A DNA stretch of 64,000 bases from an uncultured Gammaproteobacteria bacterium (GTDB lineage Bacteria > Patescibacteriota > Microgenomatia > Levybacterales > UBA12049): positions 5,663-69,662 of the forward strand of contig CAZILC010000002.1 in NCBI GenBank assembly GCA_964540055.1, in the 5' to 3' direction. Positions 1-64,000 of the stretch are shown piece by piece. The notes below the pieces were generated by a model, which worked only from the letters and a program-made list of their open reading frames with translations, was not told the DNA's origin and ran no database searches. Within the stretch, counting starts at the first letter, position 1, and every line of letters begins with the position of its first letter. The translations under genes were made by a program, and so were the position numbers.

Positions 1-55
1 ACTTTTGCCATATTCGTATAATACTAAAGTAGAGGCACGATTGGAAGAGTGAAGA

Positions 56-1045
<990 letters not shown>

Positions 1046-1061
1046 TTAATATTTTTCTATA

Positions 1062-2021
1062 CTACACTATCTTTCTCCAATAGTCTAGTATGTCTTCAAG
1101 GGTATTTTCAAAGGGAATCGTAGGTTCCCATCCGGTAAGTTTTTGAAATTTCGAACTGTCACATCTGATTTCCGGAACATCAATAGGCCTAAATCTTGCC
1201 TCATCTACCTTAACAGTAATTTTCTTTGAAGAAAATGATAAAAGTGTTTGCAATACATCTTCAATTTTATGGGAAACGCCTGAACCGAGATTATAAACTT
1301 CACCCGAAATTCCTTTTTCTATAGCTAATCTATACGCTTTTACCATATCTCGCACATCAGTAAAATCACGCTTCGCTTGTAAATTCCCCACAATGATCTC
1401 AGTGTCTTTTTCACCTTTTTCTATTTCAGCGATTTGTTTGGCAAAGTCTGAAACTACGTAGCCTTCCTTTTGTCCCGGGCCGATATGATTGTAGGGACGA
1501 AGACGAACGATATCTAATTTATAGGCAAGATAATGTTGATAACTTAAAAAATCCTGTGCGATCTTGGAGACTGCATACGGCGTTGCAGGCCGAAGTGGAG
1601 TATTTTCATCAACCGGGATATCTGAAGGAGTAATAACGCCATAAATATCAGCGGATGAAATAATCACCACGCGCACATGTTCCATTTTATGTTGTTTTAT
1701 CGTATCCAGTAATGAAAATTCGGAAACAATATTGTTGGTAAATGTCTCAACAGGATGAGAAAAACTTTTTGAAGGTGACGCTTGTGCTGCTAGATGAAAA
1801 ATGACATCAGGTTTTGTAGTAAGAATCAGTGATTCGACGTCTTTTGCATCATTTAAATCTACTTTTTTAAGGACAATCTGATCTTTAATTTCGTCAAGTG
1901 TTTCAATGCTTGATTCCGAACGAAAGGTGCCGATTAATTCATAGGATTTATCAATTAGGAGATGGTTAGAAAGGTGTTTGCCTACAAAGCCGGTAACGCC
2001 GGTGATTAGTACTTTTTTCAT
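1062..2021 (-). CDS. NAD-dependent epimerase/dehydratase, probable GDP-4-keto-6-deoxy-D-mannose reductase (Rmd-like)
   Basis: 319-aa extended SDR with 'ITGVTGFVGKHL' and a YxxxK motif ('PYAVSKIAQ'). It sits immediately downstream of gmd. The SDR family call is firm; the substrate is inferred from context. Confidence 0.65.
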   Translation of the reverse strand: MKKVLITGVTGFVGKHLSNHLLIDKSYELIGTFRSESSIETLDEIKDQIVLKKVDLNDAKDVESLILTTKPDVIFHLAAQASPSKSFSHPVETFTNNIVSEFSLLDTIKQHKMEHVRVVIISSADIYGVITPSDIPVDENTPLRPATPYAVSKIAQDFLSYQHYLAYKLDIVRLRPYNHIGPGQKEGYVVSDFAKQIAEIEKGEKDTEIIVGNLQAKRDFTDVRDMVKAYRLAIEKGISGEVYNLGSGVSHKIEDVLQTLLSFSSKKITVKVDEARFRPIDVPEIRCDSSKFQKLTGWEPTIPFENTLEDILDYWRKIV

Positions 2022-2030
2022 GGAAAATGC

Positions 2031-3359
2031 TTAACTTCGACCAACTCCAATATAGGTAAAGCCAAGTTTTCGAACATCTTCAGGATTAAAGATATTGCGT
2101 CCATCAACAAGATATGGTGATTTCATAAGTTTTTTCACTTTTTTAAGATCAATTTCTTTAAATTCATTCCATTCTGTAACCAAAATACAAAGATCTGCAT
2201 CTTTTACCGCCGTATAGGCATCTTTAACAAAAGAAATTCCACTTACCTGAGCAAAAATCCTTTTTGCATTGTCCATCGCGATTGGGTCATACACATTAAC
2301 CAATGCCCCTTCTTCTACCAAATCTTTAATAATAGTAATTGCTGGAGCATCACGCATGTCATCAGTATTTGGTTTAAAAGCTAAACCCAAAACTGCAACT
2401 GTCTTTTTTCTCATTTTTTGATTTAAGAGATTTCTCGCTTTTTTAACAATTGAGAACATCATATCCTTATTTATCTCTTCAACATCTTTGAGAAGCCGGA
2501 AATCATATCCGAGACCTTTTGCGATTTCAATAAGTGCGCGTACATCTTTGGGGAAACAGCTGCCGCCATAGCCTGCACCAGCTTGCAGGAATAAATTGCC
2601 AATGCGCTTATCAAGTCCCATTCCTTCAAGCACATCTATACCATCGGCACCTGCCAGCTCTGAAATGTGTGCAATCGCGTTAGCATATGAGATTTTCGTT
2701 GCTAGAAATGCGTTTGACGCGTATTTGATCATTTCAGCGGTTGGAATATTTGTGTCAATTAATTTTGTACCACCTGGGACTTTATCATTATTGAGAATTG
2801 GTTCATGCAATTTTTTAAGCAAATCCCCGGCTCTTTTCGCGTTGGTTCCAATAACTACCCGATCAGGATAAAAAGTATCCGAAAGTGCTTGTCCTTCCCG
2901 CAAGAATTCAGGTACTGAAGCATAATCAAATTGTGCGGTTTCAGGTTTTACTTCATTGATAATTTCCCGTACCTTTTCGTTTGTGGCAACGGGAACAGTA
3001 CTTTTGGTTGCGACTACTGAATAGCCATCAAGATGCCGACCGATCTGTTCGGCAACATCCAAAACAACCGAAAGATTTGCTTCACCATTCGATTTTGGCG
3101 GTGTACCAACAGCAATAAATATGGCATCCGACTGCGGAATTGCTTCATCATAATCCATGGTAAATAATAATCGCTTTGCTGCAATATTTTTCTTGACCAG
3201 CTCTTCGAGTCCTGGTTCATATATGGGGATTATTCCTTTTTTGAGGTTATTAACTTTTTCTGGTGTGTGGCCGATAACCCAAACGGTATTTCCTAAATCA
3301 GCAAAAACAGCTGCGCTTACTAATCCAACATATCCGTGTCCAACAAAAGTTATTATCAT
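2031..3359 (-). CDS. ugd: UDP-glucose 6-dehydrogenase
   Basis: 442 aa with N-terminal 'FVGHGYVGLVSAAVFADLG' and the catalytic-Cys motif 'GYGGSCFPKDVRAL'. Confidence 0.9.
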   Translation of the reverse strand: MIITFVGHGYVGLVSAAVFADLGNTVWVIGHTPEKVNNLKKGIIPIYEPGLEELVKKNIAAKRLLFTMDYDEAIPQSDAIFIAVGTPPKSNGEANLSVVLDVAEQIGRHLDGYSVVATKSTVPVATNEKVREIINEVKPETAQFDYASVPEFLREGQALSDTFYPDRVVIGTNAKRAGDLLKKLHEPILNNDKVPGGTKLIDTNIPTAEMIKYASNAFLATKISYANAIAHISELAGADGIDVLEGMGLDKRIGNLFLQAGAGYGGSCFPKDVRALIEIAKGLGYDFRLLKDVEEINKDMMFSIVKKARNLLNQKMRKKTVAVLGLAFKPNTDDMRDAPAITIIKDLVEEGALVNVYDPIAMDNAKRIFAQVSGISFVKDAYTAVKDADLCILVTEWNEFKEIDLKKVKKLMKSPYLVDGRNIFNPEDVRKLGFTYIGVGRS

Positions 3360-3361
3360 AA

Positions 3362-4249
3362 TTAATTAAAAACTTTATCCAATCCTTCTTCAAACGTTCT
3401 CATTTTTACTCCTAATTGTGTTATTTTAACATTGTTTATCGAAAGATTAAAGGCCCTAGACGCTTTTCCTTTATACAGCTCTTCGCGAGATATTTTAGTG
3501 ATAAGATTTTTATCATAGTGGAACTTGTCAGCCATTAGCATAAATGCGTCATAGGGGCTCAAACTTTGACTTCCTACGACATGATAGATCCCTTCAGCCT
3601 TTTTACTAATGATCGTATCTATTGCATATGCTATATCATCAATAAAAGTCGGCGTCATAATATGATCTGTAACAGCAGTTAATGGCATATTTTTTGAAAG
3701 TCGATTCATAATCGCATGAACAAAATCATTTTTCAGTTCAAATGGATCTGCCCGGAATGGATAGCCAATTCGAATAATGGTATAGGGAACACCTGAGCGC
3801 TGAACTTCAAGTTCTCCTTTATATTTTGTCGTTGCATACCAATTGACCGGATTTGGTTCATCGTCTTCTTTATATTTGTATGGCGGTTCCTTTTTCCCAT
3901 CAAAAACATAATCAGTTGAGATATAAAGCAGTTTTTTATTCCCAGCTTTTGCCGCTTCTGCAACATTTCGAGTTCCTAAAACATTTATTTTATACGCTGC
4001 TCCATCCTCTCCCAGTACTTTATCCTTTTCGCATCCTTCAACATCAGTTTTTGCTGCAATGTGTAAGACGACATCATGTTCTGTGTCTTTTCGAATAACG
4101 TCCAAACTTGTTGGATCCGTTATATCAACCCCATTGGTAAGACTCAAATCATCAACTGCATAATCACTAGAAACAAGTTTTTTGTCCTGAAGTATTTCAA
4201 CGATTTTTGTACCGACAAGTCCTGATCCGCCTATTGTATAAATTTTCAT
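3362..4249 (-). CDS. rfbD: dTDP-4-dehydrorhamnose reductase
   Basis: 295 aa with 'GGSGLVG', the RmlD hallmark 'STDYVFDG' and the YxxxK motif 'YATTKYKGE'. Confidence 0.78.
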   Translation of the reverse strand: MKIYTIGGSGLVGTKIVEILQDKKLVSSDYAVDDLSLTNGVDITDPTSLDVIRKDTEHDVVLHIAAKTDVEGCEKDKVLGEDGAAYKINVLGTRNVAEAAKAGNKKLLYISTDYVFDGKKEPPYKYKEDDEPNPVNWYATTKYKGELEVQRSGVPYTIIRIGYPFRADPFELKNDFVHAIMNRLSKNMPLTAVTDHIMTPTFIDDIAYAIDTIISKKAEGIYHVVGSQSLSPYDAFMLMADKFHYDKNLITKISREELYKGKASRAFNLSINNVKITQLGVKMRTFEEGLDKVFN

Positions 4250-4250
4250 A

Positions 4251-4775
4251 TTATAATTTCCCCTCTTTTTTTAAACGATCAAATAATAATAATGCTGCAA
4301 TTGAAGTTGAAATTTTTATTTCACCCTCATCTATTTTCTGTAACACTTTATGTATTGGTAGTTTTATTATCTCTATTTCTTCATCCAAATCAAGTTGTTG
4401 TTTGTGTTCTTCCAATTCTGTGGCAACAAAAACTAGTACTTTTGACTGCATATTCGCTGATAATTCCCATTCAGCGATTTTAACCCATTTTTTAGCCACC
4501 AATCCTGCTTCTTCCAGTAATTCACGTTTTGCAGTCTCCAACGGATCGTCATCTCCTTCAATCTTTCCTGCAACTACTTCAAGAAATTTTTTTTCAAAGG
4601 CATCACGATATTGTGACTCAATATAAATCTCATCTTTAGTATATGGAATAATAAAGACTGTTGGAGTTCTCTCAACAAAATCCTTAGTAAAAATTTTCCC
4701 GTTTCTTTTAACTTCTTTCTGGACAACTTTAAAATATTTTGCAGTATAAACAGTTTTCGTTGAAAGTACACTCAT
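4251..4775 (-). CDS. NUDIX hydrolase
   Basis: 174 aa with the Nudix box 'GKIEGDDDPLETAKRELLEEAGL'. It lies between rfbD and rfbB, so a sugar-nucleotide substrate is plausible. Confidence 0.8.
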   Translation of the reverse strand: MSVLSTKTVYTAKYFKVVQKEVKRNGKIFTKDFVERTPTVFIIPYTKDEIYIESQYRDAFEKKFLEVVAGKIEGDDDPLETAKRELLEEAGLVAKKWVKIAEWELSANMQSKVLVFVATELEEHKQQLDLDEEIEIIKLPIHKVLQKIDEGEIKISTSIAALLLFDRLKKEGKL

Positions 4776-4781
4776 CAGGAA

Positions 4782-5807
4782 TTATAACTGATCCGTATCT
4801 CCTCCCAAATTATTGCGGAGAATGTCCTGATAATCTTCTGCCTTGATTTTTTCCCACCAGGACCTATTCTCAGAATACCAGGTAATAGTCTTTTCAAGCC
4901 ATACATCAAGATCATGGAGAGGTTCCCATCCAAGTTCTTTATGAATCTTGGACCAATCAATATCATATTTTCTATCATTTCCGGGACGATCCTTAACAAA
5001 CTTAATTTCATCTTCAGTCTTTCCCATAATTTTAAGAATACTTTTAACAACATCATAATTTGAAATACCTTTATTCATCCCTCCTACCAAATAGGTTTCA
5101 CCGATTTTCCCCTTTTTGAGAATTGCTTCAATTGCGCGGACATGATCTTCGACATATAACCAGTCACGGACATTTTTCCCATCACCATGCAGCGGAACCT
5201 TTTTCCCTTCGAGCAAATTGGTAATTGCAATTGGAATCAATTTTTCAGGATACATCGCCGGCCCGTAATTATTGCTACAGTTGCTGATAGTTATTGGCAA
5301 TCCATACGTTCGTTCATATGCTCGTACCAGATGATCTGATCCAGCTTTTGTAGCTGAATACGGACTTGAAGGTTCATAACGAGTCTCTTCAGTAAACTGA
5401 GCTGGCTCATTCAAATCCAGACTTCCGAACACTTCATCTGTTGAAACATGATGAAAATGTTTTACATTATGCTTCTTTGCCGCATCCAAAAGTGTATAGG
5501 TGCCGACAACATTGGTATGAATAAACGGCAGAGGATCCATAATCGAGCGGTCCACATGGGTTTCTGCTGCGAAGTGGACTACTAAATCAACTCCCCGCAT
5601 AACCTCATCAACAATCTCTCCATTACAAATATCGGCACAAACAAAAGAATAATTGGCATTTTCCTGAACTCCTTCAAGATTTACGATATTCGCGGCATAG
5701 GTTAATTTATCAATATTTATTATTTTGTCGTCGGGATGATTTTGCATCCAGTAGAGAATAAAATGAGAGCCAATAAAACCGGCTCCCCCGGTGACGAGTA
5801 TTTTCAT
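4782..5807 (-). CDS. rfbB: dTDP-glucose 4,6-dehydratase
   Basis: 341 aa with 'VTGGAGFIGSHF' and 'SPYSATKAGSDHLVRAY'. Confidence 0.93.
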   Translation of the reverse strand: MKILVTGGAGFIGSHFILYWMQNHPDDKIINIDKLTYAANIVNLEGVQENANYSFVCADICNGEIVDEVMRGVDLVVHFAAETHVDRSIMDPLPFIHTNVVGTYTLLDAAKKHNVKHFHHVSTDEVFGSLDLNEPAQFTEETRYEPSSPYSATKAGSDHLVRAYERTYGLPITISNCSNNYGPAMYPEKLIPIAITNLLEGKKVPLHGDGKNVRDWLYVEDHVRAIEAILKKGKIGETYLVGGMNKGISNYDVVKSILKIMGKTEDEIKFVKDRPGNDRKYDIDWSKIHKELGWEPLHDLDVWLEKTITWYSENRSWWEKIKAEDYQDILRNNLGGDTDQL

Positions 5808-5881
5808 AAGAGGTTCAGTTTATCTTACACGTTGTAATTTTCTTTGTCAATTGATGTTGTTAAGTATATGAAAAGCTAAAC

Positions 5882-5910
5882 TTGAGTTTCAAAAAGACGA
5901 TTGTTATAAT
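5882..5910 (+). promoter_or_regulatory. sigma70-like promoter of rfbC
   Basis: TTGAGT (5882-5887), a 17-nt spacer, then TATAAT (5905-5910). The first ATG at 5917 is only 6 nt downstream. Confidence 0.5.
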
Positions 5911-5916
5911 CTGTGT

Positions 5917-6549
5917 ATGCACAACCCCTACCAATTGGCCATGGAACCTGATAACCCCGACTGGCCAACAATGATAAAGACTACTCAAATTCCAGGCCTT
6001 CTTATTTATGAACGAGAAACGTTCAGTGACAATCGAGGATTTTTCCGAGAAGCTGTAGAGCTTCGAGACCTTGAAAAAGTGTTGGGCAAAAAAATCTCTA
6101 TCACGCAATGGAATCATTCGCAATCTCATCCGAAGGTCATCCGAGGTTTTCATTCTGAACCATGGGAAAAAATGATTTATGTAGCCAAAGGAAATGTCAT
6201 GTCTGTCATTATCGATTTTCGCGTGGACTCACCTGCTTTTGGAAAAGCAGTTAAAATTTTGCTTGGAGAAAACGATCGCAAAACGGTATATCTACCCAAA
6301 GGCATGGGAAATTCTTTCTGCAATCTTGGAGAAGATGACGCCGAGTATCTCTATCTTATTACCGGCTACTTTGAAAACAAACCAACGCCGGCAGTTAACT
6401 GGAACGATCCTGTTTTAACCAAACAATTCGGTGGTTGGCCGATTGAACATCCTATTGTGAGTGAAAAAGATCTCAACTATCCGACATTGAAAGAAAAATT
6501 TGGTAGTGAAGTAGATTTTTCGAAATTTCCCTGGTTGAAGGAAGAATAA
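5917..6549 (+). CDS. rfbC: dTDP-4-dehydrorhamnose 3,5-epimerase
   Basis: 210 aa with 'IPGLLIYERETFSDNRGFFRE', typical of RmlC. The conserved region starts at an internal Met (nt 5971), so the true start could be 5917 or 5971. Confidence 0.9.
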   Translation: MHNPYQLAMEPDNPDWPTMIKTTQIPGLLIYERETFSDNRGFFREAVELRDLEKVLGKKISITQWNHSQSHPKVIRGFHSEPWEKMIYVAKGNVMSVIIDFRVDSPAFGKAVKILLGENDRKTVYLPKGMGNSFCNLGEDDAEYLYLITGYFENKPTPAVNWNDPVLTKQFGGWPIEHPIVSEKDLNYPTLKEKFGSEVDFSKFPWLKEE

Positions 6550-6552
6550 ATT

Positions 6553-7509
6553 TCAATTTGATACTTTCAAACCGGCAAGAGTCTTTTTCTCCTTATAATT
6601 AATCCCTTCAAACATAATCCATTTTACTATTGCTGGGAACTGTTTCTCATAATTTTTCTTATAAAAAATCTTCATTGCTTTAAAGCGAGCTTTTTGCAGC
6701 ATGAGTTTTGTAGCAACATTTGCTTTGGTGATATTTTGTGTTTTCTTTTTAATGCCGCTCGTCGCGCCTCCAATATGCATAATACTCACTTCTCCGATAT
6801 AATAAATTTTATAACCAAGTTTTCTGATATCATAGCAGAACTGTAAATCCTCACCATAAAAGAAATAGTCTTCATCCCACCAGCCGACTTTTTTACCAAC
6901 CTCAAACGGCATTATCATAAAAGCACCCTCAATTGCATCAACTTCATGGTTGGTTTTCAAATCCTTCCACCCCTGTGTGTAACCGGCAAAAAGTTTGCTG
7001 TGTGGAAAAAGCCTTTGTAAACCCGAAAAATAACAAAAAGATGCCCACGGTGTCGGGAAACCACGGTGACAGTTGAAATCAAGTTCCCCGTCTTTGTTAA
7101 TTAATTTGCATGTTGCGGTACCCACATCCGGATGAGACTTCATAAAATTAAGCATATACGTTAACGTTTTGGGATATACTATAGTATCAGAATTGAGAAA
7201 TAAAACGTACTTTCCTGTTGCATAAGGAATGCCTTTATTATTCCCTGCCGAAAAACCAATATTGCCACCGTTATCGTTATAATGAAGTGTTTTTATTTTG
7301 CTTTTTTTGTGATATTCCTTTATTGTTTTTTCTGTTTCTTTACTTGAGGCATTATCCGTGACAATAATTTCAAATGAACCATCTGATACTTCTTTAGGAT
7401 AATTTTTTTCAATAGATTGGATTGCATCAAGAGTAATTTGATCCGAATTATAGGTAAGAATAATAACTGATAAATCCGCTTGAGCCATAGTTATTTTTGT
7501 ATTATACAA
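6553..7509 (-). CDS. family 2 glycosyltransferase
   Basis: 318 aa with 'VIILTYNS', 'VTDNASS' and 'LFLNSDT' (GT-A fold, DxD-type motif). Confidence 0.85.
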   Translation of the reverse strand: MYNTKITMAQADLSVIILTYNSDQITLDAIQSIEKNYPKEVSDGSFEIIVTDNASSKETEKTIKEYHKKSKIKTLHYNDNGGNIGFSAGNNKGIPYATGKYVLFLNSDTIVYPKTLTYMLNFMKSHPDVGTATCKLINKDGELDFNCHRGFPTPWASFCYFSGLQRLFPHSKLFAGYTQGWKDLKTNHEVDAIEGAFMIMPFEVGKKVGWWDEDYFFYGEDLQFCYDIRKLGYKIYYIGEVSIMHIGGATSGIKKKTQNITKANVATKLMLQKARFKAMKIFYKKNYEKQFPAIVKWIMFEGINYKEKKTLAGLKVSN

Positions 7510-7520
7510 AGAAAAACAAA

Positions 7521-7865
7521 TTATTGTTTGGGTTTAACAGGTTCACTTTCTTGATATTTACTGTAATCCTTAAAAATTTCAATAATACTACAACAGATAT
7601 AAAAGAAGAAAAATATAAACCACACAAAAATAATATTTATGTATAAAGCAATAAGAGAAGTCGTGTCAGGAACATTACAGACATTACTCACTCCTGTTTG
7701 CGTACATGGAGTTAAATAAAAAGGTACAGGATATAATGTGCCGTGTCTCACAAATACATACATATACGTGGAGACAATAAAAGCTGCCACAAAAGAAATC
7801 ACAACCTTACTTCCGAAAATTCCTTTCATAATTTTAGTATGCTCAGTGTGACATTCCTTTGTCAA
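7521..7865 (-). CDS. small integral membrane protein, unknown function
   Basis: 114 aa with two or three hydrophobic helices. I recognise no family. Confidence 0.4.
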   Translation of the reverse strand: MTKECHTEHTKIMKGIFGSKVVISFVAAFIVSTYMYVFVRHGTLYPVPFYLTPCTQTGVSNVCNVPDTTSLIALYINIIFVWFIFFFFYICCSIIEIFKDYSKYQESEPVKPKQ

Positions 7866-7883
7866 GAGATGGGTCTAACTACT

Positions 7884-7911
7884 TTGTTTTCTATGAGAAT
7901 CACACTATAAT
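7884..7911 (+). promoter_or_regulatory. sigma70-like promoter of the GT2 gene
   Basis: TTGTTT, a 16-nt spacer, then TATAAT (7906-7911). The ATG at 7922 is 10 nt downstream. Confidence 0.35.
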
Positions 7912-7921
7912 AAAGAGGCTC

Positions 7922-8851
7922 ATGAAAAAGGTTATTGTTGTGACAGTAAATTTTAATACAGCAGAGGACACAACTGCTTTTTTGCATTCACTCAAACATG
8001 TTAAAACACCAAATTTTGAGATAGAAACAATTGTTGTTGATAACGGCTCAAAAGAGAAATATAAACTTCCGGAAAATCTCAAACATACGACACTCATTAG
8101 ATCTGAAACGAATACCGGATTTTCCGGCGGGTACAATATTGGGATGAGAGAAGCGCTAAGGAATGGCGCCGATTATATTTTAATTGTAAACAATGATACT
8201 GAAATGGATCCGGATATGATAACCAATCTCCTAAAAGTCCTTGAAAGTGATCCCAAAATCGGTCTTACGGCACCAAAAATTTATTTTGCAAAAGGACATG
8301 AATTCCACAAAGATAGATACAAACCTCAGGAATTAGGTAAAGTGTTCTGGTTTGCAGGCGGACATACAGACTGGAACAATGTGATGAGTATTCATCGGGG
8401 AATTGATGAAGTTGATCATGGGCAATATGACAAGACTGAAGAAATCGATTTTGCATCCGGCTGCTGTATGATGTTCAAGCGAGTTGTACTTGAGAAAGTC
8501 GGACTCCTGGATGATAGATATTTTCTTTATTATGAAGACGCAGATTTGAATGAGAGAGTCAAAAGGGGCGGCTATAAAATCTATTATGTACCATCTGCCA
8601 AACTCATTCACATCAATGCCGCCTCAACGGGCGGCGCAGGAAATGTTCTGCATGATTATTTTATCTCACGAAACAAAATGCTCTTCGGCATGACCTATGC
8701 CCCGGCGAGAGCCAAACTCGCGTTGATTCGAGAAAGCCTAAGACTTCTTAGAACTGGGAGACCATTTCAAAAGCTCGCAATAAGAGACTACTATTTACGA
8801 AGATTTAATAAAGGAACGTATTTTGAAGAGAGAGCAAAAATAAAAAATTAA
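7922..8851 (+). CDS. family 2 glycosyltransferase (rhamnosyltransferase-like)
   Basis: The start is moved to the internal ATG at 7922, where the conserved N-terminus 'MKKVIVVTVNFNT' begins. Also 'VVDNGS' and 'IVNNDTEM'. Confidence 0.85.
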   Translation: MKKVIVVTVNFNTAEDTTAFLHSLKHVKTPNFEIETIVVDNGSKEKYKLPENLKHTTLIRSETNTGFSGGYNIGMREALRNGADYILIVNNDTEMDPDMITNLLKVLESDPKIGLTAPKIYFAKGHEFHKDRYKPQELGKVFWFAGGHTDWNNVMSIHRGIDEVDHGQYDKTEEIDFASGCCMMFKRVVLEKVGLLDDRYFLYYEDADLNERVKRGGYKIYYVPSAKLIHINAASTGGAGNVLHDYFISRNKMLFGMTYAPARAKLALIRESLRLLRTGRPFQKLAIRDYYLRRFNKGTYFEERAKIKN

Positions 8852-10119
8852 GCCGCTTTAGCACCGTTTATGACTGTAACCAAACGAGGTGCCATAACAG
8901 TCGCATTTGGAGAACGGTATGATCGAGGACCTCTAAAAGCAGTTACAACTTCAGTTGTCGTATTGTTTGCGTCCGGATTACCAAACTTGACGAGCACCGG
9001 GTTATTTTCACCTAATGATATAGCTGTTACTCTTAATGGACCTGTACCGACCTCATTAAGTGTAGCATCTCCTACTGTAGCAACCAAGCTATTTGGGCCA
9101 ACTAATGCAACCTCATCCGCTTCAACATTTCCACCCACGATATCAGCATCTACCTTTGCATGGTCTACAGTTACGTCACCACCTGTTTTGATATGTATTG
9201 AAAGTGGCTCTTGTGCATCCACTGGTACTGGTTCTGTTTGCTCCTCCCTTTTCGGTGGTAGACCAGTTATATGAGTACTACCTCCACTAGTACCTTCTCT
9301 ATATGTACCTTTAGGTTCCCACATTTTGACCTTAACTGTCCCTCCTGTTACCATTGTCTCTCCAACAACTGCATATCCTAAAAGACTTCCTTCCTGAGCA
9401 ATCTCATTTATTGAATCAGCTGTGACTCTATCAAGTACTACTTGACCTTGATCAGTATGTGTTCGCAAAACTTCTCCTTCTTCTGCTCTTGATGAGCTAA
9501 CTGCAATTTCTCCGGTAACAGTTCTTAAGTTACTCCCAGCAAGTAATACCTTACTCACGCTAATTTTTTCGTCTTGAGTACTTAGATCTAATGCAGTAGG
9601 CACACTTTCAGGAACAAATGCGGCAACTTCTACCCTTGGGGCAAACAACCTACCGATAGCTCCTAAAGGCCGTTTGCGAATGCTAACTTGAGGATTTCCA
9701 TCCGCATCATCAGTAACGGTTATCCTATCTACTAATGCATCATGCCTTCTTCGAGCTCTTTCTGCCGACAATGCTTTAATCCTCGCACGAACAATAACTT
9801 TAGTTATTGGTGGTTGGTTAACTTCCGCGGTATCTTGTAATGGTGCAGTACCTTCCGTCTCAACCTGTGAGGGGACACCATCTTGAGCAGCTTCCTTTGA
9901 AAATATATTTTTTCCTATTACACCTACTGGTCCAGCAAAATTTGAGATACTCACTCTTCTGTGAGGAACGGGGGTAGAATCAGGCTCAACTTTAGGAGAA
10001 AATGAAAATGTTTGTTGTACAGTTAGTTCTCTATTACCTTTTCCTTTTTCCCAAGGCTTAAGAACTTGCAATGATACTGCTCTAGTAGTAGGATTTTCTG
10101 CACCTCTTGTTACTGCCAT
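8848..10119 (-). CDS. hypothetical protein (orphan A); C-terminal region has a beta-helix-like G/V/D periodicity
   Basis: Uninterrupted 423-aa ORF with no TM segment or signal peptide. It is R/G/P/T/V-rich, unlike its neighbours. The C-terminus reads 'GGDVTVDHAKVDADIVGGNVEADEVALVGPNSLVATVGDATLNEV'. It has its own upstream promoter-like boxes. Confidence 0.6.
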   Translation of the reverse strand: MAVTRGAENPTTRAVSLQVLKPWEKGKGNRELTVQQTFSFSPKVEPDSTPVPHRRVSISNFAGPVGVIGKNIFSKEAAQDGVPSQVETEGTAPLQDTAEVNQPPITKVIVRARIKALSAERARRRHDALVDRITVTDDADGNPQVSIRKRPLGAIGRLFAPRVEVAAFVPESVPTALDLSTQDEKISVSKVLLAGSNLRTVTGEIAVSSSRAEEGEVLRTHTDQGQVVLDRVTADSINEIAQEGSLLGYAVVGETMVTGGTVKVKMWEPKGTYREGTSGGSTHITGLPPKREEQTEPVPVDAQEPLSIHIKTGGDVTVDHAKVDADIVGGNVEADEVALVGPNSLVATVGDATLNEVGTGPLRVTAISLGENNPVLVKFGNPDANNTTTEVVTAFRGPRSYRSPNATVMAPRLVTVINGAKAA

Positions 10120-10156
10120 AGTTTAGCTCATAAAGATAGGCAGATCTTTTACCTGC

Positions 10157-10184
10157 ATTGTATCAGGAAAATTTTAATTTGCAA
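10157..10184 (-). promoter_or_regulatory. sigma70-like promoter of orphan A
   Basis: On the minus strand: TTGCAA (10184-10179), a 16-nt spacer, then TACAAT (10162-10157), about 37 nt upstream of the ATG at 10119. Confidence 0.4.
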
Positions 10185-10195
10185 TAGATGAGGAA

Positions 10196-11080
10196 TTATC
10201 TTAAAGTGTCCAGGGCTTGTTCGTAGGTATCAATAAGATACTGATTTTTTGTCGCTTTCCCAACTGCAATCAGACTTTTTGCTTTTGTCGCAAGCATAGA
10301 CCTTATCAAACGGTATTCTGATGGGGTGCGGTGTTTTTTATAAAAATATAAAAGATTCTTGTAGATATTTACAATGGCAAACGTTTTACTCGTACTTGCA
10401 TGTTCTTTATGCAAAACCATAACATCCGGATAAAAGTAAATATGCTTTCCTGCCAAATGAGCACGATAACAAATCTCCATATCCTCTGTATACATAAATA
10501 TTTTTTCATCAAACCCATGAATTTCCTCAAAATCCTCACGTCTGATCATAAGAAGTCCACCTTTCACCCAATCGACTTCCTGGATTGTTTTGGGACTTCG
10601 ATCGAGAAGTCCGAACCGTTGGCCTCCAGTGAGAAGGAGAAAGGCGTATTTTGGTGTATAAAATTTCCCCACCGATGCCTGAAGTGACCCGTCAAAGTTG
10701 CGCAGCTGTCCGCCTAGGATCGAAACTTTGGGGTGCTCCTTGAGATACTGCGCCATACGAGTCAAACCCTCATCCTTCACAACCGTGTCATTATTGAGAA
10801 ACAAAATAAACTCCCCTTTTGATTTTGCAGCACCCAGATTACACCCAGCACCAAAACCTGCATTCGTTGCATTCGCAACCACATGCATATTCTCAAAATG
10901 CTTTTCTTTTATCTCATTACGAATTGTCTCAACTGAATCATCCTGTGAATCATTATCAACAATGATAACTTCCATTTTATTATCCTGAAATTCAGATTTA
11001 TATTGCTCCCACAATGAAGTGATACAAGCAATCGTCAGGTCTTTCTTTTTATAATTTAACGTAACAATTGAAACTAACAT
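10196..11080 (-). CDS. family 2 glycosyltransferase
   Basis: 294 aa with 'VSIVTLNYKK', 'IVDNDSQD' and 'FLNNDTVV'. Confidence 0.85.
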   Translation of the reverse strand: MLVSIVTLNYKKKDLTIACITSLWEQYKSEFQDNKMEVIIVDNDSQDDSVETIRNEIKEKHFENMHVVANATNAGFGAGCNLGAAKSKGEFILFLNNDTVVKDEGLTRMAQYLKEHPKVSILGGQLRNFDGSLQASVGKFYTPKYAFLLLTGGQRFGLLDRSPKTIQEVDWVKGGLLMIRREDFEEIHGFDEKIFMYTEDMEICYRAHLAGKHIYFYPDVMVLHKEHASTSKTFAIVNIYKNLLYFYKKHRTPSEYRLIRSMLATKAKSLIAVGKATKNQYLIDTYEQALDTLR

Positions 11081-11083
11081 AAG

Positions 11084-12034
11084 TTAAACTTTAAATTCCT
11101 TCAAAACTTCCCTATCCTTTTTCACAAATGTTTTCTTAGCCCGATATCTCGAGTCTTTAACACGATCCATTTGCATAAGCGCCATAAATAATCCTTGAAA
11201 AAATACCCAGTCTTTTCTTTTCAGAGCTGTCGCCAAATGATACGGCATCCATAAAAAATGTGAAATAAGCAAATTTCTATCGGTAATATTTTTCCAAACA
11301 AAGAAAAATTGATTTCGGTAAACTATTTTTTGAACAAATTTGGGCTTGAATTTGGTCTTAATTGCGCCTTCCTCATGCTCATGCACCACAACACTTTTTT
11401 TCTCAAAAATAAGCTTGTATCCGGACTTTAATGCTCGATAAGAAAGGTCTATATCTTCCCAATAAAATGGATTATACAACACATCAAGGCCACTTAATTT
11501 ATCCCAGATTCGTCTTCTCATTGCACTTGAGCCACCGCTAACCCAGAAGGTATTCGATTTATCCAACTCGCCTGCATTATGGAAAACAAATCCCCGGTGC
11601 CAATAGCCAACTCCCCGTCCTCGAAGGACAGTTTTGCCCTCTTCAATACTCTCATCCATACACCCAACAGCAAATACTTTTTCATCCTCAAAATGCGCAA
11701 GCAAAGGCTCCAGAAAATCTTTATGCGGCCTGACATCATTATTGAGCAAAACTAAAATATCTCCCGTTGCCATTGCGACACCTCGGTTTACATTTTTTGA
11801 AAATCCTGATTCTTCTTTTTTGAAATTATCTACAGTTTTGCCGACAATCCCTGTGTCTTTCAGCGAATCAATAAATGAAGCGATAACTTCTTTTGATTTA
11901 TCTGTTGACGGATCATTTGGAATAATAATTTCAACTTTCCCTTTATGATGCTTTACAGCAGCCAAAACGTGAGGAAGATTCTTATTCAAAATTTTTTCAC
12001 CATTATAATTAGGAATAATAATACTAATATTCAT
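11084..12034 (-). CDS. family 2 glycosyltransferase
   Basis: 316 aa with 'ISIIIPNYNG' and 'LLNNDVRP'. Confidence 0.85.
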   Translation of the reverse strand: MNISIIIPNYNGEKILNKNLPHVLAAVKHHKGKVEIIIPNDPSTDKSKEVIASFIDSLKDTGIVGKTVDNFKKEESGFSKNVNRGVAMATGDILVLLNNDVRPHKDFLEPLLAHFEDEKVFAVGCMDESIEEGKTVLRGRGVGYWHRGFVFHNAGELDKSNTFWVSGGSSAMRRRIWDKLSGLDVLYNPFYWEDIDLSYRALKSGYKLIFEKKSVVVHEHEEGAIKTKFKPKFVQKIVYRNQFFFVWKNITDRNLLISHFLWMPYHLATALKRKDWVFFQGLFMALMQMDRVKDSRYRAKKTFVKKDREVLKEFKV

Positions 12035-12040
12035 AAATTG

Positions 12041-12298
12041 TTAAACACCAAACAAAAAGAGCATCAAAACCGTTCCTAAAATGACAATTAAAATATACTC
12101 AACAACTACTCGGACGTGCAGTTGATGATGGACATAATGATGGACCATCGACCAGAAAAAATAAAGAAAGGCAATCATAAGTACCAGCATTGCCTGCAAA
12201 TTCGAATTCCCCCGAGTAGTCACCAAAAGCACAATACCTGTGCCAAATATAACCAAATAAACCAGATAATGCCAAAAATGCTTCTTAATATTTTCCAT
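12041..12298 (-). CDS. small membrane protein, unknown function
   Basis: 85 aa with three hydrophobic segments and the His-rich stretch 'MVHHYVHHQLH'. It is packed tightly between a GT2 gene and the CAP-domain gene. Confidence 0.5.
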   Translation of the reverse strand: MENIKKHFWHYLVYLVIFGTGIVLLVTTRGNSNLQAMLVLMIAFLYFFWSMVHHYVHHQLHVRVVVEYILIVILGTVLMLFLFGV

Positions 12299-12299
12299 A

Positions 12300-13247
12300 C
12301 TAGAGAATCACTCCTCTTCCAATAATTATACCTGCTAACAAAATAAACAATAAGTAGAGCATGTGATCAATGTTATGAGAAAAAATTCTGGCTATTTTTT
12401 TGCGTTCAATGATGATTGCATCAACTGCAAATATCAGAACAAAAAAGATGATAAATGCGTAGGAAATGTTTCGTTTGAGACTGCTTGCATCAACAAGTGG
12501 TTGATTTTGCTGCGCAGCTTGGCCGGCGAGCGCTGATGGTTGCCCGATTTGGATATTGCCGACAACAATTTGTGGGGTTGGTGAGATAGTTGGCTGGGCC
12601 AAAGCAGCAACACCAGATGGAGTAGGAGTAATTGAAACTACGCCTGATGGTAGTGGGTTTTGTTTTACCGTTCCATCCGCGTCATAAGGGCTTCCAAATT
12701 CTTGCACAACAAGCGTTGTGTCCGTACCGGTAAGTGATCCATCCTCAATCGCAAACCCGATATCAGTATAATTAGGGGACAGCATATTTGCCCGGTGCTC
12801 AGGGCTATTCATCCATGCGGTAACAACTGCAGAACTACTGTCAAATCCCCGTGCTAGATTTTCACCTGCATACAAATAATCATATCCTGAATCCTTGATA
12901 AATACCCACGGCGTTGTCCCATCAGGGGAGACATGTGCCCAATAATCTTTGGCAAACATATCATCTGCTTTCATTTGAGCAGCATGGGTAAGTTCGGGAT
13001 TAAGCGTTAATGGAGCTAGACCGTTTGATTCGCGCTGTAGATTGGTATATTTCAATAGATCCGAAACCGTAATTGCACTTGTCGAGTCACCCAAAACCGC
13101 CGGATATTGCCGATGTGCTCCTTGCATCACGATCAAGCCGGCAACAAGAAAACCAATGACGATAATTAAAAAGTCATGATGCAGGACACGCGCGCGATGA
13201 TTATTGGATTCATGAGGCACGAAAAAATGGTGCAGCAACCGCTTCAT
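12300..13247 (-). CDS. membrane-anchored CAP/SCP (YkwD-like) domain protein
   Basis: 'AHVSPDG', 'GENLARG' and 'WMNSPEHRANML' are CAP-domain motifs. TM helices flank the domain at both termini. The start is moved to the Met at 13247 because the longer extension overlaps the promoter of the next operon. Confidence 0.78.
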   Translation of the reverse strand: MKRLLHHFFVPHESNNHRARVLHHDFLIIVIGFLVAGLIVMQGAHRQYPAVLGDSTSAITVSDLLKYTNLQRESNGLAPLTLNPELTHAAQMKADDMFAKDYWAHVSPDGTTPWVFIKDSGYDYLYAGENLARGFDSSSAVVTAWMNSPEHRANMLSPNYTDIGFAIEDGSLTGTDTTLVVQEFGSPYDADGTVKQNPLPSGVVSITPTPSGVAALAQPTISPTPQIVVGNIQIGQPSALAGQAAQQNQPLVDASSLKRNISYAFIIFFVLIFAVDAIIIERKKIARIFSHNIDHMLYLLFILLAGIIIGRGVIL

Positions 13248-13295
13248 ACTCTCAAGTATAGCACCAAAAAAGTAAAAGCAGTAAATTGAAAAATG

Positions 13296-13324
13296 TGGCA
13301 AAATATCAGTTTATAAGGTACAAT
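13296..13324 (+). promoter_or_regulatory. promoter of orphan B
   Basis: TGGCAA, a 17-nt spacer, then TACAAT (13319-13324). The ATG at 13335 is 10 nt downstream. Confidence 0.35.
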
Positions 13325-13334
13325 ACGGGCACTC

Positions 13335-13682
13335 ATGGCGAAAAAAGGCGAAGGAATGGGTCATTTTGTCTGGAAGCATAAAGTGCCACTCGCAATTGTG
13401 GCTAGTTTTATAGCAGGTGGTGCCATTGAAGCTTCGAATACCCAAACACCACCTCAGGAAGTTTACAGATGCCTTATTACACCTGATCGATCAGAAGCAC
13501 TTTGTCCTGATGGGACAGTATATATTAGAAATAAAACTATTAAAGTTGGGACAGAAAGAGTCCGCAGGGATGCAGTAACTGGGAATGCTGTAATTATAAC
13601 CCCGACAAATCTTTTTACTGCTACTGGTAAGAATGGGGATTTAAACGTATATCAATCGAGACTTCCGACCTCAAAACCGTAA
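13335..13682 (+). CDS. hypothetical N-terminally anchored protein (orphan B)
   Basis: 115 aa. One TM segment ('VPLAIVASFIAGGAI') is followed by a small domain with a Cys pair ('YRCLITPDRSEALCPDG'). Confidence 0.5.
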   Translation: MAKKGEGMGHFVWKHKVPLAIVASFIAGGAIEASNTQTPPQEVYRCLITPDRSEALCPDGTVYIRNKTIKVGTERVRRDAVTGNAVIITPTNLFTATGKNGDLNVYQSRLPTSKP

Positions 13683-13692
13683 AACTACATCT

Positions 13693-13721
13693 TTGACAAT
13701 AAAAAAAATCTGTGCTATAGA
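13693..13721 (+). promoter_or_regulatory. promoter of orphan C
   Basis: TTGACA (13693-13698), a 17-nt spacer, then TGc-TATAGA (extended -10, hexamer at 13716-13721). The ATG at 13738 is 16 nt downstream. Confidence 0.45.
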
Positions 13722-13737
13722 TTAATCGCGTGGTTAT

Positions 13738-14157
13738 ATGTTTCCGATTGAGCGTGGTGTGCGAATAAAAAGACCCAGGAGCAAAAAAAGAACTGTCGTT
13801 GAAGCAACAGTAGGAGGAGTACTTGTTGCGGGAATTATTACCTTCGAGGCCTATCATTATACGCACACAAATCTCACCCCAACCCAAACTCCCTCAGCAA
13901 GTGCCACATCCTTGGGAGTGGATTGTAAAAAACGCTTTACGATAAGTAACCCCACCGGCACTAAAATTGAAATGCAACTGCCCGGACAAACCAAACCCGT
14001 TAAATTAGACCGAGATATTGGAGGAGGTGGTTGGTATCTTCAAAGCAATCCTAACAAAATTTTCCCCCAAGAAAGTGATAGGTTTTCTATGAAAGTGGGA
14101 ACGCAAACATTTGATGTTTTTCCGTATACCGACCCGCCAGTCGCTTGCAAAACATAA
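13738..14157 (+). CDS. hypothetical N-terminally anchored protein (orphan C)
   Basis: 139 aa. A basic N-terminus and one TM segment ('VGGVLVAGIITF') are followed by a T/P/S linker and a domain bracketed by two Cys ('VDCKK...PPVACKT'). Confidence 0.5.
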   Translation: MFPIERGVRIKRPRSKKRTVVEATVGGVLVAGIITFEAYHYTHTNLTPTQTPSASATSLGVDCKKRFTISNPTGTKIEMQLPGQTKPVKLDRDIGGGGWYLQSNPNKIFPQESDRFSMKVGTQTFDVFPYTDPPVACKT

Positions 14158-14173
14158 GCGAGTATGTTATAGG
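14145..14173 (+). promoter_or_regulatory. promoter of orphan D
   Basis: TTGCAA (14145-14150, inside the 3' end of orphan C), a 17-nt spacer, then TGt-TATAGG (14168-14173). The ATG at 14196 is 22 nt downstream. Confidence 0.35.
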
Positions 14174-14195
14174 TTAAAATTATTTTATATTTACT

Positions 14196-15509
14196 ATGTC
14201 CGGACCTGAAGGATCACCTATACAAACAAATATTCCCCCCTGGTTAGTCCCGATAACGTTTCGTCAAGGAACAACAGATCGCATGAGAGTAAATCTACTA
14301 GCGCGAAGAGATAGAAGAGATACCAATTTGAATGTACAAAAATATTTAGACCGCGAAAGAGGTCTTACCGAAAGTCTTACGAGAGGGGGAGTTCTCTTAC
14401 AACCGGGTCTTGTTATTCCGAAATTTGAAGCTGCGGCATTTGAAGTTGTACAAGCACATCGCCGATTGTCAGAACCAGCTCCACTAAATATTTTGGTGGT
14501 AAATTCTGGAGATCCAACTCATGATATCCGATTACCTGTCAAGCTTGCTGAATCTGCTGGAAGTATACGTTTTCTTAATGATGAAGGTTACGATCCTTTA
14601 TATAGCCAAGAGACAAGAGAAGCATGTCATAGGTTGTATAGACAATGCGATTTTTCCGATATCGCCCTTCGTGAACTTGTAGCAATTCCTAATTCAGGGC
14701 AAAAAGATAGAAGACGATTTGACATAGTACTTGTATATACTGGCAATCCATCACACGCAGCAACTGAACAACTGGCAAAGTATGTTACTGGTTCCTTAAG
14801 TGAAAACGGAAGAGTTGTGATCTCACCTATTGATACCCATGATCTCGGAGAAGATTTACGTACGATAGCGTCAACAAGGGGTTTTAACGCAGTTCCCTAT
14901 GGTAAAACGGTAGTAATTGACTCCCAATCAGCACATGATCCCGTATATGTACCATTAAAATCAGCAACTGACACAGCAACACAAGTCTGGTCATTAGGAC
15001 CGAGTCCCCTATCAGCTCCTGCTGAAGTACGTGATCGTCATAGTCACGGATTTCGTTCTTGGAGTAGACCTACCCAAATTGTTACAGCAAGTCTTATAGC
15101 CGCAGGTTTAGGAGGTCTCGCATTGGTAGCAGTTGATGCAACATCCGGATCAAATGCACCTACTTCACCGGAGTCAAGTAATTCTCAACCTTCTTGTGAT
15201 CCTAACCAAACTGCAGTCCAGCCTAGCCAAGTTGAAGCGAATACTCCCGGACCGAATGAATTTACCTTTATTTTTCAACCTCCAAATCAGCCCGATGTAA
15301 AAGTCGTATTTGAAAGAAAGCAATTAGATATTTCCCAGGGATCAACTGAATATAAATCTGTTCCAGCACGAGTTGGCGCTGCTGAAATTTTACAAACAGG
15401 GACTCTCCAGGTTGGGAAAAATACTTTAACATTTTGCGCAAACAAAAGTAGTATTGCACCTAATACAACGGGTAATAGTAGTACAGCATCGATACCAGGA
15501 GTACGTTAA
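14196..15509 (+). CDS. hypothetical bitopic membrane protein (orphan D); N-terminal domain with a methyltransferase-like motif order
   Basis: 437 aa. The motif order is 'LNILVVNSGDP', then 'FDIVLVYTGNPSH', then 'LSENGRVVISP'. A TM segment ('IVTASLIAAGLGGLALVAV') follows, then an S/P/T linker and a Cys-bracketed C-terminal domain. Confidence 0.55.
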   Translation: MSGPEGSPIQTNIPPWLVPITFRQGTTDRMRVNLLARRDRRDTNLNVQKYLDRERGLTESLTRGGVLLQPGLVIPKFEAAAFEVVQAHRRLSEPAPLNILVVNSGDPTHDIRLPVKLAESAGSIRFLNDEGYDPLYSQETREACHRLYRQCDFSDIALRELVAIPNSGQKDRRRFDIVLVYTGNPSHAATEQLAKYVTGSLSENGRVVISPIDTHDLGEDLRTIASTRGFNAVPYGKTVVIDSQSAHDPVYVPLKSATDTATQVWSLGPSPLSAPAEVRDRHSHGFRSWSRPTQIVTASLIAAGLGGLALVAVDATSGSNAPTSPESSNSQPSCDPNQTAVQPSQVEANTPGPNEFTFIFQPPNQPDVKVVFERKQLDISQGSTEYKSVPARVGAAEILQTGTLQVGKNTLTFCANKSSIAPNTTGNSSTASIPGVR

Positions 15510-15820
15510 TAATCAGCTTCTACCAGCTCTCCTATTTTCTTTCCATTCACCGGGATGCCCAAAAGATTTCCAAGCATATTTGCTATGCTTAAACCTACCC
15601 GAATACCAGTAAAAGATCCTGGTCCAGGATTTACTTCGATTGCAGTCAAATCTTCAACTTTCATTGCATGCTCTTTTAGTAATTCTTCAAGCAATGGCAA
15701 AACAACTTGTGCTTTTCTGGTATCAAGCGTTTGTTTCCGCATAAAATCTTTCCCGTCGATTCGCAATCCGACCAGCATCTCTTTATTATTTGTTGTATCA
15801 ATGATAAGCACGTTTTTCAT
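15506..15820 (-). CDS. tsaB: tRNA t6A biosynthesis protein TsaB, N-terminal half only
   Basis: 'VNPGPGSFTGIRVGLSIANML' is the TsaB/YeaZ hallmark. From the Met at 15820 the product is about 104 aa, whereas the usual length is about 220-230 aa. Confidence 0.7.
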   Translation of the reverse strand: MKNVLIIDTTNNKEMLVGLRIDGKDFMRKQTLDTRKAQVVLPLLEELLKEHAMKVEDLTAIEVNPGPGSFTGIRVGLSIANMLGNLLGIPVNGKKIGELVEADY

Positions 15821-15824
15821 AGTT

Positions 15825-16160
15825 CTAAACAAGTATTTCGAAATAAGTAAGAAGTAAAGCACCATCTCCGGTATTTATCACTTTATGTAATTCACCCGGT
15901 TCAACAGTAATACTCATTCCTTTTTCAATAGGATATTCTTTGCTATTTATTTCCAAAACTCCATTTCCTGATTCGACAAAAAATACCTCATAGAGATCGT
16001 CATGTTTGTGCTCGGCTACCACTTCTCCGGGTTTAAATTTCGCCTGAGCAAATTGTATCAAATGCGGTATTTCTCCCGGTGCGATCATTTGTTTTTTCTC
16101 ACCAGTTGCATTATGTGAAGTTGTTTTAGATGGAATATTTTTAAGTGAATCAATTTTCAT
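15825..16160 (-). CDS. cupin domain protein
   Basis: The cupin His/Glu pattern is 'GEVVAEHKHDDLYEVFFVESG ... ITVEPGELHKV'. The start at 16160 forms an ATGA overlap with the tsaC stop. Confidence 0.75.
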   Translation of the reverse strand: MKIDSLKNIPSKTTSHNATGEKKQMIAPGEIPHLIQFAQAKFKPGEVVAEHKHDDLYEVFFVESGNGVLEINSKEYPIEKGMSITVEPGELHKVINTGDGALLLTYFEILV

Positions 16161-16735
16161 AATTCTAAATGCACCGCACCATGACGCAGAATCTTCCAAG
16201 GATTCACCGTACAATCAATAACGGTTGATGCCTCTTTCGTCCGACATTCCCCTGGAACTACGAAATCAACTTGCCTGATCAAATCTTTATCCAGCGTCTC
16301 AAAGGTATATGGTGTTGGCTCACCGGCAAAATTTGCGGAGGTACCAACTAATGGTATGCCTACGCCAGTAATAAGAGATTGCGCTGTCACATGATCTGGA
16401 GCCCTTACCCCAATAGAAGTCCCTCCACCCCTAACCAAAGCAGGAATCTTGTCAGTTTTACATTCCAGAACAACTGTCAATGCACCTGGCCAGTAAGGTG
16501 TTATTAGTCTTTCAATAACATCGTCTGAGATTTTTTTTAGATATTCCTGTGCCATATGAAGACTTGTTACCAGAACAGGAACAGCTTTTGTTTCTGCTCG
16601 TTTACGAAGCGTAAACAACCGCTTCACCGATTCCTCATTATCTATCCGGCACCCAATTCCAAACGCAGTATCAGTCGGAAAAATAACAATACCCCCTTGC
16701 TTTAAAATTGTAATCGCCTCAGCAATTTGATCCAT
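16157..16735 (-). CDS. tsaC: L-threonylcarbamoyladenylate synthase (TsaC/YwlC)
   Basis: 192 aa with 'GGIVIFPTDTAFGIGC' and 'TSANFAGEP'. Confidence 0.9.
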   Translation of the reverse strand: MDQIAEAITILKQGGIVIFPTDTAFGIGCRIDNEESVKRLFTLRKRAETKAVPVLVTSLHMAQEYLKKISDDVIERLITPYWPGALTVVLECKTDKIPALVRGGGTSIGVRAPDHVTAQSLITGVGIPLVGTSANFAGEPTPYTFETLDKDLIRQVDFVVPGECRTKEASTVIDCTVNPWKILRHGAVHLEL

Positions 16736-16923
16736 GCAAGCATTGTAGCAAATTAATTTTCAATTTTAAATTTTTAATTTTTCCCAAAGAGATCCCTTCG
16801 GGACAATATATGAATTAATTCTTCGATAACTGAAACATTTTTTCATTGCAATTGATTGAAAACTACATTGGAAATTTTTAATGACTGGTTCAATTTCCTT
16901 GACTTACCCCCTTTTACACAGCT

Positions 16924-17511
16924 ATGCTAGAAAAGACTATACCTATGGATCCTGCCCAACAATCTGCAGCCGACTATTACCAAAAACACCGGAAACACAG
17001 CATGTTCTCCCGGATAACTATTATTTCCTCAATGGCAATATTATTAATAGTACTTGCTTTCAATATCAACGCTTTATACGCACAAGACAAAAGTACTAAC
17101 CAATCACATGCATCAACCCCACAAGATATTGAATCAATGCTGCCCTCACTTCCAGCTGGCTGTCAGTATGAGCATGCTGGTGAAAAATTTAAAGTTACTT
17201 GTCAGGCAACCCCAACAATTTCTATAACTGCCAATATCAATGTCACTCTTCCTGAGTTACCCCCGCAATGTAGCTTTGTAACCTCAATATTTGGTCCCAA
17301 AGTGGAATGTGCTCCAACGCACGCGCCAATTCCGACAGTCCCCGTTGCGCTTCCGACTAATTGCACAATTGCAAAAGAGCCACAGACGGTAACTTGTTCA
17401 ACAGCATCAAATCAAACCGAAAAGGACCCATTACCCAATTTACCTGATGGATGTTCCTATCGTTTGGTGGCTAATCAATATTATGTGGAGTGCGTTGCTT
17501 CGGGAAATTAA
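16924..17511 (+). CDS. membrane-anchored protein with four Cys-pair repeats
   Basis: 195 aa. One TM segment ('ITIISSMAILLIVLAF') is followed by four repeats of LPxLPxxC-x10-12-C. The start may instead be the Met at 16945. Confidence 0.6.
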   Translation: MLEKTIPMDPAQQSAADYYQKHRKHSMFSRITIISSMAILLIVLAFNINALYAQDKSTNQSHASTPQDIESMLPSLPAGCQYEHAGEKFKVTCQATPTISITANINVTLPELPPQCSFVTSIFGPKVECAPTHAPIPTVPVALPTNCTIAKEPQTVTCSTASNQTEKDPLPNLPDGCSYRLVANQYYVECVASGN

Positions 17512-17924
17512 CTAAACCGTATCTCTCTTCTTTCATCTTCCAGATAGGTAAAATAAATATTTATCCTGTTTTCGGGTAACACATTCTCAATTTTATCCGG
17601 CCATTCAATAGCCACAATATTCTCTTGTTCTCCCATCAAATCTTTTAAACCCAAATCCACTGCTTGCTCTTCTGTCTCAATCCTGTATAAATCGAGATGA
17701 TACAAATTCTTATTCCCAGCGTTATACGTCCGCATAATGATAAACGTCGGTGAGATTATTTGTCTTTCAATACCCAACCCTTTTGCCAAGCCCTGCATAA
17801 AAGTTGTTTTACCAGATCCCAGGTCACCATACAAAGCCAGCACTTCACCACCGTGCAATTTTTTCGCAAAGTCAAACCCCACCGCTCGAGTCTCTTCAAA
17901 ACTGTTAGTGATAATTTTCTTCAT
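17508..17924 (-). CDS. tsaE: tRNA t6A biosynthesis ATPase TsaE
   Basis: P-loop 'GDLGSGKTTF', 'SPTF' and 'HLDLYR'. The start is moved to the Met at 17924 ('MKKIITNSFEET'). Confidence 0.9.
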   Translation of the reverse strand: MKKIITNSFEETRAVGFDFAKKLHGGEVLALYGDLGSGKTTFMQGLAKGLGIERQIISPTFIIMRTYNAGNKNLYHLDLYRIETEEQAVDLGLKDLMGEQENIVAIEWPDKIENVLPENRINIYFTYLEDERREIRFS

Positions 17925-18204
17925 AAAAACTTTTTTCAAAGCAGAATACCCTGTTTTTTCAGATACAAGAGTATACCACAACCTCCCAGAAGTAAACCGC
18001 CAATACTTAGTGCAATGACTTTGGGCAAATTACTGGTGGCACTTGGCTGTCGGCTTGGGAGTTGTCGTTGGTTTTTCTGTGGGCACAGGAGTTACTGTGT
18101 CCGGGAGCTTGGGCGCACTGTTTGCACTTCCGCGCGTCACGAAATTTAACACCTGAAAAACCCCTGTTGCATCCGGAATCAGGCCAATCGCCACATCTAT
18201 ATAT

Positions 18205-19083
18205 TTATCGCTTTATATCTGTCCCTGTATAATTATTTCTTTTTCTCTGACGGTTTAGTACGGATTTCGCGTCAAGTAAAGGAAGACTCCGTGATGAAAG
18301 CTTATTTATTCTTACAAAATTCCATATAGAGTTGCTATCAGGAGAACGATCTATTTGAACCTCAATATCTCTTGCGTGGTTACGTTTAACAAATGTTTCC
18401 CATTCCGGGATAGAATGAAGCAATCCTGGTGGAATTTGGGCCAGGAATATGCCTCCTACTGCAAGTTGGTCATACCAATACGCTGCCTGTTTTGACAAAA
18501 AAAATGGCTCTCTAGGGAGATCATGTTGAGGCCCCCATAATGTTTCGATAATAAAATTGAGCTTTTTGCCACCAAACCAGTCTTTTGCCTCTTGTCTTGT
18601 CTGATCTTTAAACATATCTCCTCGAATTATTTTATGGTTAAGTACTGCATCATACTCATTTAGTCCATTCATATCCGGCAGACAAATACCTGCTGTTTTG
18701 GCAAAAAAACCTCGAGTGAAACCCGCAAAAAAGCGCCGGCCCTGCCCTCCGAGCTCCAATCCTTGTGCTTCTCCACTATACGGCGCCAAAGTTTTTTCGA
18801 TATAAGTTTTTAAAGGCGAAAGCCAATAACGATCACCAATTTCAATATAATGTTCATTGGGGATTACTCTTCGAAATACAAATGTTTGATTCCTTCCAGA
18901 TCCATCCAATGGTGAATCGTATGTATCGTGAGGGCCCCAAAACATTGGTGTATTTATCCTTCCTGCTATTATCCTTTCCGATCGAGCCTTTTCAGTTTCT
19001 CGAATACCTCTGTGACTGGTCGGATTTATTATATATGAATGGTTTCCTTTGCCTCTTCTCAAAAAATCCGTTTCTGCGGTCAT
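18205..19083 (-). CDS. hypothetical protein (orphan E) with class I SAM-methyltransferase-like motif order
   Basis: 292 aa. The motif order is 'GLELGGQG' (motif I-like), 'GICLPD', 'IIRGDMF', 'LNFIIETLWGP', 'LAVGGIFLAQIPP'. A unique extension of about 100 aa precedes these motifs. Confidence 0.55.
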   Translation of the reverse strand: MTAETDFLRRGKGNHSYIINPTSHRGIRETEKARSERIIAGRINTPMFWGPHDTYDSPLDGSGRNQTFVFRRVIPNEHYIEIGDRYWLSPLKTYIEKTLAPYSGEAQGLELGGQGRRFFAGFTRGFFAKTAGICLPDMNGLNEYDAVLNHKIIRGDMFKDQTRQEAKDWFGGKKLNFIIETLWGPQHDLPREPFFLSKQAAYWYDQLAVGGIFLAQIPPGLLHSIPEWETFVKRNHARDIEVQIDRSPDSNSIWNFVRINKLSSRSLPLLDAKSVLNRQRKRNNYTGTDIKR

Positions 19084-19091
19084 TGTGCAGG

Positions 19092-19100
19092 ATTATAACA
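19092..19100 (-). promoter_or_regulatory. extended -10 promoter of orphan E
   Basis: On the minus strand: TGtTATAAT, then 8 nt (cctgcaca), then the ATG at 19083. Confidence 0.4.
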
Positions 19101-19129
19101 TGGAAAAATCAATTGAGGAATGCGGAGTG

Positions 19130-20365
19130 TTACATTGAAACTTTATCGACTTCGACAATACTGCCGAGGGAGTATTTGCTGGTAAAGGGAATATTATGGC
19201 CGTTTGGCGTGTATGGATCATTCATTTGATAGCTGCCACCAGAACCGCTGATAAGAACGACAAAATGATCTGGGTACGGTCCGCCATCATAACTTATTCC
19301 CACAATTATCGGATCTGAAATTGTATCAGGAATTGCACCAGATGAACTCCCCAATCTTGATCTACTTGCACCCACACCATTTGCTGAGATCGAAAAGTTC
19401 AAAAGTGCGGCAGGAATACCGCTGAAATTGCCGCCATTTGAATTGATAGAAACCGGCGTCACATCTTTATGACCATAATGCGTATAAACCATCGCCATTG
19501 ATGTCATAAGACATCCCACACTTGCTATTGAATATTGTGTCCCATTTAATGCTAGTCCTCCCCATTGTGTGTCCCGCTGGTTGTAATAACAGCCCCAATC
19601 ATCACAAACGGTTTGCCCGCTCAAAAGAGATGCTCCTCCCTGGCTGGTTGCAAAACTACTAAAACTGGCAAGCTGAGCTTTTGTTTGTTCAAGGAGCCTT
19701 TCATAGGTTGCCTCATCTCCTTGGGTTTGCGAAAGGAGATTTTGTTTTGCTGTTTTTTGTGAATCCAAGTCTTTCGTGTACTGCTGCAACTGGGTATTCA
19801 GCGCGAGAACTTGTCTCTTTTGACCTTCAAGAATATTTTTCTGATTGGCATAATCAACCCGTGCCTGCTGCGTATCATAGAGCAACTGCTGGTCATGTTT
19901 CTGCACAAATTTCAAATAATTTTCTTTCGTCATCATATCTGAGATATCACTTGAACTCAAAAGCACCTGCATATCCGCTCCGCTTCCCGCCTGATAAGCT
20001 GCGACAATATGACTCAATAATACTTTGGTTACATTGGTCAGAGAATTTTCCAGATTGCCCATTCTTTTGCCGGCAGAATCAATATCCATAGTCAAAGACA
20101 TAATCTGTTGCTGAGTTGCATTGATACGGTACTGGGTCAGTTGAATTTGATTATCCATTACGCCAATCTGAGAATTAAGCGTATCACCTTGCGATTTCAA
20201 ATCCGAAACTTTCTGCTGGAGCTCTGAGATCCGTTGATTGAGCTGACTCACTGTTGATGAATTATCGCTTGATCCGGGAGTCGGAGAAGTCTCATCCGCG
20301 AACACAAAAACACCGGAAAATCCGAAAATAATAACAGCAACTATGACACACACTATCTTTTTCAT
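19130..20365 (-). CDS. secreted coiled-coil protein with a C-terminal C39-like cysteine peptidase domain (FtsEX-associated hydrolase candidate)
   Basis: 411 aa. A signal-peptide-like N-terminus is followed by about 230 aa of Q/L-rich heptad-like sequence. The C-terminus carries 'YYNQRDTQWGG...SVGCLMTSMAMVYTHYG...DHFVVL'. Confidence 0.72.
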   Translation of the reverse strand: MKKIVCVIVAVIIFGFSGVFVFADETSPTPGSSDNSSTVSQLNQRISELQQKVSDLKSQGDTLNSQIGVMDNQIQLTQYRINATQQQIMSLTMDIDSAGKRMGNLENSLTNVTKVLLSHIVAAYQAGSGADMQVLLSSSDISDMMTKENYLKFVQKHDQQLLYDTQQARVDYANQKNILEGQKRQVLALNTQLQQYTKDLDSQKTAKQNLLSQTQGDEATYERLLEQTKAQLASFSSFATSQGGASLLSGQTVCDDWGCYYNQRDTQWGGLALNGTQYSIASVGCLMTSMAMVYTHYGHKDVTPVSINSNGGNFSGIPAALLNFSISANGVGASRSRLGSSSGAIPDTISDPIIVGISYDGGPYPDHFVVLISGSGGSYQMNDPYTPNGHNIPFTSKYSLGSIVEVDKVSM

Positions 20366-20398
20366 AAATTTTTAAACTCTACATTCTGCTTTGCAGAA

Positions 20399-21265
20399 TT
20401 ATTTCAAATACCGCAGAACCGCCAACGAACTGGCAAGTATGCCAAGAAGGACAGCAAGCACTAATTCCCCGATTAGAAGACCAATCAGGAAAAAGGGAGA
20501 AACAGGAAAAAGAGGTATTCCTTTCAAAAATGATTCAAGATATGGTGAGAAATAAACTAGGCTGCCTGTCGCAACAACCCAACCGATAAACGTGCCAATT
20601 GCTCCGTAAAAAATACCCTCAAGCATAAAAGGCCACCGTATATACCAGTTAGTCGCGGACAGCAATTTCATAATTTCTATCTCCTCACGTTTTTGAGAAA
20701 CTTTAAATCCTATTACTGTCATCATAATAAATATTGACACAACAGTCAAAATTACAATAAGAATAACACCAATGACACGCACAGCATTGGTCCAGCGGGC
20801 TAGTGTCGAGACAATATCTTTCTGATAGACAACTTGAGAAACATACGGTGATTTTTGCAGAATTTGTGATACAGAACCTAGGTCCTGAATCCGAGTCGTG
20901 GAAATTTCCAAAGACGCAGGAAGAATATCCGCAGTTACAAGATCCAAAAGTAAGGGATCATTTTTATTTTGCGCTTTGTAAATTTGTAAGGCTTGCTCTT
21001 TTGAAATATATTTGGTTGAAGCAATCATACCTGTTGCATCAAGCTGATTACGAAGACCATCGATATTCTGTTGAGTTGCCGTATCTTTAAAAAATGCTGT
21101 GACTTGGGGTTTGGATTCAAAGAAATTAATAATCGAGCTTGATCCAAAAACAATAAATGCAAAAACCGTAATGGAAAGAAAGGTTAACACCATAATAAAA
21201 ATAGCGGCAAGTGATTGATAAGGACTTCTTCGAATATGTTGAAATGTGGTTTTAGTTGCTTTCAT
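20399..21265 (-). CDS. ftsX: cell division permease FtsX
   Basis: 288 aa. One TM segment, a periplasmic loop and three C-terminal TM segments. It lies immediately downstream of ftsE. Confidence 0.9.
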   Translation of the reverse strand: MKATKTTFQHIRRSPYQSLAAIFIMVLTFLSITVFAFIVFGSSSIINFFESKPQVTAFFKDTATQQNIDGLRNQLDATGMIASTKYISKEQALQIYKAQNKNDPLLLDLVTADILPASLEISTTRIQDLGSVSQILQKSPYVSQVVYQKDIVSTLARWTNAVRVIGVILIVILTVVSIFIMMTVIGFKVSQKREEIEIMKLLSATNWYIRWPFMLEGIFYGAIGTFIGWVVATGSLVYFSPYLESFLKGIPLFPVSPFFLIGLLIGELVLAVLLGILASSLAVLRYLK

Positions 21266-21282
21266 AGATCTAATTTTTAAAA

Positions 21283-21981
21283 CTATTCCTTCTTGTCTTC
21301 ATGCTCTTTTTTATGCTTTCCGTGCTGATCTTTTGTCAATTTTCCTTTTTCCAATACAAGTGTCCTATTCTTCAAACTATTCACAATATCAGCATTGTGC
21401 GTTGCCATCACAATTGTTGTCCCGCTAGCGTTAATATCCTGAAGCAATTTAATAATTTCCCAAGAAGTCGCGTTATCTAAATTTCCTGTCGGCTCATCAG
21501 CAAGGATGATCTCAGGAGAAAATGCCAATGCGCGGGCAATTGCTGCCCGTTGTAATTCTCCACCAGATAGTTGAATTGGAAATTTATCCCTGTGATCTGC
21601 GATACCCACTCGCTCAATAATTCCTTCAACTCGCTCTCTAGCTTCTTGTGAATCAATATTTCCTACTTCCAGCGGAAACATAATATTTTCATAAATTGTC
21701 CGATCGCGTAAAAGTTTGAGATCCTGAAAGACCATGCCGATGTTCTTTCGCAATTGATGGATTTTATTCTTCGGCAAATTTACCAGATCCCAATCGCCGA
21801 TAAATATGCCACCTGTTGATGGTACTGCATCTCGGATCAAAAGACGAAACAAAGTTGTTTTACCAGATCCGGATGGACCGATAACAAAAACAAATTCACC
21901 ACGATCTATTGTAAAAGTTACATTATCGAGTGCAGTATTCCCTGTCGGATATTGTTTGGTAACATTTTCAAAACGAATCAT
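21283..21981 (-). CDS. ftsE: cell division ATP-binding protein FtsE
   Basis: Walker A 'GPSGSGKTT', ABC signature 'LSGGELQR' and Walker B 'ILADEPTGNLD'. The start at 21981 ('MIRFENVTKQY') forms an ATGA overlap with the upstream gene. Confidence 0.93.
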   Translation of the reverse strand: MIRFENVTKQYPTGNTALDNVTFTIDRGEFVFVIGPSGSGKTTLFRLLIRDAVPSTGGIFIGDWDLVNLPKNKIHQLRKNIGMVFQDLKLLRDRTIYENIMFPLEVGNIDSQEARERVEGIIERVGIADHRDKFPIQLSGGELQRAAIARALAFSPEIILADEPTGNLDNATSWEIIKLLQDINASGTTIVMATHNADIVNSLKNRTLVLEKGKLTKDQHGKHKKEHEDKKE

Positions 21982-22517
21982 TCCACCTGAACCTTTCCTA
22001 CATCCATTAACCACCCGGCATGCTGGGCTGATTGTGTTTGTCCCCATACTTTAATTTTCTGGTTAATGAATTGAGAAAGATCAACATTGGATGAGGTGAG
22101 ATAGACATTTTGACTGTCACCGCCGGGACGAACGAGATGATATTGCCCTTCTCCATCAACACCGCCATTTTTCAAAATTCCTTCAGCGGTGTCTTTAAAT
22201 ACTTTAGGATCGCCATCTCCGAATGTTTTGCCTTTTGAGTGAGCATTGGGGTTGAGACTATTCGGCACTATACCAGCGCCTGTCTTTGCGGAAACCATTG
22301 ATGTGCCATAACCGACACCAACTCCGAGAAGAATCATTAAGACGAAAACAAAAATTACAGTTCCACCTGATATGGCTTCTTTTTTGTCTGAAAATGTTTG
22401 CATGAGAGAATCGTTTGGTGATTTAGAGTTAGATGAAGTTGTCGCAACAGGCGTTTTATGTTCTGAAACGCTCTTAACAAATGGACTCGTTGGATTTTTT
22501 GCTTTATCCATGGGCAA
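21978..22517 (-). CDS. membrane-anchored hypothetical protein, first gene of the ftsEX operon
   Basis: 179 aa. A low-complexity N-terminus is followed by one TM segment ('VIFVFVLMILLGVGVGYG') and an extracytoplasmic domain. It is translationally coupled to ftsE. Confidence 0.55.
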   Translation of the reverse strand: MPMDKAKNPTSPFVKSVSEHKTPVATTSSNSKSPNDSLMQTFSDKKEAISGGTVIFVFVLMILLGVGVGYGTSMVSAKTGAGIVPNSLNPNAHSKGKTFGDGDPKVFKDTAEGILKNGGVDGEGQYHLVRPGGDSQNVYLTSSNVDLSQFINQKIKVWGQTQSAQHAGWLMDVGKVQVE

Positions 22518-22700
22518 CTAGTCTATCTCAAACACCTGCTGTTTTTTTGATTAGAATTGACACACAAATACAAAAAACAGCGGTCTTAAACCTAAGACTA
22601 GTAAAGCATATTTATAACCATTTATCAACCCGCGAATGCTCAGCATTTTTATAATAAATCCGAAACAACATCTTTGCCCATAAGAATAACTATGGACAGT

Positions 22701-22726
22701 TGTCAAACTTAGACAACAGTTTGACA
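22701..22726. promoter_or_regulatory. perfect 8-bp inverted repeat overlapping the -35 box of orphan F (operator candidate)
   Basis: TGTCAAAC (22701-22708), 10 nt, then GTTTGACA (22719-22726). The right arm contains the TTGACA -35 hexamer. Confidence 0.35.
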
Positions 22727-22749
22727 TTAGCTTCATTTTTTGCTACTAT
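22721..22749 (+). promoter_or_regulatory. sigma70-like promoter of orphan F
   Basis: TTGACA (22721-22726), a 17-nt spacer, then TACTAT (22744-22749). The ATG is at 22776. Confidence 0.5.
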
Positions 22750-22775
22750 CTGAAGCTCAAATGTTTTAATCTAGT

Positions 22776-23678
22776 ATGATGCCTGATAGATTTACACCAC
22801 AACAAGTAAAAGGAATCAGAGAGCCTGGAATGCGAACTTTTCCGGGTGCTGGTGAGATTTTGCGTCCACCTCGAGGTACACAAGTCGTAGTACTGAATGC
22901 AGAACCTTTTAGCACAATTGGGCCTAATCTTAGCAATTCCGTGAGAGATCCCAAAGGAGATGTTATGTTTCAATGGAATACAACTTCACATTGGTTACAT
23001 CCTAATAATGCGCTAAATGTGCCTCTACAGCATCCTAGTACACAATTTCCAGAGGTGAATAAACCTGAAGTTAGTCGACGTATTGGAGGCTTAATTGGAA
23101 CTGGATCCGGCGCAATGATCTTTGATTCTGATCGTAAACCATGGATAGAGAAATATTTAGATTTTCTCAGAGGCGCTGCTGATGCACAAATTGTTTCCAA
23201 ATTTACGTGTTTTTCGGCACAAGCTTTTGCAGAAGCCATGGGTGGGGATGAAACAGTTCGGGAGAACCCTTCACAAGTAAGAAATTTCGGAGTTGGTAGA
23301 TATAATTTAACAGATAAAGGAAGAGAGCATTGGCTGCTTGAAGGATTAGATGATGGATTTTTGGCATATAGAAGTCACTTCCAAAGCATCAATCCGGATA
23401 AATTACCTCGAGGTGTCGAGGTGCTTGCAGTAGATGCTGATGATGGTTATGTTGCAGCCCTGGGTTATGGTAATATCGGAGCAATACAATTCCATACCGA
23501 TCTTTCAATGGAGGCAATGTATGGACTTGCTATAGGAAGAGAAGATGAATTATTAAATAGAGGAATAACACTCAGTGATTTTTCACAAGAATTAAAATTT
23601 TTTGAAGAAGCAGTTATGCATACTAATAATACTATCAATCATAATTTTTACCGGAGAATGTTTGATCAAGCTGCTTAG
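22776..23678 (+). CDS. divergent class I glutamine amidotransferase-like protein (orphan F)
   Basis: 300 aa. It aligns by eye along its whole length with the GATase at 35405-36121. 'GTGSGAMIFDSD' matches 'MGGPMGVYEDKE', 'KFTCFSAQAFAEAMGG' matches 'FGFCLGHQLLAYALGA', and 'GAIQFHTD' matches 'FGIQFHFE'. Confidence 0.55.
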   Translation: MMPDRFTPQQVKGIREPGMRTFPGAGEILRPPRGTQVVVLNAEPFSTIGPNLSNSVRDPKGDVMFQWNTTSHWLHPNNALNVPLQHPSTQFPEVNKPEVSRRIGGLIGTGSGAMIFDSDRKPWIEKYLDFLRGAADAQIVSKFTCFSAQAFAEAMGGDETVRENPSQVRNFGVGRYNLTDKGREHWLLEGLDDGFLAYRSHFQSINPDKLPRGVEVLAVDADDGYVAALGYGNIGAIQFHTDLSMEAMYGLAIGREDELLNRGITLSDFSQELKFFEEAVMHTNNTINHNFYRRMFDQAA

Positions 23679-23739
23679 AAAATTTCTTTCTGGTAATTAC
23701 AGACCTCTTCCTGTATAATAGCCTCACAAGCCCAACAGT

Positions 23740-24402
23740 ATGTTCAAAATTCAAAAACTCGATTTTCTAATTGCCTTTTATATTACCTGTGTCATCATCT
23801 CAGAAGTCATGGGCGCAAAAACTTTCCCTATCACAAGCATCGGTTCATTTCATCTCAATGCCACAGTCGTAATCTTCGTTTTACCATTTATCTACGCAGC
23901 AAATGACATCATCGTTGAAGTATTCGGCAAAGAACGAGCACAAAGTGTTGTCCGCTCCAGTCTTTTTATGATTTTCTTTCTGCTTCTCTTTTCCGTACTT
24001 GCAACAATTCTTCCACCAAGTGCACGGTTTGAGCAAACAAATGCTGCATACAATACCATCTTTGGCATTTCAATTAGATTCTCAGCAGCATCCCTAATCG
24101 CTTTTGCTGTCTCGGAATTTCTGGATGTGTATATTTTTGCAAAAATGCGGGCAAAATTTGGCAAAAAGAAACTGTGGCTTCGTACCAATGTCTCAAACTT
24201 TATCAGTGAATTTTTTGATACTGCAATTTTTATGACTCTGGCTTTTTATGCTCTCAATCTTCCGGTAATGGCAAATCTCAGTTTCATAGCAGGTATCGCA
24301 CTTCCCTACTGGCTTCTTCGATGTTTTATGTCGGTTATTGAAACGCCCCTTGTTTACCTTGGTGTCAAATGGCTTGGTAAAAACTCCGACAGTAAGAAAT
24401 GA
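23740..24402 (+). CDS. yhhQ: YhhQ/VUT-family transporter (queuosine-precursor transporter family)
   Basis: 220 aa with about 6 TM segments and 'FVLPFIYAANDIIVEVFG' and 'SEFLDVYIFAKMR', typical of YhhQ/DUF165. Confidence 0.82.
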   Translation: MFKIQKLDFLIAFYITCVIISEVMGAKTFPITSIGSFHLNATVVIFVLPFIYAANDIIVEVFGKERAQSVVRSSLFMIFFLLLFSVLATILPPSARFEQTNAAYNTIFGISIRFSAASLIAFAVSEFLDVYIFAKMRAKFGKKKLWLRTNVSNFISEFFDTAIFMTLAFYALNLPVMANLSFIAGIALPYWLLRCFMSVIETPLVYLGVKWLGKNSDSKK

Positions 24403-24944
24403 AAATAATTCTCATCGACGTCTCATCACTTGACGGCAAACTCACCAAATGGAAAGGCAACGATATCTATGAATGGTCATCACGTGAAGATTTTATTCAT
24501 TTCCAAAAAGTAAAAAGCGAAAACAATCTTCTCGTTATGGGATCGGGTACCTTTGATAAAGTAAAAAACATTGAGGGGGCCGGATTAAAGCCAGAAAAAG
24601 AAAGGCTGCGGGTTATTTTAACAAGCAAACCCCAACAATACCAAAAATACGTTATCCCAGGCCAAATGGAATTCAGCGATGAATCACCACGGCAACTCAT
24701 AGCGCGTCTTTCAGAACGGGGATATAAACAAATGCTTCTTGTCTCAGGAGGCAAGGTGGCGACTTCTTTTTTTAAAGAACAATTAGTCGATGAATTATGG
24801 TTGACAATTGAGCCCAAAATTTTCGGCAGCGGCGAACCATTGGTCCAAGAAGGAGCATTTGATATCAGTCTTAAACTCCTCAGTATGGAAAAGCTCAACT
24901 CGCAAGGGACTCTTCTGTTAAAATATCAAGTAATCACACAATGA
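24399..24944 (+). CDS. RibD C-terminal domain / dihydrofolate reductase-family protein
   Basis: 181 aa with 'MKIILIDVSSLDGKLT' and 'LLVMGSGTF'. It has ATGA overlaps with both neighbours. Confidence 0.78.
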   Translation: MKIILIDVSSLDGKLTKWKGNDIYEWSSREDFIHFQKVKSENNLLVMGSGTFDKVKNIEGAGLKPEKERLRVILTSKPQQYQKYVIPGQMEFSDESPRQLIARLSERGYKQMLLVSGGKVATSFFKEQLVDELWLTIEPKIFGSGEPLVQEGAFDISLKLLSMEKLNSQGTLLLKYQVITQ

Positions 24945-25690
24945 AAGTAACTGCGTATAAAACCCACAAAGTAGATGTCGGAGAAGACATTTACAAAATA
25001 CTTGATAACTATCTTCCTAAGCTTGAAGAAAATTCAGTAGTAGCTATTGCTTCAAAAATCATCGCTTTTTGCCAGAAAGATGTTGTTAAAAAAGAACCCG
25101 GTATGGAAAAAAGAGATCTCATTATCGAAGAAGCTGATTATTTTTTGGGTGATGATTATCCAAGACCGTTTGGACAAAACATCAGTATCAAAAATCATAC
25201 ACTTACAGCCAGCGCGGGAATTGATGAATCCAACGGCAATGGGTATTTCATTCTCTGGCCGAAAAATTTACAGGAGATAACAAATAACATCTGGGACTAT
25301 TTGCGTGAAAAACATAAAATTAAAAATCTGGGAGTTATTATCACAGATAGCCGTGTCGTACCAATGCGCTGGGGGGTTATAGGCATTTCGCTTTCATGGT
25401 GCGGATTTGAGCCGATTAAAGAATATGTTGGAACACCAGATATTTTTGGACGTACTATGATGGTCGAAAAAACAAGCATCATCGACAGTCTGGCAACCGC
25501 GGCAACAGTCGTGACAGGAGAGGGAGGAGAGCAGAAGCCATTGGCAGTAATTGAAGATGTGCCTTTTGTACAATTTCAAAACCGTCCACCAACTGATGAA
25601 GAAATCAAACATCTACAAATAGCCCTCAAAGACGACCTCTTCGAACCCTTGATGAGCTCGGTGAAATGGAAAAAAGGGAAGGGGAAATAA
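24941..25690 (+). CDS. F420-0:gamma-glutamyl ligase (CofE)-like protein
   Basis: 249 aa with 'SKIIAFCQ', 'AGIDESNGNGYFILWP' and 'VIITDS', the pattern of the CofE/FbiB N-domain family. Confidence 0.75.
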   Translation: MKVTAYKTHKVDVGEDIYKILDNYLPKLEENSVVAIASKIIAFCQKDVVKKEPGMEKRDLIIEEADYFLGDDYPRPFGQNISIKNHTLTASAGIDESNGNGYFILWPKNLQEITNNIWDYLREKHKIKNLGVIITDSRVVPMRWGVIGISLSWCGFEPIKEYVGTPDIFGRTMMVEKTSIIDSLATAATVVTGEGGEQKPLAVIEDVPFVQFQNRPPTDEEIKHLQIALKDDLFEPLMSSVKWKKGKGK

Positions 25691-25754
25691 CAAATAACTC
25701 TCAATTTTTACTTTTCAAACACTGAAACATTGCATCGTACATTAGTTGCTTAAC

Positions 25755-26762
25755 TTAGAGGGTTCTCAATTCTTCTTCAATAAACTGATCCAATTCACCA
25801 TTTAAAACAGCATCGGTATTACCAGTCTCAACACCAGTTCGCAAATCTTTTACCATACGATACGGATGTAAAACGTAGGATCGTATTTGGTTACCCCAAC
25901 CGGGCGTCTTGTAGCCCCCTTTTAATTTGGCTTCTTCTTTTTTCCGCTCATCATCCTTGATAGCCCATAATTTTGCTTTCAACAATTTCATGGCGAACTC
26001 TCGATTTTGCCCCTGATACCGTTGCGTCTGAGCTGTGACTACGATGCCCGTCGGCTTATGACGTATGCGAACAGCGGTTGAAACTTTATTGACATTTTGA
26101 CCGCCATGTCCTCCTGAACGAAACGCTTCAAATTCAATATCATCATCTTTTATTTCAATTTCGCCATTGTCCTCCGTCACTTCAGGCAAGACTTCAACCA
26201 TAGCAAAAGATGTTTGACGTAAGTTATCAGAATTGAAAGGAGATAAGCGAACTAATCTATGAACGCCCGCTTCATGTTTTAAATTCCCAAATGCATATTT
26301 TCCCTCAACAGCAAGCGTAATGCTTTTCAAACCCGCTTCTTCACCTGGCGTTTCATCCAAAATGTCATAACCCCAGCCTTTTTTTTCAAAATACCGAGTG
26401 TACATGCGAAAAAGCATCTCCGTCCAATCCATTGCCTCAGTCCCGCCTTGTCCTGAATGAATTGCGAAAATCGCGTTGGACTTATCATACGGAGAAGAGA
26501 AGAACATAAGTAATTCCAAACGCTTCAAGAGGCTTTCTGCTTCATCAAATTCTCCTTCTTCCACCCACAATTGTAAAAGCTCAACTTCCTCAACTTCTTT
26601 TTGAAGCGATGCCAGCTCTTTCATTTTTTCAGCGGCATTCTGATGATCATCCCAAAAATTCGCTTTCATGCTCTCAGCTTCCAAATCACGAATTCTTTTG
26701 TGCTTGTCTTCAACGCCGACCCGCTCAACTAATTTTGTTACTCGCTCTTTTATTTCTTCCAT
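25755..26762 (-). CDS. prfB: peptide chain release factor 2
   Basis: 335 aa with the 'SPF' tripeptide ('VRLSPFNS') and the GGQ motif ('[11 protein letters not shown]'). It is a single uninterrupted frame. Confidence 0.93.
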
Positions 26763-26765
26763 ACT

Positions 26766-27089
26766 TTACTTCTTTTTATCTTTAGATTCTAACACATTGT
26801 TAATTTGATCCTGAGTGAAATTCTTGATGTCATTTATATCTTTTGGAATCCGTTGAAATCTGTTGAAATAAGCCACAACATCCGACAGACTGATATGCAT
26901 TGCCTGTTCTTTTGCAGAATCAATTTGAATCCCAACATCCTGAGATATATGCCCGGCTATATCTTGTCCACGCTCTGTACTTGCTCCTTTTACTCCGACC
27001 TGCTTTTGGAGCATGCCGGAATAATTTGTGACAAGATAAATAACGACAACCAACGCCAGGACTGCAATAACATTTCGAAGATGTATCAT
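26766..27089 (-). CDS. small membrane-anchored hypothetical protein
   Basis: The start is taken at the Met at 27089, followed by the TM segment 'VIAVLALVVVIYLV'. The stop lies 3 nt upstream of the prfB start. Confidence 0.5.
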   Translation of the reverse strand: MIHLRNVIAVLALVVVIYLVTNYSGMLQKQVGVKGASTERGQDIAGHISQDVGIQIDSAKEQAMHISLSDVVAYFNRFQRIPKDINDIKNFTQDQINNVLESKDKKK

Positions 27090-27152
27090 ACTATCTAGTA
27101 TACCGCAAAACCGTATCAATAACCTTTAAGAATAAACAAATAATTATAAACC

Positions 27153-27168
27153 TATAATATGCTATAAT
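27153..27168 (+). promoter_or_regulatory. two tandem TATAAT boxes upstream of orphan G
   Basis: TATAAT at 27153-27158 and at 27163-27168. The second is 8 nt upstream of the ATG at 27177. The -35 region is AT-rich with no clear hexamer. Confidence 0.35.
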
Positions 27169-27176
27169 ACTCTTCT

Positions 27177-27908
27177 ATGCCTATAGAAACCAAACCTTTT
27201 ATAGACTTATTAGATGGTACGTATGCGGCAAATGAGGGTTTTGCTGCCAATTCTGCACCTGTGCGTGGATATCCAAGATTTGCGCCAATTGAACCTCAAC
27301 CTGATTATCCAACGGTATCAAATCCTGGAGATACCAAACTTCCGGAGATAAATAGAGGATTACTCCATGGTTTACTCTATGAAATTTTTTCTCCAGGAAA
27401 GACAGTCACTGCCGCGAATAGTACAAACCATGAAGTGGGTGTAAGATATGTGATTAGAAAACTCCGCTTAAGAACTATTGCTGAAATTGAAGAAGAATTC
27501 GCTACGTATACATCTGGAGAAAAAGGGACTTCTAAACCAGCTGCACATAAAGGTGTAATTCATCTTATTCCATCAAAAGCTGAAAATATGAGAATTGCTT
27601 TTGGCAGTCGTTTACCTGATACCATTGCATTAAGGCTACTTATTCCATCATTAAGAAACGGTGATGCATTTCAGGGTTTAAGAAAAGAGCAATCTACGCT
27701 GGGGCATTCTCTAGATGTCGCAACTGAATTAGGAATAGATACTATAGGTGACCTTAGAAGCGCCAATATTGCACGCTTACTTTTACGAACAACCAGACCG
27801 CAACAGTTAAGACAAAAACCTGTAGGTTCTTGGGCAAGGAGTTTGATATTTGCACAATATTCTATTAAAAGACCGGATTCATCCTCACCAAAAGCACATC
27901 GCACATGA
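27177..27908 (+). CDS. hypothetical protein (orphan G)
   Basis: 243-aa ORF with no TM segment. It is R/P/G-rich. I recognise no family. Confidence 0.5.
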   Translation: MPIETKPFIDLLDGTYAANEGFAANSAPVRGYPRFAPIEPQPDYPTVSNPGDTKLPEINRGLLHGLLYEIFSPGKTVTAANSTNHEVGVRYVIRKLRLRTIAEIEEEFATYTSGEKGTSKPAAHKGVIHLIPSKAENMRIAFGSRLPDTIALRLLIPSLRNGDAFQGLRKEQSTLGHSLDVATELGIDTIGDLRSANIARLLLRTTRPQQLRQKPVGSWARSLIFAQYSIKRPDSSSPKAHRT

Positions 27909-27949
27909 CAGTAAAGTACAAAGAATCTTGGCGTAATAAATCTCCACTC

Positions 27950-27977
27950 TTGACAAATACTCAGATAAACCTATAAT
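27950..27977 (+). promoter_or_regulatory. sigma70-like promoter of the purine operon
   Basis: TTGACA (27950-27955), a 16-nt spacer, then TATAAT (27972-27977), about 110 nt upstream of the purF ATG. Confidence 0.5.
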
Positions 27978-28045
27978 TAAATTGTAAGTATCCATGGTCA
28001 CCCAACTAGTCAAGATTTATAAAAAGAAATGACCGATTTTTTGGC

Positions 28046-28069
28046 AACCCGCGTAACAGCGGGTTTTTT
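28046..28069 (+). terminator. intrinsic terminator hairpin inside the pur leader (attenuator candidate)
   Basis: Stem AACCCGC (28046-28052), loop GTAACA, stem GCGGGTT (28059-28065), running into TTTTTT (28064-28069). Confidence 0.6.
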
Positions 28070-28086
28070 AGTCATTTTAATCTATT

Positions 28087-30225
28087 ATGAGGAAAACTCA
28101 CGCTTCCGAAATTAGAGAGAAATGCGGTGTCGTCGGTGTTTGGACCACTGACAACTATGCTCCGTATATAGCAAGGCGCGCGCTTGCAGCTTTGCAGCAC
28201 CGAGGACAGGAAAGTGCAGGCTTAAGTGTTCTCAATCTTGACGGAAAAATCTCAACCTACAAAAAAATGGGTCTTGTCCCTCATGTGCTAACCGAATCAG
28301 TAATTAAGAACTTAGGCCCAGGACATAGCGCAATCGGACAAAACCGATATGCCACCTTCGGTCATTCTCATGAGGCAAATGCACAGCCGATAGCCATGCT
28401 GAACGGCAAATTTCAGCTGAGTCTTGGACACAACGGCAATATCCCCAATGTCACCAATATCAAAAAACAATTAAGCGCAAGATTTGCAAATTCCGGCGAT
28501 ACCGAAGTGATGACAGCTTTGCTTCACAAAAAACGTAAAGATTTTACGAGCTGGGAAGAAACGCTTATCAATGTCCTCCCCGAATTTCAAGGAGCATATT
28601 CGCTAACCATTCTGACAAATGATGGCTCACTCTTTGGCGTTCGCGATCCTTTCGGCATCAGACCACTTTGTATTGGAAAATTTGAATATGGCTGGATTCT
28701 CGCCTCAGAATCCGCAGCACTTGATACGATCGGTGCCGATTTTATTCGTGAAATCAAACCGGGAGAAATAATAAAAATTGATAAAGACGGCAAAATCACA
28801 TCCTACTTTTTTGGCGAACCCAAACGCCCGAAATATTGCATGTTTGAATGTGTTTATTTTGCCCGCCCTGATAGTTTTATCAATGGCATGCGGATTCGAA
28901 AAGGCCGCGAAGCGTCAGGACATTTACTTGGAAAACGAATGAGAGAAAAAGGAATTCAACCTGAAATTGTAGTGCCCACATTTGATTCAGGTTATCCTGC
29001 TGCAAAAGGAGTTGCACATGAACTGGGAATTCCAATGGTTGATGCGATCACAACAAGTCACTATGTTGGACGAACCTTTATCCAGCCAGGACAGTCCAAT
29101 CGTATTCTAGCAGTGAATGGCAAACATAACATCGTTCCTGATGAAATCCGTGGCAAAAAAGTCGTTATTGTTGATGATTCCGCGGTCCGTCTTACTACCA
29201 GTACGGCTCTCGCGAAAAAATTCAAAGAAGCTGGAGTTAAAGAAATTTACATGGCTTTTGCAAGCCCACCCGTTGTTGATCAATGTGATCTGGGAATTGA
29301 TATGCGTGCCAAAAATGAACTACCAGCTGCGAAATTTGAAAAAGAATCGTTTGACATCATCGAACAAAACATCGCAAAACATGTCGGAGCAGATGCGGTT
29401 GTCTATCTGCCAATAGAAGAAACCACCAAAGCATTTGGTGGTAAACCGAAAGATTTCTATTGGACACCTTTTGGCGGTCCACATCCAATCCGCGGCAAAC
29501 AAGAAGACTTCCCAAAAAGAAAACATCCAATTGTTGGCAAACCAAAAATTTCGGTTTTTGTTTCAGGAGGAGGCTCAAATCTTCAGGCAATTATTGATGC
29601 AATCGAAGCAGGAGAGTTGGATGCAAAAATCGTAAGCGTTGTTTCAAACAAACCTGATGTTTACGCTCTGGAACGAGCTAAGAAACATAAAATCCCGACA
29701 TTTATCCTTCCTTATGAGGGGAAATATGCTAACAAAGAAGCAAGAAAGAAATACGAAGAGAAACTTTTAAAACATATTGCAGAGGTCAAACCAGATCTCA
29801 TCCAATTAGCAGGTTTTAATTTTATTCTGGGTGATACGTTCCTTAACTACGCACAAGAGCATCAAATTGCGGTTATTAACCAGCATCCGGCGCTTCTGAC
29901 TTCAAATAACGGCGACACGGTTGCCACATCTCACGGAATAATGCCTGTTGCGAGAGGAAAACATGTGATTCAAGATCCATTCAATCAAGGTCTGCCTGTT
30001 TCCGGCTTTAGCGTCCATCAATTATTGCCAGGCGACGGATTTGACATGGGCCCAGTCATTTTGACAGCAGAAGTTCACAGACATCCATCGGATACCGTTG
30101 AAACTTGGGAAAAAAGAGTAGCCGAAACCGAAAATCTCTTCATCCCAACAGCCGTAAAAAGAATCCTCCATGTTATGCAATCCGGAATAGACGTAAGTAA
30201 AGGCACCTTCCCATGGGGCAAATAA
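28087..30225 (+). CDS. purF: fused amidophosphoribosyltransferase / GAR formyltransferase (PurF-PurN)
   Basis: The N-terminal part has the nucleophile 'CGVVGV' and the PRPP loop 'VVIVDDSAVRLTTS'. From about aa 487 (nt 29545) it reads 'ISVFVSGGGSNLQAIIDA', 'LAGFNFIL', 'INQHPALL' and 'GFDMGPVILTAEV', which are PurN motifs. Confidence 0.9.
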   Translation: MRKTHASEIREKCGVVGVWTTDNYAPYIARRALAALQHRGQESAGLSVLNLDGKISTYKKMGLVPHVLTESVIKNLGPGHSAIGQNRYATFGHSHEANAQPIAMLNGKFQLSLGHNGNIPNVTNIKKQLSARFANSGDTEVMTALLHKKRKDFTSWEETLINVLPEFQGAYSLTILTNDGSLFGVRDPFGIRPLCIGKFEYGWILASESAALDTIGADFIREIKPGEIIKIDKDGKITSYFFGEPKRPKYCMFECVYFARPDSFINGMRIRKGREASGHLLGKRMREKGIQPEIVVPTFDSGYPAAKGVAHELGIPMVDAITTSHYVGRTFIQPGQSNRILAVNGKHNIVPDEIRGKKVVIVDDSAVRLTTSTALAKKFKEAGVKEIYMAFASPPVVDQCDLGIDMRAKNELPAAKFEKESFDIIEQNIAKHVGADAVVYLPIEETTKAFGGKPKDFYWTPFGGPHPIRGKQEDFPKRKHPIVGKPKISVFVSGGGSNLQAIIDAIEAGELDAKIVSVVSNKPDVYALERAKKHKIPTFILPYEGKYANKEARKKYEEKLLKHIAEVKPDLIQLAGFNFILGDTFLNYAQEHQIAVINQHPALLTSNNGDTVATSHGIMPVARGKHVIQDPFNQGLPVSGFSVHQLLPGDGFDMGPVILTAEVHRHPSDTVETWEKRVAETENLFIPTAVKRILHVMQSGIDVSKGTFPWGK

Positions 30226-30270
30226 CTCATGTGTTATAATCTCCACATAAAACATAAAATACAAAAATAA

Positions 30271-31536
30271 ATGAAAAAAAACATTCTAATTATTGCATCA
30301 GGCGGCCGAGAACACGCAGTCGGTTGGAGACTCGCACAATCCGCTAACGTCGGCAAAATTTATTTCGCTCCAGGCAACCCTGGAACAGCAAAGATAGGAA
30401 CAAATACTAATATCTCCGCAACAGATTTCCCCGCATTAATCGAATTTGCCAAAAAAAACAAAATCGATCTCACCGTCGGCGCACCAGATGATATTCTTGC
30501 TGCAGGAGTTGTCAATGCATTTCAAAAAGCAGGACTTAAAATTTTTGGAGCCTCAAAAGAAGCAGCACAAATTGAATCCTCAAAAGCCTTTGCCAAAGAG
30601 CTCATGAAGGAAGAAGGCATCCCTACAGCGAAGTATCAAACTTTTACTGATGCCAAAAAAGCAAAAGCATATGTCAAAAAACAAGGCGCACCGATCGTCA
30701 TCAAAGCAAGCGGACTTGCACTCGGGAAAGGTGTTGTTGTTGCACATACTCTGGAAGAAGCTCTCAGCGCAATCGACGATGCAATGGTTACTAAAGTCTT
30801 CGGTAAGGCGGGCGAGGAAATTGTCATTGAAGAATTTTTAGAGGGCAAAGAAGTTTCAATTCATGCATTTTCAGACGGCGAACACGTTGCCCTTTTTCCT
30901 ACATCACGAGATCACAAACCCATTTTTAACGACAATAAAGGCCCCAACACAGGTGGAATGGGAACTATTGCTCCACTCACGGATGTAACAAGTAAACAAC
31001 TTGAGGAGATAAAAGAAAAAATTGTTCTTCCCGTAATTGCAGGACTTAAGAAAAGAAACATGCCATTTGTTGGCTGTCTTTATCCCGGACTTATGATGAC
31101 AAAAGACGGGCCAAAAGTTATCGAATTTAATTGCCGATTTGGCGATCCTGAAACAGAATCATATATGCGACTTCTCGAAAGTGACTTGTATGAAATCATC
31201 AATGCCTGTGTTGATGGAAGATTGGATCAAGTAAAAATAACCTGGAGCAAACAAGCAGCCTGCTGCATTATTCTCGCATCAGACGGCTATCCTGCGAGTT
31301 CTCATAAGGGAGATATCATTAGCGGTTTAAACAAAACGGTAAAAGATGTAGTTGTTTTCCATTTAGGAACAAAAGAAGCTGACGGCAATGTCGTCACCAA
31401 TGGTGGCCGTGTAGTTGGAATTACAGCAACAGGAAAAACCCTAGCTGACGCACTCAAATTAGCATACAAACAAATCGGCCCCAAGGGAATACATTTTGAT
31501 GGAATGCAATACCGTACAGATATCGGAAAAATATAA
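30271..31536 (+). CDS. purD: phosphoribosylamine-glycine ligase
   Basis: 421 aa with an ATP-grasp layout, 'ILIIASGGREHA' and 'GPNTGGMGT'. Confidence 0.93.
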   Translation: MKKNILIIASGGREHAVGWRLAQSANVGKIYFAPGNPGTAKIGTNTNISATDFPALIEFAKKNKIDLTVGAPDDILAAGVVNAFQKAGLKIFGASKEAAQIESSKAFAKELMKEEGIPTAKYQTFTDAKKAKAYVKKQGAPIVIKASGLALGKGVVVAHTLEEALSAIDDAMVTKVFGKAGEEIVIEEFLEGKEVSIHAFSDGEHVALFPTSRDHKPIFNDNKGPNTGGMGTIAPLTDVTSKQLEEIKEKIVLPVIAGLKKRNMPFVGCLYPGLMMTKDGPKVIEFNCRFGDPETESYMRLLESDLYEIINACVDGRLDQVKITWSKQAACCIILASDGYPASSHKGDIISGLNKTVKDVVVFHLGTKEADGNVVTNGGRVVGITATGKTLADALKLAYKQIGPKGIHFDGMQYRTDIGKI

Positions 31537-31602
31537 AATTCTAAAGCTAAATACTTGGTAAATGAAGCAAAATCTGTTACAATAGACTTGATAAATTCTC
31601 TA

Positions 31603-34593
31603 ATGACAACACGGATTGAAATAGCAACCACCGTCTTTGATTCCCGCGCTGCCATCCGCCAAAAAAAATTTTCCCACATCGTTTCAGCAAAAAAAATCAA
31701 AAACATCTTTCTGCTTGACGTTTATACCGTCGATAAAAACTTATCAGATAACCAATTCACTACTCTAGCATCAGCCGTGTGTAATCCCGTAACACAAGCC
31801 TTTTATTTCAGAACAGAAAAAACCAAAAGCGACTATGCGCTTTCACAAAAATTTGATTGGGCCATTGAATGGGGCTATCTTCCGGGAGTAACAGACAATG
31901 TTTCTCATACCGTACAAGAAATCGCGACTGATCTTTTGAAAATTTCGTTTGAGAACGATGAACGGGTCTATACATCTCATGTGACATTTATCGAGGGTAC
32001 GCTAACTGAAAAAGAAGTTCAGGATCTTGCCAATAGCATGTACAATCCTCTTATTCAGCGAGTGCATATCAAATCCCGAAAGAAATTTGAAAAAGATAGC
32101 GGTATGGATGTTGTGGTTCCAAATGTGAATCTTAATCAAGAACCAACAGTCGATAAGGTTGATTTAAACGTTTCTGATGAAGAATTGGCAAAAATAGGAA
32201 AAGAAGGCATTGCCAATCCTGATGGCACACGACGCGGTCCTCTGGCTCTTGATCTCGCATTCATGAAAACGATCCAAGCATATTTCAAAAAACAGAAAAG
32301 AAACCCGACAGATATTGAACTCGAGTCACTCGCGCAAACCTGGTCTGAACACTGCAAACATACAATTTTTGCAGATCCTATGGATGAAGTTACAGACGGG
32401 TTGTATAAAACGTTCATAAAAGGTGCCACTAAAGAAATTCGCAATAAAAAAGCCAAAGACGATTTTTGTGTTTCTGTTTTTACTGATAACTCAGGAGCAA
32501 TTGCCTTTGATGATAACTATCTGATAACGCACAAAGCAGAATCCCACAACAGTCCCTCAGCCCTTGATCCCTATGGAGGGGCAATCACAGGAATAGTCGG
32601 TGTGAACCGGGATACGATCGGATTTGGACTTGGCGCCAAACCTGTTGCCAACTATTATGGCTTTTGTTTTGCCGATCCGAGAACGGATGTCCCACTGTAT
32701 AAAGGACAAAATTTTACCCAAAAAATGCTCTCATCACGAAGAATTATGGATGGCGTGATTCAAGGAGTTAACGAAGGAGGTAATCAATCCGGTATCCCCA
32801 CACCGCAAGGATTCGTCTACTTTGATGAGAGATTCCGAGGAAAACCATTAGTCATCGTTGGAACAGTTGGTCTGATTCCGAGAAAAATCAAAGGCAAGCT
32901 ATCACATGTTAAGAAAGCTCAACCAGGTGATCTGATCGTCGTGATCGGCAATCGAGTCGGCAAAGACGGTATTCACGGTGCAACATTCTCATCAGAAGCC
33001 ATGGATACAGGAAGCCCGGCGACAGCCGTTCAGATTGGCGATCCAATTACACAAAAAAAACTCAGTGATGCAATAGTGAAAGAAGCGCGTGATTTGCTTC
33101 TCTACACTAGTATCACCGACAACGGAGCCGGCGGAATTTCCTGCTCAGTTGCTGAAATGGCTAAAGAATCCAATGGATGTGAGGTAGAACTTGAAAAAGT
33201 ACCATTAAAATACCCTGGACTTGAACCTTGGGAAATTTGGATCTCCGAATCCCAAGAGCGCATGACGCTTGCTATACCTCAAAAAAACTGGAAAAAATTT
33301 GAAGATCTTTTGAAACGACGGGGAGTTGAAGCAACGGTGATCGGGAAATTTACAAATTCCGGTAAATGTATTGTTAACTACAATAAAAAGAAAATTATGG
33401 ATATTGATTTAGATTTCTTGCATGACGGTCTACCACACCGACCACAAACGACAACCTACAATCCCCCACTTTTCGTTGAACCCACCCTACCCAACCAAAC
33501 TACTTTTACTGAATCTCTAAGCTCAATGCTCACGCGTCTTAATATCACAAGCTATGCCTTTATCAGCAATCAATATGATTACGTCGTTCAGGCAAATTCT
33601 GTTCTGCCACCGATCCAAGGCAAAGGCCGGGTTAATAGCGATACTTCAGTCATTCGACCGGTTCTGAATTCGAATAAAGGAGTCATCTTATCTCAAGGTT
33701 TGTACCCAAGTTATGGTGAAATAGATTCGTATAAGATGGCAGCAAGTGGCATTGATACTGCAATAAGAAATGCAGTTGCCGCTGGTGCAAATCCTGACTA
33801 TCTGGCAATTCTTGATAACTTTTTCTGGTGTTCTTCAACAGAACCCGAAAGACTTGGACAATTAAAACAAGCCGCAAAAGCATGTTATGACTATGCTGTT
33901 GCCTATGGAACACCTTTTATTTCCGGCAAAGACAGTATGTTTAATGACTTTAAAGGATTTAATGCAAAAGGCGAACCAGTCAAAGTTTCAATTCCTCCAA
34001 CACTTCTTATCTCATCAATAGGTGTTGTCAACGATATTACCAAAGTGGTTTCACTTGATGTCAAAAACGCAGGTGATTTTGTCTATGTTCTGGGAGAAAC
34101 GTTTGATGAACTCGGTGGATCAGAATACTATGCGATGCTAAACGTTGAGAAAAAGAAAAATTTCCAGAGTAATCAAGTCCCGGCCGTTGATGCGAAGAAA
34201 AATTACAAACTCTATCAGGCAATATACAATGCAATGCAAAACAGACTTGTTGCTTCCAGCATATCTATAGGTAGAGGCGGCTTAGTTGTTGCATTGGCAC
34301 GCATGGCAATTGGTGGTCAACTCGGACTGGAAGTAGAATTGAAAAACTTGCCAGGTAATTTCTCAACCAACCATCACGCTTTGTATTCAGAATCCCAAGG
34401 AAGAATTGTCGTGACAGTTAGACCCGAAAACAAAGCTGCATTTAAAAAATCCATGAAAGGCAATGTTTTTGCACAAATAGGAACTGTGACAAAAACTCCC
34501 AAACTTATCATCAATTCAGATAAAAACGACTTGATAAATCTCGACCTGAAAAAAGCAACAGATGCCTATAGAAGTACGTTCAAGGACTATTAA
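31603..34593 (+). CDS. purL: FGAM synthase PurL with a PurS-like N-terminal extension of about 200 aa (PurSL)
   Basis: 'LAQTWSEHCKHTIF' marks the usual N-terminus of a small PurL but sits about 250 aa into this ORF. The ATG at 31603 is preferred over the TTG at 31555. Confidence 0.88.
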   Translation: MTTRIEIATTVFDSRAAIRQKKFSHIVSAKKIKNIFLLDVYTVDKNLSDNQFTTLASAVCNPVTQAFYFRTEKTKSDYALSQKFDWAIEWGYLPGVTDNVSHTVQEIATDLLKISFENDERVYTSHVTFIEGTLTEKEVQDLANSMYNPLIQRVHIKSRKKFEKDSGMDVVVPNVNLNQEPTVDKVDLNVSDEELAKIGKEGIANPDGTRRGPLALDLAFMKTIQAYFKKQKRNPTDIELESLAQTWSEHCKHTIFADPMDEVTDGLYKTFIKGATKEIRNKKAKDDFCVSVFTDNSGAIAFDDNYLITHKAESHNSPSALDPYGGAITGIVGVNRDTIGFGLGAKPVANYYGFCFADPRTDVPLYKGQNFTQKMLSSRRIMDGVIQGVNEGGNQSGIPTPQGFVYFDERFRGKPLVIVGTVGLIPRKIKGKLSHVKKAQPGDLIVVIGNRVGKDGIHGATFSSEAMDTGSPATAVQIGDPITQKKLSDAIVKEARDLLLYTSITDNGAGGISCSVAEMAKESNGCEVELEKVPLKYPGLEPWEIWISESQERMTLAIPQKNWKKFEDLLKRRGVEATVIGKFTNSGKCIVNYNKKKIMDIDLDFLHDGLPHRPQTTTYNPPLFVEPTLPNQTTFTESLSSMLTRLNITSYAFISNQYDYVVQANSVLPPIQGKGRVNSDTSVIRPVLNSNKGVILSQGLYPSYGEIDSYKMAASGIDTAIRNAVAAGANPDYLAILDNFFWCSSTEPERLGQLKQAAKACYDYAVAYGTPFISGKDSMFNDFKGFNAKGEPVKVSIPPTLLISSIGVVNDITKVVSLDVKNAGDFVYVLGETFDELGGSEYYAMLNVEKKKNFQSNQVPAVDAKKNYKLYQAIYNAMQNRLVASSISIGRGGLVVALARMAIGGQLGLEVELKNLPGNFSTNHHALYSESQGRIVVTVRPENKAAFKKSMKGNVFAQIGTVTKTPKLIINSDKNDLINLDLKKATDAYRSTFKDY

Positions 34594-34596
34594 ATT

Positions 34597-35403
34597 ATGA
34601 AAAAACCAAAAGTTTTAGTCTTTTCCGGATACGGATTAAATTGCGAAGAAGAAACAAAGTTTGCCTTCGAAGCGGCTGGTGGATTCGGTGATATTGTCCA
34701 TATCAATGATTTAATTGATGGAAAATACAAACTCTCTGATTATCAAATTCTTGCATTTGGTGGCGGTTTCGCATATGGCGATGACACAGGAGCAGGAAAT
34801 GCGTATGCGAACAAACTCAAAAATCATCTCTGGAATGATCTGCAACAATTCATCAAAGAAGACAAACTTATCATCGGCATCTGTAATGGATTTCAAATTT
34901 TGGTAAACCTAGGTCTTTTGCCAGCATTAAATGCTGAATACGGCAATCGCGAACTCGGACTCATGCATAACGAAATCCCTCGCTACACCGTACGATTTGT
35001 TGATCTGAAAATTGATAATCCGAATTCTCCCTGGCTCAAAGACATCAAATCGCTTTCAATTCCCGTCTCAAACGGTGAAGGCAAACTTTATGCAACCGAC
35101 AAAGTACTCAAAGAAATAAATAAGAAAAAACTCGTTGCGTTCAGATATTTTAAAGGCGAAATGTGCGGCTATCTCGATCTCCCCGCAAGCCCCAATGGAT
35201 CAATTGATGATATCGCAGGAATTACCGATGAATCAGGAAAAATCCTCGGCCTCATGCCCCATCCCGAACGCGCCATGTTCTTCACACAACTTCCAAACTG
35301 GCAGTCACTCAAAGAAGACTATCTAAAACAAAACAAGAAACTCCCCGAATTCGCCCCGGGGTTAGAACTTTTCAAGAACGCAGTGGAGTATTTTAAGAAA
35401 TAA
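34597..35403 (+). CDS. purQ: FGAM synthase glutaminase subunit
   Basis: 268 aa with the catalytic Cys in 'GICNGFQIL' and 'LMPHPERA'. Confidence 0.9.
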   Translation: MKKPKVLVFSGYGLNCEEETKFAFEAAGGFGDIVHINDLIDGKYKLSDYQILAFGGGFAYGDDTGAGNAYANKLKNHLWNDLQQFIKEDKLIIGICNGFQILVNLGLLPALNAEYGNRELGLMHNEIPRYTVRFVDLKIDNPNSPWLKDIKSLSIPVSNGEGKLYATDKVLKEINKKKLVAFRYFKGEMCGYLDLPASPNGSIDDIAGITDESGKILGLMPHPERAMFFTQLPNWQSLKEDYLKQNKKLPEFAPGLELFKNAVEYFKK

Positions 35404-35404
35404 T

Positions 35405-36121
35405 ATGAAATTTCTAGTTTTCCAACATGTACCTCATGAAAAAGTTGGCCTTATAGGTGATTTTGCAAAAAAACATACAATTGAGCTTGAAATTATTGAA
35501 TTATGGAAACCATATACAATCCCGTCCGTATTAAATTACGACGCTCTTATAATTATGGGCGGACCGATGGGTGTTTATGAAGATAAGGAAACATTTCCTT
35601 CCAAAGTAGACGAAATTAAGGCTATTAAAGAAGGTTTGGGAAAAATCCCAATGTTTGGTTTTTGCCTGGGTCATCAACTGCTAGCCTATGCTTTAGGAGC
35701 TGATGTACATCCGAATCTCAAAAATAATAAAAAATTAAAAGAAATCGGTTATTATACTATAGAGCTTACACCTGAAGGCAAAAAGAGTCCTCTCTTTAAA
35801 GGATTTACCTCACCGATTGAAGTTTTTCAGTGGCATGGAGATGTTTGCGAATTACCAAAGGATGCAACGCTTCTTGCAAGTTCGCCATTATGTACTACCC
35901 AAGCATTTTCTTATAAAAATGTATTTGGAATTCAATTTCATTTCGAAATCACCACGGAAATGATAGAAAATCTAATAGAAATAGATAGGACGTGGACTCA
36001 TAGTGATTTTGACCTGGATGAAAAAGAACTATTACAAAAAGCAAAGAAAAATGAAAAATTAATGAGTGAACAATCAGATAGGCTTTTAGAAAATTTTGTG
36101 TCACTAATTTCCAAATCTTAG
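35405..36121 (+). CDS. class I glutamine amidotransferase (GuaA-N-like, stand-alone)
   Basis: 238 aa with 'FGFCLGHQLL' and 'GIQFHFE'. No synthetase domain is attached. Confidence 0.8.
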   Translation: MKFLVFQHVPHEKVGLIGDFAKKHTIELEIIELWKPYTIPSVLNYDALIIMGGPMGVYEDKETFPSKVDEIKAIKEGLGKIPMFGFCLGHQLLAYALGADVHPNLKNNKKLKEIGYYTIELTPEGKKSPLFKGFTSPIEVFQWHGDVCELPKDATLLASSPLCTTQAFSYKNVFGIQFHFEITTEMIENLIEIDRTWTHSDFDLDEKELLQKAKKNEKLMSEQSDRLLENFVSLISKS

Positions 36122-36169
36122 CTCTAAATTGGAATTTTTCTAGAAAATACGCTATAATAGAGCTATAGG

Positions 36170-37729
36170 ATGAGTAAAAAATACGCGCTCATTAGTGTAT
36201 CCGATAAAACAGCCCTTGTTCCTTTCGCGAAGAACATCCTCAAAGCAGGCTACGAAATTATCACCACAGGCGGCACGGCAAAAATTTTACAAGAAGCAAA
36301 ACTCAAATTCACACCCATTCAAGAAATTACCGGCAATCCGGAGAGTTTTGATGGCCGGATGAAAACGATTAGCTTTCAGATCGAATCCGCACTCCTCTAT
36401 GACCGCTCAAACCCCAAACATATAGCAGAAGCCAAGAAACTCAAAATCCCACAAATTGACATAGTCGTCTGCAATCTCTATCCCTTTGAAAAAACAGTTG
36501 CCGACAAAAAAGTGAAATTCAAAGATGCAATTGAAAATATCGATGTTGGCGGCCCGACAATGATTCGCGCAGCAGCAAAGAATAGTCTAATCGTTGTTGT
36601 AGACCCGAACGATTACGATGAAGTTTCAAAAGCTCTAAGCTCTCCTAATTTCCCCGATCCCATCAAACGCAGACTCCAATCCAAAGCTTTTGACCATCTC
36701 ACCTTTTACGACAGTCAAATCGCTTGGTATTTCAGATCACAATTGAAAGAAACTACTTTTCCTCAAGAAATCACTATTCCAGGACGTAAACTCATCGATC
36801 TTCGCTACGGAGAAAATCCTCATCAACAAGGAGCAGTTTATACCCGACCAAACGTACAAACCCCCTTTAACCAACTGACCAAACATTGGGGAAGGGATCT
36901 ATCACTTATCAATATCACAGATATCAATGCAGGACTAGATTCCGTCAGACTCTTCAAAGAACCTGCAGCTGTTGTCATCAAACATAACAACCCCTGTGGA
37001 ATTGCACTTGGGAAAAATGCAGCGGAGGCTCTTACCCGTGCAATCGAAGGTGATCCGGAGTCGGCGTTTGGTGGCATAGTTGTTCTGAACAAACCAATGG
37101 ATATGAAAGCTGCTAAAGTAATCAGTGGATTCAAAGATGCCACACGAGGTAATATGGATATCATTGCTGTGCCTGCTATCAAACCCGACGCGCTCGAATT
37201 CCTGCAAAAAGTCAGAAAATCAATGGGAATTTATTCTTTTGGTGAGATTCCAAATGCCATGGATGACTGGAATATCAAATCAATCGATGGCGGATTTGTT
37301 CTCCAGACAGCCGATGTGGACATCGACGATTCATTTAAACAATGGCAATTTGTTACCAAGAAAAAGCCAACAAAACAGCAACTTGAGCAAATGCAGATCG
37401 GCTGGAAATTTATTACCAAAATTAAATCCAATACAATTCTCGTCATGGACCCAACAATTCCGATGACAAGAGGTATTGGATCAGGGCAAACTTCCCGCAT
37501 CAGATCGTCAAGAATTGCGATTGAGCAAGCTGGTAAATTCAACAAAAACGGTATTCTTGTGAGTGACAGCTTTTTCCCGTTCCCCGATACTATTGAATTA
37601 GCAGCCAAAAACGGCATCGCTGCAATAGTTCAGCAAGGCGGCTCAATAAATGATAAACTTTCAATAGAAGCTGCCGATAAAGCCGGCATTCCGATGGTAT
37701 TCACCGGAAGACGAGCTTTTTGGCATTAA
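36170..37729 (+). CDS. purH: bifunctional AICAR transformylase / IMP cyclohydrolase
   Basis: 519 aa with the N-terminal MGS-like 'ALISVSDKT' and the C-terminus 'TGRRAFWH'. Confidence 0.93.
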   Translation: MSKKYALISVSDKTALVPFAKNILKAGYEIITTGGTAKILQEAKLKFTPIQEITGNPESFDGRMKTISFQIESALLYDRSNPKHIAEAKKLKIPQIDIVVCNLYPFEKTVADKKVKFKDAIENIDVGGPTMIRAAAKNSLIVVVDPNDYDEVSKALSSPNFPDPIKRRLQSKAFDHLTFYDSQIAWYFRSQLKETTFPQEITIPGRKLIDLRYGENPHQQGAVYTRPNVQTPFNQLTKHWGRDLSLINITDINAGLDSVRLFKEPAAVVIKHNNPCGIALGKNAAEALTRAIEGDPESAFGGIVVLNKPMDMKAAKVISGFKDATRGNMDIIAVPAIKPDALEFLQKVRKSMGIYSFGEIPNAMDDWNIKSIDGGFVLQTADVDIDDSFKQWQFVTKKKPTKQQLEQMQIGWKFITKIKSNTILVMDPTIPMTRGIGSGQTSRIRSSRIAIEQAGKFNKNGILVSDSFFPFPDTIELAAKNGIAAIVQQGGSINDKLSIEAADKAGIPMVFTGRRAFWH

Positions 37730-37745
37730 AATAAACTGAAGCGAA

Positions 37746-37812
37746 GTACAAAGTTTTTTTGAGGACGGATGTCTGAGCGAAGCGAGTTGCGCCCGCAAAA
37801 AAAATTTTGTAC
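37746..37812. repeat. imperfect long inverted repeat between purH and purB
   Basis: GTACAAAGTTTTTTT (37746-37760) and AAAAAAAATTTTGTAC (37797-37812) flank a 36-nt GC-rich centre. The flanks are partly complementary as well. Confidence 0.5.
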
Positions 37813-37827
37813 GCAGCGTAAGACAAA

Positions 37828-39219
37828 ATGAGTAAACAAAACTTTACAACTTACCAATCCCCCTTCACCTGGCGCTATGGCTCCGAAAAAATGCGCTTCA
37901 TCTGGTCAGAAGAAAATAAGTTCGCAACCATGCGCGGCATCTGGGTCGAACTTGCAACGGTACAAAAGGAATTAGGCCTCGTATCGCAGGCAGAACTGGA
38001 CGATCTGAAAAAATTCCAAAACGAAATCGACATCGAACGGATTCTGGAAATCGAAAAAGAAACCAAACATGACATCGTTGCGGCCATCAAAGAGTACGCA
38101 GAAAAAGCAAAAACAGGCGGCGGCAAAATTCATCTCGGTGCAACAAGCATGGATATCGTCGACAACACCGATTCTGTCAGGATAAAAGAATCACTCGGAA
38201 TAATAGAAAAACACCTCGAAGATATCCTCAAAACGTTTGCAAATCAAATTGAAAAATATGCAGAAACCACTTGCATGGCATATACACATTTACAACCTGC
38301 CGAACCCACAACTATCGGGTATCGACTCTCACTGTATGCACAAGATTTACTCGAAGATCTCACCTTTTTGCAATTTGTAAAACAGCACTACAAAGCAAAA
38401 GGTTTCAAAGGTGCTGTCGGAACGCAAGCTAGTTACACAAGTCTTTTGAATAATAACCAAACAGAAGAAATGGAACAAAAAGTAATGGCCAAACTTGGAC
38501 TTGAGCCTGTTTTAATTGCCAACCAAGTCGGTCCGCGAAAAGCAGATCTTTTTGTCGCCCAACTTCTCTCCTCAATCGCACAATCGCTCAACAAATTTGC
38601 ATTTGATGTCCGTCTTATGCAGTCCGCTGGACTTGGCGAATGGCAGGAACCATTCGGAGAAAAACAAGTCGGCTCAAGTGCCATGCCATTCAAAAAAAAT
38701 CCGAGAAAATCCGAACAAATTTGCTCACTCGCGCGATATGTAGAAAACCTCTCAGCCAACGCATGGGACAATGCATCACTCTCACTTCTTGAAAGAACCC
38801 TTGATGATAGCGCCAACAGACGAGTATATATTCCGGAAATGTTCCTGGCACTTGAAGACATTCTTATCTCAAGCAATCAGGTAATTTCAGGCCTCATCAT
38901 CCATCAGGGTCAGGTTGAAAATAATCTCAACAAATTCGCGCCATTCTCGGCAACTGAATTGGTAATTGTCGAAACCGTCAAAAAAGGCGCCAACCGCCAA
39001 GAAATGCATGAAGTATTACGAGAAATTTCAATGTCTGCCTGGAAAGAAGTCGCAGAAGCCAGAGCAAATCCAATGAAAGAACTCTTGCAGAAAAATGAAA
39101 CGATCAAAAAATATTTATCAATAGAAGAAGTAGAAAAACTAATGGATGTAGCATCTCACATCGGTACTGCCCCCGAGCGAGCAAAAAAACTCGCAGCAAC
39201 TATTAAACAACAAATATAA
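37828..39219 (+). CDS. purB: adenylosuccinate lyase
   Basis: 463 aa with the fumarate-lyase signature 'GSSAMPFKKNP'. Confidence 0.93.
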   Translation: MSKQNFTTYQSPFTWRYGSEKMRFIWSEENKFATMRGIWVELATVQKELGLVSQAELDDLKKFQNEIDIERILEIEKETKHDIVAAIKEYAEKAKTGGGKIHLGATSMDIVDNTDSVRIKESLGIIEKHLEDILKTFANQIEKYAETTCMAYTHLQPAEPTTIGYRLSLYAQDLLEDLTFLQFVKQHYKAKGFKGAVGTQASYTSLLNNNQTEEMEQKVMAKLGLEPVLIANQVGPRKADLFVAQLLSSIAQSLNKFAFDVRLMQSAGLGEWQEPFGEKQVGSSAMPFKKNPRKSEQICSLARYVENLSANAWDNASLSLLERTLDDSANRRVYIPEMFLALEDILISSNQVISGLIIHQGQVENNLNKFAPFSATELVIVETVKKGANRQEMHEVLREISMSAWKEVAEARANPMKELLQKNETIKKYLSIEEVEKLMDVASHIGTAPERAKKLAATIKQQI

Positions 39220-39221
39220 TT

Positions 39222-40349
39222 ATGAAGAACAGAATAGGTATCGTCGGCGGTGGACAGTTAGGGAAAATGATGGCACTTCCTGCAAAGAGTATGGGATTTA
39301 CTGTCACTGTCACTGACCCAACTCCAGGCTCACCTGCAGGACAATGCGTTGATCGTGAAATACTTGGCGGATACAGCGACGAAAAAGCAACACGAGAACT
39401 AGCAAAAGTTTCAGACTTCATAACCGTTGAAATAGAACACATCAATACAGACACTTTGGCAGATCTTGCCAAAAAGGGCATGCCCGTCAATCCATCTCCT
39501 AAAACAATTGAGATCATCAAAAATAAATTCGCCCAAAAAGAATTTCTCACCAAAGCTGGTATTCCCGTTGCTCCCTATATTGGAGTCGAAAACAAAGCAG
39601 ATATTCTTGCTGCCGCCAAAAAATTCGGCTATCCATTTCTTCTTAAAGCACGATTTGATGCCTATGATGGCCGCGGGAATGCATTGATCAAAACTACAAA
39701 AGATATCGATAAGGCTCTGGATAAATTTGGTGATCGCAAACTGTATGTTGAGCAATATGTTCCATTTGAAAAAGAGTTGGCAATCATGATCGCACGAGGC
39801 GGAAAAGGTGAAATCGTTCCTTATCCGGTCGTTGAAACGATTCATAAAAATAATATTCTTCATCTCTGTATTGCTCCTGCACGAGTTGATAAAAAAATTG
39901 CTGACAAAGCGAAAAATTTTGCGATAAAAACCATGGAGCACCTGCACGGAGCAGGAGTTTTTGGAATTGAAATGTTTCTTACCAAAGATCACAAAGTTCT
40001 CATCAACGAAATCGCGCCACGTGTTCATAACAGTGGGCACTACACAACAGAAGCATGTGCGACATCACAATTCGAACAACATATTCGTGCCATAACCGGC
40101 TTACCGCTTGGCAAACCCGATATGGTCGTCCCGGCAGCAGTTATGGTAAATATTCTGGGTGAGCGGCTTGGACCGGTTGATGTACAAGGAATGGATAAAG
40201 TGCTCGCGATTCCCGGGGCGTATGTGCATATTTATGGAAAAAAAGAAACAAAACCTGAAAGAAAAATGGGACATATTACCGTCATTGGTGATAAAATAGA
40301 AGATGTTATTAAAAAAGCAGAAAAAGCGAGAAAATTACTATCTATTTAA
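39222..40349 (+). CDS. purK: N5-carboxyaminoimidazole ribonucleotide synthase
   Basis: 375 aa ATP-grasp protein with '[13 protein letters not shown]', directly upstream of purE. Confidence 0.9.
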
Positions 40350-40350
40350 T

Positions 40351-40875
40351 ATGTACAAACCATTAGTCGGAATAATCATGGGCTCAGATTCGGATCTTCC
40401 TGTTATGCAGGAAGCTGCCAATCAATTGGATGAACTCGGCATTGCCTACGAAATAACAATAGTTTCTGCACATCGGACACCAAATCGAATGTATGAATAT
40501 GCGAAAAATGCAGTTGAAAACGGACTGCAAGTAATTATTGCAGGTGCTGGAGGTTCAGCACATTTACCGGGTATGACAGCCTCCATGACTACTCTTCCAG
40601 TCATTGGCGTACCGATAAAGACAAAAACTATGGACGGACTTGATTCGCTTCTCTCAATTGTTCAGATGCCTCCAGGAATTCCTGTTGCAACTGTAGCGGT
40701 TAATGGCGCAAAAAATGCCGGACTCCTCGCTGCAAAAATTATCGGTGCCGGAAATAAAGAAGTTCAGAACAAACTCAAAGATTATGCAGAGAATCTTCAA
40801 GACTCAGTGATGAAAAAAGTAGAGAAATTAGATGAGGTAGGATTTAAAAAATATCTTGAAGAGTACAAGAAATAA
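40351..40875 (+). CDS. purE: N5-CAIR mutase
   Basis: The start is at the ATG at 40351, 1 nt after the purK stop. Motifs '[14 protein letters not shown]' and '[10 protein letters not shown]'. Confidence 0.93.
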
Positions 40876-41850
40876 ATGATTCAATCCAAAACAATTATCG
40901 CCGCACTGCCCAACTCACTCGAAACTATTGATCTCCCACAACTTGGAAAGAAATACCAGGGCAAAGTCCGTGATTTTTATATTCTCAAAGACAAGCGAGT
41001 AACCATCACCACCGATAGGCAATCTGCTTTTGATGTCATTCTTGGTAATATTCCCTTCAAAGGCGCAGTGCTTAATCAACTCGCAGCATTCTGGTTTGAA
41101 AAAACAAAGAACATTGTCCCAAATCATCTTATCTCAGTACCCGACCCAAATGTATTGGTTTCAAAAAACTGTAAACCGATTCCGGTTGAGATGGTCGTTC
41201 GCGGCTATCTTTCGGGAGTGACCAAAACATCAGTTTGGTATTCATACGAAAAAGGAGAACGGACCATCTACGGAATGCAATTTCCTGATGGTATGAAAAA
41301 AAATCAAAAACTCCCAACGCCGATTATCACACCAACAACACACCCTGAAGCCGGAAGCAATTTACATGATGAACGTCTTACGCGAGATGAGATTATAAAA
41401 AGGAAAATCGTTGAAAAAAAACTGTATGAGCAGATGGAAAAAGTGGCTCTCGAACTTTTTTCTTTTGGGCAAAAATGGTGCGAAGCACATGGACTAATTC
41501 TCGTTGACACCAAATATGAATTTGGCCTCTATGATGGAAAACTTATGCTAATGGATGAAATTCACACACCCGATAGTTCACGTTTTTGGATAGAAAAAAC
41601 ATACAAAGATAGACTCAAACGCGGTCTCGAACCGGAAAATTTTGACAAAGAATTTTTAAGACTTTGGTATGCCAAACGCGGCTACACTGGTGACGGCAAG
41701 CCCCCAAAAATGACTAAAGAATTGGCAGTTGAACTCTCAAAACGCTATATCCAAACCTATGAAATGCTCAGTGGAAAAACGTTTAAACCTTTTCCCTATC
41801 CTATTGAAGATAGGATCAAACAGAACCTCAAAAAATCGGGTATACTCTAA
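40876..41850 (+). CDS. purC: SAICAR synthase
   Basis: 324 aa with 'GKVRDFY' and 'LILVDTKYEFG'. Confidence 0.9.
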   Translation: MIQSKTIIAALPNSLETIDLPQLGKKYQGKVRDFYILKDKRVTITTDRQSAFDVILGNIPFKGAVLNQLAAFWFEKTKNIVPNHLISVPDPNVLVSKNCKPIPVEMVVRGYLSGVTKTSVWYSYEKGERTIYGMQFPDGMKKNQKLPTPIITPTTHPEAGSNLHDERLTRDEIIKRKIVEKKLYEQMEKVALELFSFGQKWCEAHGLILVDTKYEFGLYDGKLMLMDEIHTPDSSRFWIEKTYKDRLKRGLEPENFDKEFLRLWYAKRGYTGDGKPPKMTKELAVELSKRYIQTYEMLSGKTFKPFPYPIEDRIKQNLKKSGIL

Positions 41851-41852
41851 TC

Positions 41853-42704
41853 ATGTCTCTTCTTAACAATTGGATTTTTCTTGCCATAATCGCAGGGCTT
41901 GCTTCAAATGCATTTAATTTCATAAACCGGTATTTATTAAAAGACGATGAAGACTCGACAGCTTATACATGGTTTTATGAAATCATGCGATTTTTTGTAT
42001 TTGCGCTCATTGCGATTGTTGACTGGAAGTTGGTAATAACTTCATACTCAGCCATCATCTTTTGGCTTTTGGGAGTTACCGAATGGATCGCTGCCTATTG
42101 GTATATGAAAATGCATGAACATGCACATCTTTCGATTTCATCGATCCTGTCCCGGACCAGACTAATCTGGGTGCCGATTCTTGCCTTCTTTATTATTCAC
42201 GAGAGTTTAAAAGTTACTGACTATATTGGTATCATAATCCTATTTGGTGGTTTATGTGTAGTTGTAAGTCCCAAAAAAATGATGATGGATAAAGGCGCAA
42301 CATATGCCAATCTTGCCGCAGTTATGATCGCATTTAATATTGTCCTGACCAAAATGATTCTTCCTTACGGATCAAATGCTGTAATTAATGCAGCAATGGC
42401 TTTGATTCCTGCATTGCTCTTTCCTTTTTTTATTCCTAACAGTACGGTGCGTTTGAAAAAAATATTTCACAATAATTTGAAAGTAAAACTACTCGCAATA
42501 GCAGTTAACGCAATTTCAATTTATGTTTTTACAGCAGCACTTCGTTTTGGCGATTCAGGAAAAGTCACTGCTGTTTATCAAGGGATGATAATTGTCTCAA
42601 TTCTTGCAGGGATTATTTTTCTTAAAGAACGCACTGATATCGGCAAAAAACTTATTGGAGCTGCGATTACAATAATCGGTGTTGTAGTTTTAAGCCTATA
42701 TTGA
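41853..42704 (+). CDS. EamA/DMT-family transporter
   Basis: 283 aa with about 10 TM segments in a duplicated 5+5 arrangement. It lies inside the pur operon. Confidence 0.78.
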   Translation: MSLLNNWIFLAIIAGLASNAFNFINRYLLKDDEDSTAYTWFYEIMRFFVFALIAIVDWKLVITSYSAIIFWLLGVTEWIAAYWYMKMHEHAHLSISSILSRTRLIWVPILAFFIIHESLKVTDYIGIIILFGGLCVVVSPKKMMMDKGATYANLAAVMIAFNIVLTKMILPYGSNAVINAAMALIPALLFPFFIPNSTVRLKKIFHNNLKVKLLAIAVNAISIYVFTAALRFGDSGKVTAVYQGMIIVSILAGIIFLKERTDIGKKLIGAAITIIGVVVLSLY

Positions 42705-42723
42705 TACAATAGGCTCACTCAGT

Positions 42724-43833
42724 ATGAAAAAACAAAAAATATCATATAAAGAATCAGGAGTAAATTACGAAGCAATGGACCCGATAAAAGTACTCGCACA
42801 GCTTCGCGCAAAAGCTACAGCAAATAACCTCAAACGCTTTGACTCCTTGGAAATCGCCGCGAGTCGTGGAGAATCGGCATATGTATGGGAAGAAAAAGAT
42901 ACCTACCGGGCATTTGTTGTTGAGGGACTTGGAACGAAAAATCTTGTCGCAGATGATACCCGCACATTCACGAAAAAAACTCATTATGAAGCCATCGCAC
43001 AGGATACTGTTGCAATGATTGTAAATGACCTTATCGTTGTTGGTGCTGACCCGCAAGTGGTAAATGCCTATTTTGCAGTTGGCAGCAGTGATTGGTTTTC
43101 AGATAATGAAAGAGCAACAGACCTCGTTGAAGGATGGGCAAAAGCATGTGATATGGCGGGCGCTGTCTGGGGAGGCGGCGAGACTCCTACCTTAAAAGGT
43201 GTAATTGAACCTGCAACAATTGATCTTGCCGGAAGCGCGATTGGTGTCATAAATCCAAAAAAACGACTAACGTTGGGAGAAAAATTAGAAGCAGGTGACG
43301 CAATTGTATTGATTGAATCAAGCGGAATTCATTCAAATGGTCTCACACTTGCACGCTCCATTGCATCCAAGCTTCCAGCTGGATACAAAACCAAACTTCC
43401 AGACGGCACAAGTTATGGAGAATCCATCCTCGCTCCTACACATATTTATGCCAAACTCGTAAACGACGCGTTTGCTTCAGGTATTGCTATCCACTATATG
43501 GCAAATATCACCGGTCACGGCTGGCGAAAAATTATGCGAGCGAGCAAAGAATTTACCTACCGCATGACAGCAGTTCCTCAAGTACAACCTATTTTTCAAT
43601 TTATTCAAGAGCACTCAGGCAATGATGATCAAGAAATGTACGGTAACTTCAATATGGGTGCAGGTTTTGCATTCTTTATCAATAAAAAAGATATCAAAAA
43701 GTTGCTAAACGTTGCAAAGGATAATAACTATCAAGCATGGCACGCGGGAAATGTTGAAAAAGGAGAAAAACAAGTCATTATCGAACCACTGGACATATTC
43801 TTCAAAGGAGAAACACTCCAAGTCAAAGCATAA
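42724..43833 (+). CDS. purM: AIR synthase (phosphoribosylformylglycinamidine cyclo-ligase)
   Basis: 369 aa with 'YKESGVNYEAMD', 'DLIVVGADP' and 'GNFNMGAGF'. Confidence 0.85.
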   Translation: MKKQKISYKESGVNYEAMDPIKVLAQLRAKATANNLKRFDSLEIAASRGESAYVWEEKDTYRAFVVEGLGTKNLVADDTRTFTKKTHYEAIAQDTVAMIVNDLIVVGADPQVVNAYFAVGSSDWFSDNERATDLVEGWAKACDMAGAVWGGGETPTLKGVIEPATIDLAGSAIGVINPKKRLTLGEKLEAGDAIVLIESSGIHSNGLTLARSIASKLPAGYKTKLPDGTSYGESILAPTHIYAKLVNDAFASGIAIHYMANITGHGWRKIMRASKEFTYRMTAVPQVQPIFQFIQEHSGNDDQEMYGNFNMGAGFAFFINKKDIKKLLNVAKDNNYQAWHAGNVEKGEKQVIIEPLDIFFKGETLQVKA

Positions 43834-43837
43834 TTTC

Positions 43838-43880
43838 ATTGTAAGAAATTTGTAAGAACAAACCTATCAAATTGTAATAG
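43838..43880 (+). repeat. three helically phased direct repeats (A/T)TTGTAA(G/T)A
   Basis: TTGTAAGAA at 43839 and 43850 and TTGTAATA at 43872. The spacings are 11 and 22 nt, starting 6 nt after the purM stop. Confidence 0.4.
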
Positions 43881-44030
43881 AGTCCTACAAAGCACAGCAA
43901 AATATATCTTTCTCTACCATTCCCTTCTTCAACTTGTGATCAATCTCACTTGACACTATTTTTACTGATCTGATACGCTAGATACAGGCGGTGGTGTTAC
44001 CGTTTTTTGGTAATTTTCACCGTACAATTT

Positions 44031-45845
44031 ATGATAAGACTTGTAGGAACTGCTTTAAAAGACGGAGATATTAATTTATATTATTCCTACGATAAAAACT
44101 CCAAATCTTACTTCAAAATGATCACCAGCCGGGACGGCTTCGAATTTAATGGAATGACAAAATATATTATTGTCACCGATCCCAAAGGCCGTGAAGAACA
44201 AAAATACGATTGGTCACGCTTCATTGTCAGCAAACAAAAAGAGCATTACTTGGTGACATACAAAGGTAATTCCTCAAACGCAAACAATTTTAATATAGCG
44301 GAATCAAAACAAATGCTTCGCTGGACCAAGATAGGAAAGATTGCAAATATCAAAGAAGTAGGAGCAATAGTTCCGAATTTTCAGTATAAAAACCGTTATG
44401 TTTTATATTATGGAGAAAAAGAAATAAAACTGGCGTATTCTTCATCACTCACCCAATGGAAAGAATTCGACGAACCAGTACTTGAAAATAAAGACGGTAA
44501 GCAGTTAGAAGTTGCCAAAGTCTATAATCAAAAGGATCATATCCTTGTCTTCTATTACGAGAAAACAAAGCACAAAACCAATAATTATCACGCTGTTGGA
44601 GCTGCAGGATTTGATACTAAAGATCCGTCGAAACTTTTGTGGATCATGGACAAGCCTTTGTGGGAAGTCCCTGAGCAATTTAAAAAAGATGATGTCAAAC
44701 CGGTCGGTATCGAAATGTTGCCTGATAGGTGCGTACTGTACTGGGCAGTAAATAATGATACCGTCTATGCTGTCTCCTGTCCACTTCCGCCGAATGGAAG
44801 TCTTAAGGATAAACATATCCAGATACTGCTTAAAAAACATCCGGAAAATCCGATTATTGCTCCGAATCCTGAGAATAAATGGGAATCACGCGCAACGTTT
44901 AACAGTGCTGCACTTTTGGAAAACGGCAAAGTGCATTTTGTTTACCGGGCACTTGGAGAAAGTGATCTATCTGTTCTTGGATACGCGACAAGTTCTGATG
45001 GACTGACAATTGATGAGCGTTCCGATGAACCTATTTATATCCCTCGCGAACCTTTTGAAACACCTGGTGGACATAGATTCAAAACGTTTGCAGATCACTG
45101 GGCATCTGGTGGCGGATATGGTGGTATTGAAGATCCTCGTATCACAAAAGTTGAAGATACTATTTATATGACGTATGTTGCATTTGATGGCGCAACACCA
45201 CCTCGAGTTGCCTTAACATCGATCCCAGTTGATTCCTTCCTCAATAGAGAATGGGATAAATGGGAAACGCCAAAATTGATTTCAGCTCCAGGCATGGTTA
45301 ATAAAAGCGCAGTAGTATTCCCTGAAAAAATTAACGGAAAATTTGTCATGCTTCATCGAGTTTATCCCAATATCCTCATTGACGAACTTGATGATCTAAA
45401 ATTTGCCGATGATACCTATCTCACCGGCCAGTACTTTATCCCTCCACGCCGGAAACACTGGGATAGTAAAAAAGTCGGCGCCGGTGCGCCTCCCATGAAA
45501 ACTAAGGACGGTTGGCTATTGATCTATCAATCGGTTGGCTATCAAGATCCAGGAAGATACAAAATCGGTGCCATGATGCTTGATAAAGAAAATCCGTCAA
45601 AAGTTCTCTACCGAACGAACAATCCAATTCTCTCTCCTGTTGAGCACTATGAAAACGGCGGATTTAAATCAGGAGTTGTCTATCCATGTGGAGCCGTTAT
45701 AAAAGATGGCAAACTCCTTGTCTATTACGGTGGAGGTGACACCTATGTAAACGCTGCTGAAGCGGATCTTGATAAATTCCTCTATCAAATGAAACACCAC
45801 CAACAGCCAAAAATGCGAAGAGTAACGAGCCCGATATTGAATTAA
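44031..45845 (+). CDS. two-domain GH130-family protein (degenerate N-domain plus canonical C-domain)
   Basis: The C-terminal half has 'HPENPIIAPNPENKWESRATFNSAAL', 'GGIEDPRITK' and 'YYGGGDT'. The N-terminal half has only weak beta-propeller-like similarity. The ATG at 44031 is preferred over the TTG at 44007. Confidence 0.78.
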   Translation: MIRLVGTALKDGDINLYYSYDKNSKSYFKMITSRDGFEFNGMTKYIIVTDPKGREEQKYDWSRFIVSKQKEHYLVTYKGNSSNANNFNIAESKQMLRWTKIGKIANIKEVGAIVPNFQYKNRYVLYYGEKEIKLAYSSSLTQWKEFDEPVLENKDGKQLEVAKVYNQKDHILVFYYEKTKHKTNNYHAVGAAGFDTKDPSKLLWIMDKPLWEVPEQFKKDDVKPVGIEMLPDRCVLYWAVNNDTVYAVSCPLPPNGSLKDKHIQILLKKHPENPIIAPNPENKWESRATFNSAALLENGKVHFVYRALGESDLSVLGYATSSDGLTIDERSDEPIYIPREPFETPGGHRFKTFADHWASGGGYGGIEDPRITKVEDTIYMTYVAFDGATPPRVALTSIPVDSFLNREWDKWETPKLISAPGMVNKSAVVFPEKINGKFVMLHRVYPNILIDELDDLKFADDTYLTGQYFIPPRRKHWDSKKVGAGAPPMKTKDGWLLIYQSVGYQDPGRYKIGAMMLDKENPSKVLYRTNNPILSPVEHYENGGFKSGVVYPCGAVIKDGKLLVYYGGGDTYVNAAEADLDKFLYQMKHHQQPKMRRVTSPILN

Positions 45846-45863
45846 TTTTTTAGTTTTCAATTA

Positions 45864-47807
45864 ATGATTACCTTTCAGCGTCACCCCGAAAATCCGATAT
45901 TAGTACCAAACCCTGACCATGAATGGGAGCATGATGGGGCGTTTAATGGCTGTGTTGCCTATAACGACGGTACGTATCATATGGTCTACCGTGCGTTATC
46001 TTCAGAGAAACGGCAAAACGGAGTCAGTCTTCGTGTTTCAACCGTTGGTTACGCACAAAGTAAAGATGGAGTACATTTTACCGATCAAAGACAGCTTTTC
46101 GGTCCGACGGAAGATTGGGAAGTGTATGGAGTTGAAGATCCGCGTATCACCTTCTTTAAAGGCAAATTTTATATTTATTACACTGCGCTTTCTAACTACC
46201 CTTTTAGTGCTTATGGGATAAAAACTGCTGTTGCAATTACCGAAGATTTCCAAACATTTCACAAACATCCGGTCAGTACGTTCAACGCAAAAGCAATGGC
46301 ACTTTTTCCTGATCTCATAAAAGGAAAAATGGGAGCGCTGATTACCATGAACACTGACCTGCCTCCTGCAAAAATCGGAGTCGCCTATTTTGACCGGGAA
46401 GAAGATATGTGGTCACCGTATTATTGGGATGAGTTTTACGAAAATTCAGGATCACACGTAATCCATCTGCTCCGTGACATGCGAGATCAGGTAGAGCTCG
46501 GCGCTGCTCCGATTAAAACAAAGGACGGCTGGCTTTTTATTTATTCATATATTACGGATTACATGTCAAACGAGAAAAAATTTGGTATCGAAGCAGTGCT
46601 ACTGGATCTTGATCATCCACGTCATGTCATTGGCAGGACAAAAGATTCACTCCTTACACCGCAAGCTGATTACGAATTACGAGGAGATGTTCCAAATGTT
46701 ATTTTTCCATCCGGCGCTCTTATTAAAGATGATGATTTCTACCTATATTATGGTGCTGCAGATACTCGAGTAGCGCTGGCCACGTGCAAAATAAAAGATT
46801 TACTTGATGAAATAAGACCAAAAGCAGAAACTCCGATAGCGCGTATTGAAAGTGAGAATAACAAACTTGTCAGGTTTTCTGGTAACCCGATTCTCACACC
46901 AATTATCGAATGGGATTGGCAATCACGGGCGGTATTTAATCCCGCGGCAATTTATGAAGACGGTAAAGTACATCTCATTTATCGTGCATTGTCACAGGAT
47001 GGAATTTCTGTATTGGGATATGCAGTAAGTAACGATGGATTGCATATTGATGAAAACCTTGATTATCCAATTTATGTGCCCCGTGAAGATTTTGAAAAAA
47101 GAAGAAGACCTGATGTGGGTGGAGGATGTGAAGATCCAAGAATTACTGAATTTCAGGACAGGTTTTATATGACCTATACTGCATGGGATGGTGTCAGTCC
47201 GCCCCGTGTTGCACTCACATCAATCAGCGTTGAAGATTTTTTGAGAAGACAGTGGAACTGGGAAAAACCAATTCTCATTTCTTTGCCTAACGTTGACGAT
47301 AAAGATGCCTGTATCTTAAAAAACAGATATGGAAAATATATTGTATTTCACCGGTTGGGCAGTGAAATCTGGATCGATGTAAAAGATCGTATGGATTTTG
47401 GCGAAGATAAATTCCTTGGCGGAAAAGAAGTCGCGCTTCCAAGACCTGATAAATGGGACAATGTCAAGCTTGGCATATCTGCTCCTCCAATTGAAACAGA
47501 ACATGGATTTGTACTTCTCTATCACGGTGTTTCAGAACCTGGATTTAAATACAAAGTCGGCGCGATGCTTCTTGATGATGAGGATCCGACAAAAGTCCTT
47601 GCTCGCACCAATGAACCATTATTTGAGCCTGAGACACCTTATGAAATCGAAGGTGAAGTTCCCAATGTCGTCTTCCCTTGCGGTGCACTGGTAATCAAAG
47701 ATGATTTGTATGTGTATTATGGAGGAGCTGATAAAGTGATTGGGGTAGCAACTATGAAGTTCCAAGATCTCATTGATCAACTTTTGAAAATCAAAAATAA
47801 TGGATAG
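45864..47807 (+). CDS. tandem GH130-family glycoside phosphorylase/hydrolase (two complete domains)
   Basis: Domain 1 has 'HPENPILVPNPDHEWEHDGAFNG', 'GVEDPRIT' and 'YYGAADT'. Domain 2 has 'GNPILTPIIEWDWQSRAVFNPAA', 'GCEDPRIT' and 'YYGGADK'. Confidence 0.85.
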   Translation: MITFQRHPENPILVPNPDHEWEHDGAFNGCVAYNDGTYHMVYRALSSEKRQNGVSLRVSTVGYAQSKDGVHFTDQRQLFGPTEDWEVYGVEDPRITFFKGKFYIYYTALSNYPFSAYGIKTAVAITEDFQTFHKHPVSTFNAKAMALFPDLIKGKMGALITMNTDLPPAKIGVAYFDREEDMWSPYYWDEFYENSGSHVIHLLRDMRDQVELGAAPIKTKDGWLFIYSYITDYMSNEKKFGIEAVLLDLDHPRHVIGRTKDSLLTPQADYELRGDVPNVIFPSGALIKDDDFYLYYGAADTRVALATCKIKDLLDEIRPKAETPIARIESENNKLVRFSGNPILTPIIEWDWQSRAVFNPAAIYEDGKVHLIYRALSQDGISVLGYAVSNDGLHIDENLDYPIYVPREDFEKRRRPDVGGGCEDPRITEFQDRFYMTYTAWDGVSPPRVALTSISVEDFLRRQWNWEKPILISLPNVDDKDACILKNRYGKYIVFHRLGSEIWIDVKDRMDFGEDKFLGGKEVALPRPDKWDNVKLGISAPPIETEHGFVLLYHGVSEPGFKYKVGAMLLDDEDPTKVLARTNEPLFEPETPYEIEGEVPNVVFPCGALVIKDDLYVYYGGADKVIGVATMKFQDLIDQLLKIKNNG

Positions 47808-47819
47808 TACTTTATAGAA

Positions 47820-48500
47820 CTAAACTTCTGGCGTTGCGGCTAATCTGAAGATTTCAGCAAACATAAATGGAAAATCTTGAGTAGACGCCGGAGTACTCTC
47901 AACTCCCTCAACATTGTCTGGAATAATAGGATTTTCTTGTCCCACATGTCCTCGGGTTACAACCACAAGGTTTTCACTAGCATCACGACGCAATTCCATT
48001 CTAATTCTAGCATCATCTTTTGGAGATATTGATGTGCGGCGTCCATGAGCCGGTGTTTCATGCCCTCTCACCAGAGCAACGGCCACTAAAGGAGTATATG
48101 TCATACGCCCGCTTTTGTATTCGGGACCACTTCTATCTAAAGCAGCCAAAATTTCCTCTTCCTTTCTTTCTACAAGTCCTAATAATTTCCTTCTCTCTCC
48201 TCTTACAAGCAGTTCATCAGGCAGGTGCTGAGATCTTGCACGAAAAACTAATCGAGGACCATCATTGGCAGCTCCTTCATAAGCATATACGGCTTGTGCA
48301 CTAATATGCCTACCTTTAGCCTCAACTCGATTATTCATTTGGAATACGCCGGCATCTCGCCTCCAGTCACCGAGAAATGTGCCTATGGCTGCAACACCGG
48401 TCATAACGAGTGATGGTGATGCAGATCGTTGATATCTCGAAATGGCACCAGCCATACGATTGATCAATATTTCGGTAGGATGCTCAGGAGTTCTTGCCAT
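47820..48500 (-). CDS. hypothetical protein (orphan H)
   Basis: 226-aa ORF, R/G/A/E-rich, with no TM segment. A near-consensus promoter lies directly upstream. I recognise no family. Confidence 0.55.
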   Translation of the reverse strand: MARTPEHPTEILINRMAGAISRYQRSASPSLVMTGVAAIGTFLGDWRRDAGVFQMNNRVEAKGRHISAQAVYAYEGAANDGPRLVFRARSQHLPDELLVRGERRKLLGLVERKEEEILAALDRSGPEYKSGRMTYTPLVAVALVRGHETPAHGRRTSISPKDDARIRMELRRDASENLVVVTRGHVGQENPIIPDNVEGVESTPASTQDFPFMFAEIFRLAATPEV

Positions 48501-48508
48501 GCGATGTT

Positions 48509-48536
48509 ATTATAAGCTTTACTAATAATATGTCAA
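48509..48536 (-). promoter_or_regulatory. near-consensus sigma70 promoter of orphan H (leaderless geometry)
   Basis: On the minus strand: TTGACA (48536-48531), a 16-nt spacer, TATAAT (48514-48509), 8 nt, then the ATG at 48500. Confidence 0.55.
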
Positions 48537-48543
48537 ACAATAT

Positions 48544-49098
48544 TTATAAGGGTTTACGGCGAAGCTTAAAAAGATATCCTACAAATGTTGTTAATGGATG
48601 AAGCAGTGACCACACGATAAATAAAATAATATATTCAACAACAGGCAACCTAATATAAAGCAGACTAAACGCAACTCCGCCTACTATATAGTCAATCTGA
48701 TCAAATGGAAACCAGCTTCTTCCTGGCTGAATATTTTTCTGGCGTTTGAAAAAACTTTTTGCCGAATCACCGAATAATGCACCAAATCCCAAAAGGCCGC
48801 CTAAAATAAAAGGATTTATTTCAGAATAGTTCACATAAACCAATTGTCTTACACTAGTAAAATTAGCATAAAACCAAACCTCAAGTGCACAAATAACAAT
48901 ACCGATCACAATTGCTGCTGCAAATCCGCGAAATGTTTTATGATTTCCCAGAATTCTTTTTCCTTTATATTTTTTAAAACAATCAACCGGATAGTTATAT
49001 TTTTTTAAAAATCCAATCTTTCCTGCAGCAAAAGCCCCTAGATTTGCAAATCCAGCCGGGGCAAAGAACCATAGAGAAAAGAAGATTGCGTGAAACAT
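48544..49098 (-). CDS. CDP-archaeol synthase (CarS, DUF46)-like CTP:lipid cytidylyltransferase
   Basis: 184 aa with about 5 TM segments. 'FFAPAGFANLGAF', 'GKRILGNHKTFRGF', 'GALFGDSAKSFFKRQ' and 'PFDQIDY' follow the CarS-family motif order as I recall it. Confidence 0.72.
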   Translation of the reverse strand: MFHAIFFSLWFFAPAGFANLGAFAAGKIGFLKKYNYPVDCFKKYKGKRILGNHKTFRGFAAAIVIGIVICALEVWFYANFTSVRQLVYVNYSEINPFILGGLLGFGALFGDSAKSFFKRQKNIQPGRSWFPFDQIDYIVGGVAFSLLYIRLPVVEYIILFIVWSLLHPLTTFVGYLFKLRRKPL

Positions 49099-49159
49099 AC
49101 GTTATGAATGATTCAATTATACAATTTTTAACTATACCTAGCTTGAATTTGTATATAAA

Positions 49160-50071
49160 CTAGATAAAAAACGGTAAGTACATTTGATCGATTTGCTTGG
49201 TGTCATTTCGCAAAAATGTGACTTGTTTTGGCATAATTTCAATCTCGACTCTCTCCCGTTGCAACACCGGATCTCCATCAATTTGTACATACGGCTCGCC
49301 CTCTATTCGAATATGTTTTGCTTTAAACCTGACCTTCCCAAGTTCCGAATAGAGTGGGTGTTTAAAACCTTTCAGTCTAAGATTGGTAATATAAGCATAT
49401 TTTGTTGAAAACAATGTGCAATCCAATACTCCATCATTCAATTTAGCGTTGGGTGAAACTATGTAATTTTGTCCGATTACCGGACAATTTGCAACGACCA
49501 GCGAGGATGCCCGAGCATTTAATGTCACACTTTTATCAATCGTCAGCGTTATTTCCTGTTCGGGATGAGAAACAAAACTTCGAAGTCCAGACAAAACATA
49601 GGAACGAAATCCTATATATTTATAATGCTGTCTGTTAAATACAATTCGCGCATCAAATCCCGCACTCACACTAAAAACACCTATACTGTGTCCCGGAAGA
49701 TTGGTTTTGAGTAAATCAACTGTTATTGTATAATCCTGTTTTTTAATAACTGCAAGAGCCTTTTCTATTGTTTCCACTCCTAGGCAATACGAAAGTGCAT
49801 TTCCAAAGCCAAATGGAAGTATTGTGAGGAGAGGTTTTTTTGTCATTTTTGAAATCACCCTGCATACTGCATTGATCGTGCCATCACCACCTGCAATTAC
49901 AATTAATTTTGGCTTGTGTTGTTTAATAATGTCTTCTAATGATACTGTTGTAATATCAATCGGATTTTTTGGAAGAGAGTTGTTTCGTTTACGGGCTACC
50001 TGCCATAATTTCATCGCGGTTCCTTCATTTGATTTGGGATTTAACACATACAAAATATCATCAGCAGACAT
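49160..50071 (-). CDS. diacylglycerol-kinase-family lipid kinase (YegS/DagK-like)
   Basis: 303 aa with 'LIVIAGGDGTINAV' and 'LPFGFGNAL'. Confidence 0.85.
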   Translation of the reverse strand: MSADDILYVLNPKSNEGTAMKLWQVARKRNNSLPKNPIDITTVSLEDIIKQHKPKLIVIAGGDGTINAVCRVISKMTKKPLLTILPFGFGNALSYCLGVETIEKALAVIKKQDYTITVDLLKTNLPGHSIGVFSVSAGFDARIVFNRQHYKYIGFRSYVLSGLRSFVSHPEQEITLTIDKSVTLNARASSLVVANCPVIGQNYIVSPNAKLNDGVLDCTLFSTKYAYITNLRLKGFKHPLYSELGKVRFKAKHIRIEGEPYVQIDGDPVLQRERVEIEIMPKQVTFLRNDTKQIDQMYLPFFI

Positions 50072-50073
50072 AG

Positions 50074-50745
50074 TTAATTTTCTCCAAATAATACAACACT
50101 ATTTTTTATGCGGTTAATCATTGGATATAAAAAGGTATATAAGGGCGCGTAATTTTTTTCTAATAGCGCAGTTGTTAAAAGATGCTTTAATGTTTGCTCT
50201 GTGGGAAAATCCGATACATTGCTAGTGCCAAATCCCAGTCCCCGACATCCATGAGCATCACTACTGGCAGCTTGCGCAATAGTATTTGCTTGAGCAAATT
50301 TGAGTGCTAATTTTTGCTTACCTCTGAATCGTCCACGTCCGTTAAAAACTTCAATAATATCGATATCCTTTGCAATTCTGTTTACTGCTGATAATTTCAA
50401 ACCTTTTCTCAATTTTTCAAATGGATGAGGAATATAGACAAGACCACCCTGATATTTAATACTCGCGATCGCTTCATCAAGATCAATACCACCCGGTACT
50501 GTCTCTTTGAGATACAAACCGATAATCTCACCATCAGTCGTTTCTATCTCTTCGCCAATTATTATTCTTTCCCCTAATTTTTTTTGTAAAATCCTCGCGA
50601 AACTGGTTTCATTATGATCAGTAATTGCAATACAATCCAACTCTCCTGACTGAAGAACTTTTTCATACTGCGCGACAGTAATGCCTCCATCTTGTGATAT
50701 GATAGAGTGGGTATGAAGATCAATTCTGTAACGCGAACCTTTCAT
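50074..50745 (-). CDS. PHP-domain phosphoesterase
   Basis: 223 aa with 'IDLHTHSIISQDG' and 'AITDHNE'. Confidence 0.85.
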   Translation of the reverse strand: MKGSRYRIDLHTHSIISQDGGITVAQYEKVLQSGELDCIAITDHNETSFARILQKKLGERIIIGEEIETTDGEIIGLYLKETVPGGIDLDEAIASIKYQGGLVYIPHPFEKLRKGLKLSAVNRIAKDIDIIEVFNGRGRFRGKQKLALKFAQANTIAQAASSDAHGCRGLGFGTSNVSDFPTEQTLKHLLTTALLEKNYAPLYTFLYPMINRIKNSVVLFGEN

Positions 50746-50753
50746 ATTTCCTT

Positions 50754-51341
50754 ATGTTGAGCAAACAAAAATCTTCAATAGAACCATATCTGGAGCCACT
50801 GGTAAAAAGTCTGGCAAACGTTCCTCCCAACACCCTTACGCTACTAGGAAGTATACCACCTATCCTATTTTTTGTCTTTATGCTCTCTCACTGGTATATC
50901 CTTGCTCTTATTGCACTTATCGGAAATGGATTTGATATGTTGGATGGAATGGTTGCCAGAAAATATCACAAGGTAACAAATTTTGGTGGATTTTTGGATT
51001 CGACGATGGATAGAATTGCTGATTTTCTTATCATTACTGCATTTGCTTTTTCGGGGATTGTGAGTTGGGTAATTGTCGCGCCATTTCTCCTTTTCGCATA
51101 TTTGACAAGTTATGTGAGAAGTCGAGGGGAACTGGCGAATCCCAATGTGAGTTTTGCAATAGGACTTATTGAAAGATCAGAACGCCTCATATTAATCTTT
51201 ATTGCATTACTTATTTATATACTTTTCCCCACAATAAATTTCTTCGGTTTCAATATCGCCGAAGTGTCATTTATTTTTCTTTCTCTCGTATCACTGTATA
51301 CAGTGATACAGCGAATTGCTCACGCCTACAACAAATTATAA
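50754..51341 (+). CDS. CDP-alcohol phosphatidyltransferase (probable inositol-phosphate-lipid synthase)
   Basis: 195 aa with the complete motif D-x2-DG-x2-AR-x8-G-x3-D-x3-D in 'FDMLDGMVARKYHKVTNFGGFLDSTMDRIAD'. It lies next to MIPS. Confidence 0.88.
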   Translation: MLSKQKSSIEPYLEPLVKSLANVPPNTLTLLGSIPPILFFVFMLSHWYILALIALIGNGFDMLDGMVARKYHKVTNFGGFLDSTMDRIADFLIITAFAFSGIVSWVIVAPFLLFAYLTSYVRSRGELANPNVSFAIGLIERSERLILIFIALLIYILFPTINFFGFNIAEVSFIFLSLVSLYTVIQRIAHAYNKL

Positions 51342-51358
51342 ACAGCCACGTTGACAAA

Positions 51359-52453
51359 TTATTTTGAAGAATATCGCTCAATAAAATCTTCAACTTTTTC
51401 TCTTGCTATTGCATCGGTAAACTGCACGGGTGGGGATTTCATGAAATAAGATGAAGGTTCGATAAGCGGTCCGCCCAATTTATTGTCCAGTGCAAGCTTA
51501 CAACATCTGAGTGCGTCAATAACGACACCTGCTGAGTTAGGAGAATCCTGAACTGACAATCGTGCCTCAATATGCATCGGCACATCACCAAAATGACGAC
51601 TTTCAATTCTGATAAATGCAACCTTGTTATCTTTAAGCCATGGCACCCAATCACTTGGTCCAATATGCACATCCTCCGGCGCAATATCTTTATCATGAAG
51701 ATCTATTTGAGAAGTAACAGCCCGGGTTTTAGAAATTTCTTTTGATGTGAGTCGTCGACGCTCAAGCATATTTTGAAAATCCGTGTTCCCCCCCACATTA
51801 AGCTGGTATGTGTGATCAATCGGCATCCCCCGATCCAAAAAGAGGTTTGCTAATACCCGATGCACAATTGTCGCGCCGACTTGAGATTTGATATCGTCAC
51901 CGACAATCGGAACCCCAGCATCAATAAATTTTTTCCTCCACGTTGGATCTGATGCGATAAATACCGGCAAACAATTTACCATTCCGACCTTTGCTTTCAA
52001 ACAAACATCCGCCCAGTATTCAACAGCTTTTTGACTTCCAACTGGTAAATAACAAATCAGTACATCTGCTTTTACTTTTTTTAAAATCTCAACCGGATCA
52101 GGTATAGACTGTTTTGCGGGTTTGACCAAATCCTGCACATATTCACCGATTCCATCCAGTACTGGTGAATTTTGAACGATAACTCCTAATTTGGGCACTT
52201 TTGCAAAAACGACGGTATTATTTGGTTTTGCGTAAATTGCCTCTGCTACATCTTTTCCTACTTTGGTTACATTAACGTCAAAAGCCGCAACTACTTCAAT
52301 ATCCGAAATCGAATACCCACCAAGAACGGGATGCATGAGTCCTACTATGGAATCATTTTTCGTTGCGTCTTTGTAATAAGTTAATCCCTGCACCAAAGAT
52401 GATGCACAATTTCCAATTCCAACAATTGCTATTTTTATTTTTTTCTCAGACAT
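51359..52453 (-). CDS. ino1: myo-inositol-1-phosphate synthase
   Basis: '[16 protein letters not shown]' and the overall length are typical of prokaryotic MIPS. The start is moved to the Met at 52453. Confidence 0.9.
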
Positions 52454-52523
52454 AAAAGCAAAGAATACCAGAATAAATTCCATTTGTAAAATTAATCAAT
52501 TTTATGATATATTAATATTTCTT

Positions 52524-53378
52524 ATGATTGAAGAATTACGTAGATTTCTAGAAATGGCAAAAACTGGCAATGTAACCAGAGCCGCACAACATCTTTATAT
52601 AACACAATCAGCGTTAACTCAATCAATCCATCGTTTGGAAAAAGAATTACAGACCAAACTTTTCTCACAAAAAGGCAAACAATTATTTCTCACTCAAGAT
52701 GGAAAATCCTTAATTATAATTGGAGAAAAAATACTTCAATTGTGGACGAACGCGCATGACCCGTATATGCGCACCGTTCAATTACCTACGTTTACTGTTG
52801 GGATGTTTGATAATGTCGCTCTTCGCTTGAGTAAATTCTTAAAAAATAATTTGCAGAATGATAGATATCATCTCGAACTGATTATTGAATCATCGAGCAA
52901 ATTATTGACCAGGCTACAGTTGGGAACTGTTGATGCAGTACTATGTATTTTTAATGACACATATCAAATCCCAAGTCATGTTACACTTTTACATGAGTAT
53001 TCTGAAAATCTTATTCCTGTCTCTTCCCAAAACTTTAAGAATACATCAATAGAAAAAATTCCTTTTATCCTCTATAACAAAGATTCTTATACAAGAACTT
53101 ATATCGATGAAGAATTTATTAATCATGGAATACAACCTACTATTTATGTTGAATCAACAAGTGTTACTTTTATGAGAGAACTTGCATTACTCGGAAGCGG
53201 TGTAGCATTATTGCCGGAAAATTTTGTAAAACAAGATCTAGAGCAGGACAGACTGAAGAAAATAAAAATGCCAATGCGTTGGACAAGAAAGTATGGATTC
53301 TTTGTCCAAAAACAATATAGTCCTCAAATACCTTTTGTTAAAGATTTGCAAATTGCAATTAAAAATTACTTGTGTTAA
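52524..53378 (+). CDS. LysR-family transcriptional regulator
   Basis: 284 aa with the N-terminal wHTH '[25 protein letters not shown]'. Confidence 0.9.
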
Positions 53379-55165
53379 TTTCTCAACATATTATTGCTAA
53401 AGTATTTAATTTCATTGAGAAAATCATCTGCGTAGCGAGTGAGTTTTTGTTTTCCGACTCCTTTTATTTCTGCAAATTCTTCTTCTGTCTTGGGTTGTGA
53501 ATTTGCCATTTCTTTGAGAGTCGTATCGGAAAAAATAATATAAGGTGGTACATTTTGCTCATCTGCAAGTCTTTTACGAAGAGTTCTGAGTTTTTCAAAT
53601 AATTCAGGATTTTCTCCATAATCTTTTTTCATTTTCTTATCTTTTCTGACCGCAGGCAAATATAACATGACTTGTTGGTGATATTTTAAAATTTTTGTAC
53701 TTTTCGGTGTTAAGTTGAGTACAGGATACTGATCCTGGGTTTGTTCTAAAAATTCTAAATGAATTAATTCTTGAATAAAAGTTCGCAATTGGTTTTTTGA
53801 AAAATCCGAAACGATATTGTATGTTGAAAGTTGGTCATGCCCGTTTCTTACAATTTTCTGATCGGTTGAGCCGGTTAATACATCAATAACATATCCTGCG
53901 CCAAATCGCTGCTCAACTCGATAGACACATGAGAGAATTTTTTGTGCAATGATTGTCGCATCAAACTTTTCTGGAGGATTTGCGCAGTTATCACATGAAT
54001 TACAATTTTCTAATTCAAAGCTCTCATCAAAATAGCTTAATAACACTTTTCGTCTGCAGGTTTTTGTTTCGGCAAACTGCACCATTTTTTTCAAAAGTTT
54101 TTTAGCGACTTCCTGTTCTACAATACTTTTCCTACGGATAAAAAATTCAATCCCTGTCTTGTCAGCATAACTATAAAACAAGATGCATTCACTTTGCAGG
54201 CCATCACGCCCAGCGCGTCCGGTTTCTTGATAATAACGTTCAAGATTTGAAGGCAAATCAGAATGGATCACAAAACGGACATTGGGTTTATCAATCCCCA
54301 TTCCAAAAGCAATTGTAGCAACAATAATATCCACATCTTCCTTAATAAATGCCTCCTGATGCTTATGTCTTTTTTTATCATCAAGACCAGCATGGTATGC
54401 CAACGCCTTTATGCCATTTTTGTTTAGCATTTCTGCAGTCTTATCAACCTTCTCACGCGATTGACAATAAATAATTCCAGATTCATGTGGATGTTTTTTT
54501 ATATATTCCAAAATCTGATCCGATACACCTTTTTTAGGTAAAACCGTGTAGTGAAGATTAGGACGATTAAAAGATGCTGTAAATGTTTTAACGCTATGCA
54601 AACGCAAATTAGTAACAATTTCTTCTCTTACCCTAGATGTCGCAGTTGCAGTCAATGCTACTATTGGAACTTGCGGGAAAAATTGTTTTAATAATTTTAA
54701 TTCTTTATATTCCGGCCGAAAATCGTGTCCCCATTCGGAGATACAATGGGCTTCGTCGATCGCAAATAAAGAAATAGGTATTTTTTGTAAAAACTCTAAA
54801 AATGCTTGTTGCATTAACCGTTCAGGAGCAACATAAAGGAGACGAATTTTATTCTGTACTATTTTTTCAATAATATCATCCTGTTCTTTTCGATTTAACG
54901 AACTATTGAGATAATTACAAGCTATTCCATTCTGACGCATACTGTCTACTTGGTCTTTCATAAGTGCAATTAATGGAGAAACGACAACTGTAAGTCCATT
55001 AAAAACTAAAGCAGGAAGCTGATAACATAAAGATTTTCCTGCTCCCGTTGGCATCAACACAAAATTATCATTCTTTGCTAAGATACTAGTAACAATCTCT
55101 TCTTGCAACGGACGAAAAGATTTGTATCCAAAATATTTTTGCAGAACTATATATACTTCTTCCAT
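53375..55165 (-). CDS. recQ: ATP-dependent DNA helicase RecQ
   Basis: 596 aa with '[14 protein letters not shown]', '[17 protein letters not shown]', a Zn-binding Cys cluster and a C-terminal HRDC-like region. Confidence 0.93.
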
Positions 55166-55282
55166 ATTACTAAATTTACCTTCTGAGTACTTGAATCAAA
55201 CTGCCTATGATAGAGGATAGTCTAATAAAAATAGACTCAGTAAACAAGACAACAATTACTATCAAAGATATACACTATTACA

Positions 55283-56137
55283 TTAGTAAATAAAATAGTC
55301 AAGGATCTGGAGAAATCCATCCTCATCTACCGAAGAACCGAAAAAATATTTACCAACGCCTTTTGTTTTAGCCAAATTTTTTAGCTCACTGCTTGCATCT
55401 CCCACTACTCCGACATACTTACAAATGCTCATAAAATTCCAATCGCCTATCGTATCGCCGATACCAAGCGTTTCTTCAGGAGTTATTTTTAAATAGTTAA
55501 GTACATCAATTGATGCGTCTTTTTTCGAGACACCTTTTATTGTCACTATAGTATTTTCTGCTGGATAAGTAGCAGGATGATGAGACCAAATATAATGAAT
55601 TTTATCTTTAAAAGGTGCAAGTATTTTTTCTATTTTTTCTTTTTCACTAGCGGAATGTGCAAACTGAATAATTTTTATTATATCTATCCCATCAATTCGA
55701 TCTAATAAAGAATCTACTGTTATTTGTTCTTTTTGTAGTATCTCTCTACGTCTTTTAGTAAAATGATTTACATGATCTTTTTGCAGATAATATTCATTTG
55801 CTCCATACATTTCAGTATATATATTGTTAGCAATTGAGGATTTGATAATTTCAAGTGCAAGTGTTTTATCGAAAAGATGTTGCTTAATAATTTTGTTGTC
55901 TAAAGGATCGATGATTAATGCTCCGCCATCGGTAATATGAGGATTTCGTAAATCTGCTTGGATAATAATTTCTTTGACTGCATAATTAAATTTAGCAGTA
56001 CACAAAACAACTGGTATATGCTTTTTATGTAAAGCTTTTAACCTATGTATAATTTTTTGATTTGGCAATGGAAAATTAACTCCACTTTTCTTACCGACAA
56101 TAACACCATCTACATCAGTTATTATAGCTTTTACCAC
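55283..56137 (-). CDS. Cof-type HAD-IIB hydrolase
   Basis: 284 aa with 'IITDVDG' (DxD motif) and 'GIGDTIGD'. Confidence 0.82.
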   Translation of the reverse strand: MVKAIITDVDGVIVGKKSGVNFPLPNQKIIHRLKALHKKHIPVVLCTAKFNYAVKEIIIQADLRNPHITDGGALIIDPLDNKIIKQHLFDKTLALEIIKSSIANNIYTEMYGANEYYLQKDHVNHFTKRRREILQKEQITVDSLLDRIDGIDIIKIIQFAHSASEKEKIEKILAPFKDKIHYIWSHHPATYPAENTIVTIKGVSKKDASIDVLNYLKITPEETLGIGDTIGDWNFMSICKYVGVVGDASSELKNLAKTKGVGKYFFGSSVDEDGFLQILDYFIY

Positions 56138-56245
56138 AAAATAGATTATACCAGGTAATATTGTTCCATTTGATATTGATTAAATGTGGTATTATGGTAC
56201 TAAGTCTTGTTGCTTCATTAGAAAAGCGTGGCTCTTGTATGCCAC

Positions 56246-58477
56246 ATGAAAGTACAAACAAAAGATAAAAAAGTATTAGTATACAATAACAATAAGTTAA
56301 GTCCTTCACTCAAGGAAGTACTCTCTTTTCCTCAAATGCAAGACGCGGCTCCCGAACCAATTCTAATAACCGATGATAAAGGACTCATCTATTATGTTAA
56401 TCCTGCATGGACAAAATTAACTGGCTATTCGTTTACTGAAGCGGTTGGAAAAAATCCAAAATTTCTGCAAAGTGGAAAAACTAAAAAAAGCGTTTATAAA
56501 AAACTTTGGAAAACATTATCGGAAGGCAAATCGTTTAGTACTGATGAAATAAGAAACAAACGACAAGACGGTACTGAATTTCAAATTCATGCAACATATT
56601 TTCCTATCAAAAAAAATAATAATAATATCTTCTATGTGCAAATGATGTACGACATTACTGAACGGAGTGCTTATATTAAATCACTTTTTGAAAAGGAGGA
56701 AATTCTGGATCGAATTATCAATAACACCTCTCGATATGCCATCTTTATGGTAAGTAAAAAAGGGTTTATAAAAACTTGGAACTCGGGAGCAGAAAAAGTA
56801 ACAGGTTATAAAAGTGATGAAATAATCGGAAAACATATTGCAATTTTTTACACGCAAGATGATCTTAAAAATAACAAACCTCAAAAAATTTTAAATATTG
56901 CTGCAGTAAAAGGAAAATATGAAGAAGAAGGATTGCGAATAAAAAAAGATGGTTCGTTATATTGGGCACATGTTGTAATTACACCCATACTAAACAAAAA
57001 AGGCTTTGTAAGAGGCTTTGTAAAAATCACAAATGATATCACTGAAAACGTGCAACATCGAAAGGACTTAGAAGAAAAAGAAAAAAAATATCGTTTTTTA
57101 ATGGAGCAAGCCTCCGACGGAATTATTATTCATAATATGAATAGAAACATAGTTGATGCCAATATTCGAGCCTGCGAAATGTTTGGTTATTCCCATGCAG
57201 AGTTAACATGTATGCATGCGAGTGAACTAATTAAAAACGAAGATACTACCGTAACTGAACATGCATATAAAAAAGTTATTTCCGGACTTCCTGTGATTAT
57301 GGAACGTGAAGTTCAACGAAAAGATGGTACAGCATTTCATATCGAGTTTAGCTCTAAAAGAATTGAAGGAGGTCTTGTCCAATCCATAATCAGAGATATA
57401 ACCGCACGTAAAAAAGTTGAAAATATGCTACGGTTCCGCGGTCAAATATTACATCATTTAGCAGAAGGCGTTTGCATAATTAAACTGAGTGATCGAAAAA
57501 TTATTCTTACCAATCCCGCATTTGATAAAATGTTAGGTTATAAAGAAAATGAACTTACCGGAAAAGAAGTTTCATGTATAAATGACAATCAAAAAATATG
57601 GCCAAAAAAAATGATAAATTCAATTTCTAAAACAATACAAAAGAATCATGCATGGTCGGGAGAAATTTTCAATATAAAAAAGGATGGCACAAGGGTATTA
57701 TCTTGGGTAACACTTTCTTCCGTTACTTACCCAAATATCGGAGAATGTTGGATTGGTGTACATCAGGATATTACAGAAAAAAAAGAATTAGATAGACAAA
57801 AAGATGCGTTTATCGGAATAGCCTCTCATGAATTAAAAACACCTATCACTACTCTTTCTGCCTATACACAACTTTTAGAATCAAGAATCAAACACAAAGG
57901 TGATACCAAAGATGCTTATCTTCTCCAAAATATTTTATCGCAAACCAATAGGATAACTGCTCTTGTCGACGATTTATTACATGTCAGTAGAATCCAATCA
58001 GGAAAGCTGGAACTAACGCTCAAAAAAATTGACCTCAACGAGTTAATAAGAAAAACAATTATAGATTTTCAATACATTAATGCTTCCCATGAAATCATAG
58101 AAAAAGGTAGTATACAAGCAAAAGTTTTGGCTGATGAGAATAGAATACGGCAAGTACTGATAAATTTTCTTACCAATGCTATAAAATATTCTCCGAAAGC
58201 CGATAAGATTATTATTCATCTCACCTCTGAAAAAAATAATGCATTAATTGGGGTCCAAGATTTTGGCTTGGGAATTACTAAAGAAGACATACCTCATCTA
58301 TTTACCAGATTTTATAGAAGCAAAGAAAAATCTGAAAGGAATGTTTCAGGTTTTGGATTGGGTTTATATATTTCAAGTGAAATTATAAAAAAACACAGAG
58401 GGAAAATTTGGGTGGAAAGTGAGGAAGGAAAGGGCAGCACTTTTTATTTTTCTCTTCCACTAAATGCTAAAAATTAA
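56246..58477 (+). CDS. multi-PAS sensor histidine kinase (cytoplasmic, orphan)
   Basis: About four PAS-like repeats, the H-box 'ASHELKTPIT', the N-box 'LTNAIKYS' and the G-box 'GFGLGLYIS'. No TM segment. The ATG at 56246 is preferred over the GTG at 56228. Confidence 0.9.
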   Translation: MKVQTKDKKVLVYNNNKLSPSLKEVLSFPQMQDAAPEPILITDDKGLIYYVNPAWTKLTGYSFTEAVGKNPKFLQSGKTKKSVYKKLWKTLSEGKSFSTDEIRNKRQDGTEFQIHATYFPIKKNNNNIFYVQMMYDITERSAYIKSLFEKEEILDRIINNTSRYAIFMVSKKGFIKTWNSGAEKVTGYKSDEIIGKHIAIFYTQDDLKNNKPQKILNIAAVKGKYEEEGLRIKKDGSLYWAHVVITPILNKKGFVRGFVKITNDITENVQHRKDLEEKEKKYRFLMEQASDGIIIHNMNRNIVDANIRACEMFGYSHAELTCMHASELIKNEDTTVTEHAYKKVISGLPVIMEREVQRKDGTAFHIEFSSKRIEGGLVQSIIRDITARKKVENMLRFRGQILHHLAEGVCIIKLSDRKIILTNPAFDKMLGYKENELTGKEVSCINDNQKIWPKKMINSISKTIQKNHAWSGEIFNIKKDGTRVLSWVTLSSVTYPNIGECWIGVHQDITEKKELDRQKDAFIGIASHELKTPITTLSAYTQLLESRIKHKGDTKDAYLLQNILSQTNRITALVDDLLHVSRIQSGKLELTLKKIDLNELIRKTIIDFQYINASHEIIEKGSIQAKVLADENRIRQVLINFLTNAIKYSPKADKIIIHLTSEKNNALIGVQDFGLGITKEDIPHLFTRFYRSKEKSERNVSGFGLGLYISSEIIKKHRGKIWVESEEGKGSTFYFSLPLNAKN

Positions 58478-58553
58478 TCCTCTCAGCATCTCTTCGAAGC
58501 TATTTACGCACCTCCATTGACTACGATGTAAAAACTTGCGATTATAGATAGAG

Positions 58554-59927
58554 ATGAAGAATTCACAAAAGAAAAAAAAGGGAAATGATAATTCATTGGC
58601 CATTACACTTGGAATAATTTTTGCGCTTATAATTCTTCCAATAACTGTTGTTGTGCTGCAACATCAGCAACAAACTACGCAACTAGCAGCTAGTACTCAA
58701 CCACAGCCATCAGGCCCTACCGGCTCCTGGAATCTAGTTTGGGATGATGAATTTAATGATGCCCCCGGAATGTCAGGACCTACAAACGGACTGGAAAAAA
58801 GTAAATGGAATTCCGGTTGGCAAAGCGGACCCGCTACTCCTGGAAATGGTGACACAACAGCAATTACAGCTCCAGTCCAATCACAGGAATCAGAATATTA
58901 TGGACCTGCAGGTATTATTTTCCCCAGTGACAATAGTGTGCATTTACGCTTACAGAAAGGCATTGATAATGGCGGCTCCTATGGTGGGAAATCGATCGAA
59001 TCCGGCATGATTAGTACTGCCGGGCTTATGGCATTAAATCCCGCAAATGTATCTGTCTCATCATCTTTGCAGCCATATACCATAAATGGGACCTCAATTG
59101 TAGAAATCCGGGCACGAATTCCCGGACCCAATGCAGATGCGGGAGAATACTGGCCTGGTTGGTGGATGACCAATGCAGGGAATTATAGTAATGGTTCCTC
59201 ATGGCCGGGCGGTACAAAATATTCAGAGGAAATTGATCTTGCTGAATGGTATGAAACCGGCTCACTCGGCTCAAACGGAAAATTTCATTATCATGCCAAC
59301 TCTGAGTATGGTGGCATGTCAAGTTTACCTGGTTCAATGCAAAATACAGATGTTTCACTTGCCTATCATACCTATACATATGAATTTAACCCTACTCAAA
59401 CGTTATTGTGGGTAGATGGTATGCCAGTAACAGGGGTCAGCCCAACTACAGCACAGACGCAGGCACAATGGAAATATCCTCAATATCTTATGCTCACATT
59501 TCAAGCATATGCAAATCCCAAATATCCAAGCTCTGCCACCGGACAGCCCAGTGATATGATGATTGATTATGTTCGTGTATTTCAACAATGTTCATCTTCC
59601 TGTTCACCAACAGTTTCAGTTCCTTCAGGCACTGTACCGAATCCAACTTTTGGCACAATTGGTGATTGTAATTCAAATAACACTTGTCCAACAAATACTC
59701 CAACTAACGCACAAACAACACAGACACCCACTATCTCAATAACTACATCTCCTGCGGTATCAACTATTCCTTCCTTAGAACCAAGTGCGACACTAAGTAC
59801 CTTCCCAACACTTGCTCCTATAAATAATCCAGGCAAGGGAAATGGTAATTTCCTCAATCTCTTCCTACAATTCTTGATCCAACTTCTTCAACTTCTTTCG
59901 CAACTTTTCGGCACTCCTAAAAAGTAA
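58554..59927 (+). CDS. secreted GH16-family glycoside hydrolase with a T/P-rich tail
   Basis: An N-terminal TM or signal segment, 'WNLVWDDEFN' and the catalytic 'EEIDLAEW' (ExDxxE). Confidence 0.78.
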   Translation: MKNSQKKKKGNDNSLAITLGIIFALIILPITVVVLQHQQQTTQLAASTQPQPSGPTGSWNLVWDDEFNDAPGMSGPTNGLEKSKWNSGWQSGPATPGNGDTTAITAPVQSQESEYYGPAGIIFPSDNSVHLRLQKGIDNGGSYGGKSIESGMISTAGLMALNPANVSVSSSLQPYTINGTSIVEIRARIPGPNADAGEYWPGWWMTNAGNYSNGSSWPGGTKYSEEIDLAEWYETGSLGSNGKFHYHANSEYGGMSSLPGSMQNTDVSLAYHTYTYEFNPTQTLLWVDGMPVTGVSPTTAQTQAQWKYPQYLMLTFQAYANPKYPSSATGQPSDMMIDYVRVFQQCSSSCSPTVSVPSGTVPNPTFGTIGDCNSNNTCPTNTPTNAQTTQTPTISITTSPAVSTIPSLEPSATLSTFPTLAPINNPGKGNGNFLNLFLQFLIQLLQLLSQLFGTPKK

Positions 59928-59998
59928 ATTGTAGCGCATAGTTTACTTACGAATGTAGACTTTGTTGTATGGGTTATTTACAATAAATTAGGGAAGAA

Positions 59999-60949
59999 AT
60001 GCTAGCAGCAAATAATTTTGAACAAGATAGTACTACGTTGAAGCAAGGGAGTAACAAAGGGAAATTATTACTATTGTGTATATTTGTCGTAATAATTTTT
60101 TTTCTTTTTATTACCTACCTACTTCCCACTAACACAAAAAGCAAAAAGAATCTCCAATCGATAAAAACTGCAAACCAAGAATCCACCAGTTCTGTTAGTA
60201 CTACCACCTACTTAGAAACAAGCGATGCAGTCGAAAAAATAGGAAATGAAACAATATATAAAGAAGAATTAAATTCCGAATATGCTGCTTATCCTACTTC
60301 TCAAAGTAAAGCAATTACTAAGCAACTTCTTGCAAAAATTGCACGGGATTCTATAATCCTTCAAGCGGGTAATGCAGAAAAGATAATTAAATTAGATTCA
60401 AGTGTATTCAATTCACCCAATGTTGAATATAAAAAACGCATTCAGCTGGTTAATACTGTCGAAAAAACAATTTCAGCAAAAACAAATACGATTTCAGGCA
60501 GCTTTATAGCAATATGGTTCGATAATACCTCTCCCGGACCAGCCGGATATACGAAGGGCAAACAAATTGCATTTGCCGCAATATCACCCCTGTATAACCA
60601 GGTTAAAAATAAAAAAATTACAATGGATCAAGCAGCACAAGCTATTAAAAATAATGCACAATTGGCACAAGCTGATCCACAATATAAAGCCAATGCAATT
60701 TCCCAATTTTCTGCAGGCCCATCAGATAAGATAACCTTTAATCCGACTTTTGATGCTATGATACGGTCACTTACACCTGGCCACATAACGCAGCTGTATC
60801 TTGGAAAAGATACTGATGCAAGCGGTAAAACATTGGATGCTGTATATATGTTTGCTCAAGTTATTAAGAAATCAACTACTGGTCAAAATGAAAATTTCGA
60901 TCAATGGTATAACCAACAAAAACAACAGTATGAGATTACAATTTATTAA
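59999..60949 (+). CDS. membrane-anchored protein, possibly a degenerate PrsA/SurA-like parvulin PPIase
   Basis: 316 aa with one TM segment. There is only a loose parvulin-like pattern ('ISGSFIAIWF ... FDAMIRSLTPGHITQLYLG'). Confidence 0.4.
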   Translation: MLAANNFEQDSTTLKQGSNKGKLLLLCIFVVIIFFLFITYLLPTNTKSKKNLQSIKTANQESTSSVSTTTYLETSDAVEKIGNETIYKEELNSEYAAYPTSQSKAITKQLLAKIARDSIILQAGNAEKIIKLDSSVFNSPNVEYKKRIQLVNTVEKTISAKTNTISGSFIAIWFDNTSPGPAGYTKGKQIAFAAISPLYNQVKNKKITMDQAAQAIKNNAQLAQADPQYKANAISQFSAGPSDKITFNPTFDAMIRSLTPGHITQLYLGKDTDASGKTLDAVYMFAQVIKKSTTGQNENFDQWYNQQKQQYEITIY

Positions 60950-61727
60950 ACCAGTTTTACTTTTTTCTGTTTTTTCACTGTTTTATTTTCTACCTGTGAC
61001 AAAAGCCGAAGCTCATGCTCCGAATGTAACAGGCCAAGTGCTCACTGCAGATACTAATGCACCAGTAGCAGGAGTATGGGTGAAATGGACAGATGAGTGG
61101 GATCAATACAGAATTGCACAAACTGATGCGAATGGTGTTTTCTTTTTTGGAAGTCTTGGGGATTTGGATACGACACAGATTCAAAACCTTGAGAATACCT
61201 ATGTAGATGCAACAAATGATGGAAAAAATGATACCCCTTTATTGTCTGATATAGACCAGGCAGATGTTGCAAGTCACTTTTCCTGCGGAGATAATCCTCA
61301 CACCTTTACTGTCATTCCTCAAAACGGAACAAATGGCGATTTTTCAACAATAAATGGTGTAATTTTAAATAATGGTAATGACACAGTAAAAATAGGAACA
61401 ATTATTTTTACTACATCAACATACTACATTTCTGGAAATGTTTTTACCGACACCAATAAAAATGGTCTCATAGATACTGGTGAAGTTAACTACCAAAATC
61501 CTTTTGCTCTTTCTATCAGTCCTAGCGGTGGTACCATAATTACGAAGAGTGATGGTTCATATACTATCAGCAATTTGCAGCCCGGAACATATACTATTAG
61601 TTATTCTTCATTACCTCCTGATTATTACATAACATCACCAATAAATGGACCCCCACCATCTTTTACCGTAACGGTGGGTACCGGCAATTGCAATACGAAT
61701 GGAGCACCAGGTGCATCATGTAAATGA
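60930..61727 (+). CDS. secreted protein with Cna-B/SdrD-type beta-sandwich repeats
   Basis: The start is moved to the Met at 60930, which gives the signal peptide 'MRLQFIKPVLLFSVFSLFYFLPVTKAEA'. Also 'ISGNVFTDTNKNGLIDTGE' and 'SDGSYTISNLQPGTYTI'. Confidence 0.6.
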   Translation: MRLQFIKPVLLFSVFSLFYFLPVTKAEAHAPNVTGQVLTADTNAPVAGVWVKWTDEWDQYRIAQTDANGVFFFGSLGDLDTTQIQNLENTYVDATNDGKNDTPLLSDIDQADVASHFSCGDNPHTFTVIPQNGTNGDFSTINGVILNNGNDTVKIGTIIFTTSTYYISGNVFTDTNKNGLIDTGEVNYQNPFALSISPSGGTIITKSDGSYTISNLQPGTYTISYSSLPPDYYITSPINGPPPSFTVTVGTGNCNTNGAPGASCK

Positions 61728-61741
61728 TTGCCTAAAACTGT

Positions 61742-63244
61742 ATGAAAAAAAAGTCTTTATTACTAACATTTTCTGTAATTTTACTTATAACGTTACAAAA
61801 TCCTCTATTTGTTAATGCATTTACCATTTCAGGTAAAATTACAGTTCAGGGGGATGGCAGTGCGGCAAATATTCCTATTACCGTCGGTGGTTCTTCAGGA
61901 ACAACTACGGATGTTAATGGCAATTATTCAGTTAGCAATCTTCCGGACGGAATATATAGTGTAGGTGTTGGTGAAGTTACTGATTTATATAATATAGTCT
62001 CAGGATCGGATCCAACTCTTATTACTCTTGGACCAGATGCTACCGTTGATTATACCTTAACCCCCAGTTTTACCTCGGCTACTGGTACTGTCTTTAATGA
62101 CAGCAGTAATAATAACGGCATTCAAGATGCTGGAGAAGCAGGTGTTCCAAATGTTCTGATTACTTATTCGCGTCCTTTTGTGCCAACTACCAGTACAACA
62201 ACTGATTTTAACGGACATTATTCTCTCTATGTTCTCAATGTCGGTTGCGGTGGCACGCTAAAGATCTCTACACCCGATGGCTTCACTAATACAACACCAA
62301 TTTCTGACAATTTGGATTGTAGTGGGATAGCCGGGTCAGGTCATAATTTTGGTATATCGACTACACAACCAAAACCTCCATCAAATAATGGAGGAAATAT
62401 TATCAATTTAAATTTTGGTATTTCAAATACTTTTCCCTGGATGCAAATAACTTGTGGAGATATACGCGATGACAATGGAATTACGGATTTATTACCTCAG
62501 AATATGCGAGCACTTATCACCGATTCAACATGTGATGCACCGGGAATTTCCTATACAGGAGACACAGATGGTAATTTTGGACATGGTCAAAATTCTTCTA
62601 CCAATCAAGGCTCAGGGGGATCCTCATATCCAGAAGTGTTCTCATTATTGCAACAGCTAAATACTTCGTATACCTCGCTTCTTTCCAAAGCTCAAAATGC
62701 CGATATTACTCCTATCGATTTAGCAACTGTATGTGTCTTATCAAATTGTTCGCTTCCGAATAATTTACCACACGGCCTTTATCTGGCAAATGGTGATGTC
62801 AATTTAAATACGGTTACTTTCCAAAACAATAATAATTATGTTTTCCTCATCAATGGAAATTTGGATATCAGAGGAGATATTACTATCCCAAACAATCCGA
62901 ACGCTTCTACAGCTTTGTTTAGTACTTCAAAAAACATCCTTGTTGATGCATCAGTCGGATCTGCCGCAAACATTGCAACAGAAAATCTTGACGGTTGGTT
63001 CATTGCAGGGCAGAATTTTATCGTTGGTTCACAAGGTACTTGTAATGATCTGAGACTTAATATCGGTGGTACTGTAGTAGTCAATGCTTTGGGTGGTGGT
63101 GGTGTTTTCCACAATAATCGGGATCTTTGCGGTAATGATCTCACCAATCCTACTATTTCTTTTACTCAGCGACTTGATATGATCCTTAATGCTCCACAAT
63201 TTTTAAAGAATGAACAGACTATTTCTCAAGAACTTGCACCTTAA
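61742..63244 (+). CDS. secreted protein with Cna-B/SdrD-type repeats and a C-terminal beta-helix-like region
   Basis: A signal peptide, 'ISGKITVQGDG...DVNGNYSVSNLPDGIYSV', 'GTVFNDSSNNNGIQDAGE' and a C-terminal G/N/I/V periodic region. Confidence 0.6.
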   Translation: MKKKSLLLTFSVILLITLQNPLFVNAFTISGKITVQGDGSAANIPITVGGSSGTTTDVNGNYSVSNLPDGIYSVGVGEVTDLYNIVSGSDPTLITLGPDATVDYTLTPSFTSATGTVFNDSSNNNGIQDAGEAGVPNVLITYSRPFVPTTSTTTDFNGHYSLYVLNVGCGGTLKISTPDGFTNTTPISDNLDCSGIAGSGHNFGISTTQPKPPSNNGGNIINLNFGISNTFPWMQITCGDIRDDNGITDLLPQNMRALITDSTCDAPGISYTGDTDGNFGHGQNSSTNQGSGGSSYPEVFSLLQQLNTSYTSLLSKAQNADITPIDLATVCVLSNCSLPNNLPHGLYLANGDVNLNTVTFQNNNNYVFLINGNLDIRGDITIPNNPNASTALFSTSKNILVDASVGSAANIATENLDGWFIAGQNFIVGSQGTCNDLRLNIGGTVVVNALGGGGVFHNNRDLCGNDLTNPTISFTQRLDMILNAPQFLKNEQTISQELAP

Positions 63245-63256
63245 AAAGAGTCATTA

Positions 63257-64000
63257 ATGTACTATCTTTCATTGAAAACGTTTATAAACCATAAAAAATA
63301 TTTTTCTATCTTTACTCTCCTCGGCGTAATTATTTACTTCCCCATTTTTTTAAATGGTTTTGTTTGGGATGATTTTCCTTTTATTATTGATAATTCTCAA
63401 ATACACCATTTTAATTTGTTCTCATTATTTAGTCCTAGCTTATTTAATAACGGTAATTTCTATCGTCCTATTCCGGCAGTATATTTTTCATTACTTTACT
63501 CACTTTTTGGAACACATGCATTTTTTTATCATTTTATACAATTGTCCCTTCATATTCTATGCGTCTCTATTTTTTTTATATATCTTTGCACTTTTTTTAG
63601 CAAAAATATTTCTTTTTTTATTGCACTTATTTTTCTAGTGAGTCCGATCAATGTTGAATCAGTGGCGTTTATTGGTGCAACACAAAGTGAACTATATTTC
63701 CTCCCAGGAATTATCTCTTTACTAATAGCACAAAAAAAAGATATTTCTAATAAAAGGTTTTTCTTAATTTTTGGATTGCTTTTTATATCAGCTCTAACAA
63801 AAGAAACAGGTATTCTTTTTTTTCTTCTAGTACTTTTATACCGTTATCTTTTTAAACTTGGCCGTATAAAAGATTTTCTCTATGGAAGTGTTGTAACTGC
63901 ACTGTGGTATATACTTTTTAGAGTTGTAGTAGGAAGTGTAAAATTTTCTATTGGACCTACTGCAACATCTACATGGTTACATGATTTTATCAATATCCCA
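63257..64000 (+). CDS. polytopic membrane glycosyltransferase-like protein (PMT/TMTC/ArnT-like), 5' partial
   Basis: I translated the open frame from the ATG at 63257 to the window edge by hand and found no stop (about 248 codons). It has multiple TM segments and 'FVWDDFPFIIDN', typical of GT-C / DUF1736-type proteins. It is absent from the ORF track because it has no stop in the window. Confidence 0.6.
   Translation, partial: MYYLSLKTFINHKKYFSIFTLLGVIIYFPIFLNGFVWDDFPFIIDNSQIHHFNLFSLFSPSLFNNGNFYRPIPAVYFSLLYSLFGTHAFFYHFIQLSLHILCVSIFFIYLCTFFSKNISFFIALIFLVSPINVESVAFIGATQSELYFLPGIISLLIAQKKDISNKRFFLIFGLLFISALTKETGILFFLLVLLYRYLFKLGRIKDFLYGSVVTALWYILFRVVVGSVKFSIGPTATSTWLHDFINIP

Follow-up and report, generated by a model that had tools for sequence, protein, structure and literature searches.

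The de novo folate cluster of Chlamydia has the arrangement folB-folKP-folA-folC2-ct610, with no transporter included, and Chlamydia FolC2 (CT611) complemented an Escherichia coli folC mutant (PMC1971073; PMC4161248). In the Firmicutes, folT and folC are found together in operons such as orf2/folT-folC of Streptococcus suis (PMC4232619), in which FolT is an ECF S-component (PMC4525288). The QPTR/YhhQ proteins, including E. coli YhhQ and CT140 of C. trachomatis, are transporters of queuosine precursors (PMC5372724; PMC11130926). Relatives of the Chlamydia ligase and of the YhhQ transporters, along with a relative of the dihydrofolate reductase (DHFR) of Thermotoga maritima, are encoded side by side in the 64,000-nucleotide stretch of DNA analysed here, hereafter the window. 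The stretch belongs to a Patescibacteria genome (Microgenomatia/Levybacteria-like, 82.6% complete), and the sequencing runs that contain it are of soil-metagenome DNA only. Probably, these three genes form a folate salvage operon that combines import, reduction and glutamate trapping in an apparent folate auxotroph. The relevant features of the window are as follows:

23714-23719, forward strand: TATAAT, a -10-like box read directly from the sequence, with a presumed promoter function
23740-24402, forward strand: gene 1, YhhQ-family transporter, ORF of 220 aa
24399-24944, forward strand: gene 2, predicted Thermotoga-type dihydrofolate reductase, ORF of 181 aa
24941-25690, forward strand: gene 3, FolC2-type ligase, ORF of 249 aa
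28087-30225, forward strand: PurF-PurN fusion in one ORF (TIGR01134, 340 bits; TIGR00639, 148 bits), heading the purine operon; context, outside the triad
36170-37729, forward strand: PurH (NF002049, 544 bits); context, outside the triad

As in the Chlamydia cluster, a CofE-family ligase takes the place of a missing FolC next to a DHFR gene within one apparent operon. Unlike that cluster, the transporter leads the operon, the DHFR is of the Thermotoga type, the ligase scores below the curated cut-off of its best model, and neither folK nor folP was detected in the genome. The likeness to the folT-folC operons lies in the pairing of a small membrane protein for folate binding or transport with a glutamylating enzyme, which are co-transcribed in the Firmicutes and presumably so here. 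The parts themselves differ, as FolT belongs to PF12822 and needs an ECF module, whereas the genome has no PF12822 match and the window instead holds a Vut_1/YhhQ transporter and a FolC2 in place of FolC, with a DHFR between them.

The three same-strand ORFs are joined by ATGA overlaps at 24399-24402 and 24941-24944, as a preceding sequence-only reading of this DNA had claimed. Overlaps of 4 nt are seen again in two related contigs (L149 and L150), and this arrangement suggests joint production of the three proteins, likely from a common transcript. The TATAAT hexamer that the same reading had reported is also present, 21 nt upstream of the triad within a 61-bp gap that ends at the ATG at 23740, and would imply a very short leader. 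Two orthologous loci (L070 and L046) also have an exact TATAAT ahead of yhhQ, approximately 20-25 nt from its start; in the window as a whole the hexamer occurs at chance level (60 versus 62.8 expected), and no good -35 element was found for the box upstream of the triad. Searches for regulatory RNA returned no Rfam family at E values up to 1 between positions 22500 and 26000, and only tRNAs, with no riboswitch, at the gathering score in 15 related loci. A leader peptide beginning MLITKNITTWSGF was absent from every frame of the genome with up to 4 substitutions allowed, and could not fit before yhhQ because the upstream gap is only 61 bp. Past position 25690 no terminator-like site was found, and the downstream fold was not better than shuffled sequences (z -0.36). 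The GATase-like gene upstream (22776-23678) was considered as a fourth member and rejected, as relatives do not keep it ahead of their triads; it also has no detectable relatedness (E 1.4) to the gene of GATase/Peptidase_C26-like type located after FolC2 in L150.

At least 11 other species or contigs (L046, L064, L067, L070, L107, L112, L131, L134, L148, L149 and L150) have the triad as a unit with its gene order unchanged, which bears out the co-occurrence that the sequence-only reading had proposed to examine. Synteny of the PurF-PurN gene with the triad extends to L046 and L067, and in L107 and L096 the two lie next to each other.

Both enzymes of the triad are of known kinds. The product of gene 2 passes the RibD_C model (PF01872, 66 bits) and fails the Pfam DHFR_1 model, at 19.3 bits against a gathering cut-off of 25. 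DHFR_1 is passed by its orthologues in three complete genomes (G284, G083 and G293; 47-60 bits), where they are the sole DHFR_1 match, and the orthologues in L148 and L149 also carry DHFR_1 matches. The best sequence match in the PDB is the T. maritima DHFR (1CZ3/1D1G; E 3.9e-26), to which the protein is 36% identical over its full length. Its AlphaFold model (pLDDT 89.8) adopts the DHFR fold, with 1CZ3 as the top Foldseek match (TM 0.83/0.91, rmsd 2.1 Å). Residues E30, D31, G48, T51 and G117 are invariant across 14 orthologues, and E30-D31 aligns with the E-D of 'SSFEDRKNF' in the T. maritima enzyme, such that the acidic residue of the W-S-S-x-E-D motif is conserved. The protein differs from the T. 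maritima enzyme in having Ser in place of Arg in the 'MGR' NADPH motif (VMGSGTF), and in being encoded in a putative salvage operon. The earlier assignment to a RibD_C protein with a DHFR fold thus holds for both family and fold, and is refined here to a predicted Thermotoga-type DHFR. Because a canonical folA is located outside the window, on contig C52, gene 2 encodes the second DHFR of the genome. This canonical FolA counts against the folate-salvage reading, which does not account for the need for a second DHFR.

Gene 3 encodes a full-length F420_ligase domain (PF01996, 101.9 bits, residues 8-205), and the sequence-only reading had accordingly named it a CofE-like gamma-glutamyl ligase. 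That family assignment stands, although a more specific one is available. The best NCBIfam model is TIGR04132, 'putative folate metabolism gamma-glutamate ligase', at 287.3 bits, under the curated cut-off of 350 bits, which none of the Patescibacteria homologues among 401 genomes reaches. The protein is also 46% identical to a homologue from a Chlamydiae MAG (L090). It is therefore best regarded as a FolC2-type CofE homologue (COG1478) of the Chlamydia CT611 kind, and a candidate folylpolyglutamate synthase. Among the 401 genomes, FolC2 occurs in 58 and FolC in 68, and the two are nearly mutually exclusive, with both present in a single genome. The FolC2 homologue is flanked by folA and/or thyA in L007, the nearest relative, and in 10 of a further 80 loci; glyA or folA adjoins it in 4 more loci, and a DHFR-like gene in at least 13. 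No FolC2 homologue longer than 437 aa, as a transporter-ligase fusion would be, was found at E values up to 1e-10, which counts as weak evidence. From these family and fold assignments we infer the activities of both enzymes.

The genome also has uses for the product of such a pathway. Folate-using enzymes are encoded by thyA-folA-glyA, folD, purN and purH, and PurN and PurH catalyse the purine steps that depend on 10-formyl-THF. Both were placed downstream of the triad in the sequence-only reading, and both are there, PurN as a domain of the PurF-PurN fusion. Neither folC nor folA was found in the window, again as that reading had stated, and in the genome at large the whole-genome search that it had called for recovered canonical folA and no folE, folK, folP or folC; the best match to the FolC model TIGR01499 (36.7 bits) corresponds to Mur ligases. 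Known folate transporters were likewise not detected in the genome, with no match to the ECF S-component family PF12822 or to BT1/FBT (PF03092). As the assembly is only 82.6% complete, a gene not found is not equivalent to a gene absent, and the pathway gaps observed here indicate that the host bacterium appears unable to make folate.

The transporter is the least expected member of the triad, and its assignment is the crux of the argument. Gene 1 encodes a Vut_1 protein (PF02592, 133.6 bits), the sole family that it matches, and no PDB sequence match was found at E values up to 1. The earlier YhhQ assignment is secured by this match and by TIGR00697, the 'queuosine precursor transporter' model, which the protein passes at 120.4 bits (cut-off 50.95); it fails the E. 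coli YhhQ equivalog model NF008406, where it scores 68.5 bits and 252 are required. With the known QPTR/YhhQ transporters it shares a similar length and many invariant residues, including K27, D56, E60, G63, R148 and D160. The genome encodes a second YhhQ paralog, 29% identical to the first. The 401 Patescibacteria genomes yielded 57 YhhQ copies, and in a tree that includes every one of them the window's protein falls in a distinct clade of 19 copies, designated clade F (support 97/88). In this clade, residues D129, F108, F122 and S156 replace the N, L, Y and G of the known transporters, and a single Asp/Asn switch at D129 may mark a change of specificity. Twelve of the 19 copies have a folate context, with FolC2 as the neighbour of nine, canonical FolC of two and glyA of one. 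All eight tgt- or queF-linked copies lie outside clade F. The folate label requires 3 changes on the tree, as compared to a mean of 6.8 when shuffled, and none of 500 shuffles gave a value as low. FolC or FolC2 is found in 17 of the 19 genomes with clade F and in 125 of the 401 genomes sampled. The correspondence of clade and context is imperfect, since a copy from the queuosine clade in G397 and one from a third clade in G041 also adjoin FolC2 or FolC; seven members of clade F have no folate gene nearby. Nor can the clade-F transporter account for folate import throughout the phylum, since FolC or FolC2 occurs without folP in approximately 100 genomes and just 17 of these apparent salvagers carry it. 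From the gene-neighbourhood and phylogenetic patterns we infer the transported substrate, and on balance we lean towards clade F being an undescribed family of bacterial folate importers that is misnamed 'queuosine precursor transporter'. Such a folate role, argued from gene context, would be new relative to the literature searched on the YhhQ/QPTR family, where it is not mentioned.

It could be held instead that gene 1 is an ordinary importer of a queuosine precursor (preQ0, preQ1 or queuine) that stands beside the DHFR and FolC2 genes by accident or through loose co-regulation, such that only the enzymes are folate-related. Its close homologues are publicly named 'queuosine precursor transporter', it passes the corresponding TIGR00697 model, and members of the YhhQ/QPTR family are known to differ in substrate range (PMC11130926). 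A queuosine role, or a dual one, would also suit the finding that 18 of 20 checked clade-F genomes have tgt, about half of them without a second YhhQ copy. In the genome under study, however, the second YhhQ paralog, on contig C13, lies in a tgt <> yhhQ-queF module, which leaves the window's copy free for another role. A complete folate pathway together with tgt-dependent queuosine salvage and an unconserved triad, the combination against which the sequence-only reading had set itself, is thus not what was found: such queuosine salvage is present, but is served by its own paralog. Furthermore, neither tgt nor queF lies in the window, none of the 19 clade-F copies adjoins either gene, and two genomes (G169 and G090) have clade F with no tgt match. 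The type of ligase is also exchanged within one clade-F context, as two copies stand immediately upstream of a canonical FolC (TIGR01499, 291 and 293 bits), and no preQ1 riboswitch was found upstream of the triad or in the 15 related loci. Together, these observations make an ordinary queuosine importer unlikely.

A salvage route could also begin from a precursor or breakdown product of folate, such as dihydropteroate or pteroate, to which FolC2 would add the first glutamate (the DHFS reaction) before or after reduction. This is rated slightly lower still, even though the Chlamydia FolC2 that complemented the E. coli folC mutant acts in a de novo pathway that requires a first glutamate (PMC1971073), the DHFR of the operon would fit a substrate at the dihydro level, and one genome (G169) has both the triad and folP. 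Against it, 17 of the 19 clade-F genomes have no folP match, and FolC2 is replaced in equal context by canonical FolC, which usually acts as a folylpolyglutamate synthase in salvagers. Free pteroates are also not, to our knowledge, a common environmental form of the vitamin. Salvage of a precursor and salvage of intact folate are inseparable by genomics alone. Far less probable is that the triad serves a different glutamylated cofactor, either a deazaflavin of the F420 type or another pterin, by means of a true CofE and a RibD-type pyrimidine or pterin reductase. The Pfam names F420_ligase and RibD_C would suggest as much, and by sequence the ligase matches CofE structures in the PDB (E 1e-11). 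However, cofD was not found in the 82.6% complete genome, the ligase scores only 95-101 bits on CofE models, approximately 190 below its score on the folate-type model, and thyA, folA and glyA surround its orthologues. For the reductase, likewise, a genuine DHFR is the best match, and the RibD and Rib7 reductases follow far behind. The looser pterin alternative left by the sequence-only reading is not favoured either, because the analysis turned up nothing capable of linking a pterin to pABA.

The folate salvage operon remains the preferred account, and its import, reduction and polyglutamylation steps, which the sequence-only reading had put forward, are supported by the pathway inventory, the conservation of the triad and the separate queuosine paralog. 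Under this account, the clade-F YhhQ/QPTR membrane protein would import a folate monoglutamate, either oxidised or partly reduced, which the Thermotoga-type DHFR would then reduce to tetrahydrofolate. FolC2 would add gamma-glutamates and so trap the cofactor in the cell, in a polyglutamylated form suited to thymidylate synthase, SHMT, FolD, PurN and PurH.

The Patescibacteria (CPR) make up a large and mostly uncultured share of bacterial diversity and obtain vitamins from other cells. In a 2025 survey, approximately 91% of CPR genomes had folate-using genes, and no known folate transporter was found (PMC11974145). If the reading presented here is true, an importer co-transcribed with folate-reducing and folate-trapping enzymes would fill part of this transporter gap, and provide one answer to how folate-auxotrophic Patescibacteria are supplied with vitamin B9. 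It would likewise extend the YhhQ/QPTR family to a class of substrate new to it. The importer is probably misnamed in databases because its family is known only for queuosine precursors; in that case more than 1000 database entries would bear the name 'queuosine precursor transporter' in error, and a widespread automatic annotation would be corrected. Folate would also become a concrete nutrient for attempts at the cultivation of these bacteria.

The genome around the window (1.58 Mb in 62 contigs, 82.6% complete, 38% GC) carries thyA, folA and glyA together on contig C52, as well as folD, and the window itself contains a complete purine operon that opens with a PurF-PurN fusion and includes PurH. 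Because these folate users are present, the genome requires tetrahydrofolate. The sequence-only reading had proposed that three coupled genes upstream import, reduce and polyglutamylate a pterin or folate for PurN and PurH, and had called for a genome-wide search for folate genes; whole-genome family searches of the 82.6%-complete assembly recover no folP, folK, folE or folC, the best folC score (36.7 bits) belonging to Mur ligases. As far as the incomplete assembly can show, the genome is unable to make tetrahydrofolate. The same searches yield neither the F420 gene cofD nor ECF S-component or BT1 folate transporters. The genes concerned are as follows.

23740-24402, + strand: gene 1, YhhQ/QPTR-family transporter
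24399-24944, + strand: gene 2, Thermotoga-type DHFR
24941-25690, + strand: gene 3, FolC2-type ligase (CofE homologue)
28087-30225, + strand: PurF (amidophosphoribosyltransferase)-PurN (GAR formyltransferase) fusion, one 712-aa ORF

The positions given in the sequence-only reading for the three ORFs, their two ATGA overlaps and the TATAAT hexamer are exactly right, and its family calls are upheld by Pfam and NCBIfam. Gene 1 is a Vut_1/YhhQ protein (PF02592, 133.6 bits; TIGR00697, 120 bits), gene 2 matches Pfam RibD_C at 66 bits and DHFR_1 at a sub-threshold 19 bits, and gene 3 matches Pfam F420_ligase at 102 bits, with TIGR04132, 'putative folate metabolism gamma-glutamate ligase', as its top NCBIfam model (287 bits; CofE models, 95-101 bits). 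The 4-nt overlaps are seen again in related contigs. TATAAT occurs at chance level in the AT-rich window (60 observed, 62.8 expected), and no convincing -35 lies upstream of the operon copy. Since two orthologous loci place an exact TATAAT ~20-25 nt 5' of the yhhQ start, a spacing similar to that in the window, it is a reasonable but unproven candidate for a -10 box.

Directly 5' of the operon lies a 300-aa class-I glutamine-amidotransferase (GATase)-like gene (22776-23678, +) that keeps Cys (FTCFS) and His (QFHTD) and is not kept at that place in relatives; one idea is that it might be a gamma-glutamyl hydrolase, a folate deconjugase. Related metagenome contig L150 has a different GATase/Peptidase_C26-like gene 3' of FolC2, and a further GATase-like gene (35405-36121) sits within the purine operon, where the fusion, kept in related loci L046 and L067 (about 1000 bits), is followed by purD, purL, purQ, a GATase, purH, purB, purK, purE and purC, ending at 41850. 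Two ORFs adjoining prfB, at 26766-27119 (-) and 27177-27908 (+), lack a family match; the 117-aa ORF 5' of prfB has the same position in L067, L070 and L150.

Checked for conservation, the transporter-DHFR-FolC2 order is found at eight loci (L046, L064, L067, L070, L107, L112, L131, L134) and in three metagenome contigs reached via transporter homologues (L148-L150), and reduced versions pair FolC2 with the transporter or with the DHFR. A purF-like gene lies directly 5' of the module in L107 and L096; L046 and L067 share the window's synteny between module and PurF-PurN fusion.

FolC2 is an already known non-orthologous stand-in for FolC: an E. coli folC mutant was rescued by Chlamydia CT611, a COG1478/CofE homologue in the chlamydial folate cluster (PMC1971073, repeated in PMC4161248). 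Across 401 sampled genomes of the phylum, FolC2 homologues occur in 58 and canonical FolC in 68, with both in only one. A search with the ligase leads to relatives among the Levybacteria, Gottesmanbacteria and Roizmanbacteria, all Patescibacteria. In the closest relative, of the same family (G106, locus L007), FolC2 is flanked by folA and thyA, as it is at 10 of 80 further FolC2 loci (GTDB species); folA adjoins it in two of these 80 and glyA in two, and thyA-folA-glyA lies within 5-8 kb in five. Although the Patescibacteria orthologues score under the curated cut-off of TIGR04132, these patterns tie them firmly to folate.

The reductase is likewise of a known kind. The best PDB sequence match of gene 2 is an authentic DHFR, that of Thermotoga maritima (1CZ3/1D1G; E 3.9e-26, 95 bits, full length), with the RibD and Rib7 pyrimidine reductases far behind, and its AlphaFold model (pLDDT 89.8, alignment of 14 orthologues) again has that enzyme as top fold match (TM 0.83/0.91, rmsd 2.1 A, 36% identity). 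All 14 orthologues keep the acidic pair E30-D31, aligned to E-D of TmDHFR, as well as the glycine and threonine motifs, unchanged. As the orthologue adjoining FolC2 is the sole DHFR_1 match in G284, G083 and G293, it must presumably serve as the DHFR of those genomes. Gene 2 is a second reductase in its own genome, since canonical FolA is also encoded there, and may be tuned to the imported folate form. Two genomes with a transporter-FolC2 pair (G163, L018; G242, L011; 98-100% complete) are without any DHFR_1 match; thyX or reduced-folate import are possibilities there.

The own genome also provides a control for the transporter, a classical preQ0 salvage module with a second YhhQ paralog, 29% identical to the window copy.

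C13:19043-21545: tgt (- strand), divergent from Q-type yhhQ, then queF (loci L001/L002)

Searches of the 82.6%-complete genome turned up neither queA nor queC nor folE, and salvage may end at preQ1-tRNA, an end point described in Bartonella (PMC10723273). The TGT ORF (C13:19043-20359, -, 439 aa) matches its Pfam model in two pieces (3-99 and 93-354), which points to an insert a few tens of residues long; four other Patescibacteria genomes (G256, G284, G312 and G060) show this two-piece match as well.

All 57 YhhQ copies found with the window protein in the 401 genomes were placed, with their flanks, in a maximum-likelihood tree. The window copy falls in a clade of 19 (clade F; support 97/88), in which FolC2 adjoins nine copies, glyA one (G060), and two lie directly 5' of canonical FolC (G281, G007; TIGR01499 291 and 293 bits). 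No single argument for a folate role is stronger than this exchange of FolC2 for the unrelated FolC next to one and the same transporter; what is conserved would appear to be the function, to glutamylate what was imported, rather than a particular gene. Seven clade-F copies have no folate neighbour, and G397 and G041 have copies outside the clade adjoining FolC2 or FolC. The folate label changes three times on the tree (shuffled mean 6.8; 0/500 shuffles as low). D129 is present in 22/22 clade-F sequences versus Asn in 10/10 of the tgt/queF-type (Q) clade, with further differences at F108/L, F122/Y and S156/G. A third clade of seven copies (100/100; L165, L168 and L158 at G041:C2:103127-105061) includes two adjoining tgt and one directly 3' of canonical FolC; G041 has a clade-F copy elsewhere.

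Clade-F transporters may instead have a queuosine or dual role, as the window protein passes the NCBI 'queuosine precursor transporter' model, tgt also occurs in most clade-F genomes and several of these have no second YhhQ copy. Three lines of evidence set candidate folate import apart from queuosine transport: the tgt-yhhQ-queF module already holds a paralog in the same genome; tgt or queF adjoins 0/19 clade-F copies, all 8/8 copies so linked falling outside the clade; and clade F occurs without a tgt match in G169 (100% complete) and G090 (96% complete). Possible substrates range from folic acid, dihydrofolate and folinate to, conceivably, a pteroate.

FolC or FolC2 is encoded in 17/19 clade-F genomes versus 125/401 overall, and 17/19 have no folP match, proportions that are descriptive only because related genomes are not independent. 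Of some 100 genomes in the sample with FolC or FolC2 and no folP match, only 17 carry the clade-F transporter; other folate importers must exist in the phylum. G229 (L137) and G327 (L138), of family f15, encode clade-F transporters 53-54% identical to that of the window, with neither FolC nor a strong FolC2 match (family f15 shows weak CofE-like matches only, E 1e-22 to 1e-28); G327 has folP.

Firmicutes have a known transporter-FPGS operon, folT-folC (PMC4232619), but its transporter is unrelated to the YhhQ type. The YhhQ/QPTR literature searched does not mention folate, and none of the known folate transporters was reported from CPR genomes in a 2025 study (PMC11974145). Thus the new element is the putative folate role of the transporter, supported by gene context; what the window contributes is the tgt-yhhQ-queF module as a control inside one genome, the exchange of FolC2 for FolC, and a tree of all copies.

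Follow-up and report, generated by a model that had tools for sequence, protein, structure and literature searches.

A putative inositol-phospholipid pathway with a CarS-family enzyme in a Patescibacteria bacterium

[quoted passage not shown] This reading is based on protein families, folds, conserved catalytic and inositol-phosphate-binding residues and the conserved adjacency of three of the genes; all substrate assignments, and the acyl rather than isoprenoid nature of the lipid, are putative. With its entry at DAG, the pathway would be the bacterial equivalent of the DAG-PA-CDP-DAG-PI cycle of eukaryotes. A bacterial branch of the CDP-archaeol-synthase family and a candidate PHP phosphatase would stand in it where textbook bacteria use other enzymes.

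Gene arrangement and encoded families

The region consists of five contiguous genes, beside which lies a regulator gene:

48544..49098, minus strand: CarS-like CTP:lipid-phosphate cytidylyltransferase, 184 aa, five predicted TM helices; proposed CDP-diacylglycerol (CDP-lipid) synthase
49160..50071, minus strand: soluble YegS/BmrU/DgkB-family lipid kinase, 303 aa; proposed diacylglycerol kinase supplying phosphatidate to the CarS-like enzyme
50074..50745, minus strand: soluble PHP-fold metal-dependent phosphoesterase, 223 aa; putative phosphatidylinositol-phosphate phosphatase
50754..51341, plus strand: polytopic CDP-alcohol phosphatidyltransferase of the inositol-phosphate (AIP/PIP synthase) type, 195 aa
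[quoted passage not shown]
52524..53378, plus strand: LysR-family regulator, divergent from MIPS, with PF00126 and PF03466 matches

All five ORFs were found at these coordinates. The families and contiguity proposed in an earlier, sequence-only reading of this DNA agreed with the ORFs and with the Pfam and fold matches, and every motif quoted there was present in the translations. For MIPS, the internal ATG (52453, at '[12 protein letters not shown]') is a likelier start than the ORF end at 52483. On the minus strand the PHP, kinase and CarS-like genes follow one another closely, 2 bp (PHP/kinase) and 61 bp (kinase/CarS-like) apart. The starts of the divergent transferase and PHP genes are separated by 8 bp, and the stops of the convergent transferase and MIPS genes by 17 bp; the five genes are contiguous, yet with the transferase on the plus strand they are not one operon. 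This opposite orientation in the window counts against the proposed pathway. The window also carries genes for the complete purine pathway and for making nucleotide sugars, and since this window alone holds them, the small genome assumed in the sequence-only reading is unproven.

The transferase matched PF01066 (64.1 bits, E 2.5e-17) and carries the full D-x2-D-G-x2-A-R-x8-G-x3-D-x3-D motif (D61...D86). Among NCBIfam models it scored 158.5 with AIPS (cut-off 180), 99 with PIPS (cut-off 170), 39.9 with DIPPS and 38 with PgsA; the BT-type PIPS model gave 36.5 bits. Its best PDB match was the M. tuberculosis PIP synthase MtPIPS (6H53, 43.6 bits). [quoted passage not shown] Both arginines and the whole CAPT motif were invariant in 60/60 transferases adjoining CarS-like genes. 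Therefore a phosphorylated acceptor is expected, and hence both MIPS and a phosphatase would be needed. Because the arginines are kept throughout and the AIPS and PIPS models score best, identity as a DIPP synthase was rejected, in line with the lipid-type enzyme that had been proposed. Even divergent Saccharibacterial transferases still scored with AIPS/PIPS (82-108 bits), with PgsA at 25 bits or less.

MIPS matched PF01658 (120 bits, E 5e-35) and, over its full length, M. tuberculosis Ino1 (1GR0, 434 bits), and is thus of the actinobacterial type; its score with TIGR03450 was 486, under the cut-off of 638. The kinase matched PF00781 (DAGK_cat; 56.8 bits, E 2e-15) and PF19279 (YegS_C; 51.5 bits, E 1e-13), and TIGR00147 at 83.6, under the cut-off of 118.65. 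Its best PDB matches were the B. anthracis DAG kinase/BmrU entries 3S40 and 3T5P (54 bits), followed by YegS and DgkB, and no TM segment was predicted in it. None of the NCBIfam equivalog cut-offs was reached, which counts against the proposed pathway.

Conservation of the neighbourhood

Synteny was compared across 80 genome loci, 58 of them labelled Patescibacteria; 66 were assessable, having 2.5 kb or more of sequence upstream of the CarS-like gene. The transferase lay within 4 kb of the CarS-like gene in 62/66 and the PHP gene adjoined it in 55/66, and both were present, completing the trio, in 54/66. In Saccharibacteria all three trio genes share a strand and are arranged head to tail. The kinase was found between the PHP and CarS-like genes in 16 of the 66 loci, mostly of the Levyibacteriota type, and MIPS within about 10 kb of the CarS-like gene in only five. 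The conserved unit is therefore the trio of transferase, PHP and CarS-like genes, and the kinase, MIPS and divergent LysR are a Levyibacteriota-type extension of it; the co-conservation expected in the sequence-only reading held for the trio and not for the five-gene form, which is lineage-specific. In most Saccharibacterial loci MIPS is not near the trio, and this counts against the proposed pathway. A LysR homologue adjoins MIPS in four loci (L003, L006, L007 and L013), an arrangement suggesting that the regulator probably controls MIPS and the inositol branch.

No cdsA, pls, fab, GGGPS or UbiA-type genes were found within the 64-kb window, nor any CdsA signature in the 1.3 Mb of sequence searched. 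A canonical cdsA together with a full lipid pathway had also been named beforehand as contradicting the sequence-only reading; on this point the check covered the window. Fatty-acid synthesis is generally missing from Saccharibacteria (PMC10633639). Not every member of the phylum has the module, which counts against the proposed pathway: for S. epibionticum, a cultivated Saccharibacterium, the annotation tables contain no 'archaeol' entry and only one CDP-alcohol transferase, a non-essential one.

Proposed pathway and alternative readings

In the proposed pathway, the soluble YegS/DgkB-type kinase would convert DAG, which may be scavenged from a host or come from the cell's own lipid turnover, to PA. 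With CTP, the five-helix CarS-like enzyme would turn PA into the CDP-lipid, filling the role of CdsA in other bacteria. MIPS would form inositol-1-phosphate from glucose-6-phosphate, the AIP/PIP-synthase-type transferase would join it to the CDP-lipid to give PIP, and the PHP metallophosphoesterase would strip the head-group phosphate to yield PI.

The PHP protein scored 23.6 bits with PF02811, under the cut-off of 26.4, and 54.6 bits with CehA/McbA. Its fold was confirmed by an AF2 model (pLDDT 93.5) and Foldseek matches to 3E38, 7UG9 (RNase AM), 2ANU, 3O0F and 2YB1. H11, H13, D19, H44, E65, H107, D163 and H165 were invariant in 66 homologues, so that all metal ligands are kept. The only known bacterial PIP phosphatase, BT_1525, belongs to the PgpA family, unrelated to PHP, and the mycobacterial one was not yet known at that time (bioRxiv 2021.04.26.441525). 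The pathway leaves exactly one phosphatase step without an assigned enzyme, which was counted for the PHP protein; it would then be a non-orthologous PIP phosphatase and a new candidate lipid phosphatase.

It is also conceivable, if rather unlikely, that the pathway runs as proposed and the PHP protein acts elsewhere: as a phosphodiesterase stripping head groups from scavenged phospholipids to give DAG or PA, or as a nucleotide/pyrophosphate-type phosphatase removing by-products, with PIP as the end product or dephosphorylated by another enzyme. Diesterases and nucleotide phosphatases both occur among PHP enzymes, and the nearest folds that have been characterised, RNase AM and Cv1693 (2YB1, solved with AMP and phosphate bound), have nucleotides or RNA rather than lipids as substrates. 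The order PHP-kinase-CarS in the window would parallel a route from phospholipid through DAG and PA to CDP-lipid. However, the PHP gene lies between the transferase and CarS-like genes without a kinase in 40/66 loci, a poor fit to a phospholipase C, and it co-occurs with the very transferase whose use of inositol phosphate leaves a phosphatase step. Moreover, no signal peptide or TM segment that would point to extracellular action on host lipid was predicted in it.

The CarS-like protein matched PF01864 over its full length (87.9 bits, E 1e-24; cut-off 22) and PF01148 (CdsA) only weakly (22.6, under the cut-off of 24), so that membership in the CarS family rather than CdsA, as first read, was upheld. 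Lack of such a match, like a DIPP-synthase grouping, had been named beforehand as contradicting that reading, and neither was found. The solved CarS structure 5GUF, the only one available, was the sole match both in a PDB sequence search and, at significant level, in Foldseek (TM 0.60/0.69; AF2 model pLDDT 89). Twenty-five positions are invariant in both its clade and archaeal CarS, including N19, D39, R48, K54, T55, D111, K118, R119, D133, Q134 and H167, and none of the polar residues that archaeal CarS proteins conserve is lost. In a tree, the large bacterial, mostly Patescibacteria-labelled clade was fully apart from the sampled archaeal CarS (bootstrap 100/100). A loop insertion and a signature of W-F-P-F, R57 and Y137 set this clade apart; W-F-P-F adjoins the catalytic D-Q, where archaea have A-P-L-L, which is compatible with a changed lipid specificity and proves nothing. 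The label 'archaeal-type' was therefore an overstatement; the protein also scored only 117 with the NCBIfam CarS equivalog, against a cut-off of 148. Nor are CarS and CdsA unrelated, as had been stated; both belong, though distantly related, to a single CTP-transferase superfamily (PMC9385802). The first interpretation was thus supported in part: in the families, the lipid-type transferase and co-conservation.

Rather than an acyl lipid, the substrate might be an archaeal-type, isoprenoid one that the cell makes itself or obtains from an archaeal host. The CarS-like enzyme would then have an archaetidic-acid-like (geranylgeranyl) lipid phosphate as its substrate, and archaetidylinositol phosphate would be the product of the AIPS-like transferase. 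For both membrane enzymes archaeal models indeed score best, and GGGPS/DGGGPS homologues were reported in one Parcubacteria genome (PMC7852524). The characterised CarS of A. fulgidus has a strong preference for DGGGP over phosphatidate and failed to complement a cdsA mutant of E. coli (PMC9385802), so a diacyl substrate here would require altered specificity. Against an isoprenoid substrate stand the separate clade, the DAG/lipid-kinase family of the adjacent kinase and the actinobacterial type of MIPS. Neither the window nor the conserved neighbours hold a GGGPS, UbiA-type DGGGPS, mevalonate or polyprenyl-synthase gene, whereas archaeal CarS genes (three genomes) adjoin mevalonate-pathway genes and not a transferase or PHP gene. 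Archaeal AIP synthase takes bacterial substrates well (Morii et al. 2014, as given in a review, PMC9385802), and therefore AIPS-likeness says little on the lipid tail. An isoprenoid substrate is accordingly considered improbable.

Alternatively, the CarS-like protein might not be a cytidylyltransferase and would be a CTP-dependent lipid kinase of the same superfamily, like dolichol and phytol kinases, or the synteny might be coincidental, with no shared pathway. The CTP-transferase superfamily does include CTP-dependent polyprenol kinases, and the equivalog thresholds were missed, but the match to the CarS structure alone, the retained CarS residues and a neighbouring transferase that needs a CDP-activated donor speak against it, and chance is hard to uphold across very divergent lineages with CarS-like identities down to 38%. 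Either reading is considered very improbable.

Comparison with known systems

A lipid-salvage route to PI is not new in general. For the Saccharibacterium 'T. rhizospherense' it was predicted in 2018 that, without fatty-acid synthesis, scavenged phosphatidate is converted by a 'putative phosphatidate cytidylyltransferase' to CDP-DAG and on to PI and PIMs (Starr et al. 2018, PMC6031116). This is the same scavenging idea, at annotation level and for one genome; the CarS-family identity, the transferase-PHP-CarS module, the PIP intermediate and phosphatase, and the kinase/MIPS/LysR extension are not part of it.

The mycobacterial/actinobacterial PI pathway (Ino1, CdsA, PgsA1 as PIP synthase, PIP phosphatase) uses the same chemistry, from inositol-1-phosphate and CDP-lipid through PIP to PI, and shares with the window a closely similar MIPS and, in the transferase, the CAPT motif and R155/R195 site. 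The window differs in its CarS-family activating enzyme instead of CdsA, its transferase scoring higher on the archaeal AIPS model, a PHP protein in the phosphatase position, the clustering of the genes and the inclusion of a DAG-kinase-type gene. The Bacteroides thetaiotaomicron cluster BT_1522-BT_1526 (Heaver et al.; bioRxiv 2021.04.26.441525) likewise combines MIPS, PIP synthase and PIP phosphatase with a PIP intermediate; however, its phosphatase is of the PgpA family where the window has a PHP fold, and it lacks a CTP-transferase and lipid kinase and has an extra inositol-phosphoceramide synthase.

With archaeal CarS and archaetidylinositol-phosphate synthase the window shares the two membrane enzyme families, including the CarS fold and polar active-site residues and AIPS as top NCBIfam model, and differs in its separate clade, signature and loop insertion, the clustering with transferase and PHP genes, not seen in the three archaea compared, and the probably acyl substrate. 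The eukaryotic PI cycle (DAG kinase, CDP-DAG synthase, PI synthase) follows the same logic from DAG to PI, with a soluble DAGK_cat-family kinase at entry. In the window the cytidylyltransferase belongs to another subfamily, all steps lie side by side, and the acceptor would be inositol phosphate rather than free inositol, hence an extra phosphatase step.

Gene layout of the cluster and identity of the CarS-like protein

All five open reading frames of the cluster were found where the sequence-only reading had placed them, and every motif that it quoted was present in the translations. [quoted passage not shown]

Genes of the cluster (window coordinates, strand, product, supporting match)
48544-49098, minus strand, CarS-like protein (PF01864)
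49160-50071, minus strand, lipid kinase (PF00781 and PF19279)
50074-50745, minus strand, PHP protein (PHP fold from model)
50754-51341, plus strand, CDP-alcohol phosphatidyltransferase (PF01066)
51359-52483, minus strand, MIPS (PF01658; likelier start 52453)

The transferase gene lies on the strand opposite to the rest, with 8 bp between its start and that of the divergent PHP gene and 17 bp between its stop and that of the convergent MIPS gene. The only same-strand run is formed by the PHP, kinase and CarS-like genes, spaced 2 and 61 bp apart. In the Pfam search, the CarS-like protein, the kinase, the transferase and MIPS all scored well above the cut-offs of their families.

The CarS-like protein matched PF01864 over its full length (87.9 bits, cut-off 22; residues 2-180 of 184), whereas the match to the CdsA family PF01148 covered residues 53-123 only and stayed below its cut-off (22.6 against 24 bits), which places the protein in the CarS family, as had been proposed. 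The AF2 model (pLDDT 89.1) showed five long helices, corresponding to the five-helix CarS fold. The structure of A. pernix CarS (5GUF) was both the sole sequence match in the PDB and the sole Foldseek match of the model at E<=0.001 (TM 0.60/0.69, 28% identity), and no CdsA structures were present among the Foldseek matches. The pattern H-G-G-x-D-R-x-D, which we take to be the C-terminal CdsA signature, was not found in the window or in the fetched genome loci.

When 41 bacterial and 43 archaeal sequences were aligned, 25 positions were conserved to 90% or more in each group, including every conserved polar residue (N19, D39, R48, K54, T55, D111, K118, R119, D133, Q134 and H167 in the CarS-like protein). 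These polar residues putatively form the CTP/Mg2+/K+ cavity, and since they are kept, the protein likely has a working CTP-transferase site. In a neighbor-joining tree, with an archaeal sample biased towards Thermoproteota, the bacterial and archaeal sequences were split in 100/100 bootstraps, with a mean between-group distance of 1.63 compared to within-group distances of 0.77 and 0.90. A position inside archaeal CarS was thus not borne out. Beside the catalytic D-Q the bacterial sequences carry W-F-P-F, where archaea have A-P-L-L, and they also have R57 in place of an archaeal E, Y137 in place of an archaeal F, and an extra loop. Because of this signature and loop, the split in the tree and a score below the NCBI equivalog cut-off for CarS (NF003114, 117.2 against 148 bits), the protein is, judged by its sequence, not a typical archaeal CarS. 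Of the archaeal character assigned to it in the sequence-only reading, the family match stands; the separate clade and the missed cut-off make it weaker than stated. The same reading had called CarS and CdsA unrelated, which is wrong, since both are distant members of a single superfamily (PMC9385802).

Distribution and conserved gene neighborhood

In the protein database, 778 relatives of the CarS-like protein were identified. For synteny, 80 loci were fetched out of 170 confirmed in a collection of species-representative genomes. According to their deposited labels, 58 of the 80 belong to Patescibacteria (45 Saccharibacteria, 9 Levyibacteriota and 4 from other groups), and seven bear other labels. 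The latter loci (L009, L062, L012, L003, L010, L055 and L073), labelled Limnocylindrales, Ktedonobacteraceae or 'uncultured Gammaproteobacteria', represent either mislabelled metagenome-assembled genomes or occurrence of the module outside the radiation.

Gene content was counted, using HMMs built from the cluster proteins, at the 66 loci whose sequence extended 2.5 kb or more beyond the CarS-like gene on its upstream side. A CDP-alcohol transferase was located within 4 kb of the CarS-like gene at 62/66 loci and a PHP gene was present at 55/66, both together at 54/66. The kinase gene was found at 16 loci, and MIPS lay within about 10 kb of the CarS-like gene at only five. In the commonest arrangement (40/66 loci), transferase, PHP and CarS-like genes follow one another, in most cases on the same strand and head to tail. 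The arrangement in the window, with the transferase on the opposite strand, the PHP-kinase-CarS run, MIPS, a divergent LysR gene and GH130 genes, recurs at the fetched loci L003 and L006 and partly at L002, L007 and L013, and is therefore a Levyibacteriota-type form. Thus, the true conserved unit is the trio of transferase, PHP and CarS-like genes. The five-gene unit put forward from the sequence alone holds for this co-conserved trio, while its full form is a lineage-specific extension. Complete genomes with the module include OY970292.1, OY970327.1 and OZ246406.1. It does not occur throughout the phylum, however: for S. epibionticum, a cultivated Saccharibacterium, the annotation tables list no 'archaeol' entry and only one CDP-alcohol transferase, which is non-essential.

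Neither a transferase nor a PHP gene neighbored CarS at three archaeal loci (Pyrolobus, a Methanobacteriaceae metagenome-assembled genome and Methanosuratincola). In contrast to the bacterial trio, mevalonate-pathway genes adjoin CarS in two of these three: in Pyrolobus fumarii and Methanosuratincola (L083 151-3011, L085 1-2014) CarS lies ~2-3 kb from AcnX-type and UbiD-type genes, presumably members of the archaeal mevalonate pathway. Transfer of an archaeal CarS-AIPS-PHP operon en bloc, in which the transferase would be an archaetidylinositol-phosphate synthase (AIPS), is unsupported by these loci and by the tree, where the bacterial sequences do not nest within the small, Thermoproteota-biased archaeal sample.

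Predicted functions of the transferase, kinase, MIPS and PHP protein

The transferase scored 64.1 bits with PF01066 and contains the CAPT motif D-x2-D-G-x2-A-R-x8-G-x3-D-x3-D (D61, D64, G65, A68, R69, G78, D82, D86); in 60 CarS-adjacent transferases its Asp and both Gly positions do not vary, and A68 and R69 are almost invariant. Among the NCBIfam models, the protein scored highest with AIPS (NF040950, 158.5 bits), followed by phosphatidylinositol-phosphate synthase (PIPS; NF045883, 99), di-myo-inositol-phosphate synthase (DIPPS; NF041135, 39.9) and PgsA (38.4), remaining below the equivalog cut-offs of AIPS (180) and PIPS (170). Among PDB structures, M. tuberculosis PIPS ranked first (43.6 bits), ahead of DIPPS (4MND, 24.9) and PgsA (19.5). 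R144 and R187 of the transferase align with R155 and R195 of M. tuberculosis PIPS, the two arginines that contact the phosphate group when inositol phosphate is bound (PMC4634129), and their equivalents are invariant in 60/60 CarS-adjacent transferases, including the divergent Saccharibacterial type. The model and PDB rankings and the conserved arginines argue that the transferase is a lipid inositol-phosphate synthase, the product of which would carry a phosphate and require a phosphatase.

Two other readings of the transferase were ruled out. Synthesis of soluble di-myo-inositol-phosphate via CDP-inositol, the alternative raised in the sequence-only reading, is contradicted by a DIPPS score far from the cut-off of 580 and by the lower rank of 4MND; no NTP-transferase (inositol-1-phosphate cytidylyltransferase) gene is present in the cluster, and by model scores, PDB ranking and arginines the enzyme groups with the lipid synthases. 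Phosphatidylglycerol synthesis by the trio in Saccharibacteria, with the PHP protein as PGP phosphatase, was rejected because even the divergent Saccharibacterial transferases score higher with AIPS/PIPS (82-108 bits) than with PgsA (25 bits or less) and both inositol-phosphate arginines are kept.

The kinase exceeded the Pfam cut-offs for PF00781 (56.8 bits) and PF19279 (51.5 bits), contains the 'GGDGT' motif and scored 83.6 with TIGR00147, below the cut-off of 118.65. Its best PDB matches were the B. anthracis DAG kinase/BmrU, YegS and DgkB, and it is predicted to be a lipid kinase of the YegS/BmrU/DgkB family. MIPS scored 120.3 bits with PF01658 and matched M. tuberculosis Ino1 (1GR0) over its full length (433.8 bits, residues 4-358); with TIGR03450 it reached 486, below the mycothiol-specific cut-off of that model (638).

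By sequence, the PHP protein stayed below threshold for PF02811 (23.6 against 26.4) and PF13263 (19.8 against 21.3). Its structural model (pLDDT 93.5) gave PHP proteins only as best PDB matches, and the barrel was assigned with Foldseek probability 1.00 to 3E38, 7UG9, 2ANU, 3O0F and 2YB1. The closest folds were 3E38 and 2ANU, both uncharacterised, RNase AM and the BAD_1165/Cv1693 proteins, and the structure of Cv1693 (2YB1) was solved with bound AMP and phosphate. The putative His/Asp/Glu metal ligands (H11, H13, D19, H44, E65, H107, D163, H165) are invariant in 66 homologues. The protein is soluble, and a conserved C-terminal helix has its highest amphipathic moment, which is moderate only (µH 0.43).

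[quoted passage not shown] Bacteroides uses a PgpA-family enzyme, whereas in the window a PHP fold would act at this step.

Proposed lipid route and surrounding genes

Judged from family, conserved residues and synteny, the kinase would convert diacylglycerol (DAG) to phosphatidate (PA), the CarS-like enzyme would form the CDP-lipid from PA and CTP, MIPS would produce inositol-1-phosphate from glucose-6-phosphate, the transferase would combine both to PIP, and the PHP protein would release PI. DAG might be scavenged or be supplied by lipid turnover within the cell, and with the second source the gene set parallels the eukaryotic DAG-PA-CDP-DAG-PI cycle. By this route, the cluster would encode bacterial PI synthesis via a PIP intermediate, known in its pathway logic, with two non-orthologous enzyme replacements acting on the predicted substrates.

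The main weakness of this route is tail specificity, as characterised archaeal CarS prefers unsaturated archaetidic acid (DGGGP) and cannot replace E. coli CdsA (PMC9385802). Acyl tails are nevertheless favoured, though not proven, because isoprenoid-ether lipid genes were not found in the window or among the conserved neighbors, the neighboring kinase belongs to the DAG-kinase type and MIPS to the actinobacterial type, and CarS-like and archaeal proteins fall into separate clades. No cdsA, pls or fab genes were found in the window or in 1.3 Mb of loci, which is a weak test of genome-wide absence. It is tentatively proposed, as a possibility somewhat short of probable, that in much of the Patescibacteria a bacterial branch of the CarS family fulfils the CdsA role on fatty-acyl PA and, together with a hitherto unrecognised PHP-type PIP phosphatase, re-heads scavenged or recycled lipid. 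If so, a three-gene module would let bacteria unable to make fatty acids form an inositol phospholipid, and the CarS/CdsA split would not follow the archaeal/bacterial lipid divide.

For one Saccharibacterium, a route from scavenged lipid via CDP-DAG to PI and PIMs was predicted earlier (Starr et al., 2018; PMC6031116), CarS was not treated by Coleman et al. (2019), and some of these genes already bear the label 'CDP-archaeol synthase' from the NCBI and JGI pipelines. In the searchable literature, no description was found of the activating enzyme of these bacteria as a CarS-family member, of transferase, PHP and CarS-like genes as a conserved module, of a PIP phosphatase of the PHP type, or of the extension by kinase, MIPS and LysR genes. 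Neither a link between CarS and Patescibacterial lipids nor one between PHP domains and PIP dephosphorylation was found in the open-access literature, and a search for lipidomics of Saccharibacteria gave irrelevant matches only.

Bacteria of the candidate phyla radiation account for a large part of bacterial diversity and largely lack fatty-acid and phospholipid synthesis. The cluster would offer a short, testable answer to how their membranes are built and individualised: it comprises three to five small genes, expressible in E. coli, from which inositol lipids are predicted as a hallmark of such cells. Further gains would be a CarS-family enzyme in a bacterial lipid context, informing tail specificity across the lipid divide, and a candidate for a phosphatase step so far pinned only to the PgpA-family enzyme of Bacteroides. 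The transferase-PHP-CarS trio could serve as a genomic marker for annotating thousands of metagenome-assembled genomes.

Other features of the window (coordinates, strand where assigned, description)
56-12034, nucleotide-sugar/cell-envelope gene block
28087-43833, plus strand, near-complete de novo purine operon, beginning with a purF-purN fusion of 712 aa
44007-45845 and 45864-47807, plus strand, tandem GH130 proteins of 612 and 647 aa, two GH130 matches each
47820-48500, minus strand, orphan open reading frame of 226 aa
55283-56137, minus strand, Cof-type HAD phosphatase (PF08282, 94.7 bits; weak S6PP match)

No rRNA, tRNA or Rfam matches were found in the window. The orphan frame, between the CarS-like and GH130 genes, had no Pfam, NCBIfam or PHROGs match and formed a singleton cluster in a collection of 15 billion proteins; four further unassigned frames likewise had no PHROGs match. 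The orphan frame is preceded by a promoter-like site (48536..48509, perfect TTGACA-16-TATAAT) and has a GC content of about 45% compared to 33-39% in the flanks. The closest relatives, L002 and L003, lack it, and their CarS-like gene directly abuts GH130. It looks like a recent insertion.

The GH130 proteins belong to the beta-mannoside phosphorylase family, with beta-1,2-mannobiose phosphorylase as best NCBIfam model, and a homologue adjoining the CarS-like gene is kept at L002, L003, L004 and L006; these enzymes might conceivably be connected with mannosylated inositol lipids. The HAD phosphatase, two genes past the LysR regulator, is an alternative candidate for a sugar-phosphate or inositol-phosphate phosphatase. 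In the envelope block, a GDP-mannose-4,6-dehydratase-like protein, dTDP-rhamnose enzymes, UDP-glucose dehydrogenase, a NUDIX protein and five GT2 glycosyltransferases are encoded. The purine operon has the order purF-purN, purD, purL, purQ, GATase, purH, purB, purK, purE, purC, EamA transporter and purM, a capacity unusual for a Patescibacteria-like genome. With this operon, the dTDP-rhamnose/UDP-sugar genes and several GT2 enzymes, the organism is therefore not obviously minimal.
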